Shown in pieces: positions 1 through 38,149 of a stretch of 38,149 nt of DNA. Both the position numbers and the translations under genes were made by a program. Location: positions 1-38,149 of the forward strand of contig CAYYXD010000002.1 in assembly GCA_964475575.1 (NCBI GenBank), in the 5' to 3' direction. Origin of the DNA: an uncultured Gammaproteobacteria bacterium (GTDB lineage Bacteria; Patescibacteriota; Patescibacteriia; Patescibacteriales; UBA12465). The notes under the pieces were generated by a model. That model was given only the letters and a program-made list of their open reading frames with translations. It did not search any database and had not been told where the DNA came from. Position 1 is the first letter of the stretch. Each line of letters begins with the position of its first letter.

Positions 1-1
1 G

Positions 2-607
2 ACAGTTCAGATAGGTAGTCAATGTTGGATGGCTGAGAATTTAAATATCGGTACTAGAATAGATGGAGTTGTTACTTCTACTAATGAGAATGGTATTAAT
101 AGTACTATTGAAAAATATTGTCAGGGAAATAGTGAATTAAATTGTGATACTTATGGAGGATTATATCAATGGGATGAAGCTATGAATTACAATACTTCTA
201 ACACACAAGGAATATGTCCTAATGGTTGGCATATTCCAATAGAGCAAGAATGGACTAATTTATTTGATTATATTAAAAGTAATTCTAACTATCTTTGTGA
301 TGGATCAATAAATAATATCTCTAAATCATTAGCTTCAACTTACAATTGGATTATTAATACCACTATTTGTGCAGTTGGTAATAATTTATCTACTAATAAT
401 ACTACTGGTTTTAATGCTTTACCGGGTGGTTATCGTAATGAGAATGGTGTTTTTAATACTTTTAAATTTAGCTCACATCTTTGGAATTCAACGATATATA
501 GTGATAATAATCATAAATTTTATTATATTCAATCAGATCGTTCTTTTATGAATATAGGTACAAGTAATTTAAATTATGGTTTTGCAATTCGTTGTATAAA
601 AAATTAA
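2..607 (+). CDS. Fibrobacter succinogenes major paralogous domain (FISUMP, TIGR02145-like) protein, 5' partial
   Basis: The frame is open from the window edge (TVQIGSQCWMAENLN...). Motifs WMAENLN, GGLYQWDEAM, CPNGWHIPxxQEW, GFNALPGGYR and LWNST match the FISUMP domain as I recall it. The true start lies outside the window, and ATG 29 is internal. Confidence 0.75.
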   Translation, partial: TVQIGSQCWMAENLNIGTRIDGVVTSTNENGINSTIEKYCQGNSELNCDTYGGLYQWDEAMNYNTSNTQGICPNGWHIPIEQEWTNLFDYIKSNSNYLCDGSINNISKSLASTYNWIINTTICAVGNNLSTNNTTGFNALPGGYRNENGVFNTFKFSSHLWNSTIYSDNNHKFYYIQSDRSFMNIGTSNLNYGFAIRCIKN

Positions 608-742
608 TTTGCTTTTTTTATAAAAATAGTTATAATGTAAAAGGACAAGACACTTTCTATATTCTTACGCAAGTTTTTATATTCGTAATAATTTAGATTT
701 AAAAGGTCGGCTTGTTAATTTAATTTGTTTAAGAATATAGTT

Positions 743-1069
743 ATGAAAAAATTATTCGTAGGCAGTTTACCTTTCACAGCTAAAGAAGATGAATTGAAAG
801 ATTTATTTTCTCAAGCTGGTACAGTTGAAAGTTCTATTATCATCATGGATAAAATGACTGGACGCTCTAAGGGTTTCGGATTTGTTGAAATGTCTTCAGA
901 TGAAGAAGCTCAAAAAGCTATTGAAATGTTCAATGGTTCTGATATGGGCGGAAGAAATATTATTGTTAGTGAGGCTCGTCCTCAAGAGGATCGTCCTAGA
1001 AACAATTTCGGAGGCAGTAGAGGTGGTTTTAATAGAGGAGGTAATGGCCGTTTTGGAGATAGAAATTAA
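743..1069 (+). CDS. RRM-type RNA-binding protein with C-terminal Gly/Arg-rich (RGG-like) tail
   Basis: RNP-2 (LFVGSLPF) and RNP-1 (KGFGFVEM) motifs are present. The tail is GGSRGGFNRGGNGRFGDRN. I prefer ATG 743 (MKKLFVG) over the TTG at 725 used in the ORF track. Confidence 0.9.
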   Translation: MKKLFVGSLPFTAKEDELKDLFSQAGTVESSIIIMDKMTGRSKGFGFVEMSSDEEAQKAIEMFNGSDMGGRNIIVSEARPQEDRPRNNFGGSRGGFNRGGNGRFGDRN

Positions 1070-1090
1070 TTACTTAATTAATATCGTTCG

Positions 1091-1130
1091 AAAAAAACAA
1101 AAAACAGTCTTTTATGACTGTTTTTTGTTT
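1091..1130. terminator. Bidirectional rho-independent terminator between convergent genes
   Basis: Perfect 12-bp stem CAAAAAACAGTC (1098-1109) / GACTGTTTTTTG (1116-1127) with a 6-nt loop. It is flanked by an A-run upstream and a T-run downstream, so it can act on both strands. Confidence 0.75.
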
Positions 1131-1141
1131 TCTTTCTTAAA

Positions 1142-1639
1142 TTATTCTATAATTCTAACTTTTAATTTTTTTACTCCATTTTCTACTATACCTAACTTTT
1201 GAGCTCCGGCATAAGATAAATCAAAGTCTCGACCAGCTATATATGGACCCCGATCAGTTACGGTGGCATATAGAACGGTATTATTATCGGGATTTACGAT
1301 TTCTAGTTTAGTACCAAAAGGAAGTTTTTTGTGAGCTACTAGTTTTTCATTATACATATTAAAAACTTCTCCATTAGCCATCTTTCTTCCATCAAAAGCG
1401 GCTCCATACCAACTAGCTACAGCATCAAAATATTCTTTGTCGTCATTGGTCGTATAATCTGAATTTTTGTTTTCTAATTCAGAATTATATGAACTAATTT
1501 TAATTGTGTCTGATTTTATAGAACTAGTATTAATATTATTGAATAAGGATAGTCCATTAAAGTTTCCGATACTTTGAAAAGAGAATATCCCTACCAAAAA
1601 CATTTGTCCTATAGCTAAAATTATCTTTTTTTCTTTCAT
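1142..1639 (-). CDS. RlpA-like double-psi beta-barrel (DPBB) protein with N-terminal membrane anchor
   Basis: ASWYGAAFDGRKMANGEVF...VAHKKLPFGTKLEIVN...ATVTDRGPYIAGRDFDLSYAGAQKLG matches the RlpA/DPBB signature. The N-terminal hydrophobic segment is ILAIGQMFLVGIFSF. I prefer the start at ATG 1639 (MKEKK) over 1675. Confidence 0.8.
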   Translation of the reverse strand: MKEKKIILAIGQMFLVGIFSFQSIGNFNGLSLFNNINTSSIKSDTIKISSYNSELENKNSDYTTNDDKEYFDAVASWYGAAFDGRKMANGEVFNMYNEKLVAHKKLPFGTKLEIVNPDNNTVLYATVTDRGPYIAGRDFDLSYAGAQKLGIVENGVKKLKVRIIE

Positions 1640-1822
1640 TTTGTTGTTTGTTTTTATTATTAAAAAATTGACCATAAAAAATTGGTCAACTACAAATTGT
1701 ACACTATTTGATAAAAATTGTCAATACCTAGCACAAAATGGTTATTTTTACCTTTATTATCAGTTGAATTATTATTTTTTTAATGATAAGGTATAAATAG
1801 AAAAAAAATATAATAAAATATT

Positions 1823-2815
1823 ATGAATTTAACAAAATTAGCTAAATTATTTTTGAATCAACCTAAATTTAGATCAATCCAGGCTCAAAAATTAATATAT
1901 AAAGAATTAATTGATGATTGGAATAAGGCATCAGTTTTTTCTTTGAATCTAAGAAAAGAGCTTAATTCTAGTTTTTCTTTAAATATAGAGCATGAATTAT
2001 ATATATCTAAGGATAAAAAATCAGGTAAAGCAGTTATAAGACTAGAAGATGGGTCATTAATAGAAACAGCCTTAATGGTTCATGGAGATGGACGTAATAC
2101 TGCTTGTATATCATCACAGGTTGGTTGCCCTTTGGCTTGTAAATTTTGTTCTTCCGGTACATTTTTTAAAAGGAATTTAAATGTTGATGAAATACTGGTT
2201 CAGGCATTATTATGGGCTAGATATTTAAAAGAAAAAAAATTAGGTCGTTTAAGTAATATTGTTTTTATGGGTAGTGGAGAACCATTTTTAAATTATGATA
2301 ATGTTTTTTCAGCCATTTCTTATCTTAATAATCCTGAATATTTTGATATTTCTTATCGTCGTATTTCAATTTCTACTATTGGTATAATCCCTGGAATAAG
2401 AAAAATGGCTAATGAAAGTAATAAACCTAATTTAGCTATTTCTTTACACTTTATTGATGATAAAATAAGGTCAATTATGATGCCGGGAACAAAAAAATAC
2501 CCGTTAATTAAATTATTTGAAGCTGTTGATTACTATATAGAACAAACTAATCGTAAGGTAATGTTTGAATATATGTTAATAAAAGGAATTAATGATTCAG
2601 TAAAAGATGCTGAAAAATTGGCTTTTCTTATGAAAAAACATTTATACGCTGTTAATTTAATAAAACATAATAAAACTGGTAAATGGGAAGCTTCTGATAC
2701 TGAAGTTATTAATAAATTTAAGAAAGTATTAAGAAAAAACCAAATTGAAGTAGTGGAAAGACATCGTTTTAATCAGGATGTCATCGGGGCTTGTGGTCAA
2801 CTAGTAAGTTCTTGA
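1823..2815 (+). CDS. rlmN: Radical SAM 23S rRNA/tRNA adenine-C2 methyltransferase RlmN
   Basis: Radical SAM motif CPLACKFCSSG is present, along with GSGEP and the C-terminal GACGQL motif. The length of 330 aa is typical of the RlmN/Cfr family. Confidence 0.9.
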   Translation: MNLTKLAKLFLNQPKFRSIQAQKLIYKELIDDWNKASVFSLNLRKELNSSFSLNIEHELYISKDKKSGKAVIRLEDGSLIETALMVHGDGRNTACISSQVGCPLACKFCSSGTFFKRNLNVDEILVQALLWARYLKEKKLGRLSNIVFMGSGEPFLNYDNVFSAISYLNNPEYFDISYRRISISTIGIIPGIRKMANESNKPNLAISLHFIDDKIRSIMMPGTKKYPLIKLFEAVDYYIEQTNRKVMFEYMLIKGINDSVKDAEKLAFLMKKHLYAVNLIKHNKTGKWEASDTEVINKFKKVLRKNQIEVVERHRFNQDVIGACGQLVSS

Positions 2816-2840
2816 CAATATTTTAAATCTTATCTATAAT
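2812..2840 (+). promoter_or_regulatory. Consensus sigma70-type promoter of rplJ-rplL
   Basis: TTGACA (2812-2817), a 17-nt spacer, then TATAAT (2835-2840). The -35 box overlaps the rlmN TGA stop codon. Confidence 0.6.
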
Positions 2841-2852
2841 ATAAACACAAAT

Positions 2853-2946
2853 CGCAGACAGCCAGCTTTTAAGCTTAAAGCTTTATATAAGACTTGCCGA
2901 GATTTAAACATTTTTTGTTTTGTCTGCGTGGAAGCAGATTTTTTTT
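2853..2946 (+). promoter_or_regulatory. Structured rplJ leader (candidate L10-leader-type attenuator)
   Basis: An 8-bp closing helix CGCAGACA (2853-2860) / TGTCTGCG (2921-2928) encloses about 60 nt. Its 3' arm overlaps a small hairpin TCTGC (2923-2927) / GCAGA (2934-2938) that is followed by T8 (2939-2946). It sits between the promoter and the rplJ ATG. Confidence 0.4.
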
Positions 2947-2973
2947 ATACGTTTAATAATTAATTTAAATAAT

Positions 2974-3498
2974 ATGCCAAAAAGTAAAATACAAAAGGCT
3001 GAGATATTAAGGGATTTAGATGAAAAAATAAAGAAATCTAAATCGATCGTTTTTGCTAGTTTTGACGGATTAGAAGTTAAAGATAACGAAGAATTACGTA
3101 ATAATTTAAAAAAAGAAAAAGGTGAATATTATGTATCTAAAAAAACTTTATTAGACCTAGCTTTTAAAAATAATAAAGTGAATGATTTAGATATAAAAAA
3201 TCTTCCTGGTAAGATAGCAACAGTTTTTGCTTATGAAGATGAAGTTTCTCCAGCCAAGGTTGTTTTAAATTTCAAAAAGAAACATGAGGGTAAAATTGAA
3301 TTTATCGGTGGAATTTTGGATGGAAAAGTTATTAATAAAGAAGATATAGAAAAAATAGCTACTTTACCTGGTAAACAAGAATTGTATGCCAAATTAGTTG
3401 GATCTTTAAATGCTCCTGTTTCTGGATTTGTTAATGTTCTATCTGGTAATTTACGAAGTTTGGTTACTGTTTTAAAAGCTATTAGTGATAAAAAATAA
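2974..3498 (+). CDS. rplJ: 50S ribosomal protein L10
   Basis: The L10-like sequence (KAEILRDLDEKIKKSKSIVFASFDGLEV...) sits directly upstream of L7/L12. I prefer ATG 2974 (MPKSK), because the 2920 extension overlaps the leader RNA. Confidence 0.9.
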   Translation: MPKSKIQKAEILRDLDEKIKKSKSIVFASFDGLEVKDNEELRNNLKKEKGEYYVSKKTLLDLAFKNNKVNDLDIKNLPGKIATVFAYEDEVSPAKVVLNFKKKHEGKIEFIGGILDGKVINKEDIEKIATLPGKQELYAKLVGSLNAPVSGFVNVLSGNLRSLVTVLKAISDKK

Positions 3499-3564
3499 TT
3501 TTTATATAATAATTAATTTAATATTTATTTAATATCTTTAGATTTTAAATAAATTAACAAAACT

Positions 3565-3975
3565 ATGGAAGACGAAAAAAAGAATATCGAAGTTCCAGCT
3601 AAATTTAAATCTTTAGTTGAAGAAATCGAAAAAATGAGTGTTTTAGATTTATCCGAATTAGTAAAAATTTTAGAGGACAAATTTGGTGTGTCAGCTGCTG
3701 CTCCAGCTATGATGGTTGGTGCTATGCCAGGAGTTGCTGTCGGAGCTGAAGCTGCTGAAGAAAAAACCAGTTTTGATGTTGAATTAACAGAAGGTGGTGC
3801 TAATAAAATTGCTGTTATTAAAGTTGTTAGAGAATTAACAGAAATGGGTTTAAAGGAAGCTAAAGATTTAGTTGATGGAGCTCCAAAAATGGTAAAAGAA
3901 GGAGTAAAAAAAGAAGATGCTGAGGCTATGAAAAAGAAATTAGAAGAAGCTGGAGGAAAGGTAACTTTAAAATAA
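3565..3975 (+). CDS. rplL: 50S ribosomal protein L7/L12
   Basis: Classic L7/L12 architecture: N-terminal dimerisation helix, Ala/Gly-rich hinge ([23 protein letters not shown]), and C-terminal domain [26 protein letters not shown]...[10 protein letters not shown]. Confidence 0.95.
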
Positions 3976-3991
3976 TTTTTCTTTACATAAT

Positions 3992-4026
3992 AAAAAAAGA
4001 AGTATGATTATCGTACTTCTTTTTTT
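3992..4026. terminator. Bidirectional rho-independent terminator (rplL / convergent membrane protein gene)
   Basis: The stem AGAAGTAT (3998-4005) pairs with GTACTTCT (4013-4020), including one G-U pair, with a 7-nt loop. An A-run precedes it and a T-run follows. Confidence 0.7.
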
Positions 4027-4042
4027 ATGTTTATTTTTTAAA

Positions 4043-6106
4043 TTAAAGTATTAAGTCAATAGAGTAAATAGTATTATCGTTTAAGAAATAAGCTTTTTTA
4101 TTCTTATCATCTATAGCGAAATCTCTTATATCAGTGAATTTGTCAGAAGAGTATTGATTAATAAATGAACCATCTTTTTTCAAAAAAATTATTAATCTTT
4201 TTTGTGTTTTGTCAAAGACAAATATATAATCGTTATTAATCTTCATTATATCTCCTTTTTCTAGTTTTGGAGCTATAGTTTTTAATTCAAATTCTTCTTT
4301 ATTTCCTGATAAGTACTTATTAATAATACCATTTTCATTTAATAGATATATATCATAATCAGTAATTAAACTTATTGGTTCAATATTATCATTCTTTTTT
4401 AACCAATCAGTATATTTAGATCCATCTTTTTCGTATTTTAAAATTTGGTTTCTTTCTTTATCTAATAGATATGCTCGTCCATTATATATATCAAAGGAAC
4501 TAATGTTTTGACGATTTTCTGTATTAATAGATGAGAAAGAAACTTTTTCCTCTGGGCCAACTGAAATTAATTGATTATCAGCTAAGAAATAATAAATATC
4601 TCCTTCAATACCAGATAGAGTATCTCCACTTATCTTTTCATCCTGACTAATTTTGCTAAAGGTTTTATCATTTAAGTTTAATGAATATATAATATGATTT
4701 TTACCATCAACAGCATATATTTTTTGACTAGCCGAATTTAAGGAGAAAGATTTAATATCAGATTGATCGTTATTATTTTTAAAATTTATTATTTCTTCTG
4801 GATTATCAATTTTATACATTCCTTGGATTGTTCTTATTTGTTCATTTAATGTTTCTTCAATAGCTTGATAATCTTTTATTTTATTTTTTTCTTTATCACT
4901 CAAGGAACCTAATATTCCTTTTAATTCATCAATAATTTCACTGGCTTGAGTTTTATTATCATATAATAGAGAATTTTTTATTTGATTTTGTTTTTGGATT
5001 ATTAATTCTTCATAATTAGAAACATTTTCTTTTTCTAATACTTCATTATGATCTTTCTTTTTTAAGAAGATGCTCAATAGTAAAGCGATTAATAATAATA
5101 AAACAATAATAAACAATATTTTTCTGATTTTTTTTTGTTTAGAAGAAACCATTACAATATCTGAATTTTTGTTAGTATTTTCTTTCTTTACTTTTATTTT
5201 ATTAAATAATGATTTTATGGCCTTGATTAATGGTCTAAATATGTTTATTTTTTTGAAAATATTAACGGTTTTCTTCTTGATTATTTCTTTATTGATATTA
5301 CCAGGGGTTTCTAATAGTTTTTCGGTATTTTCCTTAGTGCTATTTAAATCCAATTTCGGATGATAATGAAATGTGCTTGTTTCTAAACATTGTGGGCAAT
5401 TTTGTAAAAATAAACCACAAAAATTAGAATAATTATTTATTCTAGCTAAATTAACTTTCATTTGTTCAGTGGCTCCATCTAATTTTAAATCACTCAGTAT
5501 TTTTATGAAATTATCGTTAATAAGGTATTGAGATAAGGAATCGTTAGTAAAAACTATATATGATTTTTCTGGTATTTCTCCACTAATAATAGATGAGAAT
5601 ATTTTTCCAGAAATTAATTCTTCTTTTTCATTTTCATCTCCCTCTGGATTTATATCACTAATATTAAAACCCTTTTCATTTTGACTTATTAAAAAAGACT
5701 TATTCTGTCCGATACTGGAAAAATATATTCTTTCGTTATATTCTAAACCAACTATTAAATTAAGTGTTTTAAAATTAAAATTAATTCTTTCTTGATCAAT
5801 AAATTCTAATAATTCGCGATTAGTTTTTACTAAAGCTGATTCAAAAACTGATTCTACTTTTAAGCCATTTATTTCATCAACTAGAAATATCTTCTCATTT
5901 AAATAATAGTTTTTTTCTAATAACTGAGTTATGATAAACATCATTTTTTCAGCTATTTTATCAGCTTGGTTTATTTCTACTAAAAAGAATAAAAGACCCG
6001 CTTTTTTTGCTTTTTCTTTATCTATGCTTGGTTCAACGAATCCAGCTTGAACAAAACTTTTGTTCTGATTATTGATAATATTTATTATAGATGTTTTTAT
6101 AGACAT
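4043..6106 (-). CDS. Large single-pass membrane protein: cytoplasmic N-domain, TM helix, extracytoplasmic coiled-coil and beta-propeller-like repeats (function unknown)
   Basis: 687-aa ORF with one strong TM helix (ILFIIVLLLLIALLLSIFL) at about residue 330. The C-terminal part has repeated beta-strand blocks (IYAVDGKNHIIYSL, IYYFLADNQLISV, RAYLLDKERNQILKY, IYLLNENGIINKY, FVFDKTQKRLIIF, AYFLNDNTIYSI). The N-domain vaguely resembles a degenerate PP2C fold, which is a low-confidence call. Confidence 0.6.
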   Translation of the reverse strand: MSIKTSIINIINNQNKSFVQAGFVEPSIDKEKAKKAGLLFFLVEINQADKIAEKMMFIITQLLEKNYYLNEKIFLVDEINGLKVESVFESALVKTNRELLEFIDQERINFNFKTLNLIVGLEYNERIYFSSIGQNKSFLISQNEKGFNISDINPEGDENEKEELISGKIFSSIISGEIPEKSYIVFTNDSLSQYLINDNFIKILSDLKLDGATEQMKVNLARINNYSNFCGLFLQNCPQCLETSTFHYHPKLDLNSTKENTEKLLETPGNINKEIIKKKTVNIFKKINIFRPLIKAIKSLFNKIKVKKENTNKNSDIVMVSSKQKKIRKILFIIVLLLLIALLLSIFLKKKDHNEVLEKENVSNYEELIIQKQNQIKNSLLYDNKTQASEIIDELKGILGSLSDKEKNKIKDYQAIEETLNEQIRTIQGMYKIDNPEEIINFKNNNDQSDIKSFSLNSASQKIYAVDGKNHIIYSLNLNDKTFSKISQDEKISGDTLSGIEGDIYYFLADNQLISVGPEEKVSFSSINTENRQNISSFDIYNGRAYLLDKERNQILKYEKDGSKYTDWLKKNDNIEPISLITDYDIYLLNENGIINKYLSGNKEEFELKTIAPKLEKGDIMKINNDYIFVFDKTQKRLIIFLKKDGSFINQYSSDKFTDIRDFAIDDKNKKAYFLNDNTIYSIDLIL

Positions 6107-6162
6107 AAATTGACTAAAATTTATAAATATTATATTATTATATTGAAATTAAATATAAAAAA

Positions 6163-6819
6163 ATGTTAGAAAAACTTTTTGGTTCTAAAACCAGGGTAAA
6201 ACTTTTAAAGATTTTTTTACTTCATCCTGACGAAAAATATTATATAAGGCAATTGGCCAGAAATCTAAAAACCCAAGTCAATTCTATCAGAAGAGAATTG
6301 AACAATTTAGAAGAATTTGGTCTATTGACTTCTACTGATAATGATAGCATAAATTCTGATATTTTGTCCAATAAAAACAATTCTGGAAAAAAGAAAGCAA
6401 AAGAAGTAAATAAAAGTTTAAAAGAAAAAAAATATTACAGCGTTGATAAGAATTTTATATTATTCTCTGAGATTAAATCTTTAATTGTGAAATCACAAAT
6501 ATTAGCTGGAGAAAATTTTATCAATAATTTAAAGGAAATTTGTCATCCCAAATTTATTCTATTAGGTGGGATGTTTTTAAATAATGAAAATGCTCCAACT
6601 GATATTTTAATAGTAGCTGATATTAAGCCCGAAAGCTTAACTCCTATTATAAATGATTTGGAAATAGAATTGGGTCGGGAAGTTAATTTTACTTTAATGG
6701 ATGAAAAAGAATTTAAATATCGTCAAGAAGTAGCCGATGTTTTTATACATAGTGTTTTAAATTCAAAAAAAGTTATTTTATTGGATAAAATTTTAAATTA
6801 TAGTGAATTCAATAATTAA
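6163..6819 (+). CDS. Winged-helix (ArsR-like) transcriptional regulator with C-terminal nucleotidyltransferase-like domain
   Basis: The N-terminus KTRVKLLKIFLLHPDEKYYIRQLARNLKTQVNSIRRELNNLEEFGLL is a typical wHTH. The C-terminal DILIVADI...GREVNFTLMDEKEF resembles a minimal NTase fold. It is divergent from the 4043-6106 gene. Confidence 0.55.
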   Translation: MLEKLFGSKTRVKLLKIFLLHPDEKYYIRQLARNLKTQVNSIRRELNNLEEFGLLTSTDNDSINSDILSNKNNSGKKKAKEVNKSLKEKKYYSVDKNFILFSEIKSLIVKSQILAGENFINNLKEICHPKFILLGGMFLNNENAPTDILIVADIKPESLTPIINDLEIELGREVNFTLMDEKEFKYRQEVADVFIHSVLNSKKVILLDKILNYSEFNN

Positions 6820-6828
6820 AATCTGTTT

Positions 6829-8766
6829 ATGAAAATTAAAAAACTTCTACCAGGTTCTAGTTTAGGTAAAACTATTTTTATTGTTACGGCTATTGTTTTT
6901 TTAATTTTTATAATTTTCTCCGCTTTATTTTTTTTGAGAATTAAATCAATTTATAGTGATATTTCTTTTGGTCGAAAAAATTTAGATTATGCTTTAACCT
7001 ATATTAGCGAAGGTAATTTTAATAAAGCTAAACAATCAGCTAATCAAGCTACCAAGTATTTTGATTCAGTCGAAGATGATTTATCTAAGCTTCAAAATAA
7101 TTTTTTAATAAAAAATATAAGTTTTTTAAATGATAATTTATCTGATTTTAATTATTTAGCTAAGATAGCTAAAACCCTAAGTGATTCAGCTGATAGATCT
7201 TTAGGATTAGTAAATGAAACCAATAATCTTTTGTCAGGTCAGACAGTTAATAATTTTTCTGAATTATCAATTGATGATAAAATGAAGATATTAAAAAAAC
7301 TATATGAAAGTAGTCCTGAAATGCAGGGGATAAAAGCCAATATTGATTTAAGTTTATTTTATTTAAAAAAGATAGAAAATAATAAATTATTATCTCCATA
7401 TTCTGATTCTATAAAAAACTTAGAAGGGAAGTTAATTGGTGTTTCTGATTCTTTGAGTAAAATAATATCTTTAGCTTCTATTATTCCAGTTTTGACTGGT
7501 TATCCAGAACCAGTATCGTATTTAGTTATTTTACAAAATAGTAATGAACTTCGTCCTACGGGAGGATTTATTGGTACTTATGGAATTATAGAAGTTAAAT
7601 CTGGAGAAATAACTAAACTTCAAACTAATGATGTTTATCATTTAGATATGCCAGCTAGTTTAAACCCTGATTTTAAAGTTGAACCACCGGAAGCCATAAA
7701 GAAATATATTGGAACTGATTCTTGGTATATGCGTGATTCTAATTGGTCACCTGATTGGACAGTAAGTGCTAAAAAAATAGAATGGTTTTATCAACAAGAA
7801 ATGATAGCAGCTGGTCGATCATCAGAAATAATTGATTTTTCTGGAGTTATAGCTATTAATCCTAGAGTTATAACTGATTTATTATATTTCGTCGGTCCAA
7901 TTGAAATTAACGGACAAATCTATAATAAAGATAATTTTATTGAAATTTTACAATATGAAGTGGAGATGGCTTTTAAGAACAAAAATATTTCAGAATGGGA
8001 TAGAAAATCAATTATTAATGATATTTTAGAAGAAATGAAAAATAGATTATATAAATTATCAGCTGATAAATGGTTAGAATTAGGTAATATTTTAAATCAA
8101 AATATTAGTAGAAAAAATATTTTTGTTTATTTAAAAGACGATTATAATCGTCAAACATCTTCTAGTTTAAATTGGGATGGAGAAATAGAAAATGCTCCGC
8201 TTGATTATTTAATGGTAGTAGACGCTAATTTAGCAGCTTTAAAAACAGATCGAGTTATGGCTAAGAGTATTAAATATTATTTAGATCAAGAAGCTGATAA
8301 TAAATTTAAGGTTAGAGTTGAGATAATCTATAAAAATAATGGTTGGATAGATTGGCAAACAACTAGGTATAGAACCTTTACTCGAGTTTATGTTCCGTAT
8401 AATAGTGCTTTTGTTAATGTATCTGGTTTAACTGAAACAGTAAGTTCTTTGATTTATGATAATGAAATTTCTTATCCTAAAACTTATTGGTCCGGTTTTA
8501 TAGTAGTGGAACCTAAGGAAGAGAAAAAGGTTGTTTTTGAATATTATTTACCGACAGATATAAGTGAAGAAATAATTAAGAATAAAAAATATTCTTTATA
8601 TTTGCAAAAACAATCAGGTAATACAGCTGATAAATTTGAAGCTGAATTAAATTTTTATTCAAGTGTTAAATCTTTTAATGGGGAAGGTTCAGTTGAAGTA
8701 AAAAATAAAAAAGTTTTATGGTCTAATTCCTTAGATAAAGATTATAATTTAGAAATAATGTTTTAA
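6829..8766 (+). CDS. DUF4012 domain-containing membrane-anchored protein
   Basis: There is an N-terminal TM (IFIVTAIVFLIFIIFSALFFL). The hallmark block YLVILQNSNELRPTGGFIGTYGIIEVKSGEI matches DUF4012 as I recall it. The family is typically linked to envelope polysaccharide loci. Confidence 0.65.
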   Translation: MKIKKLLPGSSLGKTIFIVTAIVFLIFIIFSALFFLRIKSIYSDISFGRKNLDYALTYISEGNFNKAKQSANQATKYFDSVEDDLSKLQNNFLIKNISFLNDNLSDFNYLAKIAKTLSDSADRSLGLVNETNNLLSGQTVNNFSELSIDDKMKILKKLYESSPEMQGIKANIDLSLFYLKKIENNKLLSPYSDSIKNLEGKLIGVSDSLSKIISLASIIPVLTGYPEPVSYLVILQNSNELRPTGGFIGTYGIIEVKSGEITKLQTNDVYHLDMPASLNPDFKVEPPEAIKKYIGTDSWYMRDSNWSPDWTVSAKKIEWFYQQEMIAAGRSSEIIDFSGVIAINPRVITDLLYFVGPIEINGQIYNKDNFIEILQYEVEMAFKNKNISEWDRKSIINDILEEMKNRLYKLSADKWLELGNILNQNISRKNIFVYLKDDYNRQTSSSLNWDGEIENAPLDYLMVVDANLAALKTDRVMAKSIKYYLDQEADNKFKVRVEIIYKNNGWIDWQTTRYRTFTRVYVPYNSAFVNVSGLTETVSSLIYDNEISYPKTYWSGFIVVEPKEEKKVVFEYYLPTDISEEIIKNKKYSLYLQKQSGNTADKFEAELNFYSSVKSFNGEGSVEVKNKKVLWSNSLDKDYNLEIMF

Positions 8767-8771
8767 TTTAT

Positions 8772-10145
8772 ATGAATAATATTTTATATTCTAGAGACAG
8801 ATGGTTATTCATTTCGGTTTTATCAATACTTTTCTTGGTAGCTATAATTTTTAGTGCTTACAACTATATTGTTTCTTTTGTTATCTTAGCTTTTTTATTC
8901 ATAGTGGTATTGTTTTTTTTAAAACCTTTATCTGGTTTATATTTAATATCTTTATTCCTGCCCATTACCGGTTTAGCCGTAAATTATAAAGGGTTTGAAT
9001 TACCATTTATTGATTTATTATCAGTAGTTGTTTTAATTTCTTTTGTTGTTCGCCATGTTTATCTTTATTTCTTTTCTGATAAAAAAGAGGGATTAAAGTT
9101 TCCTGGGGGAATATATTTTCTTTTATTTTTCATATTTACTTTAATTTCTGGCCTGTTGAGTGATGGGATAATAACTCATCTTTGGTATTCTTTTCGTTGG
9201 ATTTTGTTTTTTTATTTAGCCTTTGTAGTCATGCCTTTTAATTTAATTAAAAATACTAAAATTTTACATCGAGTTATTATTTTTATTTCCTTAGGTGCTT
9301 CAGTTGTGGCTCTTATGAGTCTAGTTTCTTTGTTTTTACAAGATTGGTCTGATACTTTTTCACGGGTAACTCCCTTACCTATTTTTGGTCAATGGATATT
9401 TGGTGAAAATTATAATCTATTATCGGAATTTTTATCAATGTCAGCTTTTTTAATTTTAAGTTTAAAATATTGGGTTAAGGATTTAAGAGTTAATCGTTTT
9501 TTAAATTTATTATCAGCTTTCTTTATTTTATTAGTTTTTTTAACTTTTAGCCGAACTTCTTGGATTACTGTTTCTTTACAATTAATTCTATATTTTTTAA
9601 TATATAACTTTGTTATCAAAAGAAATAAAGTAAATGTTAAAGAAATTTTATTAGTACTATTTTTAATGTTTGTAATGATATTACCATTTTCAGTAAAGAT
9701 GATAAGTCTACAAGAAGCTAATTATAGTTCCACCGAAAATCGCACTTTATTAACTCAAATAGCCTGGGAAGCTTTTTTGGAAAAACCTTTTTTGGGATGG
9801 GGTAGTGGTAGTTTTGTTTCGTTAGTAGAGGATAATGTACGATTTGTAGCCAAATATGGTGATCCTTTAGATTCTCATGGTTTTGGTCAAAAAGTTTTAG
9901 CCGAGAACGGAATATTAGGAACTATAGCCTTTATTCTTTTTGTGGTAGTTATTTTTAATAGAATTTATTCAGGTGTTGTAAATAATAGGGAGGATTATAA
10001 ATTATTATTACCTTTATTCATTTCTTCTTTTGGAGTTTTTTTCTATCAAATTTTTAATACTTCCTATTACAAAGGACGAGTATGGTTACCGATAGCTATA
10101 GCTTTAATAGCCGTTAATTTAATTTCAAATAAGAATAAGAAATAA
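8772..10145 (+). CDS. O-antigen ligase/polymerase-like (Wzy_C domain) polytopic membrane protein
   Basis: About 10-12 hydrophobic segments. The TFSRTSWI motif and an extracytoplasmic loop containing GWGSGSF...DSHGFGQKVLAENGILG are typical of the Wzy_C family. Confidence 0.7.
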   Translation: MNNILYSRDRWLFISVLSILFLVAIIFSAYNYIVSFVILAFLFIVVLFFLKPLSGLYLISLFLPITGLAVNYKGFELPFIDLLSVVVLISFVVRHVYLYFFSDKKEGLKFPGGIYFLLFFIFTLISGLLSDGIITHLWYSFRWILFFYLAFVVMPFNLIKNTKILHRVIIFISLGASVVALMSLVSLFLQDWSDTFSRVTPLPIFGQWIFGENYNLLSEFLSMSAFLILSLKYWVKDLRVNRFLNLLSAFFILLVFLTFSRTSWITVSLQLILYFLIYNFVIKRNKVNVKEILLVLFLMFVMILPFSVKMISLQEANYSSTENRTLLTQIAWEAFLEKPFLGWGSGSFVSLVEDNVRFVAKYGDPLDSHGFGQKVLAENGILGTIAFILFVVVIFNRIYSGVVNNREDYKLLLPLFISSFGVFFYQIFNTSYYKGRVWLPIAIALIAVNLISNKNKK

Positions 10146-10146
10146 T

Positions 10147-11262
10147 ATGATTAATGGAAAAATAAAAATTATATATATTTTACCATCTCTATCCTCAGGA
10201 GGAGCTGAGAGAGTTACTTTAGATCTTATCTATAATTTAGATAGAAAAGTTTTTACTCCTGAATTATTATTATTTAATGGTGGAGGATTTTTTCATCAAG
10301 AAGCTTTATCTCACGGATTAAGGGTTGTTATTTTTAAAAAGAGATTTAAGTTTGATATTTTTAATTTTTTTAAAATATATAAATATATAAAAAATACTCA
10401 ACCAGATATAGTTCATACTGGATTAGGTGGTGATATTTATGGTAAAATAGCGGCTAAAATAGCTAAGATTAAAATTATTGTTTCTACTGAGCATAATGTA
10501 GCTATTAATGATAAAACAATAATTCGTCGTTTAAAAGGATTAACTGCTAAATGGTCAAATAAAATAGTGGCCATATCAGAATCAGTAAAAAAAGATATAT
10601 TAAGGGAGTATAAGATTCCATCTGAAAAAGTAGATTTAATTTATAATGGCTTATACGTTGATAATTTTAAAAAAGAAGAAAATCAAGATAGAATAAAAAA
10701 AGAATCCGATACTATAATTATTGGTTCAGTGGGTCGTTTAACTGAACAAAAAAACTTTTCTTTATTACTGAGAGCTTTAGATCAAGTGAAAAATAGAAAT
10801 TTTAAATGTTTGATTGTTGGAGAAGGAGAACTTAGATCTCAATTGGAACAAGAAATAAAAGATTTAGATTTAAGTAATAAAGTGAAATTATTAGGAATAA
10901 CATCAGATATTAATGGTTTTTTAAATAAACTTGATTTATTCGTTCTACCATCAAAATGGGAGGGTTTAGGAATTACTTTATTAGAAGCTGGTTTAGTAAA
11001 ACTACCAGTATTAGCTTCAGCTACTGGGGGAATAGTTGATATAATAAAACATAAAGAAAATGGTTTATTATTTAATAATAATGATTTAAGTAATTTAACA
11101 GATATGTTGAATGGTTGTTTAGATTTTAATAATAGAGAATATCTACTGAAATTAGGGGAAAAATTAAGTTATGACATAAGAGAAAGATTTGATATAAAGA
11201 AAACAAGTGGACAATACCAAGATATGTATAAAAAGTTAGTACAAGATAATATTTATAATTAA
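10147..11262 (+). CDS. Glycosyltransferase family 4 (GT-B fold)
   Basis: N-terminal SSGGAERV motif. C-terminal E-x7-E region SKWEGLGITLLEAGLVKLPVLASATGGIVDII. Confidence 0.85.
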   Translation: MINGKIKIIYILPSLSSGGAERVTLDLIYNLDRKVFTPELLLFNGGGFFHQEALSHGLRVVIFKKRFKFDIFNFFKIYKYIKNTQPDIVHTGLGGDIYGKIAAKIAKIKIIVSTEHNVAINDKTIIRRLKGLTAKWSNKIVAISESVKKDILREYKIPSEKVDLIYNGLYVDNFKKEENQDRIKKESDTIIIGSVGRLTEQKNFSLLLRALDQVKNRNFKCLIVGEGELRSQLEQEIKDLDLSNKVKLLGITSDINGFLNKLDLFVLPSKWEGLGITLLEAGLVKLPVLASATGGIVDIIKHKENGLLFNNNDLSNLTDMLNGCLDFNNREYLLKLGEKLSYDIRERFDIKKTSGQYQDMYKKLVQDNIYN

Positions 11263-11271
11263 AATAAAAAT

Positions 11272-12000
11272 ATGATGAGTGATGAAATAAAACATTTTAG
11301 AGATTTAAATAAGAATCCTGATATGTATGGACAACATGTATCAGAAGAAGATAAAAAAGATATTGAAAAATATAATAAGGAAAATTTTGGTAAAAAAATT
11401 GAAAAAATGGGTCCAACAGCTGATAAATATTATCAAGCCATGGAGTTAGTAAAATCGGCTGGTTTAAAAACTGAATTTTCTGATAATGAAAAGGAACAAA
11501 AAATTATTGAAAAAAGAAAAGATTTTATAATTAAATATTTTTCTAAAGTTTTAGAAGATATAAAAAGATACATGTCTTCAATTAGTGCTATAAAAATACA
11601 AGAATTAAAAGATTATGGTAGTGATTTAGATAGATTTCAAGAAATTATGTCAATTTCAGATCAAGAACGTCGTAATTATCATAATGCTCTAATTAATGAT
11701 ATAAAAATATTAATTCGTTCTATTAATATTAATTTTAATAAAGATTTTCCACACGAAGCAAGATTGAATTTTGAATCTAAAATGCCTGATAGAGCTGGTT
11801 TAAAAACTAAAGAATTAGAAGAAATAATATCACAAAGAGAGTATGTTGAATTTCCATATAAACAAGGGGCATTTATAAATCTTAATAGTGCTGGAATGGA
11901 TCCTGAATTAGAAAGAAATATTATAGCTAATTGGGCTCTTGATATGTACGGAGATTTAACAACCTTAAACGATAAATTGAATAATGATGATAAAAAATAG
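11272..12000 (+). CDS. Hypothetical protein (helical, no signal peptide)
   Basis: The 242-aa ORF is well packed between its neighbours. I recognise no motif. Confidence 0.55.
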   Translation: MMSDEIKHFRDLNKNPDMYGQHVSEEDKKDIEKYNKENFGKKIEKMGPTADKYYQAMELVKSAGLKTEFSDNEKEQKIIEKRKDFIIKYFSKVLEDIKRYMSSISAIKIQELKDYGSDLDRFQEIMSISDQERRNYHNALINDIKILIRSININFNKDFPHEARLNFESKMPDRAGLKTKELEEIISQREYVEFPYKQGAFINLNSAGMDPELERNIIANWALDMYGDLTTLNDKLNNDDKK

Positions 12001-12009
12001 CCCCCTTCT

Positions 12010-12267
12010 TTAGGAAGGAGGTAATTTTGGAATTTCTTTTCTTAGCATTTCCAGAATTAGTTTTCTGGCTTCTTCATAGATCTGATTCTCATTTAATGAG
12101 GAGAAAATAACGGCTTGAGGGTTATTCTTTAATAACTCTCTTTTAAAATTCGTTACATCTACTTTTATTTTTTTATTTTTGTTATTTAATAATGTAAATA
12201 CATTATTATCAAATTGCAGATTAACGACTTTAAGGGCCTCATGAAGTAACTCTTTTTTGTTTTCCAT
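12010..12267 (-). CDS. Hypothetical small protein
   Basis: An 85-aa ORF convergent with 11272-12000. A candidate minus-strand promoter lies upstream (TTGACA is the reverse complement of 12312-12317). I recognise no motif. Confidence 0.45.
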   Translation of the reverse strand: MENKKELLHEALKVVNLQFDNNVFTLLNNKNKKIKVDVTNFKRELLKNNPQAVIFSSLNENQIYEEARKLILEMLRKEIPKLPPS

Positions 12268-12385
12268 TGCCTGATTATTTTGTGTGTCATTTTTATCATA
12301 TTAATTTTAAAATGTCAATAGGTATAAAAAACTAATAATTTTTGTTGTTTTTTTTATATCTTTTTGATATTATGAGTATATAATT

Positions 12386-13354
12386 ATGAAATTTAAGTGG
12401 AAAACAATAGGTAATCAAAAAGCGGTGGAATATTTAGATAAGAGTTTATCTAATAATCAAATCGCTAATTTTTATATCTTTTCCGGCCCAAATGATGTCG
12501 GAAAATTTTCTTTGGCTAAAGATTTTATAACCAACATCTTTCTTAATGATTTACCTGACTTGATAATTAAAGATAATTTTTTAGAAACTAATGGAGATTT
12601 TTCAATAATAGAAAGAGAAGCTAATAAAAAAAATATATCCATAAATCAGATAAGAGATTTTATTTCTCGTTTTCGTTCTGGTTCTTTTATGAATTCTTAT
12701 CGAGCGGCTATTATAAAAGAAGGACAATATCTAAATGATAGTTCAGCTAATGCCTTATTAAAAATATTAGAAGAAGCTGATAATAAAACCATTATAATTT
12801 TAACCGTTAATGATGTAGATTCTTTACCGAAAACAATAGTTTCTCGTGGACAAATAATTAATCTTTTTTCGGTTAGTAATGATTTAATTTATCAAAATTT
12901 AGTTGATAAGCATTCAGTTAATAAAAGTTTAGCTAAAAGTTTATCACGATTATCGGATGGCCGTCCTGGTTTAGCTCTTAAGTTTTTAGAAAATGAATCT
13001 TTATACAATGATTATCAATCACTTGTTTTTGATTTTTTAGACTTTTTACCATTAATCTTTTCTGAACGTTTGAAGATTATTGATAGAATTATGAAAAAAA
13101 ATGAAGTTTTAGAAAATTTCAATATTCTTCAAATATGGCAATCAGTTGTTAGAGATTTAATATTTGTAAATTATGAACAATATGATTATGTAAGAAATGA
13201 TTTTGCTTTAGAGAGGTTAAAATCTTTTAAAGCTGATTCTTTAGACGCTTTAAGGTTAAATGATAAAGCTTCAGTGATAAGCATGGCTGAATCGTATCAG
13301 TCTTCCAATATTAACCTTCGTTCAGTCCTTGAATACATTGCGATAAATGTTTAA
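12386..13354 (+). CDS. holB: DNA polymerase III subunit delta'
   Basis: Degenerate Walker A context FYIFSGPNDVGKFSLAKDF, plus the clamp-loader blocks ANALLKILEE and TIVSRGQ. The length is 322 aa. Confidence 0.8.
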   Translation: MKFKWKTIGNQKAVEYLDKSLSNNQIANFYIFSGPNDVGKFSLAKDFITNIFLNDLPDLIIKDNFLETNGDFSIIEREANKKNISINQIRDFISRFRSGSFMNSYRAAIIKEGQYLNDSSANALLKILEEADNKTIIILTVNDVDSLPKTIVSRGQIINLFSVSNDLIYQNLVDKHSVNKSLAKSLSRLSDGRPGLALKFLENESLYNDYQSLVFDFLDFLPLIFSERLKIIDRIMKKNEVLENFNILQIWQSVVRDLIFVNYEQYDYVRNDFALERLKSFKADSLDALRLNDKASVISMAESYQSSNINLRSVLEYIAINV

Positions 13355-13402
13355 ATAATATATAATAACTAATGGATTTAAAATTAAAATTAATTAAAAA
13401 AT

Positions 13403-14515
13403 ATGAAAAAAGTTAAATTATTGTCAATTTTATTAGGACTTTTTTTACTTAGTGCTTGTTCTTTAAATGTAAAAAATAATAGTACTTCCGGTAAAGATTA
13501 TGGCGGAGTTTTCGTAAGTGCTGATAAGGGAGATACTTGGCGTCAAATGCCATATATTCCAACTATTTCAGGAACTCCAGGTAATATTTCTAGTATTGAT
13601 ATAAATACTATGGTTATGGATCCAAGTGATAGTAAGGCAGTTTATTTAGCTATGATTGAAGGGGGTCTTTATTATACATATAATATTTCTAATGGTTGGA
13701 ATAAAATTACATCTTTACCGGGTGATGCTACTGTTAAGGATATAAGTATAGCCAGTAAAAATAAATGTGCTTTATTTGTGGCTATAGCTAATAAATTATA
13801 TAAAAGTATTGATTGTGGTCGTACCTTTTCTCAAATTTATTTTGATAATAATACCGGTGTTTCAGTCACTGCTATAGCTGTTGATCATTATGATAATAAT
13901 ATAGTTTATTTAGGAACATCACGAGGAGATGTTTTACGTAGTCTTGATGGTGGAAATAGTTGGAAAGCTATTCAACGATTAAAGGATAGTATCGCTAAAA
14001 TAGTTATTAATTCTAATGATAGTCGTTCAGTTTTTGTAGTTACTAATAAAGCGGGAGTTCATAAATTTAATACTTCCGGTGGAGCTACTTTAGAAGAGTT
14101 AGAACAATATAATAATACTTTTGATGATACCAATTGGACAAACTATAATGATTCTTTAAAAGAATTTAATTTAGGTTTAAATTTTAAAGATTTAGTTTAT
14201 TCAGCTTCTGATAATTCTTTATTATTAGCTACTGATAAAGTTATTTTAAGATCTTATGATGATGGAAAAACTTGGACTAAATTATCTTTATTAACTCCAG
14301 AAAAAGATTCTAGTATTAATGATTTAGCAATTAATCCTAAAAATAGTCAAGAAATATATTATGTTACTAATACCTCTTTTTTTCGTTCGAGCGATGGGGG
14401 GTCAACTTGGACTGTTAAGAGTTTGCCAACTATTAGAGCTGGAGTTTCTTTGTTAATAGATTTTAATAATACTGATAATATTTATTTAGGTGTCAAAAAA
14501 ATAGAAGAAGAATAA
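13403..14515 (+). CDS. Lipoprotein with BNR/Asp-box repeats (Ycf48/sortilin-like beta-propeller)
   Basis: Lipobox signal LGLFLLSAC. Five Asp-box motifs are present: SADKGDTW, SIDCGRTF, SLDGGNSW, SYDDGKTW and SSDGGSTW. Confidence 0.8.
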   Translation: MKKVKLLSILLGLFLLSACSLNVKNNSTSGKDYGGVFVSADKGDTWRQMPYIPTISGTPGNISSIDINTMVMDPSDSKAVYLAMIEGGLYYTYNISNGWNKITSLPGDATVKDISIASKNKCALFVAIANKLYKSIDCGRTFSQIYFDNNTGVSVTAIAVDHYDNNIVYLGTSRGDVLRSLDGGNSWKAIQRLKDSIAKIVINSNDSRSVFVVTNKAGVHKFNTSGGATLEELEQYNNTFDDTNWTNYNDSLKEFNLGLNFKDLVYSASDNSLLLATDKVILRSYDDGKTWTKLSLLTPEKDSSINDLAINPKNSQEIYYVTNTSFFRSSDGGSTWTVKSLPTIRAGVSLLIDFNNTDNIYLGVKKIEEE

Positions 14516-14534
14516 TTATAATTAAATAAAAAAT

Positions 14535-15089
14535 ATGAATATTTATATTCAAAACAAAAAAGAAGATTTCAATAAAATAATTGATTTCTTTAAAAAAGAT
14601 ATTATTAATGTTAAAGTTGGTCGAGCTAATCCGTCTATTTTAGATGGGGTATTAATAGAAGCTTATGGAGTTAAAAATCCTATTAATACTGTAGCTAATA
14701 TTAGTATTGGTGATGCTCGTAGTATTATTCTAAGTCCTTGGGATAAAAATGTTTCAAAGAGTATAGAAAAAGCTATTATAGAAGCTAATTTGGGTGTTGG
14801 GGTTATGAATGAAGGTGACAAAATTAGAATAACTATTCCTCAAATGACTGAAGAAAATCGCTTAGAATCAGTTAAAAAATTAAATGAAAAACAAGAAAAA
14901 GCTAAAATATCAGTTCGTCAATTACGAGATGAAATTAAAACAACTATTGAAGATGTTTTTACCAAAAAAGAAATTGGTGAAGATGATAAATTTCGTTTCA
15001 TAAAAGAATTGGATGAAGAAATAGGAAAATTAAATGATGAAATAAAATCTATTAGAGATAAAAAAGAAGCCGAGATAATGGAAATTTAA
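14535..15089 (+). CDS. frr: Ribosome recycling factor
   Basis: Typical RRF sequence (VGRANPSILDGVLIEAYG...LSPWDK...IEKAIIEANLGV...IRITIPQMTEE.R...VK) at 184 aa. Confidence 0.95.
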   Translation: MNIYIQNKKEDFNKIIDFFKKDIINVKVGRANPSILDGVLIEAYGVKNPINTVANISIGDARSIILSPWDKNVSKSIEKAIIEANLGVGVMNEGDKIRITIPQMTEENRLESVKKLNEKQEKAKISVRQLRDEIKTTIEDVFTKKEIGEDDKFRFIKELDEEIGKLNDEIKSIRDKKEAEIMEI

Positions 15090-15111
15090 TACTTACTAAA
15101 AATTATTTATT

Positions 15112-16245
15112 ATGTTTACAACAATTATTGTTTTTATATTAGTTTTGTCGTTGCTAGTTTTTGTTCATGAATTTGGTCATTTTTTTTCTGCTCGTCGCTT
15201 AGGAGTAAGAGCTGAAGAATTTGGTTTTGGTTTTCCACCTAGAATTTTTGGAGTGTATAAAGATAAAAATGGGAAATGGAAAAAGGTTTGGGGTAATAAA
15301 AAAGTTGAAGATAATTCAGATACTATTTATTCTATCAATGGAATTTTAGTTGGTGGTTTTGTTAAAATAAAAGGAGAGGATGGAGATAATAAAGATAATA
15401 GTGATAGTTTTTCTTCTAAAAAAATATGGAAGAGAGCAATAATATTATCTTCAGGAGTTTTAATGAATGTGGTTTTAGCTTCAGTTTTAATCTCTATTGG
15501 TTTAATGATAGGTTTACCTCGTTATTTAAGTGATGAAAAACTTCCAGATTCGGTTATTGTAAAAAATGAACAAGTATCAATTGTTGAAGTAATGGAAGAT
15601 TCCCCGGCTGCCTTAGCTGGTTTTCAAGTTTCTGATAACATAATGAGTATTAATGATACAAAAATTAAAACGGGAGAAGAAGTAGTTAATATAATAGCTT
15701 CTAGTACAGAAGAAGTTTCTATAGTAGTTGATCGATCTGGTGAAACGAAGGAAATAAAAGTAAGTCCAGAAATTAAACCCGAAAATAATGTAAAAACGAT
15801 AGGTATAGCTTTTTTGGATTCAGCTACAGTTAGATATCCATGGTATTTAGCTATTTGGGAAGGAATAAAAATGACCGGACAACTTTTATGGGCTATTGTT
15901 TATTCTCTTTTTGATTTAGTTAGAAATCTTATTGTCGGTTCTAATGTGGCCGTGGAAGTTGCCGGACCAGTTGGTATTGCTAATTTAACCGGACAAATGT
16001 TTCGTTTAGGACTTATTTATCTTATTCAATTTACCGCTTTATTATCTCTTAATTTGGCTATTATTAATATTTTACCTTTTCCAGCTTTAGATGGTGGACG
16101 ATTATTATTTTTATTGATAGAAAAGATAAAAGGTAAGCCGGTCAAACAAGAAATAGAAGCTGTTTTTAATAATATTGGATTTCTATTATTAATGGCTTTA
16201 ATTATCTGGGTAACTTTGAAAGATATAATAAAATTGTTTAATTAA
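15112..16245 (+). CDS. rseP: RIP metalloprotease RseP (site-2 protease, M50 family) with PDZ domain
   Basis: HEFGHF zinc motif in the first TM, a central PDZ-like region (SPAALAGFQVSDNIMSINDTKI), and the LNLAIINILPFPALDGG motif. Confidence 0.9.
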   Translation: MFTTIIVFILVLSLLVFVHEFGHFFSARRLGVRAEEFGFGFPPRIFGVYKDKNGKWKKVWGNKKVEDNSDTIYSINGILVGGFVKIKGEDGDNKDNSDSFSSKKIWKRAIILSSGVLMNVVLASVLISIGLMIGLPRYLSDEKLPDSVIVKNEQVSIVEVMEDSPAALAGFQVSDNIMSINDTKIKTGEEVVNIIASSTEEVSIVVDRSGETKEIKVSPEIKPENNVKTIGIAFLDSATVRYPWYLAIWEGIKMTGQLLWAIVYSLFDLVRNLIVGSNVAVEVAGPVGIANLTGQMFRLGLIYLIQFTALLSLNLAIINILPFPALDGGRLLFLLIEKIKGKPVKQEIEAVFNNIGFLLLMALIIWVTLKDIIKLFN

Positions 16246-16257
16246 TAATATAAAAAT

Positions 16258-16581
16258 ATGAAAACAAATATTAGAGTAGCTAAAATTGAATTAAATGATG
16301 AATTAAGAAAATATGTTGAAGATAAAATGAAAATGTTGGATAAATATTTAGGTGATATAGTTGTTATTAATTGTGATGTTGAATTAGAAAAAGCTATTAA
16401 GAGTCAAAACAGTGGTAATATTTATCGAGCTGAAGTAAATCTTTCTGTTCCCGGAATTGTTTTACGAGTAGAAAAAACTGAAAAAACTATTTATAAAGCA
16501 ATTGATAAAGTTAAAGATCATTTAGCTGATATGATAAAAAAGTATAAGAATAAAAAAATTGATACTAAAAGAGGAAAATAA
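16258..16581 (+). CDS. hpf: Ribosome hibernation promoting factor / RaiA family, short form
   Basis: A 107-aa sigma-54-modulation/S30EA-like sequence (LRKYVEDKMKMLDKYL...YRAEVNLSVPG...IYKAIDKVKDHL). It has the hpf-secA adjacency known from Firmicutes. There is no C-terminal dimerisation domain. Confidence 0.8.
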   Translation: MKTNIRVAKIELNDELRKYVEDKMKMLDKYLGDIVVINCDVELEKAIKSQNSGNIYRAEVNLSVPGIVLRVEKTEKTIYKAIDKVKDHLADMIKKYKNKKIDTKRGK

Positions 16582-16598
16582 AATTAATTTTAAAATAT

Positions 16599-19325
16599 AT
16601 GGGATTTTGGAATAAGATATTGGGTGATCCGAATTTGAAGATTATTAAATCCATTCAACCGATAGTTGATAAGATTAATTCTTTAGAGGAAGATTTTATT
16701 AAAAAAAGTGACTCCGATTTAAAAGAGATGACTTTTGAATTTAAGAAACAATTAGATGTTTTATCTGATTTTGAAGAACAACAAAAAAAATTAGATGAAA
16801 TTTTACCTATGGCTTTTGCTAATATTAGAGAAGCTTCTAAAAGAATTTTAGGTCAAAGACATTATGACGTTCAATTGATTGGAGGAATAATATTACATCG
16901 TGGCCAGATAGCTGAAATGAAAACCGGTGAAGGTAAAACTTTAGTAGCCACCCTCCCTTTATATCTTAATGCTTTATTAGGTAAAGGAGTTCATTTAGTT
17001 ACTGTTAATGATTATTTATCTCGAGTAGGTGCTGGTTGGATGGCTCCCGTTTATCATGCTTTAGGACTTTCAACTGGAGTTATTATTCATGATAAAGCTT
17101 TTGTTTATGACCCAGAAGTTGATAATGAAGAAGAATATGATTCTCGTTTAAAACCATTTAAGGTAGTAAGTCGTAAAGAAGCTTATGATTGTGATATAAC
17201 TTATGGAACTAATAATGAATTTGGTTTTGATTATTTACGGGATAATATGGTTTCTGATCTTTCTAAAATGGTTCAACGTGATTTCTATTATTCTATAGTT
17301 GATGAAGTTGACTCTATTTTAATTGATGAAGCTCGAACTCCTTTGATTATAAGTGCACCAGCTGAAGAATCAAGTGATCGTTATGCTAAATTTGCTCAAT
17401 TAGTTAGACAATTAAAAGAAGATGAAGACTATAATGTAGATGAAAAAATGAGAGCAGCTACTTTAACTGAATCTGGTATTGGAAAAATGGAAAAGCTTTT
17501 AGGAGTTGAAAATATTTATGTAGCTGGAGGAGTTAAGGATGTTCATAATATTGAGCAAGCTTTAAAAGCTCATGTATTATTTAAACGTGATAAGGATTAT
17601 GTTATTAAAGACGGAGAAGTAATAATTGTTGATGAATTTACTGGTCGTTTAATGCCCGGTCGTCGTTATAGTGAAGGCTTACATCAAGCTATTGAAGCTA
17701 AGGAGGGAGTTATAGTACAAAGAGAATCTCAAACTTTGGCTACAGTTACTTTTCAAAATTATTTTAGAATGTATCCTAAATTAAGTGGTATGACTGGTAC
17801 GGCAGTAACCGAGGCCGAAGAATTCTATAAAATATATAAATTAGAAACAGTAGTTATTCCTACTAACAAACCTAATGTTAGAAAAGACTATAATGATTTA
17901 ATATATAGAACTAGGGAAGGAAAATTTAAAGCTGTAATCGAAGAAGTTAAAAGTCGTAATACTACAGGTCAGCCAATATTAATTGGTACTGTTTCTATTG
18001 AAGATAATGAATTATTAGGTGATATGATGGAAAGAGAGGGTCTTCACCCTAATATTTTAAATGCTAAAAATCATTTTAGAGAAGCAGAAATTATTGCTCA
18101 GGCTGGTCGTTTAGGATCTATTACAGTAGCTACTAATATGGCTGGTAGAGGAGTTGATATTATTTTAGGAGGTAATCCACCAGAAAAAGAAGAACAACAA
18201 AAGGTTTTAGAATTAGGTGGTCTTCATGTTATTGGTACTGAACGACATGAATCACGTCGTATTGATAATCAGCTTAGAGGTCGAGCTGGTCGTCAAGGAG
18301 ATGCCGGTTCTAGCCAATTCTATATATCAGCTGATGATGATTTAATGAGAATATTTGGTGGAGATCGTTTAAAAGGTATAATGAAAACTTTGAATTTGCC
18401 AGAGGATATGCCAATTCAGAATAAAATGGTATCTAATTCTATTGAATCAGCTCAAAAAAGAGTAGAAGGAAATAACTTTGATTTGCGTAAAAATGTAGTT
18501 GAATATGATGATGTGATTAATAAACATCGAGAAGCTATCTATAAAAAAAGACGAGAGATTTTAAATACATATAATAAAGAAAAAAATGGAGAAGAAAGTG
18601 ATAGAAAATTATCTGATATTATTTTAGAAATGGTAAAAACCGAAATAAATCAAGTGGTTGATTTTCATACTTTTTCAGAAAATAAAGCGGAATGGAATTT
18701 GAAGGAAATTTATGAAACAGTTAAAACTATTTTTAATATTAATGAAGAAGAAAAAGAAAAAATTTTAAATGGAATTAAAGGAGAAGATAATCAAAAAGAA
18801 AATTTAAAAAATTATCTTTCATCTTTAGCTGAAAAAAAATATGAGAGTATGAAAGGTGATTTTTCGGGTTTAGATATAAGTTTTATTGAGATTGAAAAAG
18901 GTATATTACTTCGTTCGGTTGATAATTTATGGGTAGAACATTTAGAAACTATAGATTATTTGAGACGAGGTATAGGTTTACGGGGTTATGGACAAAGGGA
19001 TCCTTTAGTAGAATACAAAAAAGAAGCCTATAGATTATATCATGAATTACTTGATTTAATTCAAAAACAAATTGTTTATTCAATATATAAAACTGGAGAT
19101 GTAAGTAATTTCATAGCTCCAAGTATTATTGAAAGAGCTAAAAGATTTTCAGCCCCATTAAAAGAAATGGCTAGACGAATGAGTGATGATGGTCAAAAAC
19201 CAGGAATAGCTACTCTTGATTTGGCTAGAGATAAAGTTAAGGATGAAAAAGGTAATAAGGTTGGTAGAAATGATTTATGTCCTTGTGGTAGTGGTAAGAA
19301 ATTTAAGAAGTGTTGTGGAAAGTAG
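16599..19325 (+). CDS. secA: Preprotein translocase ATPase SecA
   Basis: Walker A MKTGEGKTLV, DEAD-like DEVDSILIDEARTPLIIS, TNMAGRGVDI, and the C-terminal zinc motif CPCGSGKKFKKCCG. Confidence 0.98.
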   Translation: MGFWNKILGDPNLKIIKSIQPIVDKINSLEEDFIKKSDSDLKEMTFEFKKQLDVLSDFEEQQKKLDEILPMAFANIREASKRILGQRHYDVQLIGGIILHRGQIAEMKTGEGKTLVATLPLYLNALLGKGVHLVTVNDYLSRVGAGWMAPVYHALGLSTGVIIHDKAFVYDPEVDNEEEYDSRLKPFKVVSRKEAYDCDITYGTNNEFGFDYLRDNMVSDLSKMVQRDFYYSIVDEVDSILIDEARTPLIISAPAEESSDRYAKFAQLVRQLKEDEDYNVDEKMRAATLTESGIGKMEKLLGVENIYVAGGVKDVHNIEQALKAHVLFKRDKDYVIKDGEVIIVDEFTGRLMPGRRYSEGLHQAIEAKEGVIVQRESQTLATVTFQNYFRMYPKLSGMTGTAVTEAEEFYKIYKLETVVIPTNKPNVRKDYNDLIYRTREGKFKAVIEEVKSRNTTGQPILIGTVSIEDNELLGDMMEREGLHPNILNAKNHFREAEIIAQAGRLGSITVATNMAGRGVDIILGGNPPEKEEQQKVLELGGLHVIGTERHESRRIDNQLRGRAGRQGDAGSSQFYISADDDLMRIFGGDRLKGIMKTLNLPEDMPIQNKMVSNSIESAQKRVEGNNFDLRKNVVEYDDVINKHREAIYKKRREILNTYNKEKNGEESDRKLSDIILEMVKTEINQVVDFHTFSENKAEWNLKEIYETVKTIFNINEEEKEKILNGIKGEDNQKENLKNYLSSLAEKKYESMKGDFSGLDISFIEIEKGILLRSVDNLWVEHLETIDYLRRGIGLRGYGQRDPLVEYKKEAYRLYHELLDLIQKQIVYSIYKTGDVSNFIAPSIIERAKRFSAPLKEMARRMSDDGQKPGIATLDLARDKVKDEKGNKVGRNDLCPCGSGKKFKKCCGK

Positions 19326-19395
19326 TTTATCCAAAATTTACATTAAATTCATTTTAAGTATGTTAGAATATTGTCATAATAATTAATATAAAATT

Positions 19396-19731
19396 ATGAC
19401 TACTAAAAAAGAAAACAATTTGGCTCTTTTTTCCGGACAAGAAATCCGTAGATTTTGGGATGAAAAACAAGAAAAATGGTATTTTTCGGTGGTTGATGTT
19501 GTTACTGTTTTAGCACAGACGGAAAGGTTAAGAAAATATTGGGATGATTTAAAGCGAAAAATAAAAGAAGAAGGTGGCCAGTTGTCCGAAAAAATCGGAC
19601 AACTGAAATTCTTGGCTAAAGATGGTAAATATTATCTATCAGACGCTGCGGATACCAAAACCGTTTTTAGAATTATTCGGTTATTTCTGGAAGAAAATTG
19701 TTATCTGGAAAGAAAAAAAGGTAGGTATTAA
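19396..19731 (+). CDS. Bro-N domain protein, short and probably decayed paralog of the next gene
   Basis: It aligns with the N-terminal ~95 aa of 19742-20566 (LALFSGQEIRRFWDEKQEKWYFSVVDVV vs IALFKGKKIRKTIHNKEWWFVIEDIV, and FRIIR vs FRIIQ). It lacks the SIPSPKAEPFKRWLA block and the whole DinD-like C-terminal half. Confidence 0.55.
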   Translation: MTTKKENNLALFSGQEIRRFWDEKQEKWYFSVVDVVTVLAQTERLRKYWDDLKRKIKEEGGQLSEKIGQLKFLAKDGKYYLSDAADTKTVFRIIRLFLEENCYLERKKGRY

Positions 19732-19741
19732 TTTTAAAATT

Positions 19742-20566
19742 ATGACCAAAGAAATTGAACAAATAGCCCTTTTCAAGGGTAAAAAAATTAGAAAAACTAT
19801 TCATAATAAAGAGTGGTGGTTTGTTATCGAAGATATAGTAGTGGTACTAACAGATTCTATTCAGCCAAAAGGATATATAAAGGACATAAGAAAACGTGAT
19901 AAAATTCTTTCCGAAGGGTGGGGGCAAATTGCCACCCCCCTTTCAATTTTAACTGATGGTGGACTTCAAAAATTAAATTGTGCTAATACTGAAGGAATAT
20001 TCCGTATTATTCAATCAATTCCATCACCCAAAGCCGAACCTTTTAAAAGATGGTTGGCTAAGGTGGGTTATGAAAGAATACAAGAAGTAGAGGATCCGGA
20101 ATTAGCCACTAAAAGAACTAGATTATTATACAAGTTAAAAGGTTATCCTGAAGATTGGATTGAAAAACGGATGCGTGGTATTGCTATTCGTGAAGAATTA
20201 ACTGATGAATGGCAAAAACGTGGAGCTCAAAAGAATAAAGATTATGAAATATTAACGGCAGAAATATCCCAAGCGACTTTTGGTTTGAAACCAAATGAAT
20301 ATAAAAAGGTAAAAGGATTAAAGAATAAAAATTTAAGGGATCATATGAATGATTTTGAATTAATTTTAACAATGCTTGGCGAAAGAACAACAACCGAAAT
20401 TCATCGTAGCGATAATTCTTTAGGTGTGGTAAAATTAAAAGATGATGCTAGAGTTGGGGGTTCAATCGCTGGTTCGGCTAGAAAACAAATAGAGAGGAAA
20501 ATCGGTCGTTCCATTATTTCTAAAAATAATTATTTAAAAAATAATAAAAAGAAGTTAATAAAATAA
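19742..20566 (+). CDS. Bro-N domain / DinD-like (DNA-damage-inducible protein D family) protein
   Basis: N-terminal Bro-N-like block. IPSPKAEPFKRWLAKVGYERI and the C-terminal KGLKNKNLRDHMNDFELILTMLGE...GSARKQIERKIGR resemble E. coli DinD as I recall it. I prefer ATG 19742, because the 19622 extension overlaps the previous gene in another frame. Confidence 0.7.
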   Translation: MTKEIEQIALFKGKKIRKTIHNKEWWFVIEDIVVVLTDSIQPKGYIKDIRKRDKILSEGWGQIATPLSILTDGGLQKLNCANTEGIFRIIQSIPSPKAEPFKRWLAKVGYERIQEVEDPELATKRTRLLYKLKGYPEDWIEKRMRGIAIREELTDEWQKRGAQKNKDYEILTAEISQATFGLKPNEYKKVKGLKNKNLRDHMNDFELILTMLGERTTTEIHRSDNSLGVVKLKDDARVGGSIAGSARKQIERKIGRSIISKNNYLKNNKKKLIK

Positions 20567-20591
20567 TATTAGTTTATTAATTTAAAAAAAT

Positions 20592-21005
20592 ATGGAAACA
20601 ACAAAAAAACTTTATCGATCTAAAACTGATCGTGTTATTCTTGGAGTCTGTGGTGGATTAGGAGAATATTTTGGTATAGATTCTCTTATTATTCGCCTTA
20701 TCTTTGTAGCTTTACTTTTTAGTGGAGCCGGACTTCTAATTTATTTTATTTTTGTTCTTTTAGTTCCTTCTAAAGATGATAAATCAGCTAACGTAATTCA
20801 AAATTCGGTTAAAACAGCTAATGTTAGTGATTGGCGTTTTATTTTCGGAATTATAGTAATTGTTATCGGAGTTTTTATGTTAGCTTCTAACTGTTTGCCA
20901 AATGGCATGGTTTTATTTAAAAATATTTGGAGAAATTTTTGGCCAATAGTTTTGATAGGTTTAGGTGGAATGATTTTATTTAAAAAAAATAATGATAAAA
21001 AATAA
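20592..21005 (+). CDS. PspC domain-containing membrane protein
   Basis: LYRSKTDRVILGVCGGLGEYFGIDSLIIRLIFV is the canonical PspC domain. TM helices follow. Confidence 0.85.
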   Translation: METTKKLYRSKTDRVILGVCGGLGEYFGIDSLIIRLIFVALLFSGAGLLIYFIFVLLVPSKDDKSANVIQNSVKTANVSDWRFIFGIIVIVIGVFMLASNCLPNGMVLFKNIWRNFWPIVLIGLGGMILFKKNNDKK

Positions 21006-21015
21006 TTTTAAAATT

Positions 21016-21672
21016 ATGAAAAACACAAAAGAAGAAAAAGTTATTCTTGAAGCTGATTTTGAAGAGAATAACGATAAAAAAACAAATAATAAAAATTGTG
21101 ATTGTAATTGTGGTGATGATTGTAAATGTTACCAATCTGAGAAAAAAGAGAAAAAGAAATTTAAATCTTTTCACTGTGAAGATTGTAATAATATTTCTGG
21201 AGTCAGATTATTTTTTGGTTTATCCGTTTTTTTATTAGGTATTTTTTACTTAGGTCAAACTTTAAATTGGTGGTCATTTAATTTGGATTGGACTATGATT
21301 TGGCCTGTTTTAATCATATTTTTTGGTTTATCAATAATTGGTGGAAATAAAGCTACTAAATGGTTATTATGGGTTATATTTTTAATTTTTATAACATTAT
21401 TAATTGCAGCTGTCATTTTCTTTTGTAAAAAGGATAACAATGAAACAGGTTATGTAATTAATCAAAATTTATCACATAGTCAGGTTGTATCAAATGCAGA
21501 AGGCGAAAGTATGGGAGAGATAGAAGATACAGAGATTTTAGTAAATCGTTATTTTTCAGGTTCTTTTAATAGAGAAGAAGTTGAGAAAAAAATAACTGAA
21601 GTTTTAGACTTTATTTATAAAGATAAGGAAGATGAAGCTATTGAAATAGGGATAGATATTAGAAGAAAATAG
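21016..21672 (+). CDS. Membrane protein with Cys-rich N-terminus and LiaF/DUF5668-like TM region
   Basis: CDCNCGDDCKCY and HCEDC clusters in the N-terminal tail. The TM block LFFGLSVFLLGIFYLGQTLNWWSFNLDWTMIWPVLIIFFGLSII resembles the LiaI-LiaF-like TM region. The start at 21016 versus 20992 is uncertain. Confidence 0.55.
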   Translation: MKNTKEEKVILEADFEENNDKKTNNKNCDCNCGDDCKCYQSEKKEKKKFKSFHCEDCNNISGVRLFFGLSVFLLGIFYLGQTLNWWSFNLDWTMIWPVLIIFFGLSIIGGNKATKWLLWVIFLIFITLLIAAVIFFCKKDNNETGYVINQNLSHSQVVSNAEGESMGEIEDTEILVNRYFSGSFNREEVEKKITEVLDFIYKDKEDEAIEIGIDIRRK

Positions 21673-21705
21673 ATTTTTAAATAAAATAATAAAAATACTA
21701 ATAAA

Positions 21706-22614
21706 ATGAAATCAATTGAGATAAAAATGTATTTATTAATTCAAAAAATTAGAGAAACATTATTTTTTAGTTTTGACCCGACTATTAGAATGAAGATAGG
21801 GAAGAAGAAGTTATTTATTAATTTATCTCATAAACTTCCGATGCATTATTATAGATATAAAAATTATGACAAAGCTTTACCTAGAATTTGTCAACAATTA
21901 AAGAATATAGATAATTATTTAGGAGTGGTTGATATAGGAGCTAATATTGGTGATACAGTATCTTTAATAAATGATGAAGTGAATGGAAAATTTTTATGTA
22001 TAGAAGGAGATGATAAATTTTTTCCGATTTTAGAGAAAAATGTAAAATTAATCAAAGAACCGAGTTTAGTAAAGATAGAAAAATGTTATTGTGGTGATAA
22101 AGTTGATGATTTTTCAGTGATTAGAGAAAATGGAACAGCTAAAATAGTAAAAAATAAATTAAGTAATAATGATTTATTATCAGTGAAAACATTGGATGAT
22201 ATAATTGATAAAAATATGTCTTTTGGTCCTTTTAATGTTTTAAAAACAGATACTGATGGGTTTGAAATTGATGTTTTAAACGGTGGTAAAAATTTTTTAA
22301 AAGAACATAAACCATTAATATATTTTGAATTTACACCTCAATTATACGCTGCTAATAATCAAAATTATAAAGATATTTTTAATTTATTAAAAGAATGTGG
22401 TTATAAAGAATCTTTATTTTATGATAATTTTGGTGAAGTCATAAAAAAGATAAATATTGATGATTATAATGAAATTGAAGATATGGTAAATAGAATAGAT
22501 GAAAAAAATATATATTATTATGATATATTGATATATAATAAAGATAAAAACGGGTATTCCAAAATATTGGAATCCGAATTAAATTTATTTAAAAATAATG
22601 ACAAGCAAAACTAA
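21706..22614 (+). CDS. FkbM family methyltransferase
   Basis: VVDIGANIGDT and LKTDTDGFEIDVLNG motifs typical of the FkbM family. The stop overlaps the start of the next gene by 17 nt. Confidence 0.8.
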   Translation: MKSIEIKMYLLIQKIRETLFFSFDPTIRMKIGKKKLFINLSHKLPMHYYRYKNYDKALPRICQQLKNIDNYLGVVDIGANIGDTVSLINDEVNGKFLCIEGDDKFFPILEKNVKLIKEPSLVKIEKCYCGDKVDDFSVIRENGTAKIVKNKLSNNDLLSVKTLDDIIDKNMSFGPFNVLKTDTDGFEIDVLNGGKNFLKEHKPLIYFEFTPQLYAANNQNYKDIFNLLKECGYKESLFYDNFGEVIKKINIDDYNEIEDMVNRIDEKNIYYYDILIYNKDKNGYSKILESELNLFKNNDKQN

Positions 22615-23632
22615 ATCAATATTGATTATAAAATTGGATGCTATTGGAGATTATATATTATTTAGAAATTTTTTATCAGAAATAAAAAATAATGGTTATA
22701 GTATAACTTTTTTAGGTAATATAAAGATAAAAGATTTAGCAGAGGGTCTTGATAAGACGATTGTTGATAAGTTTATATGGTTTGATGTTGAAAAAAGAAA
22801 AAATATTTTTTATCTTTTCAAGATCTATTTTAAATTAATAAAAAAATTTAGTATTATTATTCAAGCTTCTTTTTCTAGAAGTTCTATTAGTGACTTTTTA
22901 GTTAAAATATCTAAAAGTAAATTAAAAATAGGTTTTAATGGAGATAATAATAATATTTCTGAAAAATATAAAAAAATAACTGATAAGTGGTATGATAAAT
23001 TAGTTGATATTGATAAAAAAAATGTTTTTGAATTTTATAAAAATAGAGAATTTTTTAGTGTTATCTTAAATAGGGAAATACAAATAAAAAAACCATTTAT
23101 TGATAAAACAATTATTAATTTAAATAAAATATCATTACCTGATAATTTTGTGGTATTATTTTCAGGGGCTTCAGCTGATAAAAGAAAATGGTCCAAAGAT
23201 AATTTTATAAAGATTTCTGAATATTTAATTAATAATTATAAATTTAATATTGTTGTTTGTGGCTCAGGTGAAGACAAAATCAGTTTTGAAAATGAAAAAT
23301 TTTTTGATATGACTGGAAAAACAAATTTAATGCAATTAGTATATATAATTTCAAAATCAAAATTAATTATTTTTAATGATACTAGTGGAGCTCATATTGG
23401 TGCAGCTCTTGATATTCCAACTATTGTTTTATCTCAGTTTAATCATTATGGTCGTTTTTTTCCTTATCCCCCTGAAATCAGTGAAAAAAATATTTGTTTA
23501 ACTCCTGATATTTTTAATAATTTAAGTAAAGAAGAATTAATTGATAAGTTTAAGTTTAATTCTGATATTGATATTTCATCGTTAAGTATTGATAAAGTCA
23601 AAAAAACAATTGATTTAATATTGAAAAAATAA
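22598..23632 (+). CDS. Glycosyltransferase family 9 (heptosyltransferase-like)
   Basis: N-terminal ILIIKLDAIGDYILF and C-terminal NDTSGAHIGAALDIPTIVL match GT9 signatures (compare ILIIRLSALGDV and GNDSGPMHLAAALG). Confidence 0.75.
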   Translation: MTSKTKSILIIKLDAIGDYILFRNFLSEIKNNGYSITFLGNIKIKDLAEGLDKTIVDKFIWFDVEKRKNIFYLFKIYFKLIKKFSIIIQASFSRSSISDFLVKISKSKLKIGFNGDNNNISEKYKKITDKWYDKLVDIDKKNVFEFYKNREFFSVILNREIQIKKPFIDKTIINLNKISLPDNFVVLFSGASADKRKWSKDNFIKISEYLINNYKFNIVVCGSGEDKISFENEKFFDMTGKTNLMQLVYIISKSKLIIFNDTSGAHIGAALDIPTIVLSQFNHYGRFFPYPPEISEKNICLTPDIFNNLSKEELIDKFKFNSDIDISSLSIDKVKKTIDLILKK

Positions 23633-23633
23633 T

Positions 23634-24417
23634 ATGAAAATTTCTGTTATTACTGTATGCTTTAATTCTGAAAAAACTATAGCTCGTACTATTGAGAGTG
23701 TTATTAATCAACATTATTCAGATTTAGAATATATAATAATAGATGGTGGTTCAAAAGATAAAACGGTAGAAATTATAAATAAATATAGAAACGAATTAAG
23801 TTATTTTATAAGTGAACCAGATCAAGGAATAAGTGATGCTTTTAATAAAGGAATAAGAGTCGCAACTGGAGATATTATTGGAATTATAAATAGTGATGAT
23901 TGGTATGAGAACGGTATTTTTAAATTAGTTAATGAAATGTTTTTACAAAATAAAGAAATTGATGTTTTAGTAGGGGCTTTACGTTATTGGGATGATAAAA
24001 AAAAACAATTTTATTGTTTATCCTGATAAAAATTATGAAAAATGTATTAATTATAGAATGCCTTGTCTTAATCATCCAACTGTTTTTGCGAAAGCTGAAG
24101 TTTATCGTTCCGTAGGATTATTTGATTTAAAATATCGTTATGCCATGGATTATGATTTTTTCGTTAGAGTATTTGAAGATGGAAAGAAAATAGTTTTTAT
24201 TGATAAGGTTTTATCTAATATGAGTCTTTCGGGGGCTTCTGATAAAAATGCTAGAAAAGCTTATTTAGAAACATTTCATATAGCTCCTAATAAAATAAAG
24301 TCTTTTATCTTTTTTATATATTCAGTTATAAAGTATTATATTCGTCTTTTTCTTATTTTTATTGGTTTAGATAAGTTGTTATTAAAAATAAGAAAGATAA
24401 AATATTTGAATAAATAA
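23634..24417 (+). pseudogene. Glycosyltransferase family 2, split by a frameshift in an A9 homopolymer
   Basis: ORF 23634-24026 carries the GT2 N-half (ISVITVCFNSEKTI, IIIDGGSKD, INSDD). ORF 23992-24417, in the +1 frame, carries the GT2 C-half (HPTVFAKAEVYRSVGLFDLKYRYAMDYDFFVRV). The two frames meet at A9 (23997-24005), and deleting one A fuses them. Confidence 0.75.
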
Positions 24418-24427
24418 TTTTAAAATA

Positions 24428-25516
24428 ATGAAAATAGGAATAAACTTAATTCAATATATAGATATTCAAGGAATAGAAGTTTTTACCAAAAATTTATTAA
24501 TGGATTTAGTTAAACAAGGATCAGAACATGAGTTTCTTTTTTTTGTTAATCAAGAATCGGCTAAAATATTTGATATTAAAGAACATAATGTCAAGCTTAT
24601 TATTAAGCATTTTAAAAAAATATCTAAAATAAGATTAATATTATATCAACAATTTGGTTTAATTAGAAAATTAAATAAAGAAAAAATTGATTTATTATAT
24701 TGTCCTTCGGTGGCTATACCAATTTTTTATAAAAAGAAAATAGTTACTGTTCATGATTGCGCTTCTTTAAGATTTAAAGACGAAGTTTCTTTAATATCTA
24801 AACTTTATTTGAAATTATCTTTTTGGTCAGTAAAAAATTTTTCTTTAAAAATTGTTACGGTTTCTGAATTTTCTAAATTAGAAATAAATAAATTATTAAA
24901 AATTCCACTAAATAAAATAATTATAATTTCTGAAGGTATTCCGGAATTGGCTAGTGTTAATGAAGATGTTATTAATAAAATTTTAAATAAATTTAATTTA
25001 ATAAATAAAAATTATTTCTTCTATATTGGTAATCAACGTCCAAGAAAGAATATCCAAAATTTATTAAAGGCTTGGAATGATTTTTCTAGTAAAAAAAGTA
25101 ATTATTATTTAATTATGGCTGGTAAGATTAATAATTTAGAAAATTTTAAGATTAATAATATTTATCCCATTGGAATTATTAGTGAGGAAGAAAAAACTTC
25201 TTTGTATAAAATGTCTAAAGCTTTAATTTTTCCATCTTTATATGAGGGTTTCGGTCTACCGGTTTTAGAAGCTCAAAGTCTTGGAGTTCCAGTTATAACT
25301 TCAAATATCAGTTCTTTACCAGAAATCTCAGGGAAAGGAGCAATTTTAGTTGATCCTGGAGACTATAAAGATATTTCGTTGGGTCTAGAAAAAATTAGTA
25401 ATCTAAATTTTAATAGAGAAGAATTAATAAATAAAGGTTATGAAAATTTAAAAAGATTTTCCTGGAGTAAAACAGTCTCAATTTTATTAAAAATTATAAA
25501 AAAATATGATATTTAA
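24428..25516 (+). CDS. Glycosyltransferase family 4 (GT-B fold)
   Basis: E-x7-E region PSLYEGFGLPVLEAQSLGVPVITSNISSLPEI. Confidence 0.85.
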   Translation: MKIGINLIQYIDIQGIEVFTKNLLMDLVKQGSEHEFLFFVNQESAKIFDIKEHNVKLIIKHFKKISKIRLILYQQFGLIRKLNKEKIDLLYCPSVAIPIFYKKKIVTVHDCASLRFKDEVSLISKLYLKLSFWSVKNFSLKIVTVSEFSKLEINKLLKIPLNKIIIISEGIPELASVNEDVINKILNKFNLINKNYFFYIGNQRPRKNIQNLLKAWNDFSSKKSNYYLIMAGKINNLENFKINNIYPIGIISEEEKTSLYKMSKALIFPSLYEGFGLPVLEAQSLGVPVITSNISSLPEISGKGAILVDPGDYKDISLGLEKISNLNFNREELINKGYENLKRFSWSKTVSILLKIIKKYDI

Positions 25517-26642
25517 AAAATACTATAGTTTAATAATAAAAATATTATCATATCTAAAAATAGATTTATTTAATTTAAAGTATATTGTAATAAAATTATT
25601 TAAGTTTATTTTTTCTATTATTTTATTACCAATTGAAATATTGGGTGACATGATTTTTTCTTATAAAAGATTATTTAGTTTTAATATTTCCGATCCTAAA
25701 AAAATATTAATAATAAAAATTGATCAAATGGGTGATGTTCTTTTTTCTACTATGCTTTTGCCTTTAATAAAAGAAAAATATCCTCAAAGTGAAATAGATT
25801 ATGTAATTAATAAAAAGGCAGAACAAATTTTAATAGCTAATCCACATGTTAATAATATTTATTATTGGCAGAGTTTTATTTTAAATAATGTTCCAGGACG
25901 AGGAAAATTTTCTTTTATTTCTTGGAAAAATAATTTATCAACTTGGAGAATGTTAAAACAACAAAAATATGATATTATTATAAATGCTAGATCTTTTATC
26001 CCTAGTGGTAATTTATCTTGGAAATTTTTAAACCCCAAAAAACTTATAGCTTTTAATATTAGTCAGCAAAGCTTTTTAGCTGATAATATTGTTTCATATA
26101 ATCTATATGCTGAAGAATGGCAAAATTATTTAAATCTTTTAAAACCTTTAGGTATAAACAAAATAGAAGGGGAACCACGATCTGAATTTTATAATATTTC
26201 AGATTGTAATATTGAGTCTGAAAATTTGGCCATTATTTCTCCAATTAGTTTTAATTCAGAAAGAAGTTGGTCTTTGGAAAAATGGATTAAAGCTGTTAAA
26301 ATTTTAATTAAAAAAAACTATCTAGTAATTTTAATAGGAACAAGAGAACAAAAAGAATGTTTAGAAAAAATAAAAGGTGATACTAATAGTTTAATATTTA
26401 TAGATTCTATTCCTAAATTAGCTGATTTAATAAAAAAAGCTGATTTATTTTTAGGAGTAGAGTCTTTTCCAGCTCATTTAGCTCTTACTTTTAAGATTAA
26501 ATTATTTTCCGTAGTTAATACTAAATTATTTTATGTTTCTGGAAAAAGTAAGCATAAGATAATTGATGGTCGTTCTATGTTATCACAATTTTCAAATGTT
26601 AAAATAATTGATTTAAATGAAAATCCTGAAGATGTTTTATAA
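25506..26642 (+). CDS. Glycosyltransferase family 9-like protein (second copy, divergent)
   Basis: ILIIKIDQMGDVLFSTMLLPLIKEKYP is the GT9 N-terminal signature. The C-terminal GVESFPAHLALTF resembles the GT9 donor-binding block. It has an extra N-terminal hydrophobic segment. Confidence 0.65.
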   Translation: MIFKKYYSLIIKILSYLKIDLFNLKYIVIKLFKFIFSIILLPIEILGDMIFSYKRLFSFNISDPKKILIIKIDQMGDVLFSTMLLPLIKEKYPQSEIDYVINKKAEQILIANPHVNNIYYWQSFILNNVPGRGKFSFISWKNNLSTWRMLKQQKYDIIINARSFIPSGNLSWKFLNPKKLIAFNISQQSFLADNIVSYNLYAEEWQNYLNLLKPLGINKIEGEPRSEFYNISDCNIESENLAIISPISFNSERSWSLEKWIKAVKILIKKNYLVILIGTREQKECLEKIKGDTNSLIFIDSIPKLADLIKKADLFLGVESFPAHLALTFKIKLFSVVNTKLFYVSGKSKHKIIDGRSMLSQFSNVKIIDLNENPEDVL

Positions 26643-26670
26643 TTTCTAATATAAATTAATTCACAATACT

Positions 26671-27411
26671 ATGTTTGGAAAAATTTCTGGATCTTCAAGT
26701 AGATTAAACTCTGTTGATCATAACGAAACTTATGGCCGATATTTATTGGAGAGTATTATAAAGGATAGAAAAATAAAAACAGGAGTTGATCTTGGTTGTG
26801 GTGGAGGTGACGATTTGGCAATTATTAGAAAATATAATCCAAAAGCAGAATTATTTGGAATTGATTTTAATTTACAAAATAGAAATAAACTTAAGAACTT
26901 AAATATTAATCCTTTTGTTATTAATATTGAGAAAGATAAATTACCCTTTACTGATGAGTCAATTGATTTTATTATAGCTAATCAAGTACTTGAACATACT
27001 AAAGAAATTTTTTGGATAAATCATGAAGTTTTTAGATGTTTGAAAAAGGGAGGAATATTTTTTTTGGGTGTTCCTAATGTTTTATCGTTTCATAATCGTT
27101 TATTAATGTTATGTGGTTATCATCCAACTTGTTGTAAAAACATATCAGCTCATGTTCGTATTTTTTCTAAAAAAGATGTTAATTTATTTTATAAATCAAT
27201 AGGAAATAATTTTTGTAAAATAGATAAAGTTTATGGTTCGCAATTTTATCCTTTTCCAAAAAAAGTAGCTAGATTTTTATCCAAAGTTTTTCCTTCTTTG
27301 GCAGTAGCTAATTTTTATGTAATAATAAAAACTGATGATTATAATGGAGAATTTTTAAAATGGCCTAAAAAAAATTCTTTAGAAAGTAATTATTTTTTAG
27401 GTTTAAATTAA
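26671..27411 (+). CDS. Class I SAM-dependent methyltransferase
   Basis: Motif I VDLGCGGGDD, then DFIIANQVLEHT (Methyltransf_11-like). Confidence 0.8.
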   Translation: MFGKISGSSSRLNSVDHNETYGRYLLESIIKDRKIKTGVDLGCGGGDDLAIIRKYNPKAELFGIDFNLQNRNKLKNLNINPFVINIEKDKLPFTDESIDFIIANQVLEHTKEIFWINHEVFRCLKKGGIFFLGVPNVLSFHNRLLMLCGYHPTCCKNISAHVRIFSKKDVNLFYKSIGNNFCKIDKVYGSQFYPFPKKVARFLSKVFPSLAVANFYVIIKTDDYNGEFLKWPKKNSLESNYFLGLN

Positions 27412-27414
27412 ACA

Positions 27415-28704
27415 ATGAATACAGAAAATAAAACAATAAAAAAAATAATTCCTGATAAATGGTTATGGATATTTAAGCATAACGGTTTTCGACGTTATTT
27501 TATAAATACTGGTTGGATGTTTCTAGGACAAATATTTTCTTTAATAGTTTCTTTTTTTATTGGAGTTTGGATAGCTAGATATTTAGGTCCAGAAAATTAT
27601 GGAATACTTAATTATGCCGTAGCCTTTGTGGGTTTATTTGGTTTTATCGCTTCTTTGGGAATAGATAGTATTTTAAATAGGGAATTGATAAAAACCCCAG
27701 AAAAAAGAGATGTATTATTGGGTACCGCTTTTAAATTAAAAGTAGTAGGTGGAATAGCAGCTTTAGCCTTGGCTGTTATAAGTATATTAATGTCTCAGAC
27801 TACTTTATTGATTCAATTCTTAGTTATAATCTTTTCTTTTAATTTCATTTTACAAGCTATAAATGTTATAAGTATATATTTTCAATCAAAAGTTGAATCA
27901 AAAAATAATGTTAAAGTTTCAATTATTTCAACATTAATTTCTTCTGTTTTGAAGGTTGGAGTAATATTATTAGATAAGGGAGTAATTTGGATTATGTTAG
28001 TTTATATTTTAGATTTTGTTTGGCAGTGGATAAATTTTGTTTATGTATACAAAAGACAAGGATTAAAAATAAGAGATTGGAAATTTGATAATGATTTAGC
28101 TAAGAAAATATTAAAAAACTCGTGGCCTTTAATATTAGCTCAAGCAGCTGGGTATATTTATCTTAAAGTAGATCAAGTTATAATTGGATTAATGTTGGGT
28201 AATTACGAAGTTGGTCTTTATGCTGTAGCTGTAAAAGTTACTGAAATTTGGTATTTTATTCCTAGTATTATTTGTAGTTCTTTATTTCCAGCTATTATTA
28301 ATGCCAAATTAACTGATGTTAAAGTTTATAAGAAAAGATTGAGTAATTTATATGTTTTAATGTTTATTCTTTCTTTAATAATAGCTATTACTATAACCTT
28401 TTTAGCTAAACCCATTATGACGGTTTTATTTGGTAATAATTATTTAGAATCTGTTGCTATATTAAAAATATATATTTGGTCAAGTGTTGGTTTGTTTTTA
28501 ACTGTAGCCGTTAATCAGTATTTAATATCAGAAAACTCGGTTAAAACTATTTTTTGGTTTAATTTTTTATCAATGATAATTAATATTGGTTTGAATGTGT
28601 GGCTTATTCCTCTTATTGGATTATTGGGGGCCGCTTGGGCCACATTGATTTCTTATTTTGTTATTCCGATTTCAGTTCTTATTCGGGAAAAATTTTTTAG
28701 ATAA
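27415..28704 (+). CDS. Oligosaccharide flippase (Wzx-like, MOP superfamily)
   Basis: 429 aa with about 12 TM segments. The N-terminal GWMFLGQIFSLIVSFFIGVWIARYLGPENYG is typical of the Polysacc_synt family. Confidence 0.8.
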   Translation: MNTENKTIKKIIPDKWLWIFKHNGFRRYFINTGWMFLGQIFSLIVSFFIGVWIARYLGPENYGILNYAVAFVGLFGFIASLGIDSILNRELIKTPEKRDVLLGTAFKLKVVGGIAALALAVISILMSQTTLLIQFLVIIFSFNFILQAINVISIYFQSKVESKNNVKVSIISTLISSVLKVGVILLDKGVIWIMLVYILDFVWQWINFVYVYKRQGLKIRDWKFDNDLAKKILKNSWPLILAQAAGYIYLKVDQVIIGLMLGNYEVGLYAVAVKVTEIWYFIPSIICSSLFPAIINAKLTDVKVYKKRLSNLYVLMFILSLIIAITITFLAKPIMTVLFGNNYLESVAILKIYIWSSVGLFLTVAVNQYLISENSVKTIFWFNFLSMIINIGLNVWLIPLIGLLGAAWATLISYFVIPISVLIREKFFR

Positions 28705-29526
28705 AGGACGAATAATGTAAGAATAGAAGGATCTAAATGTTTTCATTAAGAAACAAGTTATATAACCATAATGTTTTTTAAAGTAATAAGCTCTTGATTT
28801 ATAAAATACTTCTAAAAAATTATCATCAAACTTAACACTTTGTCCTCCTAAATGAACTAAACTAATATTTAAAGCTATGGCTGTTAGGTATTTTTTTGAA
28901 TAAGCTCTTTGACAAATATCGGTATCTTCAAAATAAAGAAAAAAATTCTCATCCCAACCATTTATTTCATCAAAAACATTTTTTCTTATAACTAAAGAAC
29001 AGCCAGAGACCCAATCAATAATAAATAATTTTTCTTTATTTTTTGGTATTAATTCTTTCTCATTAACTTTAAAGGCTAAAGATATTAATCCCAAAAGAGT
29101 CGGAAATTTTCCTAAAGCTGTTTTTTGATTTTCTCCCGATGGATTTTTTACTAATGGAGAAAGTATTCCTATTTTTTCATTGTTAATAAATATTTCTTTT
29201 ATAGTGGGTAAAATATTTTCTGTTAATATAGTATCGTTATTTAAAAAATATAAATATTTTCCCGTAGCTAATTTAGCTCCTTGATTATTAGCCTTAGCAA
29301 AACCTAAATCTTGTTTATTTTCTATAAAATGAGAAATACGATCATCAAATTTATTTTTTATTTTTTGAATACTGTCATATCCCGAATTATTATCAATAAT
29401 AATAATCTCAAAACTTTCATTTTTGCAGTATTTAAAAATTGATTCTAAACATTGAATGGTTAAATCTGGGGTTTTATAGTTTATTATAATAAAAGAAAAG
29501 TCCATATTCAATTTAAATTCCTTCAT
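28672..29526 (-). CDS. Glycosyltransferase family 2
   Basis: FSFIIINYKTPDLTIQCLESI, IIIDNNS, FLNNDT (DxD-like) and CSLVIRKNVFDEINGWDENFFLYFEDTDICQR. Its 3' end overlaps the convergent flippase gene by 33 nt. Confidence 0.85.
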   Translation of the reverse strand: MKEFKLNMDFSFIIINYKTPDLTIQCLESIFKYCKNESFEIIIIDNNSGYDSIQKIKNKFDDRISHFIENKQDLGFAKANNQGAKLATGKYLYFLNNDTILTENILPTIKEIFINNEKIGILSPLVKNPSGENQKTALGKFPTLLGLISLAFKVNEKELIPKNKEKLFIIDWVSGCSLVIRKNVFDEINGWDENFFLYFEDTDICQRAYSKKYLTAIALNISLVHLGGQSVKFDDNFLEVFYKSRAYYFKKHYGYITCFLMKTFRSFYSYIIRPLSKKFFPNKN

Positions 29527-30889
29527 TACTTAAGGTGGTTTTAATAGTTTTTAGAAATATACTAATATCAAGATAAATTGATCTATTTTTTATATAGTAT
29601 AAATCATATTGCAGTTTTTTATAAGTATCCCTTACTGATGCTGAATGATACTCTCCTGAAATTTGATCCCAACCAGTTATACCGGGTTTAATTAAATTTC
29701 TTATTCCATAAAAAGGTATATTTTTTGATAATTCTTTTATTAATTCTGGTCTTTCTGGTCGGGGTCCGACAAAAGCCATATCACCTTTTATAACATTAAT
29801 TAATTGAGGTATTTCATCTATTCTGATTTGACGCATAAATTTACCAAATTTAGTTATTCGTTTATCATTTTTTTCAGTCATTTTTCTATTATTATTTTCT
29901 TCATACATAGTTCTGAATTTATAAAAATTAAAATGCTGGCAATCTTTTCCGGCTCTGACTTGTTTAAAAATTATTGGTCCACGACTTTCAATTTTTATAA
30001 TTAAAACTATAATGGGCCAAAAGGGAAGAGTAAATAATAATATCACCGAAGCTATAAGCAAATCATACAATCTTTTTATTCGTTCATAATTTTTTTTATT
30101 AGCTAAATCTAAATTTTCTAAAAACCAACCTTTATTCAAAATTTCAATTGGAATTTGTCCACTTATTTCTTCATAAAATTTTATTAAATTACGATAACTA
30201 ATACCAGTTGGTAATAAATTAAATAAAGTTTTTTGCAATTCTTTCATTTGACTAATATCTTTTTCCAAAATAACTATATTTATTTTATGCTCTTTTATGG
30301 CTCGAGATAATTGATTTATATCTTCAACAATAGCTAAATCATAATTTTCAGCTATATCCACTAAAACATTATTTCTTTCACTAACAATAAATTTTATATT
30401 ATAACCTAATTGTTTATTCTTTTTTATAGCTTGAATTGTTTTTAAAATAATTTCATTATATCCAATAATAGCAATATTTATAGTAGATAAATATTTTTTG
30501 TTGAGTAGCAAAAAGAGTAATCGCCAAGTTAAGAATAAAAGATAATATATTATAGAAAATATTAATAATATGGTTTTAGGATTAATAGTTGGACTTTGGA
30601 TTATATAGAAAAATATTATAGAAATTAGAAAGGCTATTAAAACACTTTTAACACTTTGTTCAAATAATTTGCTTTGGTTGATAATTTTCCTAAAATCATA
30701 TAAACTATTTATATAGAAAATAAGTATCCATAAAACAAAAACTGGGATAAAAAATTTTAAATTTTGTTGCCAAATTTCATTATTTGGTATGGATAAATAT
30801 CTTAGTATTAAAGCTGTTCTTAAGGAAATAATTAATAATATTATATCAATAAGTAATAGGAAAAATTGTTTAAATTTATTATTATTCAT
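29513..30889 (-). CDS. Polyprenyl-phosphate glycosyl-phosphotransferase (WbaP/large PGT-type bacterial sugar transferase)
   Basis: N-terminal TM bundle and a central Rossmann-like region. The C-terminal catalytic domain reads KRLYDLLIASVILLFTLPFWPIIVLIIKIESRGPIIFKQVRAGK...FYKFRTM...DEIPQLINVIKGDMAFVGPRPERP. Confidence 0.9.
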   Translation of the reverse strand: MNNNKFKQFFLLLIDIILLIISLRTALILRYLSIPNNEIWQQNLKFFIPVFVLWILIFYINSLYDFRKIINQSKLFEQSVKSVLIAFLISIIFFYIIQSPTINPKTILLIFSIIYYLLFLTWRLLFLLLNKKYLSTINIAIIGYNEIILKTIQAIKKNKQLGYNIKFIVSERNNVLVDIAENYDLAIVEDINQLSRAIKEHKINIVILEKDISQMKELQKTLFNLLPTGISYRNLIKFYEEISGQIPIEILNKGWFLENLDLANKKNYERIKRLYDLLIASVILLFTLPFWPIIVLIIKIESRGPIIFKQVRAGKDCQHFNFYKFRTMYEENNNRKMTEKNDKRITKFGKFMRQIRIDEIPQLINVIKGDMAFVGPRPERPELIKELSKNIPFYGIRNLIKPGITGWDQISGEYHSASVRDTYKKLQYDLYYIKNRSIYLDISIFLKTIKTTLSNEGI

Positions 30890-30951
30890 ATTAAATATTT
30901 GGTTTATATTTATATACTTATATTATAACAATTAATCATTAAAAATCAATT

Positions 30952-33219
30952 ATGTCAGAAAAAATGTATTTGAATATTTTGAAAGGTGCAATTTTAACAT
31001 CATTTGTTTTTTTGTTCTTTGTTTTTTCACCTTTTTTATTTCCTTTTATTACTTCCAAACAAATATTTTTTAATATTTTTATAGAAGTATTATTGTTATT
31101 TTGGTTGATATTTATATACAAATATCCAAAATATCGTCCCCAAAAATCATTTTTAACTTGGGGAATAGTAGCCTATTTTATTAGTATTGTTTTATCTTTA
31201 GTAATTAGTGTTGATTTTAATCTTAGTTTTTGGGGTGATACTGAAAGAATGTTAGGCTTTTTTCATTTGTTTCATTTCTTGTTATTTTATTTTATTATTA
31301 TTTCTGTTTTTAGATCAAGAAAGGATTACAATCTTTTATTTTATGGAATAATATTGTCATCTATTATTATAGCAGTCATTGGGTTTATAAAAGGAGACAT
31401 GAATAGTACTATTGGTAATCGAGCTTATGTAGCTGCCATAATGTTATTTGGTATATTTTTAGAGGCTTTTTTCTTTTTTAAAGAAAAAAATTGGTGGAAG
31501 AAAATTATTTTTATTCCTGCTTTTATTATAAGTATTATTGGTCTATTTAAATCTGATATTTCTGGTTCTCAAGCTGGTTTAATAGCTGGTATATTTATTT
31601 CTATATTAATATTAATAGTAGTCTCTAAAAACAAAAAAACAAAGATTATAGGGTTATCTGTTTTATTGTTTTTGGTTACCGCTTTAATTTTATTATTTAT
31701 TTTTAGATCTCATCCGGTTTTTAATAACACCTATTTAGGTAAAGCTGTTCGTGATTTTTCTACAGAAAATGCAACCTTAAATACTCGTTTAATTTCTTAT
31801 CGGGCAGCTGGTAGATATTTGATTGATAATCCTATAGTTATGATTTTTGGGGTTGGACATGGAAATTATGCGACTATTTTTGATAAATACTTTGATCCCA
31901 AGTTTTATGATTATGATCGTGTTTCAACTTATTTTGATCGAGCTCATTGTACTATAATAGATGTTATAACCACTACTGGAATTATTGGTTTATTATCTTA
32001 TTTATCTATTTTCTTTTTTATTTTCTATAATCTTATTAAGTCATATCTTGCTAATAAAAAAAATAATGAGGAAGGCCTAAATAGAAACGAATTAGCTATT
32101 TTTTCTGGTTTAATTGTTGCTTATTTTGTTCAAAATTTAGCGGTTTTTGATTCCTTTGCTACTTATTTATATTTTATGATGATTTTAGGATTTGTTTATT
32201 TTATTGGCTTTAATAATAAATCAGAAATAGAATCATCAGAATCTAAAAATTCTTCTAAATTATTAGCCTATATTATCATTCCGGTATCTTTAGTATTTTC
32301 TATTGCTGGTATGGTTAATAATATAAATTCAGCTAAAATGGTAAAAGAAGTCATTGATGCTTATAGCTTTTCCTACTCTCAGGGATTAGTAAAAGGAATA
32401 GAAAAATATGAAGTTGTTTTTAAAAAATATCATACCGGCTTAGAACGTGATGCTAGAGAATCATATATTAATTTAATTTTAGAATCTTCTGATCAAATAT
32501 CACAATATACAAATAAACAAGAAATTGAAAAAATTTTGTCTTTAGGAGTAGAAGTGGCCGAAGCTAATGAAAAATATAATCCGAATGATAATTTGATTTT
32601 AACTAGATTAGCTAAAATGTATAATTTAATGGGTTCTTTTTATTTTAATCAAAAAGATACCGAACAAGGAAATTATTATAGTAATATGGCTTTTAATACT
32701 TTAGATAGAGCTATTAATGTTAGTCCGAGACGTATTCCAATATATTTAACTAAGGCTGGACTATTAATGAATTTTGGTAATACCGAAGAAGCCATTGAAA
32801 CCATTGAATATGCTAAAAGTTTAAATAGCAATATTTCGGAATCTTATTGTCAATTAGCTAATGTTTACTTTGTTATAAAAGATGATGATAAATTTCTTTC
32901 CGAATTAGATTCTTGTGGAAAAAAAGGTGGATTTTCTTTAATGAATTGGGAAAACTTTTTTAATTCAGTAGAAAGTTATTATTATGATAATAAAGATTAT
33001 GAACATTTAATTAAATTTTATGAATTATTATTAAAATCACAAATACCAGATGATAATAAAGTTTCAATTTTATCAGCTTTGGCTACTGTTTATTTTGAAA
33101 ATGGAAATTATGAAAAAGCTAAAGAGACAGCTTTGAAGATAAGTGAAATTAATAGTACCTATAAATCAGATGTTGATAATTTTTTAAAGACTATTGAAGA
33201 AGCTGAAAATAAAAAATAA
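30952..33219 (+). CDS. Wzy_C (O-antigen ligase-like) polytopic membrane domain fused to C-terminal TPR repeats
   Basis: The first ~440 aa are polytopic, with SGSQAGLIAG and GVGHGNYATIF blocks. The C-terminal ~300 aa contain TPR-like repeats (NLMGSFYFNQKDTEQGNYYSNMAFNTLDRAINVSP..., LATVYFENGNYEKAKETALKISEIN). Confidence 0.7.
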   Translation: MSEKMYLNILKGAILTSFVFLFFVFSPFLFPFITSKQIFFNIFIEVLLLFWLIFIYKYPKYRPQKSFLTWGIVAYFISIVLSLVISVDFNLSFWGDTERMLGFFHLFHFLLFYFIIISVFRSRKDYNLLFYGIILSSIIIAVIGFIKGDMNSTIGNRAYVAAIMLFGIFLEAFFFFKEKNWWKKIIFIPAFIISIIGLFKSDISGSQAGLIAGIFISILILIVVSKNKKTKIIGLSVLLFLVTALILLFIFRSHPVFNNTYLGKAVRDFSTENATLNTRLISYRAAGRYLIDNPIVMIFGVGHGNYATIFDKYFDPKFYDYDRVSTYFDRAHCTIIDVITTTGIIGLLSYLSIFFFIFYNLIKSYLANKKNNEEGLNRNELAIFSGLIVAYFVQNLAVFDSFATYLYFMMILGFVYFIGFNNKSEIESSESKNSSKLLAYIIIPVSLVFSIAGMVNNINSAKMVKEVIDAYSFSYSQGLVKGIEKYEVVFKKYHTGLERDARESYINLILESSDQISQYTNKQEIEKILSLGVEVAEANEKYNPNDNLILTRLAKMYNLMGSFYFNQKDTEQGNYYSNMAFNTLDRAINVSPRRIPIYLTKAGLLMNFGNTEEAIETIEYAKSLNSNISESYCQLANVYFVIKDDDKFLSELDSCGKKGGFSLMNWENFFNSVESYYYDNKDYEHLIKFYELLLKSQIPDDNKVSILSALATVYFENGNYEKAKETALKISEINSTYKSDVDNFLKTIEEAENKK

Positions 33220-33230
33220 TTTTTTAAGAC

Positions 33231-34451
33231 ATGAAAATATTACAAGTTAATAAATTTAATTATATTAGAGGAGGAGCTGAAAAATATTTTTTAGAAATAG
33301 GTGAAGAATTAAAAAAGGCTGGACATCAGGTAGCTTTCTTTTCAATGAAACATCCAAAGAATTTACCTAGTCCTTGGGAAAAGTATTTTGTTTCTCGTAT
33401 TAGTTTTAATGAAGGAACTTGGCGGGATAGTTTATTAGCTCCAGGTAGAATAATATATAGTTTTGAAGCTAAACGTAAATTTTCTAAATTAGTAGAAGAT
33501 TTTAAACCAGATATAATACATATTCATAATATTTATCATCAAATATCTCCATCAATTTTGTCAGTAGCTATAAAGAAAAAGATTCCAGTAGTTATGCATC
33601 TTCATGATTATAAATTGGTTTGTCCTAATTATCAATTATTTGTTAATAATAAAATATGTTATCGTTGTTGGCCTAAAAAATATAGTCAATGTTTTAAAAA
33701 TTGTTGTTTTAAAAATTCTGTAATTAAAAGTTTATTAGCTACTATTGAAATGTGGTTTCATCATAAGGTTTTGAAGATTTATGAAAAAAGTATTTCTTGT
33801 TTTATAGCACCAAGTAAATTTATGAAAGAAACTCTAATTAAATTTAATTGGCCAGAAGATAAAATAAAAGTTATATATAATTTTTCAGAAAAGATGGAAA
33901 ATAATTTTGTTGATAAATTAGAAAATTATGGTTTATACTATGGTCGTTTATCAAAGGAGAAGGGAATAGATATATTATTACGAGCAATAAAAAAATCAAA
34001 CAATAATTTTACACTTAAAATAGTTGGTTCGGGACCAGAAGAAAAAAATTTAAAAGAATTATCTAATACTTTAGGATTAAATAAACAAGTTGAATTTTTA
34101 GGTTTTAAATCAGGAAATGATTTATATGATATTGTAAAAAAAGCTAAGGCAATATTTTTACCATCTATTTGGAATGAAAATATGCCTTTTGTATTATTGG
34201 AAGCTTTGTCATTAAAAAAAGTTGTTGTGGTTTCTAGAACTGGTGGATTACCAGAGTTAATAACTAATAAAGATACTGGATTCATATTTGAAAATGGTAA
34301 TGAAGAAGAATTAGCTGATATAATAAAAAATTTAAATCAATATGATTTAAAAAAAATAGGTGAAAAAGCTCATGAAATTAGTCGAGATCTTAATGTAAAT
34401 AACCATTTAGTAAAAATATTGGAAATATATAATAAGTTATTAAAAAACTAA
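33231..34451 (+). CDS. Glycosyltransferase family 4 (GT-B fold)
   Basis: N-terminal RGGAEKYF. The E-x7-E region is PSIWNENMPFVLLEALSLKKVVVVSRTGGLPELI. Confidence 0.85.
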   Translation: MKILQVNKFNYIRGGAEKYFLEIGEELKKAGHQVAFFSMKHPKNLPSPWEKYFVSRISFNEGTWRDSLLAPGRIIYSFEAKRKFSKLVEDFKPDIIHIHNIYHQISPSILSVAIKKKIPVVMHLHDYKLVCPNYQLFVNNKICYRCWPKKYSQCFKNCCFKNSVIKSLLATIEMWFHHKVLKIYEKSISCFIAPSKFMKETLIKFNWPEDKIKVIYNFSEKMENNFVDKLENYGLYYGRLSKEKGIDILLRAIKKSNNNFTLKIVGSGPEEKNLKELSNTLGLNKQVEFLGFKSGNDLYDIVKKAKAIFLPSIWNENMPFVLLEALSLKKVVVVSRTGGLPELITNKDTGFIFENGNEEELADIIKNLNQYDLKKIGEKAHEISRDLNVNNHLVKILEIYNKLLKN

Positions 34452-34496
34452 TAAAAATATCTAAAAAGTGCTTTTTATCTTTATTTGTCAAGGTAC

Positions 34497-34525
34497 TTGA
34501 CATTTTTTTTTAAATATGTTAAAAT
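34497..34525 (+). promoter_or_regulatory. Sigma70-type promoter upstream of the Wzz-like gene
   Basis: TTGACA (34497-34502), a 17-nt spacer, then TAAAAT (34520-34525) with an extended -10 TG at 34517-34518. The -35 box lies inside the palindrome TGTCAAGGTACTTGACA (34486-34502). Confidence 0.55.
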
Positions 34526-34595
34526 TAATCGTTGTATAAATAAAATTTTTGTGTTTTATTTTATAAATTAAAAATTTTAGATAACAAATAATAAT

Positions 34596-35414
34596 ATGGA
34601 TTTAATCGGTTTATTAAAACAAAAACGTCAAACAATAATATCAGTTTTTTTAATTTTATTAGTTATAGGTTTACTTTTCTTGTTAACTCAGAATTTTAAA
34701 TATGGAACAAAATCTAAGATATTAGTAATTCAAGAGGGAGCTGGTAAAGTTGATCCTTATTCTGTCTCTCGATCAGTAGAATATTTATCTGATTTATTTT
34801 CTAAAGTTATTTATTCTAATGCTTTTTTTGAATCAGTTATGAACTCTGATTTTGACATTGATAAGAGTTATTTTGGTGAAGACTATAATGATATGATGAA
34901 GAATTGGAAAAAAACAGTTTCTACTAAAACTTTAGAAGATTCTGGAATTATGGTTATTAGTGTTTATCATGAAGATAATTATCAAGCTACTCAAATTGCT
35001 TTAGCCGTTAATCATGTTTTAATCAATGAACATCAAAATTATCATGGTTTAGGCAATTCAGTAAAACTTAGTATTATTGATCAACCAGTAACTTCTAATT
35101 ATCCAATTAAACCAAATTTAGTTTATTATTTTATAGTACTTATTTCAGTTAGTTTATTTATTAGTTTAATATATATTTATCTTTTTCCAGAAAGAAAGTA
35201 TGACATTAATTTTTTTGGAGAACAAAAACCAAAAAAGATAATACTTGAAAAAGAGATTAAACAGAATATTAGTAATAATATATCAAAGGTAGAATTAAAA
35301 AATAAAGCAAGTGAAAATAATAATATAGAAGATGTAGAAATAGAAGATGTAAAAGAAACTATTAACTATAATGAAATAAGAAAATCGGGTGATATCAGTA
35401 ATTTATTTGAGTAA
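34596..35414 (+). CDS. Wzz-like polysaccharide co-polymerase (chain-length determinant) protein
   Basis: N-terminal TM (IISVFLILLVIGLLFLL) and C-proximal TM (LVYYFIVLISVSLFISLIYIYLF) flank a ~130-aa loop, which is the PCP topology. There is no kinase domain. The position next to Wzx/Wzy-type genes supports the call. Confidence 0.55.
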   Translation: MDLIGLLKQKRQTIISVFLILLVIGLLFLLTQNFKYGTKSKILVIQEGAGKVDPYSVSRSVEYLSDLFSKVIYSNAFFESVMNSDFDIDKSYFGEDYNDMMKNWKKTVSTKTLEDSGIMVISVYHEDNYQATQIALAVNHVLINEHQNYHGLGNSVKLSIIDQPVTSNYPIKPNLVYYFIVLISVSLFISLIYIYLFPERKYDINFFGEQKPKKIILEKEIKQNISNNISKVELKNKASENNNIEDVEIEDVKETINYNEIRKSGDISNLFE

Positions 35415-35438
35415 TATTATTTAATTAATAATATAAAA

Positions 35439-35517
35439 GTTCTTTGACAAATATTCCTTCTTAATGATTTATATTTAAAAGGTCTTTAAATAGAGATTTT
35501 TTAAATATAAATCATTA
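35439..35517 (+). promoter_or_regulatory. Conserved 79-nt leader element, copy 1 (long hairpin)
   Basis: Perfect 19-bp inverted repeat at 35462-35480 / 35499-35517 around the spacer GGTCTTTAAATAGAGATT. 73 of 79 nt are identical to 36531-36609. It lies 43 nt upstream of ATG 35560. Confidence 0.5.
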
Positions 35518-35559
35518 AAGTTAAAAAAATTATAAAAAATAACAAGGAGGAAATAAAAA

Positions 35560-36423
35560 ATGTCAAAAATAATGAGAATATTAGTAGTGGTATTATTTGT
35601 ATTATTATGTAATGTCAAAGCTCAGGATGATCCAGAAAGATTTAACATTAGCTATGGGATGCATAATACCATAGGTGACCAAAGGATGTTATCCGGAGGT
35701 GACTCAATCGTCAAGGTTGGATCTGGAGTTAAACACTCCGTTTCCGGTGAAGTCTTCTTAGGTAATCGCATTTATCGACCAGGAATTTATTCCCAATATA
35801 GTAATTCCAATTTTTTGACTCAACAATTTGAAGCTCAAAAATCTTGGAACTTTTCAGTGGGAATTATTTCCCAAATAAACTTGGGACCGGTGGAAGCAAA
35901 AATTTATACAGGTTATTTCCATAAAGATCTAAAAATTTCTGGGTACGATTCTGAATCCAAAAAGTTTTCGGATTCGTCAAAGATTAATGGTCTTGATCTG
36001 GGTGTTAATTTAATTATTGCCCAACAAGATATCAACTTGTTTCCGAAGATTGAACTTTTTGGTAACGGAAAGTTTCAATTCTCGAGAAATATGTCGGGGA
36101 AGATAGTTCCAAAAGGTTATTCTTTTGGAGCTAATGTAGAAATTTATCGAATTTCTTTCTTTGATTATTATATATCTCCTTTTTTGGGAGTATACAAGAT
36201 GGAAGAAATGAGTAGCTATAAGAATTTGATTTATAAACTTGGTGTTTCTCTCAACAATAACATTGTTAGAAGCGATATTGCTAAGGTGGGAGTATTCCTA
36301 TCTTGGAATAATGAAGTTTATAATTACCAAAGTTCTGACTACAATTATTCGGTAAAAAATGCTAATATAGGAATTTTCCTACAATTTAGTCCTACAGGCC
36401 TATTTTCGCAATATGTGAGATAA
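35560..36423 (+). CDS. Secreted beta-strand-rich protein, paralog A (OMP-like beta-barrel candidate, unknown family)
   Basis: Strong SD AAGGAGG at 35544-35550. Signal peptide MSKIMRILVVVLFVLLCNVKA-QD. Alternating hydrophobic/polar strands run throughout. It shares blocks with 36639-37523 (INGLDLGVNL..FPKIELF, FGANVEIYRI..DYYISP). Confidence 0.7.
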   Translation: MSKIMRILVVVLFVLLCNVKAQDDPERFNISYGMHNTIGDQRMLSGGDSIVKVGSGVKHSVSGEVFLGNRIYRPGIYSQYSNSNFLTQQFEAQKSWNFSVGIISQINLGPVEAKIYTGYFHKDLKISGYDSESKKFSDSSKINGLDLGVNLIIAQQDINLFPKIELFGNGKFQFSRNMSGKIVPKGYSFGANVEIYRISFFDYYISPFLGVYKMEEMSSYKNLIYKLGVSLNNNIVRSDIAKVGVFLSWNNEVYNYQSSDYNYSVKNANIGIFLQFSPTGLFSQYVR

Positions 36424-36441
36424 ATCTTACATGAAATTTAT

Positions 36442-36480
36442 AAGGATTCTGTTTTTCAATAAAAACTAGAATCCTTTTTT
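36442..36480 (+). terminator. Rho-independent terminator after paralog A
   Basis: AAGGATTCT (36442-36450) pairs with AGAATCCTT (36468-36476). An inner helix GTTTTT/AAAAAC extends the stem. A T-run follows. Confidence 0.8.
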
Positions 36481-36495
36481 ATTTTTGTCAAGGTA

Positions 36496-36524
36496 TTGAC
36501 AAGAATAATCCTTTATGATACAAT
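36496..36524 (+). promoter_or_regulatory. Consensus sigma70-type promoter of paralog B
   Basis: TTGACA (36496-36501), a 17-nt spacer, then TACAAT (36519-36524) with an extended -10 TG at 36516-36517. The -35 box lies inside the palindrome TGTCAAGGTATTGACA (36486-36501). The predicted TSS is near 36531. Confidence 0.65.
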
Positions 36525-36530
36525 GTAAAT

Positions 36531-36609
36531 GTTCTTTAATAAACATTCCTTGCTAATGATTTATATCTAAAAGGTCTTTAAATAGAGATTTTTTAAATAT
36601 AAATCATTA
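36531..36609 (+). promoter_or_regulatory. Conserved 79-nt leader element, copy 2 (long hairpin)
   Basis: The 19-nt arms at 36554-36572 / 36591-36609 have one C-A mismatch. The spacer is identical to copy 1. The element begins at the predicted TSS. Confidence 0.5.
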
Positions 36610-36638
36610 GTTAACAAAATAATCAAAAAAAAGGAATC

Positions 36639-37523
36639 ATGAAAACAAAGACATTAGTAGCATTAGCAATAATATTGACAATTGCAACAACCGTAGAAGG
36701 CGGAAGAAGGTATAATAGTAGAAAAATAAAGACTGGGGAAAGATTCTCTCTGAGTTATGACATTCAGAGCTTGAATATGAAAAGCAGTAAAGATTTAATC
36801 CATCATCTTGATGGAGAGGTGTTCTTTTTACCCACAACTAATAAAGTAAATGTGGGAGCCTTCTTGGAGGGCCATAAAGGAGGAGTGTTCGTAGCTAATA
36901 ATAGTGAAGATCAAAAGTATATATCTTTTGGTCCGAGCTTGAAGTTTCAATCTGAAAAGTTTGAAACTACATTAAAAGCCGGATACTTTCTCCAAAAGAA
37001 AGAGATATTTTACAAAGGTGATGTCATAGAAACCAACAATTTAAATGGTCTTGATCTTGGAGTAAATATCAATTTACTCCAAAACGATTTCAAATTCGTT
37101 CCGAAAATAGAATTATTTGTGGAAACAAAGATTGAATTTAGTAAAAAATACTTTCAATTTAATAATGAAGATGAAGGTATTAATGAAATTAAAAGTATCG
37201 TAACCACAAGTATCTGCAACTATCAATTTGGAGTAAATGTTCATTTGTATAGGATTAATTTAGGAGATTATTATATGTCTCCTATGATCGGACTGGAAAA
37301 ATCCGAATCCTTTACTAGAAAAAACTTATTCCAAATAAAGGCCGGAATGAGTTTAAATAATGGAGTAACAACAAGCAATATTTTTCAAGTTGGAATCTCA
37401 TTATCATTCTATAATAATGGCTACTATCAAACAATTGAGGGTGAAAGCACTATCAGCCCTTGTATGTTTGGAGTGTATATGAAGATCAATCCTTCGGGAT
37501 TTTTTATCCATAGGGTAAAATAA
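36639..37523 (+). CDS. Secreted beta-strand-rich protein, paralog B (OMP-like beta-barrel candidate, unknown family)
   Basis: Signal-like N-terminus MKTKTLVALAIILTIATTVEG. Blocks shared with paralog A include ERFSLSY, DGEVFF, LNGLDLGVNI..VPKIELF, FGVNVHLYRI..DYYMSP, and SLNN...VGISLSF. Confidence 0.7.
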   Translation: MKTKTLVALAIILTIATTVEGGRRYNSRKIKTGERFSLSYDIQSLNMKSSKDLIHHLDGEVFFLPTTNKVNVGAFLEGHKGGVFVANNSEDQKYISFGPSLKFQSEKFETTLKAGYFLQKKEIFYKGDVIETNNLNGLDLGVNINLLQNDFKFVPKIELFVETKIEFSKKYFQFNNEDEGINEIKSIVTTSICNYQFGVNVHLYRINLGDYYMSPMIGLEKSESFTRKNLFQIKAGMSLNNGVTTSNIFQVGISLSFYNNGYYQTIEGESTISPCMFGVYMKINPSGFFIHRVK

Positions 37524-37549
37524 AAGGAATCACAATGATTCCTTTTTTT
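37522..37549. terminator. Bidirectional terminator between paralog B and rpmA
   Basis: AAGGAATC (37524-37531) pairs with GATTCCTT (37537-37544) with a 5-nt loop. T7 follows on the + strand, and a T-rich run follows on the - strand. Confidence 0.75.
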
Positions 37550-37575
37550 AATATGTATAGATGTATAAGGTTTAT

Positions 37576-37851
37576 TTACTTTACAACATTAACAATTTTA
37601 CTTTTTTGTAATTTACCATCAAATTTTAAAAGTTTTTTTGTTCTAAACTTTACTGTGCCTGAAGCGACAGCAAATAATGTATCATCTTTTCCTTTTTTTA
37701 CATTTTCTCCAGGATGATATTTAGTTCCACGTTGACGTATAATAATATTACCGATCTTAGCTTTTTGGCCATCGGATAATTTTACACCTAAACGTTTACT
37801 TTCTGAATCTCGACCTAACGAGGTTGATCCGGCTGAATTTTTGTGTGACAT
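37576..37851 (-). CDS. rpmA: 50S ribosomal protein L27
   Basis: [24 protein letters not shown]...[16 protein letters not shown]...DDTLFA..G.VKF is the canonical L27 sequence. Confidence 0.95.
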
Positions 37852-37923
37852 ATTAATAAAATTATTTTAGCTTATTATCAATAACCTAAAATAATGAATA
37901 AATTATATTTTTTATACTTGTAC

Positions 37924-37974
37924 AGTATATCAAAGCTATTATTACTTGTCAATTGATTTTTTATGTAGTATAAT
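37924..37974. promoter_or_regulatory. Back-to-back divergent promoters (rpmA on -, ferredoxin on +) with overlapping -35 boxes
   Basis: On the + strand: TTGTCA (37946-37951), a 17-nt spacer, then TATAAT (37969-37974). On the - strand: TTGACA (reverse complement of 37947-37952), a 17-nt spacer, then TATACT (reverse complement of 37924-37929), preceded by TG. Confidence 0.5.
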
Positions 37975-38039
37975 TCTATTGTAATTTATTAAATTAATGT
38001 ATTTAAGATTAATATAATTATTCTTAAATTTTTGTTTTT

Positions 38040-38149
38040 ATGTCAATAAAAGTAGATCAAAATAAATGTATTGGTTGTGGAATGTGTGTTAATATGTGTC
38101 CAAAAGTTTTTAAAATAAACTCAACTGGTAAATCTGAAGTTATTAGTCA
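38040..38149 (+). CDS. 4Fe-4S ferredoxin, 3' partial (runs off window)
   Basis: From ATG 38040 the translation is MSIKVDQNKCIGCGMCVNMCPKVFKINSTGKSEVIS, which contains the CxxCxxCxxxCP cluster motif. There is no stop before the window end. Confidence 0.8.
   Translation, partial: MSIKVDQNKCIGCGMCVNMCPKVFKINSTGKSEVIS

Follow-up and report, generated by a model that had tools for sequence, protein, structure and literature searches.

The cluster at 21706–35414 of the window (the whole stretch of DNA that was analysed, 38,149 nucleotides) raises the question of how a cell with a reduced genome would assemble a surface glycan, on which carrier and for which acceptor. A sequence-only reading had taken it for a complete Wzx/Wzy/Wzz pathway of 14 genes, including seven glycosyltransferases, three of them GT4, and had considered a reduced CPR-type host, with a routine diderm O-antigen cluster as the alternative. 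A reduced CPR-type host was borne out. The genome was of the Falkowbacteria type (641 kb, 26% G+C) and a search of it found neither LpxC nor Omp85, leaving it without a lipid A pathway or outer-membrane export genes. Assembly completeness was 88.7%; gene absence in this single genome is therefore weak evidence, and it is the family-wide pattern that carries the claim made below for the carrier lipid.

Two modules side by side

The gene cluster is real, being supported by Pfam assignments, but it comprises two modules side by side, and contained 12 genes (13 ORFs) with six glycosyltransferases, of which two were GT4; there was no space for another gene. Module 1 (21706–33219) is a hypervariable glycan locus, consisting of a conserved anchor pair, i.e., the divergently transcribed large PGT and Wzy_C-TPR genes, and a replaceable cassette of ~8 kb that contained Wzx, two GT9, one GT4, two GT2 (one split) and two methyltransferases. 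Module 2 consists of the GT4 gene at 33231–34451 and the Wzz-like gene at 34596–35414. The features are listed here, beginning with the other half of the second module:

6829–11262, plus strand: DUF4012 gene, unfused Wzy_C gene (457 aa) and GT4 gene, the other half of the split module (Pfam)
21706–22614, plus strand: FkbM-family methyltransferase, first gene of the cassette (Pfam PF05050, E = 6.3e-15)
22598–23632, plus strand: GT9 glycosyltransferase a (PF01075, E = 2.2e-15)
23634–24417, plus strand: GT2 glycosyltransferase, split by a frameshift into ORFs 23634–24026 and 23992–24417 (PF00535, E = 1.7e-28, N-terminal half)
24428–25516, plus strand: GT4 glycosyltransferase a (PF00534, E = 2.9e-28)
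25506–26642, plus strand: GT9 glycosyltransferase b (PF01075, E = 3.6e-11)
26671–27411, plus strand: class I SAM methyltransferase (PF08241, E = 2e-14)
27415–28704, plus strand: Wzx-type (MOP) flippase (PF01943, Polysacc_synt, E = 6.5e-28; PF13440, E = 1.4e-23)
28672–29526, minus strand: GT2 glycosyltransferase b (PF00535, E = 1.1e-18)
29513–30889, minus strand: large PGT, the priming polyprenyl-phosphate hexose-1-phosphate transferase (PF02397, Bac_transf, E = 1.2e-61, plus CoA_binding_3)
30952–33219, plus strand: WaaL-fold Wzy_C membrane enzyme with TPR (PF04932, E = 3.9e-14, plus TPR)
33231–34451, plus strand: GT4 glycosyltransferase b (PF00534, E = 5.6e-39)
34596–35414, plus strand: short PCP (Wzz/CpsC-like) with two TM helices (Pfam Wzz, E = 6e-4, sub-threshold)

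The supposed complete pathway proved to be a juxtaposition, because its Wzz-like gene and last GT4 are orthologous to members of a separate conserved DUF4012-Wzy_C module and, by orthology, belong to that system, not to the variable locus. GT4 b was 63% identical to gene 4 of the DUF4012 module at locus L100, where an orthologue of the PCP was also located, while the genes at 6829–11262 showed 51–59% identity to L100 genes 1–3 and the same order. The conserved order in relatives was DUF4012-Wzy_C-GT4-GT4-...-PCP-barrel-L27, with the PCP and GT4 b lying more than 8 kb from the PGT locus; in the present genome a 22 kb rearrangement has separated this module into two parts. The junction between modules 1 and 2 recurred in an independent assembly (L013).

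The assignment of the Wzz-like protein as a PCP was supported by its homologues, an NCBIfam match and its predicted fold. Its score against Pfam Wzz was below threshold (20.5 bits, cut-off 25.5), but its homologues carried PF02706/PF13807 under the JGI name 'capsular polysaccharide biosynthesis protein', a weak match to the CpsC family was observed (NCBIfam TIGR01006), and the top Foldseek matches to its AF2 model (pLDDT 79.8) were all PCP proteins, KpsE and Wzc. Its two TM helices, small alpha/beta outer domain, proline-rich stretch ahead of TM2, TIGR01006 match and PCP fold are shared with the Gram-positive CpsC/CapA short PCPs (PCP-2b); unlike these, it had no adjacent CpsD-type tyrosine kinase and its gene belongs to the DUF4012-Wzy_C module, by predicted beta-barrel genes. 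A terminator-like hairpin (34486–34502) and a promoter-like site (34497–34525) were identified upstream.

A replaceable cassette and its conserved anchors

Comparison of the island across related genomes, which the sequence-only reading had proposed, involved 80 PGT-anchored loci, with cassette families defined from 13 genus genomes. Only the PGT and Wzy_C-TPR persisted across the 80 loci, while cassette genes were replaced. The 116 cassette ORFs of the 13 genomes could be sorted into 74 gene families, 57 of which had a single member, and the cassette in the window had at most one family in common with any other. This pattern of variation is serotype-like hypervariability. G+C content of the island was 21–22% when measured in windows over 21–26 kb, against 27–30% in the upstream flank.

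For the FkbM gene (21706–22614), blastp at E <= 1e-10 detected no orthologue at any other genus locus, the single weak match being to L016:18609–19421 (29% identity). Among genus loci, orthologues of GT9 a were restricted to L026 and L064, and the orthologue of GT9 b (41%) to L032; GT9 a scored far under every NCBIfam cut-off for LPS heptosyltransferases. The Wzx flippase, which has at least nine hydrophobic helices, was represented in relatives by two allelic types (~50% vs ~24% identity), and the slot of GT2 b, downstream of the PGT, was occupied instead by an NDP-sugar epimerase/dehydratase in 7 of 12 relatives. Methyltransferases were recurrent in the cassettes of relatives (~20 of 107 ORFs), in agreement with the methylated glycan predicted previously. 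The frameshift already suspected in one GT2 was located, by inspection of the sequence, at an A9 run (23997–24005), and the two halves aligned to residues 1–123 and 140–224 of intact orthologues of 250–255 aa. The split could stem from an error in assembly or from phase variation; a glycosyltransferase with a homopolymer tract resembles the phase-variable pgl genes.

HMM searches sustained the Wzx, Wzy_C and PGT assignments alike. The PGT exceeded the cut-off of NCBIfam TIGR03025 (356.7 bits, cut-off 295.55) and scored higher as WcaJ-like than as WbaP-like; it was 61–79% identical to its counterparts at other genus loci, rising to 94% in L013, a near-identical assembly. The locus resembles O-antigen and capsule loci (Salmonella rfb, Streptococcus pneumoniae cps) in its predicted PGT-primed, polyprenyl-linked oligosaccharide with Wzx, and in having a low-G+C, swappable cassette of glycosyltransferase and modification genes at a fixed chromosomal site with conserved anchors alongside. 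It differs from them in that Wzy_C is conserved rather than serotype-specific and has a TPR domain, and in being without lipid A, outer-membrane export, cassette nucleotide-sugar genes and UppS.

The Wzy_C-TPR enzyme and its candidate acceptors

Sequence and AF2 model (pLDDT 86.7, pTM 0.82) indicated 13 TM helices in Wzy_C-TPR and a TPR domain at approximately 480–755. Positively charged loops occurred at 58–66, 119–125, 176–183, 225–231 and 366–378, and their positions place the catalytic loop (251–333) and the TPR domain on the outer side. The sole membrane-protein match in a PDB search was WaaL (7tpg, E = 1.1e-11), whose conserved Arg and His aligned with R279 and H332; no solved O-OTase had a detectable sequence match in that search, and matches to NCBIfam were weak. 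Residues R279, D329-R330-x-H332, Q394, N395 and D400 were invariant among 27 orthologues. The WaaL of Cupriavidus metallidurans (PDB 7TPG) resembles the enzyme in its fold region, in having a large outer loop behind TM9 and in its conserved Arg and His residues; here, however, there is no lipid A-core acceptor (no LpxC), and TM13 and the TPR are additions. Within Wzy_C, ligases, O-OTases and polymerases are not distinguishable by sequence or fold.

A role as ligase or protein O-glycosylase, with a pilin or other surface protein as acceptor, is favoured over that of polymerase, because the enzyme was kept while sugar genes were swapped, because the cassettes had no separate polymerase-like membrane protein (Wzx flippases were their only multi-TM proteins), and because of pilin synteny. 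In 9 of the 13 genus loci with downstream sequence, a type IV pilin gene was found 3' of Wzy_C-TPR on the same strand, and was the next gene except in L020, where it was the second. These pilins had the class III signal [AG]FTL[IV]E (Pfam N_methyl/T2SSG) and C-terminal domains that were lectin-like, HINT or Fib_succ_major. The earlier suggestion of a pilin acceptor thus gained support from synteny in relatives but not from the window: neither here nor in the closest relative, L013, did a pilin follow, the slot being taken by GT4 b, the PCP and two barrel genes. The adjacency was also absent from 12 more distant loci with Wzy_C-TPR; it was confined to one genus and, these loci being kin, could reflect a single ancestral event. 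A paralogue on contig C7 abuts the prepilin peptidase. We know of no biochemical evidence for a pilin O-OTase in any Patescibacterium. Pilin glycosylation in Patescibacteria has been predicted only (PMC11623550).

Ligation to an acceptor other than protein, for example a membrane glycolipid, a lipoteichoic-acid-like anchor or peptidoglycan, is unlikely. The enzyme would then be a WaaL analogue without lipid A, its TPR docking on cell-wall or partner proteins and not on a substrate protein. WaaL is indeed the closest solved relative, with Arg and His conserved; its conservation together with the PGT would suit an enzyme that recognises the reducing end and carrier, and absence of the lipid A pathway would require a different acceptor. 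However, a candidate lipid acceptor pathway was not identified, TPR domains usually bind proteins, and the pilin synteny favours a protein.

Transfer to protein would align the enzyme with the O-OTases TfpO/PilO (Pseudomonas aeruginosa 1244), PglL (Neisseria) and PglS/TfpM (Acinetobacter/Moraxellaceae). Like these, it is a Wzy_C enzyme that would take Und-PP-linked glycans of the Wzx pathway; a relaxed specificity for glycans would account for its conservation across variable cassettes, and it adjoins type IV pilin genes in the nine relatives. It differs in its extra 13th TM helix and outward-facing TPR domain of ~280 aa, in the order of enzyme before pilin, and in the want of a pilin neighbour in the window. 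The slg clusters of Geobacillus stearothermophilus and Paenibacillus alvei (WsaB/WsfB) combine a monoderm-type cell, a PGT-primed lipid-linked glycan, rhamnose genes, methyltransferases and Wzy_C-type transfer to a surface protein, all of which are found or predicted here; unlike the present locus with its Wzx, they export by ABC transporter. No S-layer gene adjoining the locus was identified.

A capsule or wall polysaccharide of the Gram-positive, Wzy-dependent type is possible, though doubtful. Wzy_C-TPR would be its polymerase, the PCP would set chain length, and an LCP ligase, which a search of the kind previously suggested located on contig C6, would attach it to peptidoglycan. Every CpsE/Wzx/Wzy/CpsC/CpsA-like part was present in the genome, the PCP lies two genes downstream of Wzy_C-TPR, and its homologues bear a capsular name; the LCP ligase and conserved PCP fit a polymerised, wall-linked product, against the favoured reading. 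Four further Wzy_C paralogues could supply a polymerase or ligase in trans. However, Wzy polymerases are usually specific to a repeat unit and vary with serotype, whereas Wzy_C-TPR was orthologous across the genus (44–67% identity) beside wholly different cassettes. In addition, the PCP and GT4 b are remote from the PGT locus in relatives, the PCP gene is preceded by a promoter-like site of its own, behind the hairpin, and no BY-kinase partner was seen adjoining it.

Precursors, carrier lipid and the proposed route

Pfam annotation of window ORFs revealed no nucleotide-sugar genes and no uppS, as had been stated. Precursor supply, which had been considered an open question, is met from other contigs: rmlA, rmlB, rmlC-like, rmlD-like, galU and galE-like epimerase genes on C25, C28, C38 and C9 would provide dTDP-rhamnose and UDP-Glc/Gal. 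The question shifts instead to the carrier lipid, since UppS is missing family-wide while carrier-using enzymes are retained. The genome-wide search for uppS, also suggested beforehand, did not find it in this genome; UppS occurred in 0 of 19 genus genomes and was missing in 77 of 81 family genomes (strong matches in 3), but was found in 10 of the order's 12 other families. An order-specific HMM applied over all six frames returned a best E of 0.38. Neither a trans-prenyl synthase (FPP-synthase-type) nor a DgkA-type kinase was found here, each being present in 1 of 19 genus genomes. By contrast, MraY and WecA-like enzymes were kept in 18 of the 19, and PGT and BacA in all 19; the present genome retains MraY, a WecA-like enzyme, two PGTs and BacA. 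Given that the enzyme for carrier synthesis is absent from this genome and from nearly the whole family, the carrier is probably acquired externally, presumably from a host cell. A swappable surface-sugar locus coexists, in this ultra-small CPR lineage, with a family-wide lack of the carrier-lipid enzyme.

We give roughly even odds to the reading as a whole, i.e., a hypervariable surface-glycan locus operating from PGT through cassette and Wzx to Wzy_C-TPR, which would glycosylate a pilin or surface protein using an imported carrier. The conserved PGT would prime the polyprenyl-phosphate carrier with hexose-1-phosphate at the inner membrane face, after which the five glycosyltransferases and two methyltransferases of the cassette would extend and methylate a short oligosaccharide, one glycosyltransferase perhaps being switched off or phase-variable at the A9 run. 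Wzx would then move the oligosaccharide to the outer side, where the WaaL-fold Wzy_C enzyme, with its outward-facing TPR, would transfer it to the acceptor, and BacA would recycle the imported carrier.

A decaying or inactive locus in the present strain, a relic without product, is very improbable. The frameshifted GT2 and the absence of UppS, by which the carrier lipid could not be made, would be consistent with decay; against this, a lone homopolymer frameshift is possibly an assembly error or phase variation, and the remaining 11 genes were intact and closely packed, with overlapping starts and stops. Furthermore, the genus-wide conservation of PGT, Wzy_C-TPR, MraY and BacA points to carrier-dependent pathways that are in use.

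Gene content and cellular setting of the island

ORF listing and Pfam/NCBIfam scans resolved the island at 21706-35414 into 12 genes with six glycosyltransferases, fewer than the 14 genes and seven glycosyltransferases (three of GT4 type) that had been counted when the sequence alone was read.

Genes of the island (assigned by Pfam/NCBIfam; further details in brackets)
21706-22614, +, FkbM methyltransferase
22598-23632, +, GT9
23634-24026 / 23992-24417, +, GT2 split across two frames
24428-25516, +, GT4
25506-26642, +, GT9
26671-27411, +, class I methyltransferase
27415-28704, +, Wzx, MOP-family flippase (PF01943, E 6.5e-28; PF13440, E 1.4e-23)
28672-29526, -, GT2
29513-30889, -, large phosphoglycosyl transferase (PGT), priming (PF02397, Bac_transf, E 1.2e-61)
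30952-33219, +, Wzy_C + TPR protein, 755 aa (Wzy_C-TPR)
33231-34451, +, GT4 (GT4b)
34596-35414, +, Wzz-like protein (PCP; below the Pfam cut-off)

The earlier assignments of Wzx, Wzy_C and PGT were upheld in the HMM searches. The PGT scored 356.7 bits with TIGR03025, above the cut-off of 295.55, and its WcaJ-like score in NCBIfam exceeded its WbaP-like score. There were indeed no nucleotide-sugar genes in the window. The G+C content was 21-22% in windows over 21-26 kb of the island, compared with 27-30% in the upstream flank; no tRNA genes were found in the window, and the idea that a tRNA or integration site marks the edges of the island was rejected. A promoter scan of the island returned 131 sites where 124.6 were expected and was uninformative at a G+C content of 22%; the one exception was a hairpin paired with a promoter ahead of the PCP gene.

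The split GT2 is a single frameshifted gene, since its halves aligned with residues 1-123 and 140-224 of intact orthologues of 250-255 aa. The two frames crossed at a run of nine A (23997-24005), where the frameshift may be an assembly error, phase variation or the mark of a pseudogene. The two GT9 genes were the only ones in the genome of the window (G000), and their best equivalog scores, 41 and 79 bits, fell far short of the LPS heptosyltransferase cut-offs (134-569); gmhA was not found in G000. The pair are unlikely to be heptosyltransferases, and this was rejected as a working reading given the lack of gmhA and LPS and scores so far beneath the equivalog cut-offs.

G000 comprised 641 kb in 52 contigs (the window being the whole of contig C2), with 26% G+C and an estimated completeness of 88.7%. 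Neither LpxC nor Omp85/BamA was found when it was searched; one LCP enzyme and one BacA were. The host is a CPR-type cell without lipid A, and so the routine diderm O-antigen cluster, which had been named as the outcome that would make the island unremarkable, does not apply; the lack of LpxC and Omp85 in G000 ruled it out.

A variable locus beside part of a second module

Eighty loci around relatives of the PGT were fetched and compared with every island gene. Only the PGT and the divergently transcribed Wzy_C-TPR persisted among them. The PGT was 94% identical in L013, a near-identical independent assembly, and 61-79% identical in other loci of the genus; the corresponding values for Wzy_C-TPR were 90%, then 44-67%. 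The stretch from the conserved secA/pspC/liaF genes to the PGT was swapped genome by genome. When 116 cassette ORFs from 13 genomes were clustered at 40% identity or more, they fell into 74 families, 57 of them singletons, and the G000 cassette had at most one family (its Wzx type) in common with any other; this was the serotype-like diversification that the sequence-only reading had suggested a comparison of related genomes might reveal. A Pfam tally of 107 cassette ORFs in 12 relatives gave 30 GT4, 10 Wzx, 9 GT2, approximately 14 class I and 6 FkbM methyltransferases, and 10 NDP-sugar epimerase/dehydratases. The slot directly after the PGT held an NDP-sugar epimerase/dehydratase in 7 of the 12 relatives and a GT2 in G000.

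The last two genes of the island had a different affiliation. The contig with the HGW-Falkowbacteria-1 copy of the PCP gene (L100) carried a module in the order DUF4012, Wzy_C (460 aa), GT4, GT4, GHL15, a 456 aa gene, PCP, a 296 aa gene, a 94 aa gene and L27. The first three members corresponded to window 6829-11262 (DUF4012, an unfused Wzy_C and a GT4; 51-59% identity), and later members to window 33231-37851 (GT4b 63%, PCP 55%, L27 71%). By this orthology, GT4b and the Wzz-like gene do not belong to the variable locus by descent. The matches to both early and late L100 members indicate that the module is split in G000 by approximately 22 kb (11272-33219), a stretch that holds holB, frr, rseP, hpf, secA, Bro genes, pspC, liaF and the entire variable locus (21706-33219), and the GHL15 gene lay on contig C30. 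An assembly chimera is unlikely, because the junction between Wzy_C-TPR and GT4b recurred in L013, which was assembled independently from another sample. SecA (window 16599-19325), in the intervening stretch, had a DEAD-like domain over residues 5-409, matched to a profile of 290 positions.

GT4b and the PCP gene were set apart by a hairpin resembling a terminator (34486-34502) and by a promoter-like site close to consensus (34497-34525). The hairpin palindrome, TGTCAAGGTACTTGACA, was followed by a T run, and overlapped the -35 box of the promoter-like site, which was of the extended -10 type and lay upstream of the PCP gene. The PCP did not reach the gathering score of PF02706 (20.5 vs 25.5 bits) and gave a weak CpsC-family match in NCBIfam; several of its homologues (40-70% identical) carried PF02706/PF13807. 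In an AF2 model (pLDDT 79.8) an alpha/beta domain separated TM helices at 11-30 and 175-196, and KpsE and Wzc accounted for all top Foldseek matches (E 2e-7; TM-score, target-normalised, up to 0.65). The Wzz-like protein is thus modelled with the PCP fold, in which an outer alpha/beta domain lies between two TM helices. No Pfam match was obtained for the two genes that follow the PCP (35560-37523); the 296 aa gene holds the same place in L100, and in L013 the first of the two was 76% identical, the second only 28%.

The variable locus is hypervariable and Wzx-dependent, anchored by the PGT and a conserved WaaL-fold/TPR enzyme, and GT4b and PCP are a fragment of a separate module. The sequence-only reading had described the island largely correctly, except that two units lie side by side where it saw a single complete Wzx/Wzy/Wzz island. 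This serves as a warning that adjoining glycan genes in these small, rearranged genomes may belong to different systems. A fixed site, two conserved anchors and a freely exchanged, methyltransferase-rich cassette provide a framework for strain typing, and this anatomy aids the hunt for the glycan acceptor, whether a pilin, another surface protein or the wall. To our knowledge, no glycoconjugate has been characterised in the phylum Patescibacteria.

The conserved Wzy_C-TPR enzyme and its candidate acceptors

In an AF2 model of Wzy_C-TPR from an alignment of 27 orthologues (pLDDT 86.7, pTM 0.82), a structured loop (251-333) was preceded by nine TM helices and followed by four, and a TPR solenoid started near residue 480. 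All the basic loops (58-66, 119-125, 176-183, 225-231 and 366-378) were on one side, which places the N-terminus inside, the arrangement also seen in WaaL; the 13th helix makes the count odd and puts the TPR domain outside, beside the catalytic loop. A fold search with the full model returned a list full of TPR proteins and was silent on the membrane domain, and the membrane half was therefore searched by sequence profiles. Its sole solved match in the PDB was WaaL of Cupriavidus metallidurans (7tpg, E 1.1e-11), with no match to a solved PglL or other O-OTase. R279 and H332 were invariant and aligned to the conserved Arg and His of 7tpg, so that the Wzy_C domain, the WaaL fold and the outer-loop Arg/His of WaaL-type enzymes were all found together.

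Within Wzy_C, a match to WaaL does not tell a ligase, a protein O-oligosaccharyltransferase and a polymerase apart. The lipid A-core acceptor that a WaaL-type O-antigen ligase needs was lacking, as LpxC and Omp85 were not found in G000. Wzy_C-TPR remained orthologous across unrelated cassettes in which all surrounding glycosyltransferases differed. Such conservation fits an enzyme that recognises the carrier together with the reducing end, which is set by a PGT that is just as conserved, and fits poorly with a serotype-specific polymerase; the genus cassettes held Wzx flippases but no second polymerase-like membrane protein. The favoured acceptor is a protein, such as a pilin, or else another of the ligase type; the main rival is that the glycan is a wall-linked polymer. 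No report of a characterised Wzy_C-TPR enzyme was found in the literature searched.

The neighbourhood of Wzy_C-TPR bears on the pilin. In 9 of the 13 genus loci with enough downstream sequence, a type IV pilin-like gene was next on the same strand (second in one relative's locus, L020), and at one locus there was a tandem trio. These proteins (169-719 aa) had the class III signal [AG]FTL[IV]E, Pfam N_methyl/T2SSG matches, and lectin-like (Laminin_G_3), HINT, InlB-repeat or Fib_succ_major C-terminal domains. The nine loci are kin and do not represent nine independent events; the adjacency was absent from the window and L013, and from 12 more distant loci, being confined to one genus. Pilin glycosylation in Saccharibacteria has been predicted only, with a call for testing (PMC11623550).

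Five Wzy_C-domain proteins were found in the 641 kb of G000 (window 8772-10145 and 30952-33219; C7:17491-19437; C1:9607-10911; C11:17760-19175). The paralogue on C7 (648 aa, approximately 14 TM helices) lay between secDF and a prepilin peptidase (A24), which it abuts, followed by ftsA and ftsZ. At least 19 pilin-like genes of G000 shared N-termini that were nearly identical (AFTLIELLVVIAIIGIL); several were exactly at contig ends (C24, C27, C33, C39, C40, C44), and the window itself starts (2-607) inside one whose C-terminal domain is Fib_succ_major. The assembly of G000 appears to break at these repeats. In relatives, the pilin genes downstream of Wzy_C-TPR were followed by genes for a 314 aa membrane protein and a 1327 aa LTD/Laminin_G/C92-peptidase protein; the same pair occurred in G000 on another contig (C14:1-4985), where a typA-like GTPase gene and two small ORFs lay upstream of it.

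Sugar precursors and the carrier lipid

The supply of precursors, which had been left as a question, was answered by a whole-genome search that placed rml, galU and galE-like genes on other contigs. C25 carried rmlA (334 bits, just under the cut-off of 360.65), rmlB (478 bits, above its cut-off) and a weak rmlC-like cupin together; an rmlD-like gene was on C28 and galU, scoring at its cut-off with 322 bits, on C38. C9 carried a galE-like epimerase, and C3 a further NDP-sugar epimerase/dehydratase. A second large PGT (C13:16520-19090, 479 aa, TIGR03025 376 bits) adjoined a gene of 373 aa with a GT4-like N-terminus; conserved in the genus, it is predicted to prime a separate pathway.

The carrier lipid is the most interesting point of the analysis. 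The absence of uppS noted from the window held genome-wide: there was no match to UppS (PF01255) in G000, and the best hit of an order-specific HMM over all six frames had an E-value of 0.38.

Carrier-lipid genes in G000, in other genomes of its genus and in other families of its order
Gene; G000; other genus genomes; other families of order
UppS; none; 0/18, including 6-contig and 1-contig assemblies; 10/12
Trans-prenyl synthase (PF00348); none; 1/18; 5/12
DgkA-type kinase (PF01219); none; 1/18; 10/12
MraY and a WecA-like protein of ~530 aa; present; 17/18; 12/12
Large PGTs; two; 18/18 (two copies in 16); 12/12
BacA; present; 18/18; 8/12

Strong UppS matches were obtained in only 3 of 81 genomes sampled across the GTDB family, and UppS was missing even from family genomes rated 100% complete. 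No report of UppS loss in Patescibacteria was found in the literature searched. The simplest reading of this gene content is that the cells would take polyprenyl phosphate or diphosphate from outside and then recycle it; a non-homologous polyprenyl synthase is also conceivable.

A fuller mechanism can be proposed tentatively, and we consider it rather unlikely to hold in its entirety. The family would have lost every known route to the carrier lipid (UppS family-wide, the trans-prenyl synthase and DgkA-type kinase in the sampled genus), and would still run peptidoglycan synthesis along with three or more other pathways that depend on polyprenyl phosphate. With synthesis of the carrier lost and its use kept, the cells would be auxotrophs that draw undecaprenyl phosphate from the membrane of the host. 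The hypervariable locus would use the borrowed carrier to decorate type IV pili or other surface proteins with methylated glycans that differ between strains, the conserved WaaL-fold/TPR enzyme acting as the O-oligosaccharyltransferase that transfers them, and the surface would thereby be diversified against phages or for host recognition.

CPR bacteria (Patescibacteria) are thought to depend on their hosts for lipids. Since the family keeps MraY, two PGTs, the WecA-like protein and BacA without UppS, and sister families retain UppS, the carrier lipid is a specific and testable dependency. If true, auxotrophy for undecaprenyl phosphate would link these cells to the host in a concrete biochemical way, and the dependency would be a possible handle for cultivation.

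In the window (14535-16245), only 22 nt separated frr (RRF) from the rseP gene that follows it, and neither uppS nor cdsA lay in the gap. This abutment was considered as the scar of a local uppS deletion and rejected; sister families lack the order frr-uppS-cdsA-rseP and have uppS elsewhere, so the abutment does not point to a local deletion. The second MraY/WecA-family protein of G000 (PF00953; C33:59-1666, locus L098) was a fusion of 535 aa with a C-terminal QueH (epoxyqueuosine reductase) domain, and across the genus the PF00953 match lay in open frames of 467-557 aa.

Follow-up and report, generated by a model that had tools for sequence, protein, structure and literature searches.

The sequence analysed here (the window) is a 38,149-nucleotide stretch recorded as coming from an uncultured Gammaproteobacteria bacterium (GCA_964475575.1, CAYYXD010000002.1:1-38149), a doubtful label for so low a G+C content. 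It is chromosomal, with genes for SecA, RRF, L10/L12 and RlmN and a large surface-polysaccharide cluster. The G+C content of the genome is 25% and its gene content resembles that of candidate-phyla-radiation bacteria, which, to our knowledge, are usually considered to be without an outer membrane. Two paralogous genes lie one behind the other in the window, each preceded by a copy of a structured leader (Table 1). The encoded proteins are 31% identical (E 3e-30), close to the one-third estimated by eye in an earlier sequence-only reading of this DNA. A Pfam search assigned neither paralog to a family. AlphaFold2, given 10 sequences of the family, predicts an all-beta protein whose long antiparallel strands follow a signal peptide (pLDDT 76, pTM 0.70). 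The best Foldseek matches in the PDB are 12-stranded autotransporter beta domains along with Tsx and FadL (TM about 0.5, best E 5e-7). The family is tiny: an exhaustive profile search among 1.84 billion cluster representatives found 23 representatives at E <=1e-3, and the distant members needed this search, as word-indexed searches gave only 6-10 proteins. Downstream of the family gene or genes, the loci that are long enough have rpmA (L27) and a small ferredoxin gene; upstream, where the locus covers it, lies a Wzz-like gene or an unannotated one of comparable size (263-331 aa).

Table 1. Features of the two paralogous transcription units (positions in the window).
Feature	Position	Strand	Basis or remark
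Putative weak promoter of paralog 1, TTGAGT-16-TAATAT	35407..35434	+	8/12 matches, below scan threshold; read from sequence
5' box, copy 1 (GTTCTTTGACAAA)	35439..35451	+	predicted extreme 5' end of the mRNA
P1 5' strand, copy 1 (UUCCUUCU)	35454..35461	+	anti-SD, adjoins hairpin; in full-leader MFE fold
Hairpin P2, copy 1	35462..35517	+	26 bp including 3 G.U, loop AAAU; covariance model 92.3 bits
A-rich linker, copy 1	35518..35544	+	unpaired in folds; 69-85% identity between close strains
P1 3' strand, copy 1, = SD (AGGAGGAA)	35545..35552	+	7 nt upstream of ATG at 35560
Paralog 1, 287 aa, signal peptide, predicted transmembrane beta-barrel	35560..36423	+	ORF, AlphaFold2
Terminator-like hairpin after paralog 1 (AAGGATTCT...AGAATCCTT, then T runs)	36442..36486	+	read from sequence; loop exceeds limit of terminator scan
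Promoter of paralog 2, TTGACA-17-TACAAT, TG upstream of -10	36496-36524	+	scan, 11/12 matches
5' box, copy 2 (GTTCTTTAATAAA)	36531..36543	+	sequence alignment, leader folds
P1 5' strand, copy 2 (AUUCCUU)	36545..36551	+	leader folds
Hairpin P2, copy 2	36554..36609	+	26 positions, one C-A mismatch, loop AAAU; covariance model 90.5 bits
A-rich linker, copy 2	36610..36630	+	leader folds
P1 3' strand, copy 2 (AAGGAAU, weak SD)	36631..36637	+	ends 1 nt before ATG at 36639
Paralog 2, 294 aa	36639..37523	+	ORF, alignment
Intrinsic-terminator-like site after paralog 2	37522..37546	+	terminator scan

In both copies the elements follow the same order, namely promoter, 5' box (GUUCUUU), 5' strand of helix P1, hairpin P2, A-rich linker, 3' strand of P1 and AUG. 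A gap-free alignment of 35439-35517 with 36531-36609 has 6 mismatches in 79 positions, and the repeat reaches further, with 84% identity over about 110 nt (35430-35539 and 36522-36631). The 26-nt core of the hairpin occurs exactly twice in the window, where chance predicts none. The sequence-only reading had reported 73 identities and six substitutions in a gap-free alignment, a hairpin of about 26 bp with an AAAT loop and a C-A mismatch in copy 2, a TTGACA-17-TACAAT promoter about 7 nt before copy 2, and no U-tract; alignment, folding and a promoter scan bear these out, and neither hairpin is followed by a U-tract. Our analysis adds the P1 helix with the Shine-Dalgarno (SD) region, a near-universal 5' box and a partial third match, at 682-708 of the window. 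The gene for an RRM protein in the window (743-1069) has a 24/27 match to the 5' arm of the hairpin in its own 5' UTR.

Position 36531 lies 7 nt past the -10 hexamer of the paralog 2 promoter, and this promoter layout recurs in six related loci (L001, L003, L007, L045, L050 and L051). The putative promoter of paralog 1 shares sequence with the end of the preceding Wzz-like gene, whose stop codon it overlaps, and L001, L003 and L007 match the window at all 24 nt of 35415-35438. This segment may act as a promoter in its own right; as it is weak, copy 1 could also be read through from the upstream gene. Since each paralog has its own terminator-like hairpin, the genes appear to form separate units, each of promoter, leader, coding region and terminator. 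The -10 consensus places the probable transcription start upstream of the hairpin. A start 3' of the hairpin, which the sequence-only reading had named as fatal to its claim, is at odds with the scan, whose best promoter sits 5' of the hairpin. Two further transcriptional roles were rejected. A promoter inside the leader (TTGACA, 35444-35449) has no acceptable -10 hexamer at 16-18 nt, and the other copies read TTAATA, TTAACA or TTAAAA at this place. An intrinsic terminator or attenuator does not fit an A+U-rich stem followed by an A-rich linker with no U-tract, and the element is absent from the terminator scan list.

Folded as the plus strand, hairpin P2 of copy 1 has a free energy of -24.6 kcal/mol (z -7.1) and that of copy 2, with its one mismatch, -20.8 kcal/mol (z -5.6); none of 200 shuffles was as good in either case. 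To assess covariation, 20 distinct leaders taken from syntenic metagenome loci were aligned with MAFFT by sequence alone. P2 is 23-30 bp long with hardly any bulges in all 20 variants, and standard pairs fill 93% of the hairpin cells of the alignment. Nine of the 26 pairs have changed on both sides (29 cells), a covariation score reached by 0/500 shuffles, and sliding the partner by 1-3 columns as a control lowers pairing to 41-57% of cells. RNAalifold recovered P2 independently with seven compensatory pairs. The sequence-only reading had proposed a covariance model and a search for compensatory changes, and both came out in its favour, the model being specific to these leaders. The basal stem covaries while the apical stem stays constant; the latter reads UUAAAAG(G/A)U(C/U)UUU...AGAG(A/G)UUUUUUAA and is kept in front of proteins that are 24-44% identical. 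The sense hairpin is more stable than the antisense by 4-16 kcal/mol in 19/20 variants, and sense covariance-model scores are about twice the antisense scores. One G.U pair of P2 is invariant and the others vary only from G.U to A-U, C-G to U.G or U-A to U.G. Pairing through G.U on the sense strand only, together with the greater stability of that strand, argues that the element acts as sense RNA and not as a DNA palindrome. With a conserved sense-strand fold that is backed by compensatory changes and lies between promoter and AUG, the leader belongs to the general class of structured cis-regulatory 5' UTR RNAs.

The hairpin is flanked by two further conserved elements. A GTTCYTT box is found in 21/22 distinct leaders, including two without a hairpin (L044 and L052), the exception being GTTTAAC in copy 2 of L008. 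It begins 5-10 nt after the -10 hexamer, and on the start sites predicted from these hexamers 13-23 nt would precede the hairpin, about 13-14 of them unpaired. Helix P1 joins a pyrimidine-rich strand next to the hairpin with the region just before the start codon. In copy 1 this is the duplex UUCCUUCU:AGGAGGAA (-9.6 kcal/mol), and in copy 2 the two strands listed in Table 1 pair likewise. P1 is part of the minimum free energy (MFE) fold of 20/20 leaders, adjoining the hairpin and ending 0-7 nt before the AUG, across linkers that range from 5 to 60 nt among the relatives. Relatives that lack an SD keep the helix with other sequences (UUUUUUGG:CCAAAAAA, UUUUUGGGGUU:AACCUUAAAAA, UAUUUUUG:CAAAAAUA and UUCUUUG:CAAAGAA). 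Duplexes of cognate 5' flanks and pre-AUG regions average -8.7 kcal/mol against -4.5 kcal/mol for non-cognate ones, and 0/20,000 permutations did as well. Within single sequences the shuffle z-scores of P1 are modest (-0.5 to -3.6), because pyrimidine-rich flanks readily pair with purine-rich ribosome-binding regions. One leader, copy 2 of L007, is without the P1 5' strand.

Modelling indicates that P1 would close the ribosome-binding site (RBS). The predicted unpaired probability of positions -17 to -4 is 0.2-0.65 and rises to 0.54-0.99 once the 5' flank is deleted, with 14/20 leaders then at 0.89 or above. In the model, the favoured fold of these mRNAs has a conserved pairing with the RBS, as is characteristic of SD-sequestering leaders. 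We therefore favour, at what we judge to be even chances, the view that the leader works in cis as a sense-strand RNA structure, located at the mRNA's 5' end, and would limit or gate translation of the predicted barrel proteins by occluding the RBS. The leader would comprise the GUUCUUU box, a P1 5' strand of 7-10 pyrimidine-rich nucleotides, the near-perfect P2 of 23-30 bp and the A-rich linker, and the P1 3' strand would be the SD itself or, in SD-less relatives, the 7-11 nt just 5' of the AUG. P2 would serve as a clamp that keeps the P1 strands together and the ribosome-binding region base-paired. In this way the leader would set, and probably permit regulation of, translation initiation of envelope proteins, and a factor such as RNase III or a different dsRNA-binding protein could release the clamp by opening or cutting it. 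Of the functions suggested by the sequence-only reading, a translational control device or a new cis-regulatory RNA agrees with the pairing of P1 to the RBS and with the covariation, the mechanism being one that we infer. A stably occluded RBS is an odd companion to near-consensus promoters. A clamp does not require 26 bp, and occlusion by itself leaves the conserved length of at least 23 bp and the invariant apex unaccounted for.

These properties could instead mean that P2 is primarily a substrate of RNase III, whose cleavage would mature or destabilise the mRNA and detach the P1 5' strand. We consider this a possible but rather unlikely primary role, and it is compatible with RBS occlusion, of which it would be the effector step. 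RNase III needs roughly two helical turns of dsRNA. Every variant offers 23-30 pairs, almost free of bulges in all 20, compared with the continuous dsRNA of about 20 bp or more that makes a substrate by length; this is also more than a clamp requires. The sequence of the apical stem is invariant, one G.U pair included, and active opening of P1 is a plausible step given that no melting is predicted for it from 15 to 55 C. The basal duplex and P1 (about 20 bp) would, however, keep the strands together after a cut in mid-stem, and L044 and L052 carry the gene without the hairpin. Other 5' UTR leaders (rncO of the rnc operon, pnp, lambda N and adhE) likewise contain near-perfect dsRNA longer than 20 bp, and in adhE and lambda N cleavage by RNase III frees an occluded RBS. 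Unlike those leaders, to which it has no homology, the present one is tied to a single protein family of an uncultivated lineage, and here a role of RNase III is a prediction. In general, RNase III acts on dsRNA with both sequence and structure determinants, and in Escherichia coli the enzyme regulates its own gene, rnc, through the leader (PMC7509114).

The long perfect duplex and the invariant, G.U-containing apex suggest that a trans-acting factor reads the leader. A more ambitious proposal, which we offer as speculation and think improbable, is that a dedicated protein acting in trans docks on the apical stem; this could be RNase III or some other dsRNA-binding protein, or else the window's RRM protein. 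With the leader as its RNA component, a new circuit of RNA and protein would couple synthesis of hypervariable beta-barrel surface proteins to the state of the envelope, in an AT-rich uncultivated lineage with candidate-phyla-radiation-like gene content.

The hairpin might otherwise act as a 5' stabiliser of the ompA or S-layer type, shielding the mRNA of an abundant envelope protein from 5'-end-dependent RNases with no translational control. The genes, which encode predicted outer-membrane-type barrels behind strong promoters, would suit such a role. The ompA 5' UTR is a structured leader of a beta-barrel envelope protein mRNA that acts post-transcriptionally, and 5' UTR stem-loops stabilise the mRNAs of ompA, recA and vacA, among others (PMC7509114). 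The present leader shares with the ompA stabiliser its place before a barrel-protein gene, a hairpin that is predicted to lie near the start of the mRNA, and structure beside the RBS. The hairpins of ompA, however, are short, sit at the very 5' end and have no SD pairing, whereas here about 13 unpaired nucleotides would come first, followed by a hairpin of 23-30 bp and a second helix over the RBS, with no similarity by sequence or covariance model. On the predicted start site, 13-14 nt of conserved single-stranded 5' box stand before any pairing. Protective 5' hairpins, as Emory et al. reportedly found in 1992, work only within a few nucleotides of the 5' end. Stabilisation also leaves the covariation of P1 with the pre-AUG region unexplained, and we regard it as a doubtful account of the leader.

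That P1 is an RNA thermometer which melts with temperature and frees the SD is very unlikely. The idea draws on the resemblance to ROSE, fourU and the prfA leader, an SD-occluding stem-loop (PMC7509114), in which an upstream pyrimidine stretch likewise pairs with the SD region. Here, by contrast, a very long and stable clamp hairpin together with an A-rich bulge connects the two strands. Between 15 and 55 C the model shows hardly any change in the unpaired probability of the RBS, and relatives that have no SD keep the pairing. No thermometer family of Rfam matches even at E = 10, and digester and landfill leachate habitats offer no obvious reason for thermosensing. Equally hard to sustain is a DNA palindrome serving as operator for a dimeric transcription factor just 3' of the start site, even though the inverted repeats of 19 bp are perfect and covariation between arms is also expected of homodimer half-sites: the 18 nt at the centre form no palindrome in DNA but pair in RNA through three G.U, their changes (G.U to A-U, C-G to U.G, U-A to U.G) preserve pairing of the sense RNA only, the half-site centres are 37 bp apart, and the covariation of P1 with the pre-AUG region has no rationale at the DNA level.

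The leader is found before both paralogs in syntenic loci of metagenomes and metagenome-assembled genomes, where 20 distinct leaders with a common layout precede proteins that are 19-81% identical to one another. A search of two public collections (genome contigs and metagenome contigs) with a degenerate hairpin pattern placed all true copies directly upstream of a family member. Matches in Ruminococcus, Bacteroidetes, Rufibacter, Paceibacterota, L024 and others were discarded as chance, having neither basal stem nor gene context. A covariance model of 18 leaders, run over 264 kb, matched only these leaders, each before a family member; it recovered the L050 leader, which had been left out, and gave no further site in the window beyond the two copies. 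Distant members with a like layout and different sequences (L008 copies 2 and 3, L020, L023, L025, L048, L050 and L051) precede proteins with 19-44% identity to those of the window. In L044 and L052 no hairpin is present: an A-rich spacer comes directly after the GTTCTTT box and leads to the start codon. The protein of L044 has 63% identity to the one from L025, whose leader carries a hairpin. The absence of the hairpin there, and of the P1 5' strand in L007 copy 2, indicates that the hairpin/P1 module is common but dispensable. The sequence-only reading had staked its claim on orthologous loci having the leader with compensatory changes; this holds for most of them, though not for the hairpin in L044 and L052. 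Its suggestion to scan Rfam returned no relevant family: the whole window had no match to Rfam 15 at gathering thresholds, and in E-value mode (E to 10) positions 35380-36700 gave only chance-level miRNA-precursor hairpins (16-17 bits against thresholds of 72-150).

As true copies in the two collections and the 264 kb occur only before one gene family, not at the unrelated loci that the sequence-only reading had named as the sign of a MITE, we reject a selfish palindromic repeat (MITE- or REP-like), and a functionless duplication relic kept similar through gene conversion alone is as improbable. Like REP and MITE elements, the leader is a repeated AT-rich intergenic palindrome that breaks assemblies; its near-identical copies, their concerted evolution within genomes and the loss in L044 and L052 fit such an origin. 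It differs from them in its restriction to one gene family in one orientation and one position, between 5' box and RBS, and in covarying as a sense RNA. Moreover, neither collection nor the 264 kb contains a copy away from this family, terminal repeats and target-site duplications are absent, and compensatory changes, sense-only G.U pairs and the fold of three unconverted copies in L008 are all retained.

The leader is a genuine, uncatalogued cis-regulatory RNA limited to a tiny predicted beta-barrel family of an uncultivated AT-rich lineage. Its structure is well supported; its mechanism we infer, and the class to which it would belong, the RBS-occluding leader hairpin, is already known. It adds a cis-regulatory RNA motif with covariation in two helices from uncultivated bacteria whose post-transcriptional control is barely known. 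Given the narrow distribution and the familiar class, known principles are refined, not changed. The motif also flags a tiny family of predicted barrel surface proteins as tightly controlled, with alleles that are deeply divergent between otherwise close strains.

Compared with L001, L003 and L007, the window has flanking genes of 89-96% identity (pS 0.17-0.35, dS 0.19-0.47), whereas in the same strains the paralog coding regions have dS values from above 1.1 up to saturation at dN/dS 0.1-0.3. These are deep alleles, whose exchange by recombination is probable, and not fast-evolving sequences. The hairpins of these strains are 96-98% identical, with linker and SD at 64-85% and the terminator/promoter spacer at 66-81% between close strains. 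The hairpin has thus accepted about ten-fold fewer changes than neutral sites, which demonstrates purifying selection. A reading of the hairpin as no more conserved than the genome background, based on 90-95% nucleotide identity, was overturned by the pS of the flanking genes.

Within genomes the copies share their loop variants, UAUA in L001, AAAUU in L003 and AAAU in the window, and in L003 117 nt of the leader are nearly identical between copies. Differences between copies of one genome (two each in L001 and L003) are no larger than those between genomes (1-7). These patterns indicate that gene conversion homogenises the hairpin copies within genomes, and the 92% identity of the two leaders in the window appears as the joint product of constraint and recent homogenisation. 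The sequence-only reading had invoked selection or gene conversion on a cis-acting element; compensatory changes and the 2-4% divergence of the hairpin against a pS of 0.17-0.35 speak for the former and the genome-specific loops for the latter. The contrast it drew between conserved non-coding and diverged coding sequence is real, though partly due to the unusually deep allelic divergence of the coding regions. The locus offers a clean natural case in which gene conversion keeps a regulatory RNA alike in ancient paralogs, and L008 is the control: its three unconverted copies differ at 23-28 of 86 columns and all still fold.

The coding regions of the two predicted beta-barrel protein genes (paralogs 1 and 2, together spanning 35560-37523) are deep alleles. 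Compared with the related metagenome loci L001, L003, L007 and L045, their nucleotide identity is 56-80%, with dS from above 1.1 up to saturation and dN/dS of 0.1-0.3; dS for the flanking genes of the same strains against the window is merely 0.19-0.47. This pattern is typical for surface proteins whose alleles are swapped by recombination. The products are predicted by modelling to form transmembrane beta-barrels of 12-14 strands. No Pfam domain was found in their family, which accounts for no more than 23 of 1.84 billion cluster representatives. The genome, with a G+C content of 25%, also encodes a Wzy-TPR fusion, DUF4012 and DUF8128-TrwB, a gene content that resembles that of candidate-phyla-radiation bacteria.

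Positions of the features discussed (window coordinates unless another locus is named)
Feature	Locus	Position	Strand	Remark
Partial leader match, 27 nt, TTCGTAATAATTTAGATTTAAAAGGTC	Window	682-708	+	5' UTR of RRM-type gene
RRM-type RNA-binding protein gene	Window	743-1069		ATG at 743
Palindrome TGTCAAGGTA(C)TTGACA	Window	34486-34502; 36488-36505		Same at both sites
5' box GTTCTTT	Window	35439-35445; 36531-36537		
5' box GTTCTTT	L044	3964-3970		Leader lacks hairpin
5' box GTTCTTT	L052	18-24		Leader lacks hairpin
Paralog 1	Window	35560-36423		
Paralog 2	Window	36639-37523		
Third paralog	L008	2551-2844		Stop after 97 aa
Second paralog	L017	1229-1507		Stop at 92 aa

The GTTCTTT box lies 5-10 nt downstream of the -10 hexamer and was found in all but one of the 22 distinct leaders, including both that have no hairpin. 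The sole exception is copy 2 of L008, a relative with a third paralog, which has GTTTAAC at the same place. Three roles are conceivable for the box: initial transcribed sequence, second anti-SD-like stretch, or binding site.

A partial match to the leader lies upstream of the RRM-type gene, where 24 of 27 positions equal the P1 strand and 5' arm of the leader hairpin (shuffled sequences give an expectation of 0). The 3' arm is absent from this match and its fold is not significant (z -1.1). The stretch could be a relic copy of the leader; alternatively, there could be a regulatory reason for a sequence common to the leader and an RNA-binding protein gene.

At two strong promoters, those of paralog 2 and of the Wzz-like gene directly upstream of paralog 1, the small palindrome shares bases with the -35 hexamer. 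The copy at the Wzz-like gene is also a terminator-like stem followed by T9, and L045 and L046 carry a similar palindrome, TTGTCAAGATGTTGACAAG. It may represent a common operator or an overlap of terminator and promoter.

Short leader-equipped genes occur in two relatives, L008 and L017; the second paralog of L017 diverges from its L003 counterpart past residue 39. Each of the two short genes may reflect a frameshift, a pseudogene or an assembly error. Many metagenome contigs (L011, L012, L013, L014 and L028) break off within the second leader copy or shortly past it, L012 doing so inside the copy, at 7056. Short-read assemblies were apparently broken at the barrel-gene locus by the repeated leader.

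Follow-up and report, generated by a model that had tools for sequence, protein, structure and literature searches.

Can a bacterium that is not expected to possess an outer membrane encode transmembrane β-barrels, and what might such proteins do there? The question is raised by two adjacent genes, named barA and barB here, near the end of the 38,149-nucleotide stretch of DNA that we analyzed (the window). The original prediction, made from the letters of the window, described a tandem pair of OMP-like β-strand proteins with signal peptides, placed beside glycan export genes in a genome that otherwise looked CPR-like. Transmembrane β-barrels are hallmarks of the outer membrane, and their insertion depends on a dedicated insertase. 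The CPR, which account for a large part of bacterial diversity, are considered monoderms in which the outer membrane was lost together with its barrels and tethers. We know of neither an outer membrane nor a BAM insertase in the CPR, so barrels made by these organisms would have no known membrane and no known assembly route. Treatment of the CPR as monoderms is also found in published work (10.1101/2021.05.31.446380; 10.64898/2026.03.03.709456). The genes at issue and their immediate neighbors are as follows.

34596-35414, plus strand: Wzz/PCP-like protein, 272 aa, two transmembrane segments; upstream partner of the barrel genes
35560-36423, plus strand: barA, 287 aa, exported protein with a predicted 12-stranded OMP-type β-barrel
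36639-37523, plus strand: barB, 294 aa, paralogue of barA, predicted 12-stranded OMP-type β-barrel
37576-37851, minus strand: rpmA (L27), convergent with barB

A Small Family of Exported Paralogues

Both ORFs were recovered with exactly the predicted coordinates and lengths. The two proteins align end to end with 31% identity (E 3e-30), and since orthologues of similar length are present in other metagenomes, they are real genes and not chance ORFs. The family is small. A profile search of 1.84 billion representatives returned only 23 relatives, and a search with a 10-sequence alignment found one species representative among GTDB genomes and five JGI metagenome contigs; the two weakest profile matches (P0029 and P0030) were excluded from the family as probably spurious. 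The original prediction had not recognized the family, and searches of Pfam, NCBIfam and PDB sequences likewise gave it no match. No Pfam family matched barA or barB at E≤1, and all 28 members at E≤10 yielded only single, non-significant matches (DUF3575, Porin_7, Autotransporter). The best E value in a PDB profile search with the family was 0.37, and no such family was described in the literature found on β-barrels, porins or BamA in Patescibacteria, CPR or Saccharibacteria. One lead came from the NCBIfam outer membrane β-barrel protein TDE1717 (NF049866), which matched 5 of 27 members with a best E of 2.6e-5. We rejected membership because the match in the two members that were re-scanned spans the signal peptide and first strand alone (residues 1-80 or 1-35) and scores 17-21 bits, where the cut-off is 135.

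The hydrophobic signal sequence noted originally is a family trait: all 28 aligned members begin with M(K)K and a hydrophobic stretch, usually followed by A/G-Q. The signal peptide spans approximately residues 1-21 in both proteins, reading MSKIMRILVVVLFVLLCNVKA before QD in barA and preceding a basic linker in barB, and in the AlphaFold2 (AF2) models of both the N-terminus is a detached helix. On these sequence features, each protein is strongly predicted to carry a cleavable Sec signal peptide. We discarded the possibility of a lipoprotein: the barA signal peptide does contain a Cys, but without a lipobox, and the residue is not conserved in the family.

Both Proteins Are Predicted to Fold as 12-Stranded Barrels

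The AF2 models of both proteins contain 12 long strands (up to 20 residues) in an antiparallel meander with mostly short turns between them. For barB, modeled from 27 sequences, pLDDT was 83 and pTM 0.75, and the five models were concordant at pLDDT 81-83; for barA, modeled from 10 sequences, the values were 73.5 and 0.69, with one of five models at 37.6. The mature chain starts some 5-15 residues before strand 1 in both models and includes no extra domain. All of the peptides quoted in the original prediction as amphipathic strands (FNISYGM, SVSGEVFLG, WNFSVGIISQINL, GLDLGVNLII, KIELFGNGKFQFS, YSFGANVEIYRISF and VGVFLSW) lie within predicted strands.

Family-wide conservation follows the models. 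In an alignment of 27 sequences all 12 strands alternate hydrophobic and polar residues with a two-residue period, one face being ~56-79% hydrophobic and the other 17-44%, and the two faces differ in mean Kyte-Doolittle value over the strands (+0.88 against -0.77). Glycines within strands are strongly conserved: G101 is invariant, and G75, G144, G210, G228 and G271 are present in at least 90% of sequences. Beyond the last strand, which has the pattern G-x-x-hydrophobic-x-hydrophobic, come a conserved NPxGLF motif and a short helix. As noted originally, the chains end in R/K (...QYVR and ...HRVK) instead of the usual aromatic residue, and the C-terminal β-signal of BAM substrates, which ends in an aromatic residue, is absent from both.

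Foldseek searches placed both models among outer membrane proteins. The barA model gave 192 PDB matches at E≤1e-3, the best 50 of which are all outer membrane barrels; for barB, the top 50 listed PDB matches are all integral outer membrane barrels, and such barrels account for essentially all significant matches in the PDB and the viral library BFVD. The best matches of both models are the 12-stranded autotransporter β-domains of EspP, Hbp, BrkA and NalP (E 1e-7 to 1e-8, TM 0.44-0.51). Neither model came out as a soluble β-sandwich or jelly-roll, and no soluble sandwich, propeller or lipocalin-type fold occurs among the top 50 listed PDB matches of either. The transmembrane barrel pattern first suggested from the sequence is thus borne out by the models and their significant matches, according to which barA and barB are predicted to be monomeric, 12-stranded, antiparallel OMP-type β-barrels with a hydrophobic outer face and long hairpins extending from one end.

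These same models could be misleading if AlphaFold had over-interpreted an amphipathic β meander as a closed barrel, the true product being a soluble or wall-associated β-rich protein, for instance a glycan-binding or S-layer-like one. With 10 and 27 sequences the alignments have little depth, and the barA models are uneven; comparison with solved barrels gives modest TM-scores (0.4-0.5) and a large rmsd; two-residue alternation of hydrophobic and polar residues occurs in soluble β proteins too; the terminal aromatic residue is missing; and an outer membrane is not expected in this organism. We nevertheless consider a soluble protein unlikely: the five independent models of barB agree with one another, each paralogue by itself yields 12 long strands, the listed structural matches contain no soluble fold, and the conserved strand glycines are typical of membrane barrels.

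The Barrel Genes Follow a Wzz-Like Gene at the End of a Glycan Cluster

The protein encoded immediately upstream of barA (34596-35414) has hydrophobic segments at about residues 14-31 and 176-197, as read from the sequence, and ends in an invariant GDIxNLF motif. It matches Pfam Wzz (PF02706) at 20.5 bits, below the cut-off of 25.5 (E 6e-4), and all six orthologues examined match the same family at E 2e-4 to 6e-4. There is a weak GNVR match at the second transmembrane segment and no PDB sequence match.

The position of the barrels directly downstream of this gene, pointed out originally for the window, is conserved across the whole family. Wzz-like orthologues with 58-93% identity precede the barrel gene or genes in eight related contigs (L005, L007, L010, L012, L014, L016, L017 and L019), and all related contigs that reach upstream have the order Wzz-like gene, one to three barrel genes, and convergent L27. 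The module is kept in L012 despite different upstream genes, and in L016 an unrelated 139-aa ORF lies between the barrel and the Wzz-like gene. Proximity to glycan export genes holds beyond the Wzz-like neighbor wherever the flank suffices: in the related contigs with more flanking sequence, the barrels are found at the end of a Wzx/Wzy-type cluster. The window has a full set, with PGT, GT2/GT4/GT9, Wzx and Wzy_C; GT9 (heptosyltransferase family) is represented by two genes and Wzy_C/O-antigen ligase-like proteins by several. The ORFs scanned included no LCP or Wza-type component. The carriers are fairly close relatives (L27 77-100% identical; SecA 96% in one shared contig), so the conserved adjacency may reflect inheritance and not functional coupling.

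The best explanation, to which we give a probability of roughly 45%, is that barA and barB belong to a small, undescribed family restricted to one sub-lineage of Patescibacteria, and that these barrels act as a surface-exposed pore or anchor outside the cytoplasmic membrane, probably serving glycan export or anchoring. The exported barrels would sit in a hydrophobic layer beyond the cytoplasmic membrane, exposed at the cell surface, and function there as a pore, an anchor or both. They would probably be the outer export or anchoring component for the Wzx/Wzy glycan, filling the slot that Wza, Wzi or β-barrel porins occupy in diderm clusters; this role is suggested because the barrels always follow the Wzz-like gene and end the Wzx/Wzy cluster in the longer contigs. 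We infer both the tie to the glycan and the layer, which could be the CPR's own or that of a host.

A bolder form of the explanation, which we regard as doubtful, is that a CPR sub-lineage makes genuine transmembrane β-barrels in abundance, housed in a novel outer hydrophobic layer without a known insertase or planted in a host as monomeric pores. If the layer is the cell's own, it could be a sheath resembling the toga, or an outer membrane that was kept as a remnant or invented anew, built around fast-evolving 12-stranded barrels. A barrel family in the CPR touches models of outer membrane loss and gain in the Terrabacteria, bears on how surface glycan leaves these cells and on how they contact their hosts, and offers a clonable handle on the outer-layer make-up of ultra-small bacteria. 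Should the proteins be soluble, or the lineage possess BAM, the finding shrinks to a new family of β-proteins or OMPs.

Rapid Evolution of the Barrels

The barrels evolve far faster than the neighboring genes. Between related contigs they are 25-35% identical, compared with 58-69% for the Wzz-like protein, 62-66% for GT4 and 77-81% for L27. What is more, barB is hypervariable between strains: within one metagenome, alleles that are 60% identical are embedded in flanks with 90-100% nucleotide identity, and the allelic differences are concentrated in hairpins b3-b4, b5-b6 and b7-b8. If the barrels are surface-exposed pores or anchors, phage, host or competitors could exert selection on the exposed hairpins and so drive this rapid, allele-swapping evolution.

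The replacement of barB alleles between near-identical strains would also fit a host-interaction arms race, in which a CPR epibiont secretes the barrels into the envelope of its host, either a diderm outer membrane or an archaeal membrane, where they would serve at the contact site as a pore for nutrient uptake or an anchor for attachment, with none in the epibiont's own envelope. The CPR are obligate epibionts without an outer membrane of their own, and limitation to a narrow clade is what one expects of host-specific factors. On the other hand, this leaves the constant pairing with a Wzz-like membrane protein without explanation, and the mature chain is modeled as all barrel, with no soluble delivery or receptor-binding domain. 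Known secreted pore formers are oligomeric barrels built from soluble monomers, and no monomeric 12-stranded barrel is known to us to act as a secreted factor that inserts itself. Delivery to a host seems improbable beside a role for the barrels in glycan export or anchoring.

The Contig Belongs to the CPR

The window had been tentatively assigned to a CPR-type organism from gene content, and this assignment is independently supported by SecA. The SecA of the contig is 83% identical to two proteins labeled 'Patescibacteria group bacterium', 77% to Dojkabacteria and 67-69% to Falkowbacteria/Parcubacteria, and CPR names predominate in the best 120 matches listed. E. coli SecA is not favored among solved SecA structures, and RRF has no close solved homologue, its best match being at ~115 bits. 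The barrels are in conserved synteny with CPR-typical genes, among them DUF4012 and DUF8128/TrwB ATPase, and GC content is ~25% throughout the contig, with no compositional break at the barrel genes. Judged by these sequence markers, the contig is from Patescibacteria/CPR. Two database labels, 'Candidatus ainarchaeum sp.' on the RRF of the window ('Iainarchaeum') and 'Gammaproteobacteria' on L010, were rejected: the contig encodes the bacterial proteins SecA, RRF, L7/L12 and L27, and its SecA is closest to that of the CPR.

It is most unlikely that the proteins are ordinary OMPs or porins of a diderm, whether because the contig is not from a monoderm CPR or because a CPR sub-lineage keeps an outer membrane with BAM: the 'uncultured Gammaproteobacteria' label of L010, the GT9 and O-antigen-ligase-like genes and a last strand resembling the core of the BAM β-signal (a resemblance only) are outweighed by the SecA and RRF matches, the CPR-typical synteny, the uniform base composition, the missing terminal aromatic residue and the lack of any outer membrane biogenesis gene in the 38 kb window and the short related contigs, which cover a small part of the genome.

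Comparison with Known Barrel Systems

The closest structural counterparts are the autotransporter (type Va) β-domains of EspP, Hbp, BrkA, NalP and EstA, which like the barA and barB models are 12-stranded monomeric barrels of ~250-300 residues and share with the family the conservation of glycines in strands. Unlike autotransporters, barA and barB have no passenger domain, no pore-filling linker helix and no C-terminal aromatic residue, and they come from the CPR and not from a diderm. Nor is there a sequence relationship to PF03797, which matches 1 of 28 members at E = 2. The small monomeric barrels OpcA, LpxR, FapF and OmpG and the invasin β-domain, which have protruding hairpins or serve as enzymes or in secretion, are of similar size, with 10-14 long strands extending beyond the membrane, and appear in the Foldseek lists, but they differ in lineage and genomic context and show no sequence similarity.

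By genomic position, barA and barB may be likened to the barrels that export or anchor glycans in diderms (Wzi, AlgE, PgaA/BcsC), as they end a Wzx/Wzy-type cluster right after a PCP (Wzz)-like gene. In Myxococcus Wzx/Wzy pathways, β-barrel porins are partnered with OPX/PCP proteins. AlgE and PgaA are among the structural matches of barA; however, the diderm export and anchoring barrels are weaker matches (TM 0.27-0.37), have 16-18 strands and, in some cases, extra periplasmic domains. The present locus also differs from the diderm systems in having no OPX (Wza) gene and separate transcription units for the barrels, and the organism has no recognized outer membrane.

The toga of Thermotoga (Ompβ arrays) and the SlpA layer of Deinococcus are wall sheaths consisting largely of abundant β-barrel proteins (10.1101/2022.09.22.508938). 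The CPR, like both of these, fall within the Terrabacteria, and such a layer is a possible model for where CPR barrels are located. Thermotoga and Deinococcus, however, have genes for BamA and for tethers of the SLH/OmpM type, and their barrels are trimers of larger size; no homology of barA or barB to Ompβ or SlpA was detected.

barA and barB Are Predicted to Form Separate Transcription Units

According to the original prediction each gene has its own leader and terminator, and hairpin elements and terminator hairpins with T-runs were indeed found for both. The elements are as follows.

35439-35559, plus strand: barA 5' leader, hairpin core 35462-35517
36442-36486, plus strand: barA intrinsic terminator, hairpin at 36442-36476 with a 15-bp stem and one bulge, then a T-run; -13.7 kcal/mol, z -5.1
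36496-36524, plus strand: near-consensus barB sigma-70 promoter, TTGACA-17-TACAAT with extended -10 TG, 11/12 matches
36531-36638, plus strand: barB 5' leader with the architecture of the barA leader, hairpin core 36554-36609
37522-37546, no strand assigned: terminator hairpin of 11 bp between barB and rpmA

A near-identical 56-nt hairpin element is present at 35462-35517 and 36554-36609, where no copy is expected by chance. The barA leader consists of a conserved GTTCTTTGACAAA box, an anti-Shine-Dalgarno ATTCCTT, the long hairpin, an A-rich spacer and a GGAGG Shine-Dalgarno, and folds at -32.1 kcal/mol (z -6.9) with the anti-Shine-Dalgarno paired to the Shine-Dalgarno. The barB leader folds at -30 kcal/mol (z -7.2); here ATTCCTT pairs with AAGGAAT at the start codon, and the Shine-Dalgarno is weaker than that of barA. 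Rfam gave no match for either leader at gathering thresholds or at E≤1.

Thus barA and barB are each strongly predicted, from these elements, to be a transcription unit of its own with a structured leader, Shine-Dalgarno and intrinsic terminator, the 37522-37546 hairpin probably serving as a bidirectional terminator between convergent barB and rpmA. This layout points to genes for abundantly expressed envelope proteins, and high expression of the barrels would be expected. The separate leaders and terminators, the barB promoter and the 139-aa ORF in L016 also mean that co-transcription of the barrels with the glycan genes is not obvious. For barA we found no good promoter; the TTGACA within the GTTCTTTGACAAA box was rejected as a -35 element, since barB does not conserve the hexamer and no -10 at a suitable spacing lies downstream. 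L005, L007, L014, L016 and L017 have a promoter equivalent to that of barB ahead of the B copy or the single copy, and in L017_B, L014_B and L016 the leader hairpin is kept although its sequence differs (z -5.6 to -6.8).

A new family of exported proteins

The two ORFs, barA and barB, match the original observation exactly. The features of the locus are as follows.

34596-35414, plus strand, Wzz-like ORF, 272 aa, upstream of the barrel genes
35439-35559, plus strand, barA leader, hairpin core 35462-35517
35560-36423, plus strand, barA, ORF of 287 aa
36496-36524, plus strand, barB promoter, near-consensus TTGACA-17-TG-n-TACAAT
36531-36638, plus strand, barB leader, hairpin core 36554-36609
36639-37523, plus strand, barB, ORF of 294 aa
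37576-37851, minus strand, L27 gene, downstream of and convergent with barB

The two proteins are full-length paralogues (31% identity, E 3e-30), and the G+C content of the barrel region, ~24-29%, is that of the remainder of the window, with no compositional break. A word-indexed search of 5.8 billion protein clusters returned six clusters of the barA type and four of the barB type, and no more; profile searching across 1.84 billion representatives clustered at 50% identity gave 23 proteins at E<=1e-3, 18 of them at <=1e-10. Close relatives are carried by a single species representative in GTDB and by five metagenome contigs from JGI. The family had not been recognised from the sequence, and we likewise found no meaningful match to it in Pfam, NCBIfam or the PDB sequence profiles. 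All 28 aligned members (230-295 aa) begin with M(K)K and, as claimed for the window pair, a hydrophobic signal sequence; they also have conserved glycines in common and, close to the C-terminus, an NPxGLF motif. Both ORFs are genuine genes, and their family is small and unannotated. That the family is new, confined to one lineage and composed of Sec-exported proteins with a predicted fold of 12-stranded barrels of the outer-membrane protein (OMP) type is firmly supported.

Predicted fold

AlphaFold2 models were obtained for barA from an alignment of 10 sequences (pLDDT 73.5, pTM 0.69) and for barB from 27 sequences (pLDDT 83, pTM 0.75; each of the five models scored 81-83). In both, an N-terminal helix corresponding to the signal peptide is followed by 12 antiparallel strands (b1-b12), mostly of 13-20 residues and mostly connected by short turns, and by a short C-terminal helix. 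Foldseek returned 192 PDB matches for barA and 67 for barB at E<=1e-3, and the 50 best-scoring in each set are all integral outer-membrane (OM) barrels. The leading matches are the 12-stranded autotransporter beta-domains of Hbp, EspP, BrkA, NalP and EstA (E 1e-7 to 1e-8, TM 0.44-0.51, 8-12% identity); FadL/TodX, OpcA, LpxR, FapF, OmpG, AlgE and PgaA rank lower. Essentially every significant match in a viral structure library was also an OMP-type barrel. Family-wide, a hydrophobic and a polar face alternate in each of the 12 strands, the former with 56-79% hydrophobic residues and few charges, and nearly invariant glycines sit within strands 3, 4, 6, 9, 10 and 12.

The models, the structural matches and the strand glycines therefore argue against a soluble beta-sandwich or jelly-roll, the outcome that had been named as refuting the OMP-like assignment. 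Closure of the barrel and the direction of its hydrophobic face we infer from the models. An alternative of low probability is a beta protein that is soluble or associated with the wall and whose model wrongly shows a closed barrel. Neither chain ends in the usual aromatic residue, as had been noted. The last strand carries the pattern G-x-x-hydrophobic-x-hydrophobic, which resembles the core of the beta-signal read by the OMP insertase BAM, but the chain continues for ~12 more residues beyond it. The fold class is well known, and it is the family that is new to the databases searched.

Expression signals

That each gene has its own leader and terminator was borne out: both have a structured leader and end in a hairpin followed by a T-run. 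Promoters equivalent to that of barB lie upstream of B or single barrel copies in other loci. The leaders, near-identical in the two window genes, consist of GTTCTTTGACAAA, the anti-Shine-Dalgarno ATTCCTT, a ~25 bp hairpin, an A-rich spacer and the ribosome-binding site, in that order, and have a GTTCTTT box. The 56-nt leader core occurs twice in the window (0.00 expected), though the proteins are only 31% identical. Both leaders fold stably (z -6.9 and -7.2), with the ATTCCTT box paired with the Shine-Dalgarno region.

A structured leader specific to barrel genes is also found in the related contigs L005, L007, L010, L014, L016 and L017, and no Rfam family matched it. The hairpin is kept with a different sequence in L016 and in the B copies of L014 and L017 (z -5.6 to -6.8), and RNAalifold found 9 pairs with double changes, which points to retention through compensatory change in distant loci. 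Within three genomes (the window, L005 and L007) the A and B leaders carry common genome-specific variants, suggesting concerted evolution or gene conversion. Judged from sequence, the layout would be that of a strongly expressed envelope-protein gene, and the 5' structure may stabilise the mRNA or gate translation.

The source organism

The window encodes the bacterial housekeeping proteins L10, L7/L12, RRF, HPF, SecA, an RseP-type protease and L27. Two proteins named 'Patescibacteria group bacterium' share 83% identity with its SecA, in keeping with the CPR-like genome originally proposed; with 'Candidatus Dojkabacteria' the identity is 77%, and with 'Candidatus Falkowbacteria'/'Parcubacteria' 67-69%. 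Contigs of 0.5-1 Mb are the source of many of these named relatives. Solved SecAs of Bacillus, Thermotoga, Mycobacterium and E. coli match the window SecA about equally well (750-793 bits). Genes for DUF4012 and DUF8128/TrwB-type ATPases recur in the related contigs. Together these data support a CPR bacterium as the source. The same RRF sequence is deposited at NCBI as MDD3085396.1 from 'Candidatus ainarchaeum sp.', a DPANN archaeon, and the sole GTDB relative, L010, is titled 'uncultured Gammaproteobacteria'. Because the contig clearly belongs to a CPR-like bacterium, both labels are evidently mistaken or the product of mis-binning, possibly through a shared very low G+C.

Genomic neighbourhood

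The position noted just downstream of the Wzz-like gene recurs in every related contig with enough flank, where the order is Wzz-like gene, one to three barrel genes and convergent L27; longer contigs continue with a ferredoxin, a conserved ORF of ~170 aa and a DUF8128/TrwB ATPase. In L014 and L016 a contiguous cluster of DUF4012, Wzy_C, two GT4 and Wzz-like genes ends in the barrel or barrels, with at most one or two extra ORFs; a 456-aa secreted protein lies between GT4 and Wzz-like in L014 only, and an HTH gene ahead of DUF4012 is seen in L016 only. In the window this cluster is split, with a ~22 kb block between DUF4012-Wzy_C-GT4 (6829-11262) and the rest (33231-37523). The block holds holB, a BNR protein, RRF, RseP, HPF, SecA, a Bro-N protein and PspC/LiaF-like proteins, together with a second Wzx/Wzy glycan set (FkbM methyltransferase, two GT9, GT2, GT4, Wzx, phosphoglycosyl transferase and Wzy_C-TPR). 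In L012 unrelated genes replace the upstream glycosyltransferases, and the Wzz-like gene and barrel are still together.

The Wzz-like protein has two hydrophobic segments. All six orthologues have a below-threshold Pfam Wzz match and an invariant GDIxNLF(E) motif (~35385-35411 in the window) closing a variable cytoplasmic tail, which may be a docking peptide for a cytoplasmic partner; no BY-kinase gene lies near the Wzz-like gene. In diderm clusters, outer export or anchoring components fill the position of the barrels, and it is chiefly this pairing that argues for a functional tie to the glycan pathway. The argument is weakened in that the carriers are all rather closely related, each barrel gene is transcribed separately, and an unrelated ORF intervenes in L016.

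Divergence and possible roles

Among counterparts in the more distant contigs L011, L012, L014 and L016, identity to the window protein is 25-35% for the barrels, 50-52% for DUF4012, 58-69% for the Wzz-like protein, 62-66% for GT4 and 77-81% for L27. Between L002 and L023, from one JGI metagenome, both flanks are 90-100% identical in nucleotide sequence and barB only 42-82% (60% in protein); L019 likewise has a divergent barB amid near-identical flanks. The allelic differences are concentrated in hairpins b3-b4, b5-b6 and b7-b8, whereas strands 2 and 9 are conserved, as are the connections b6-b7 and b11-b12. Loci have between one and three copies. The pattern resembles replacement of alleles, or diversifying selection acting on a surface protein, and the barrels behave as surface-exposed proteins under such selection would.

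A CPR bacterium as the carrier and independently transcribed, hypervariable genes that always adjoin a Wzz-like gene are firmly supported. On this evidence we infer, with a probability of roughly 0.45, that the barrels are surface-exposed pores or anchors in a hydrophobic layer beyond the cytoplasmic membrane, and that they probably work in the glycan pathway encoded next to them. The literature treats CPR as monoderms that have lost porins and OM tethers (10.1101/2021.05.31.446380), and we found no description in the literature of such barrels in a radiation so regarded; that CPR cells have an outer layer built on barrels, or insert monomeric barrels into a host, has a fairly low probability. 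Host-directed barrels, inserted in the envelope of a host, would fit the rapid divergence but leave the constant Wzz-like neighbour unexplained, and seem unlikely. That these are conventional OMPs, and the lineage a diderm one, is very improbable given the CPR assignment.

Other observations in the window

Two GT9 (heptosyltransferase-family) genes, at 22598-23632 and 25506-26642, lie within the glycan cluster of this presumed monoderm, although the GT9 family is known mainly for its part in making the LPS core. Between them, a GT2 domain ends after 130 aa (23634-24026) and is followed by an overlapping 141-aa ORF in another frame (23992-24417), as if the GT2 gene were split or frameshifted, or the assembly were wrong here. 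Just downstream of secA, a 314-aa Bro-N (BRO family) protein overlaps a 111-aa ORF (19396-20566); since phages and mobile elements are where Bro-N proteins typically occur, the locus may be what is left of mobile DNA in this CPR genome.

At 2920-6106, rplJ-rplL is followed not by rpoB/rpoC, as in the usual secE-nusG-rplKAJL-rpoBC arrangement, but by a reverse-strand 687-aa ORF with one internal TM segment and no Pfam match. In the relatives L007, L012 and L016, secE-nusG-rplK-rplA lies across the barrel locus on the other side and in opposite orientation, which suggests that an inversion broke up the arrangement.
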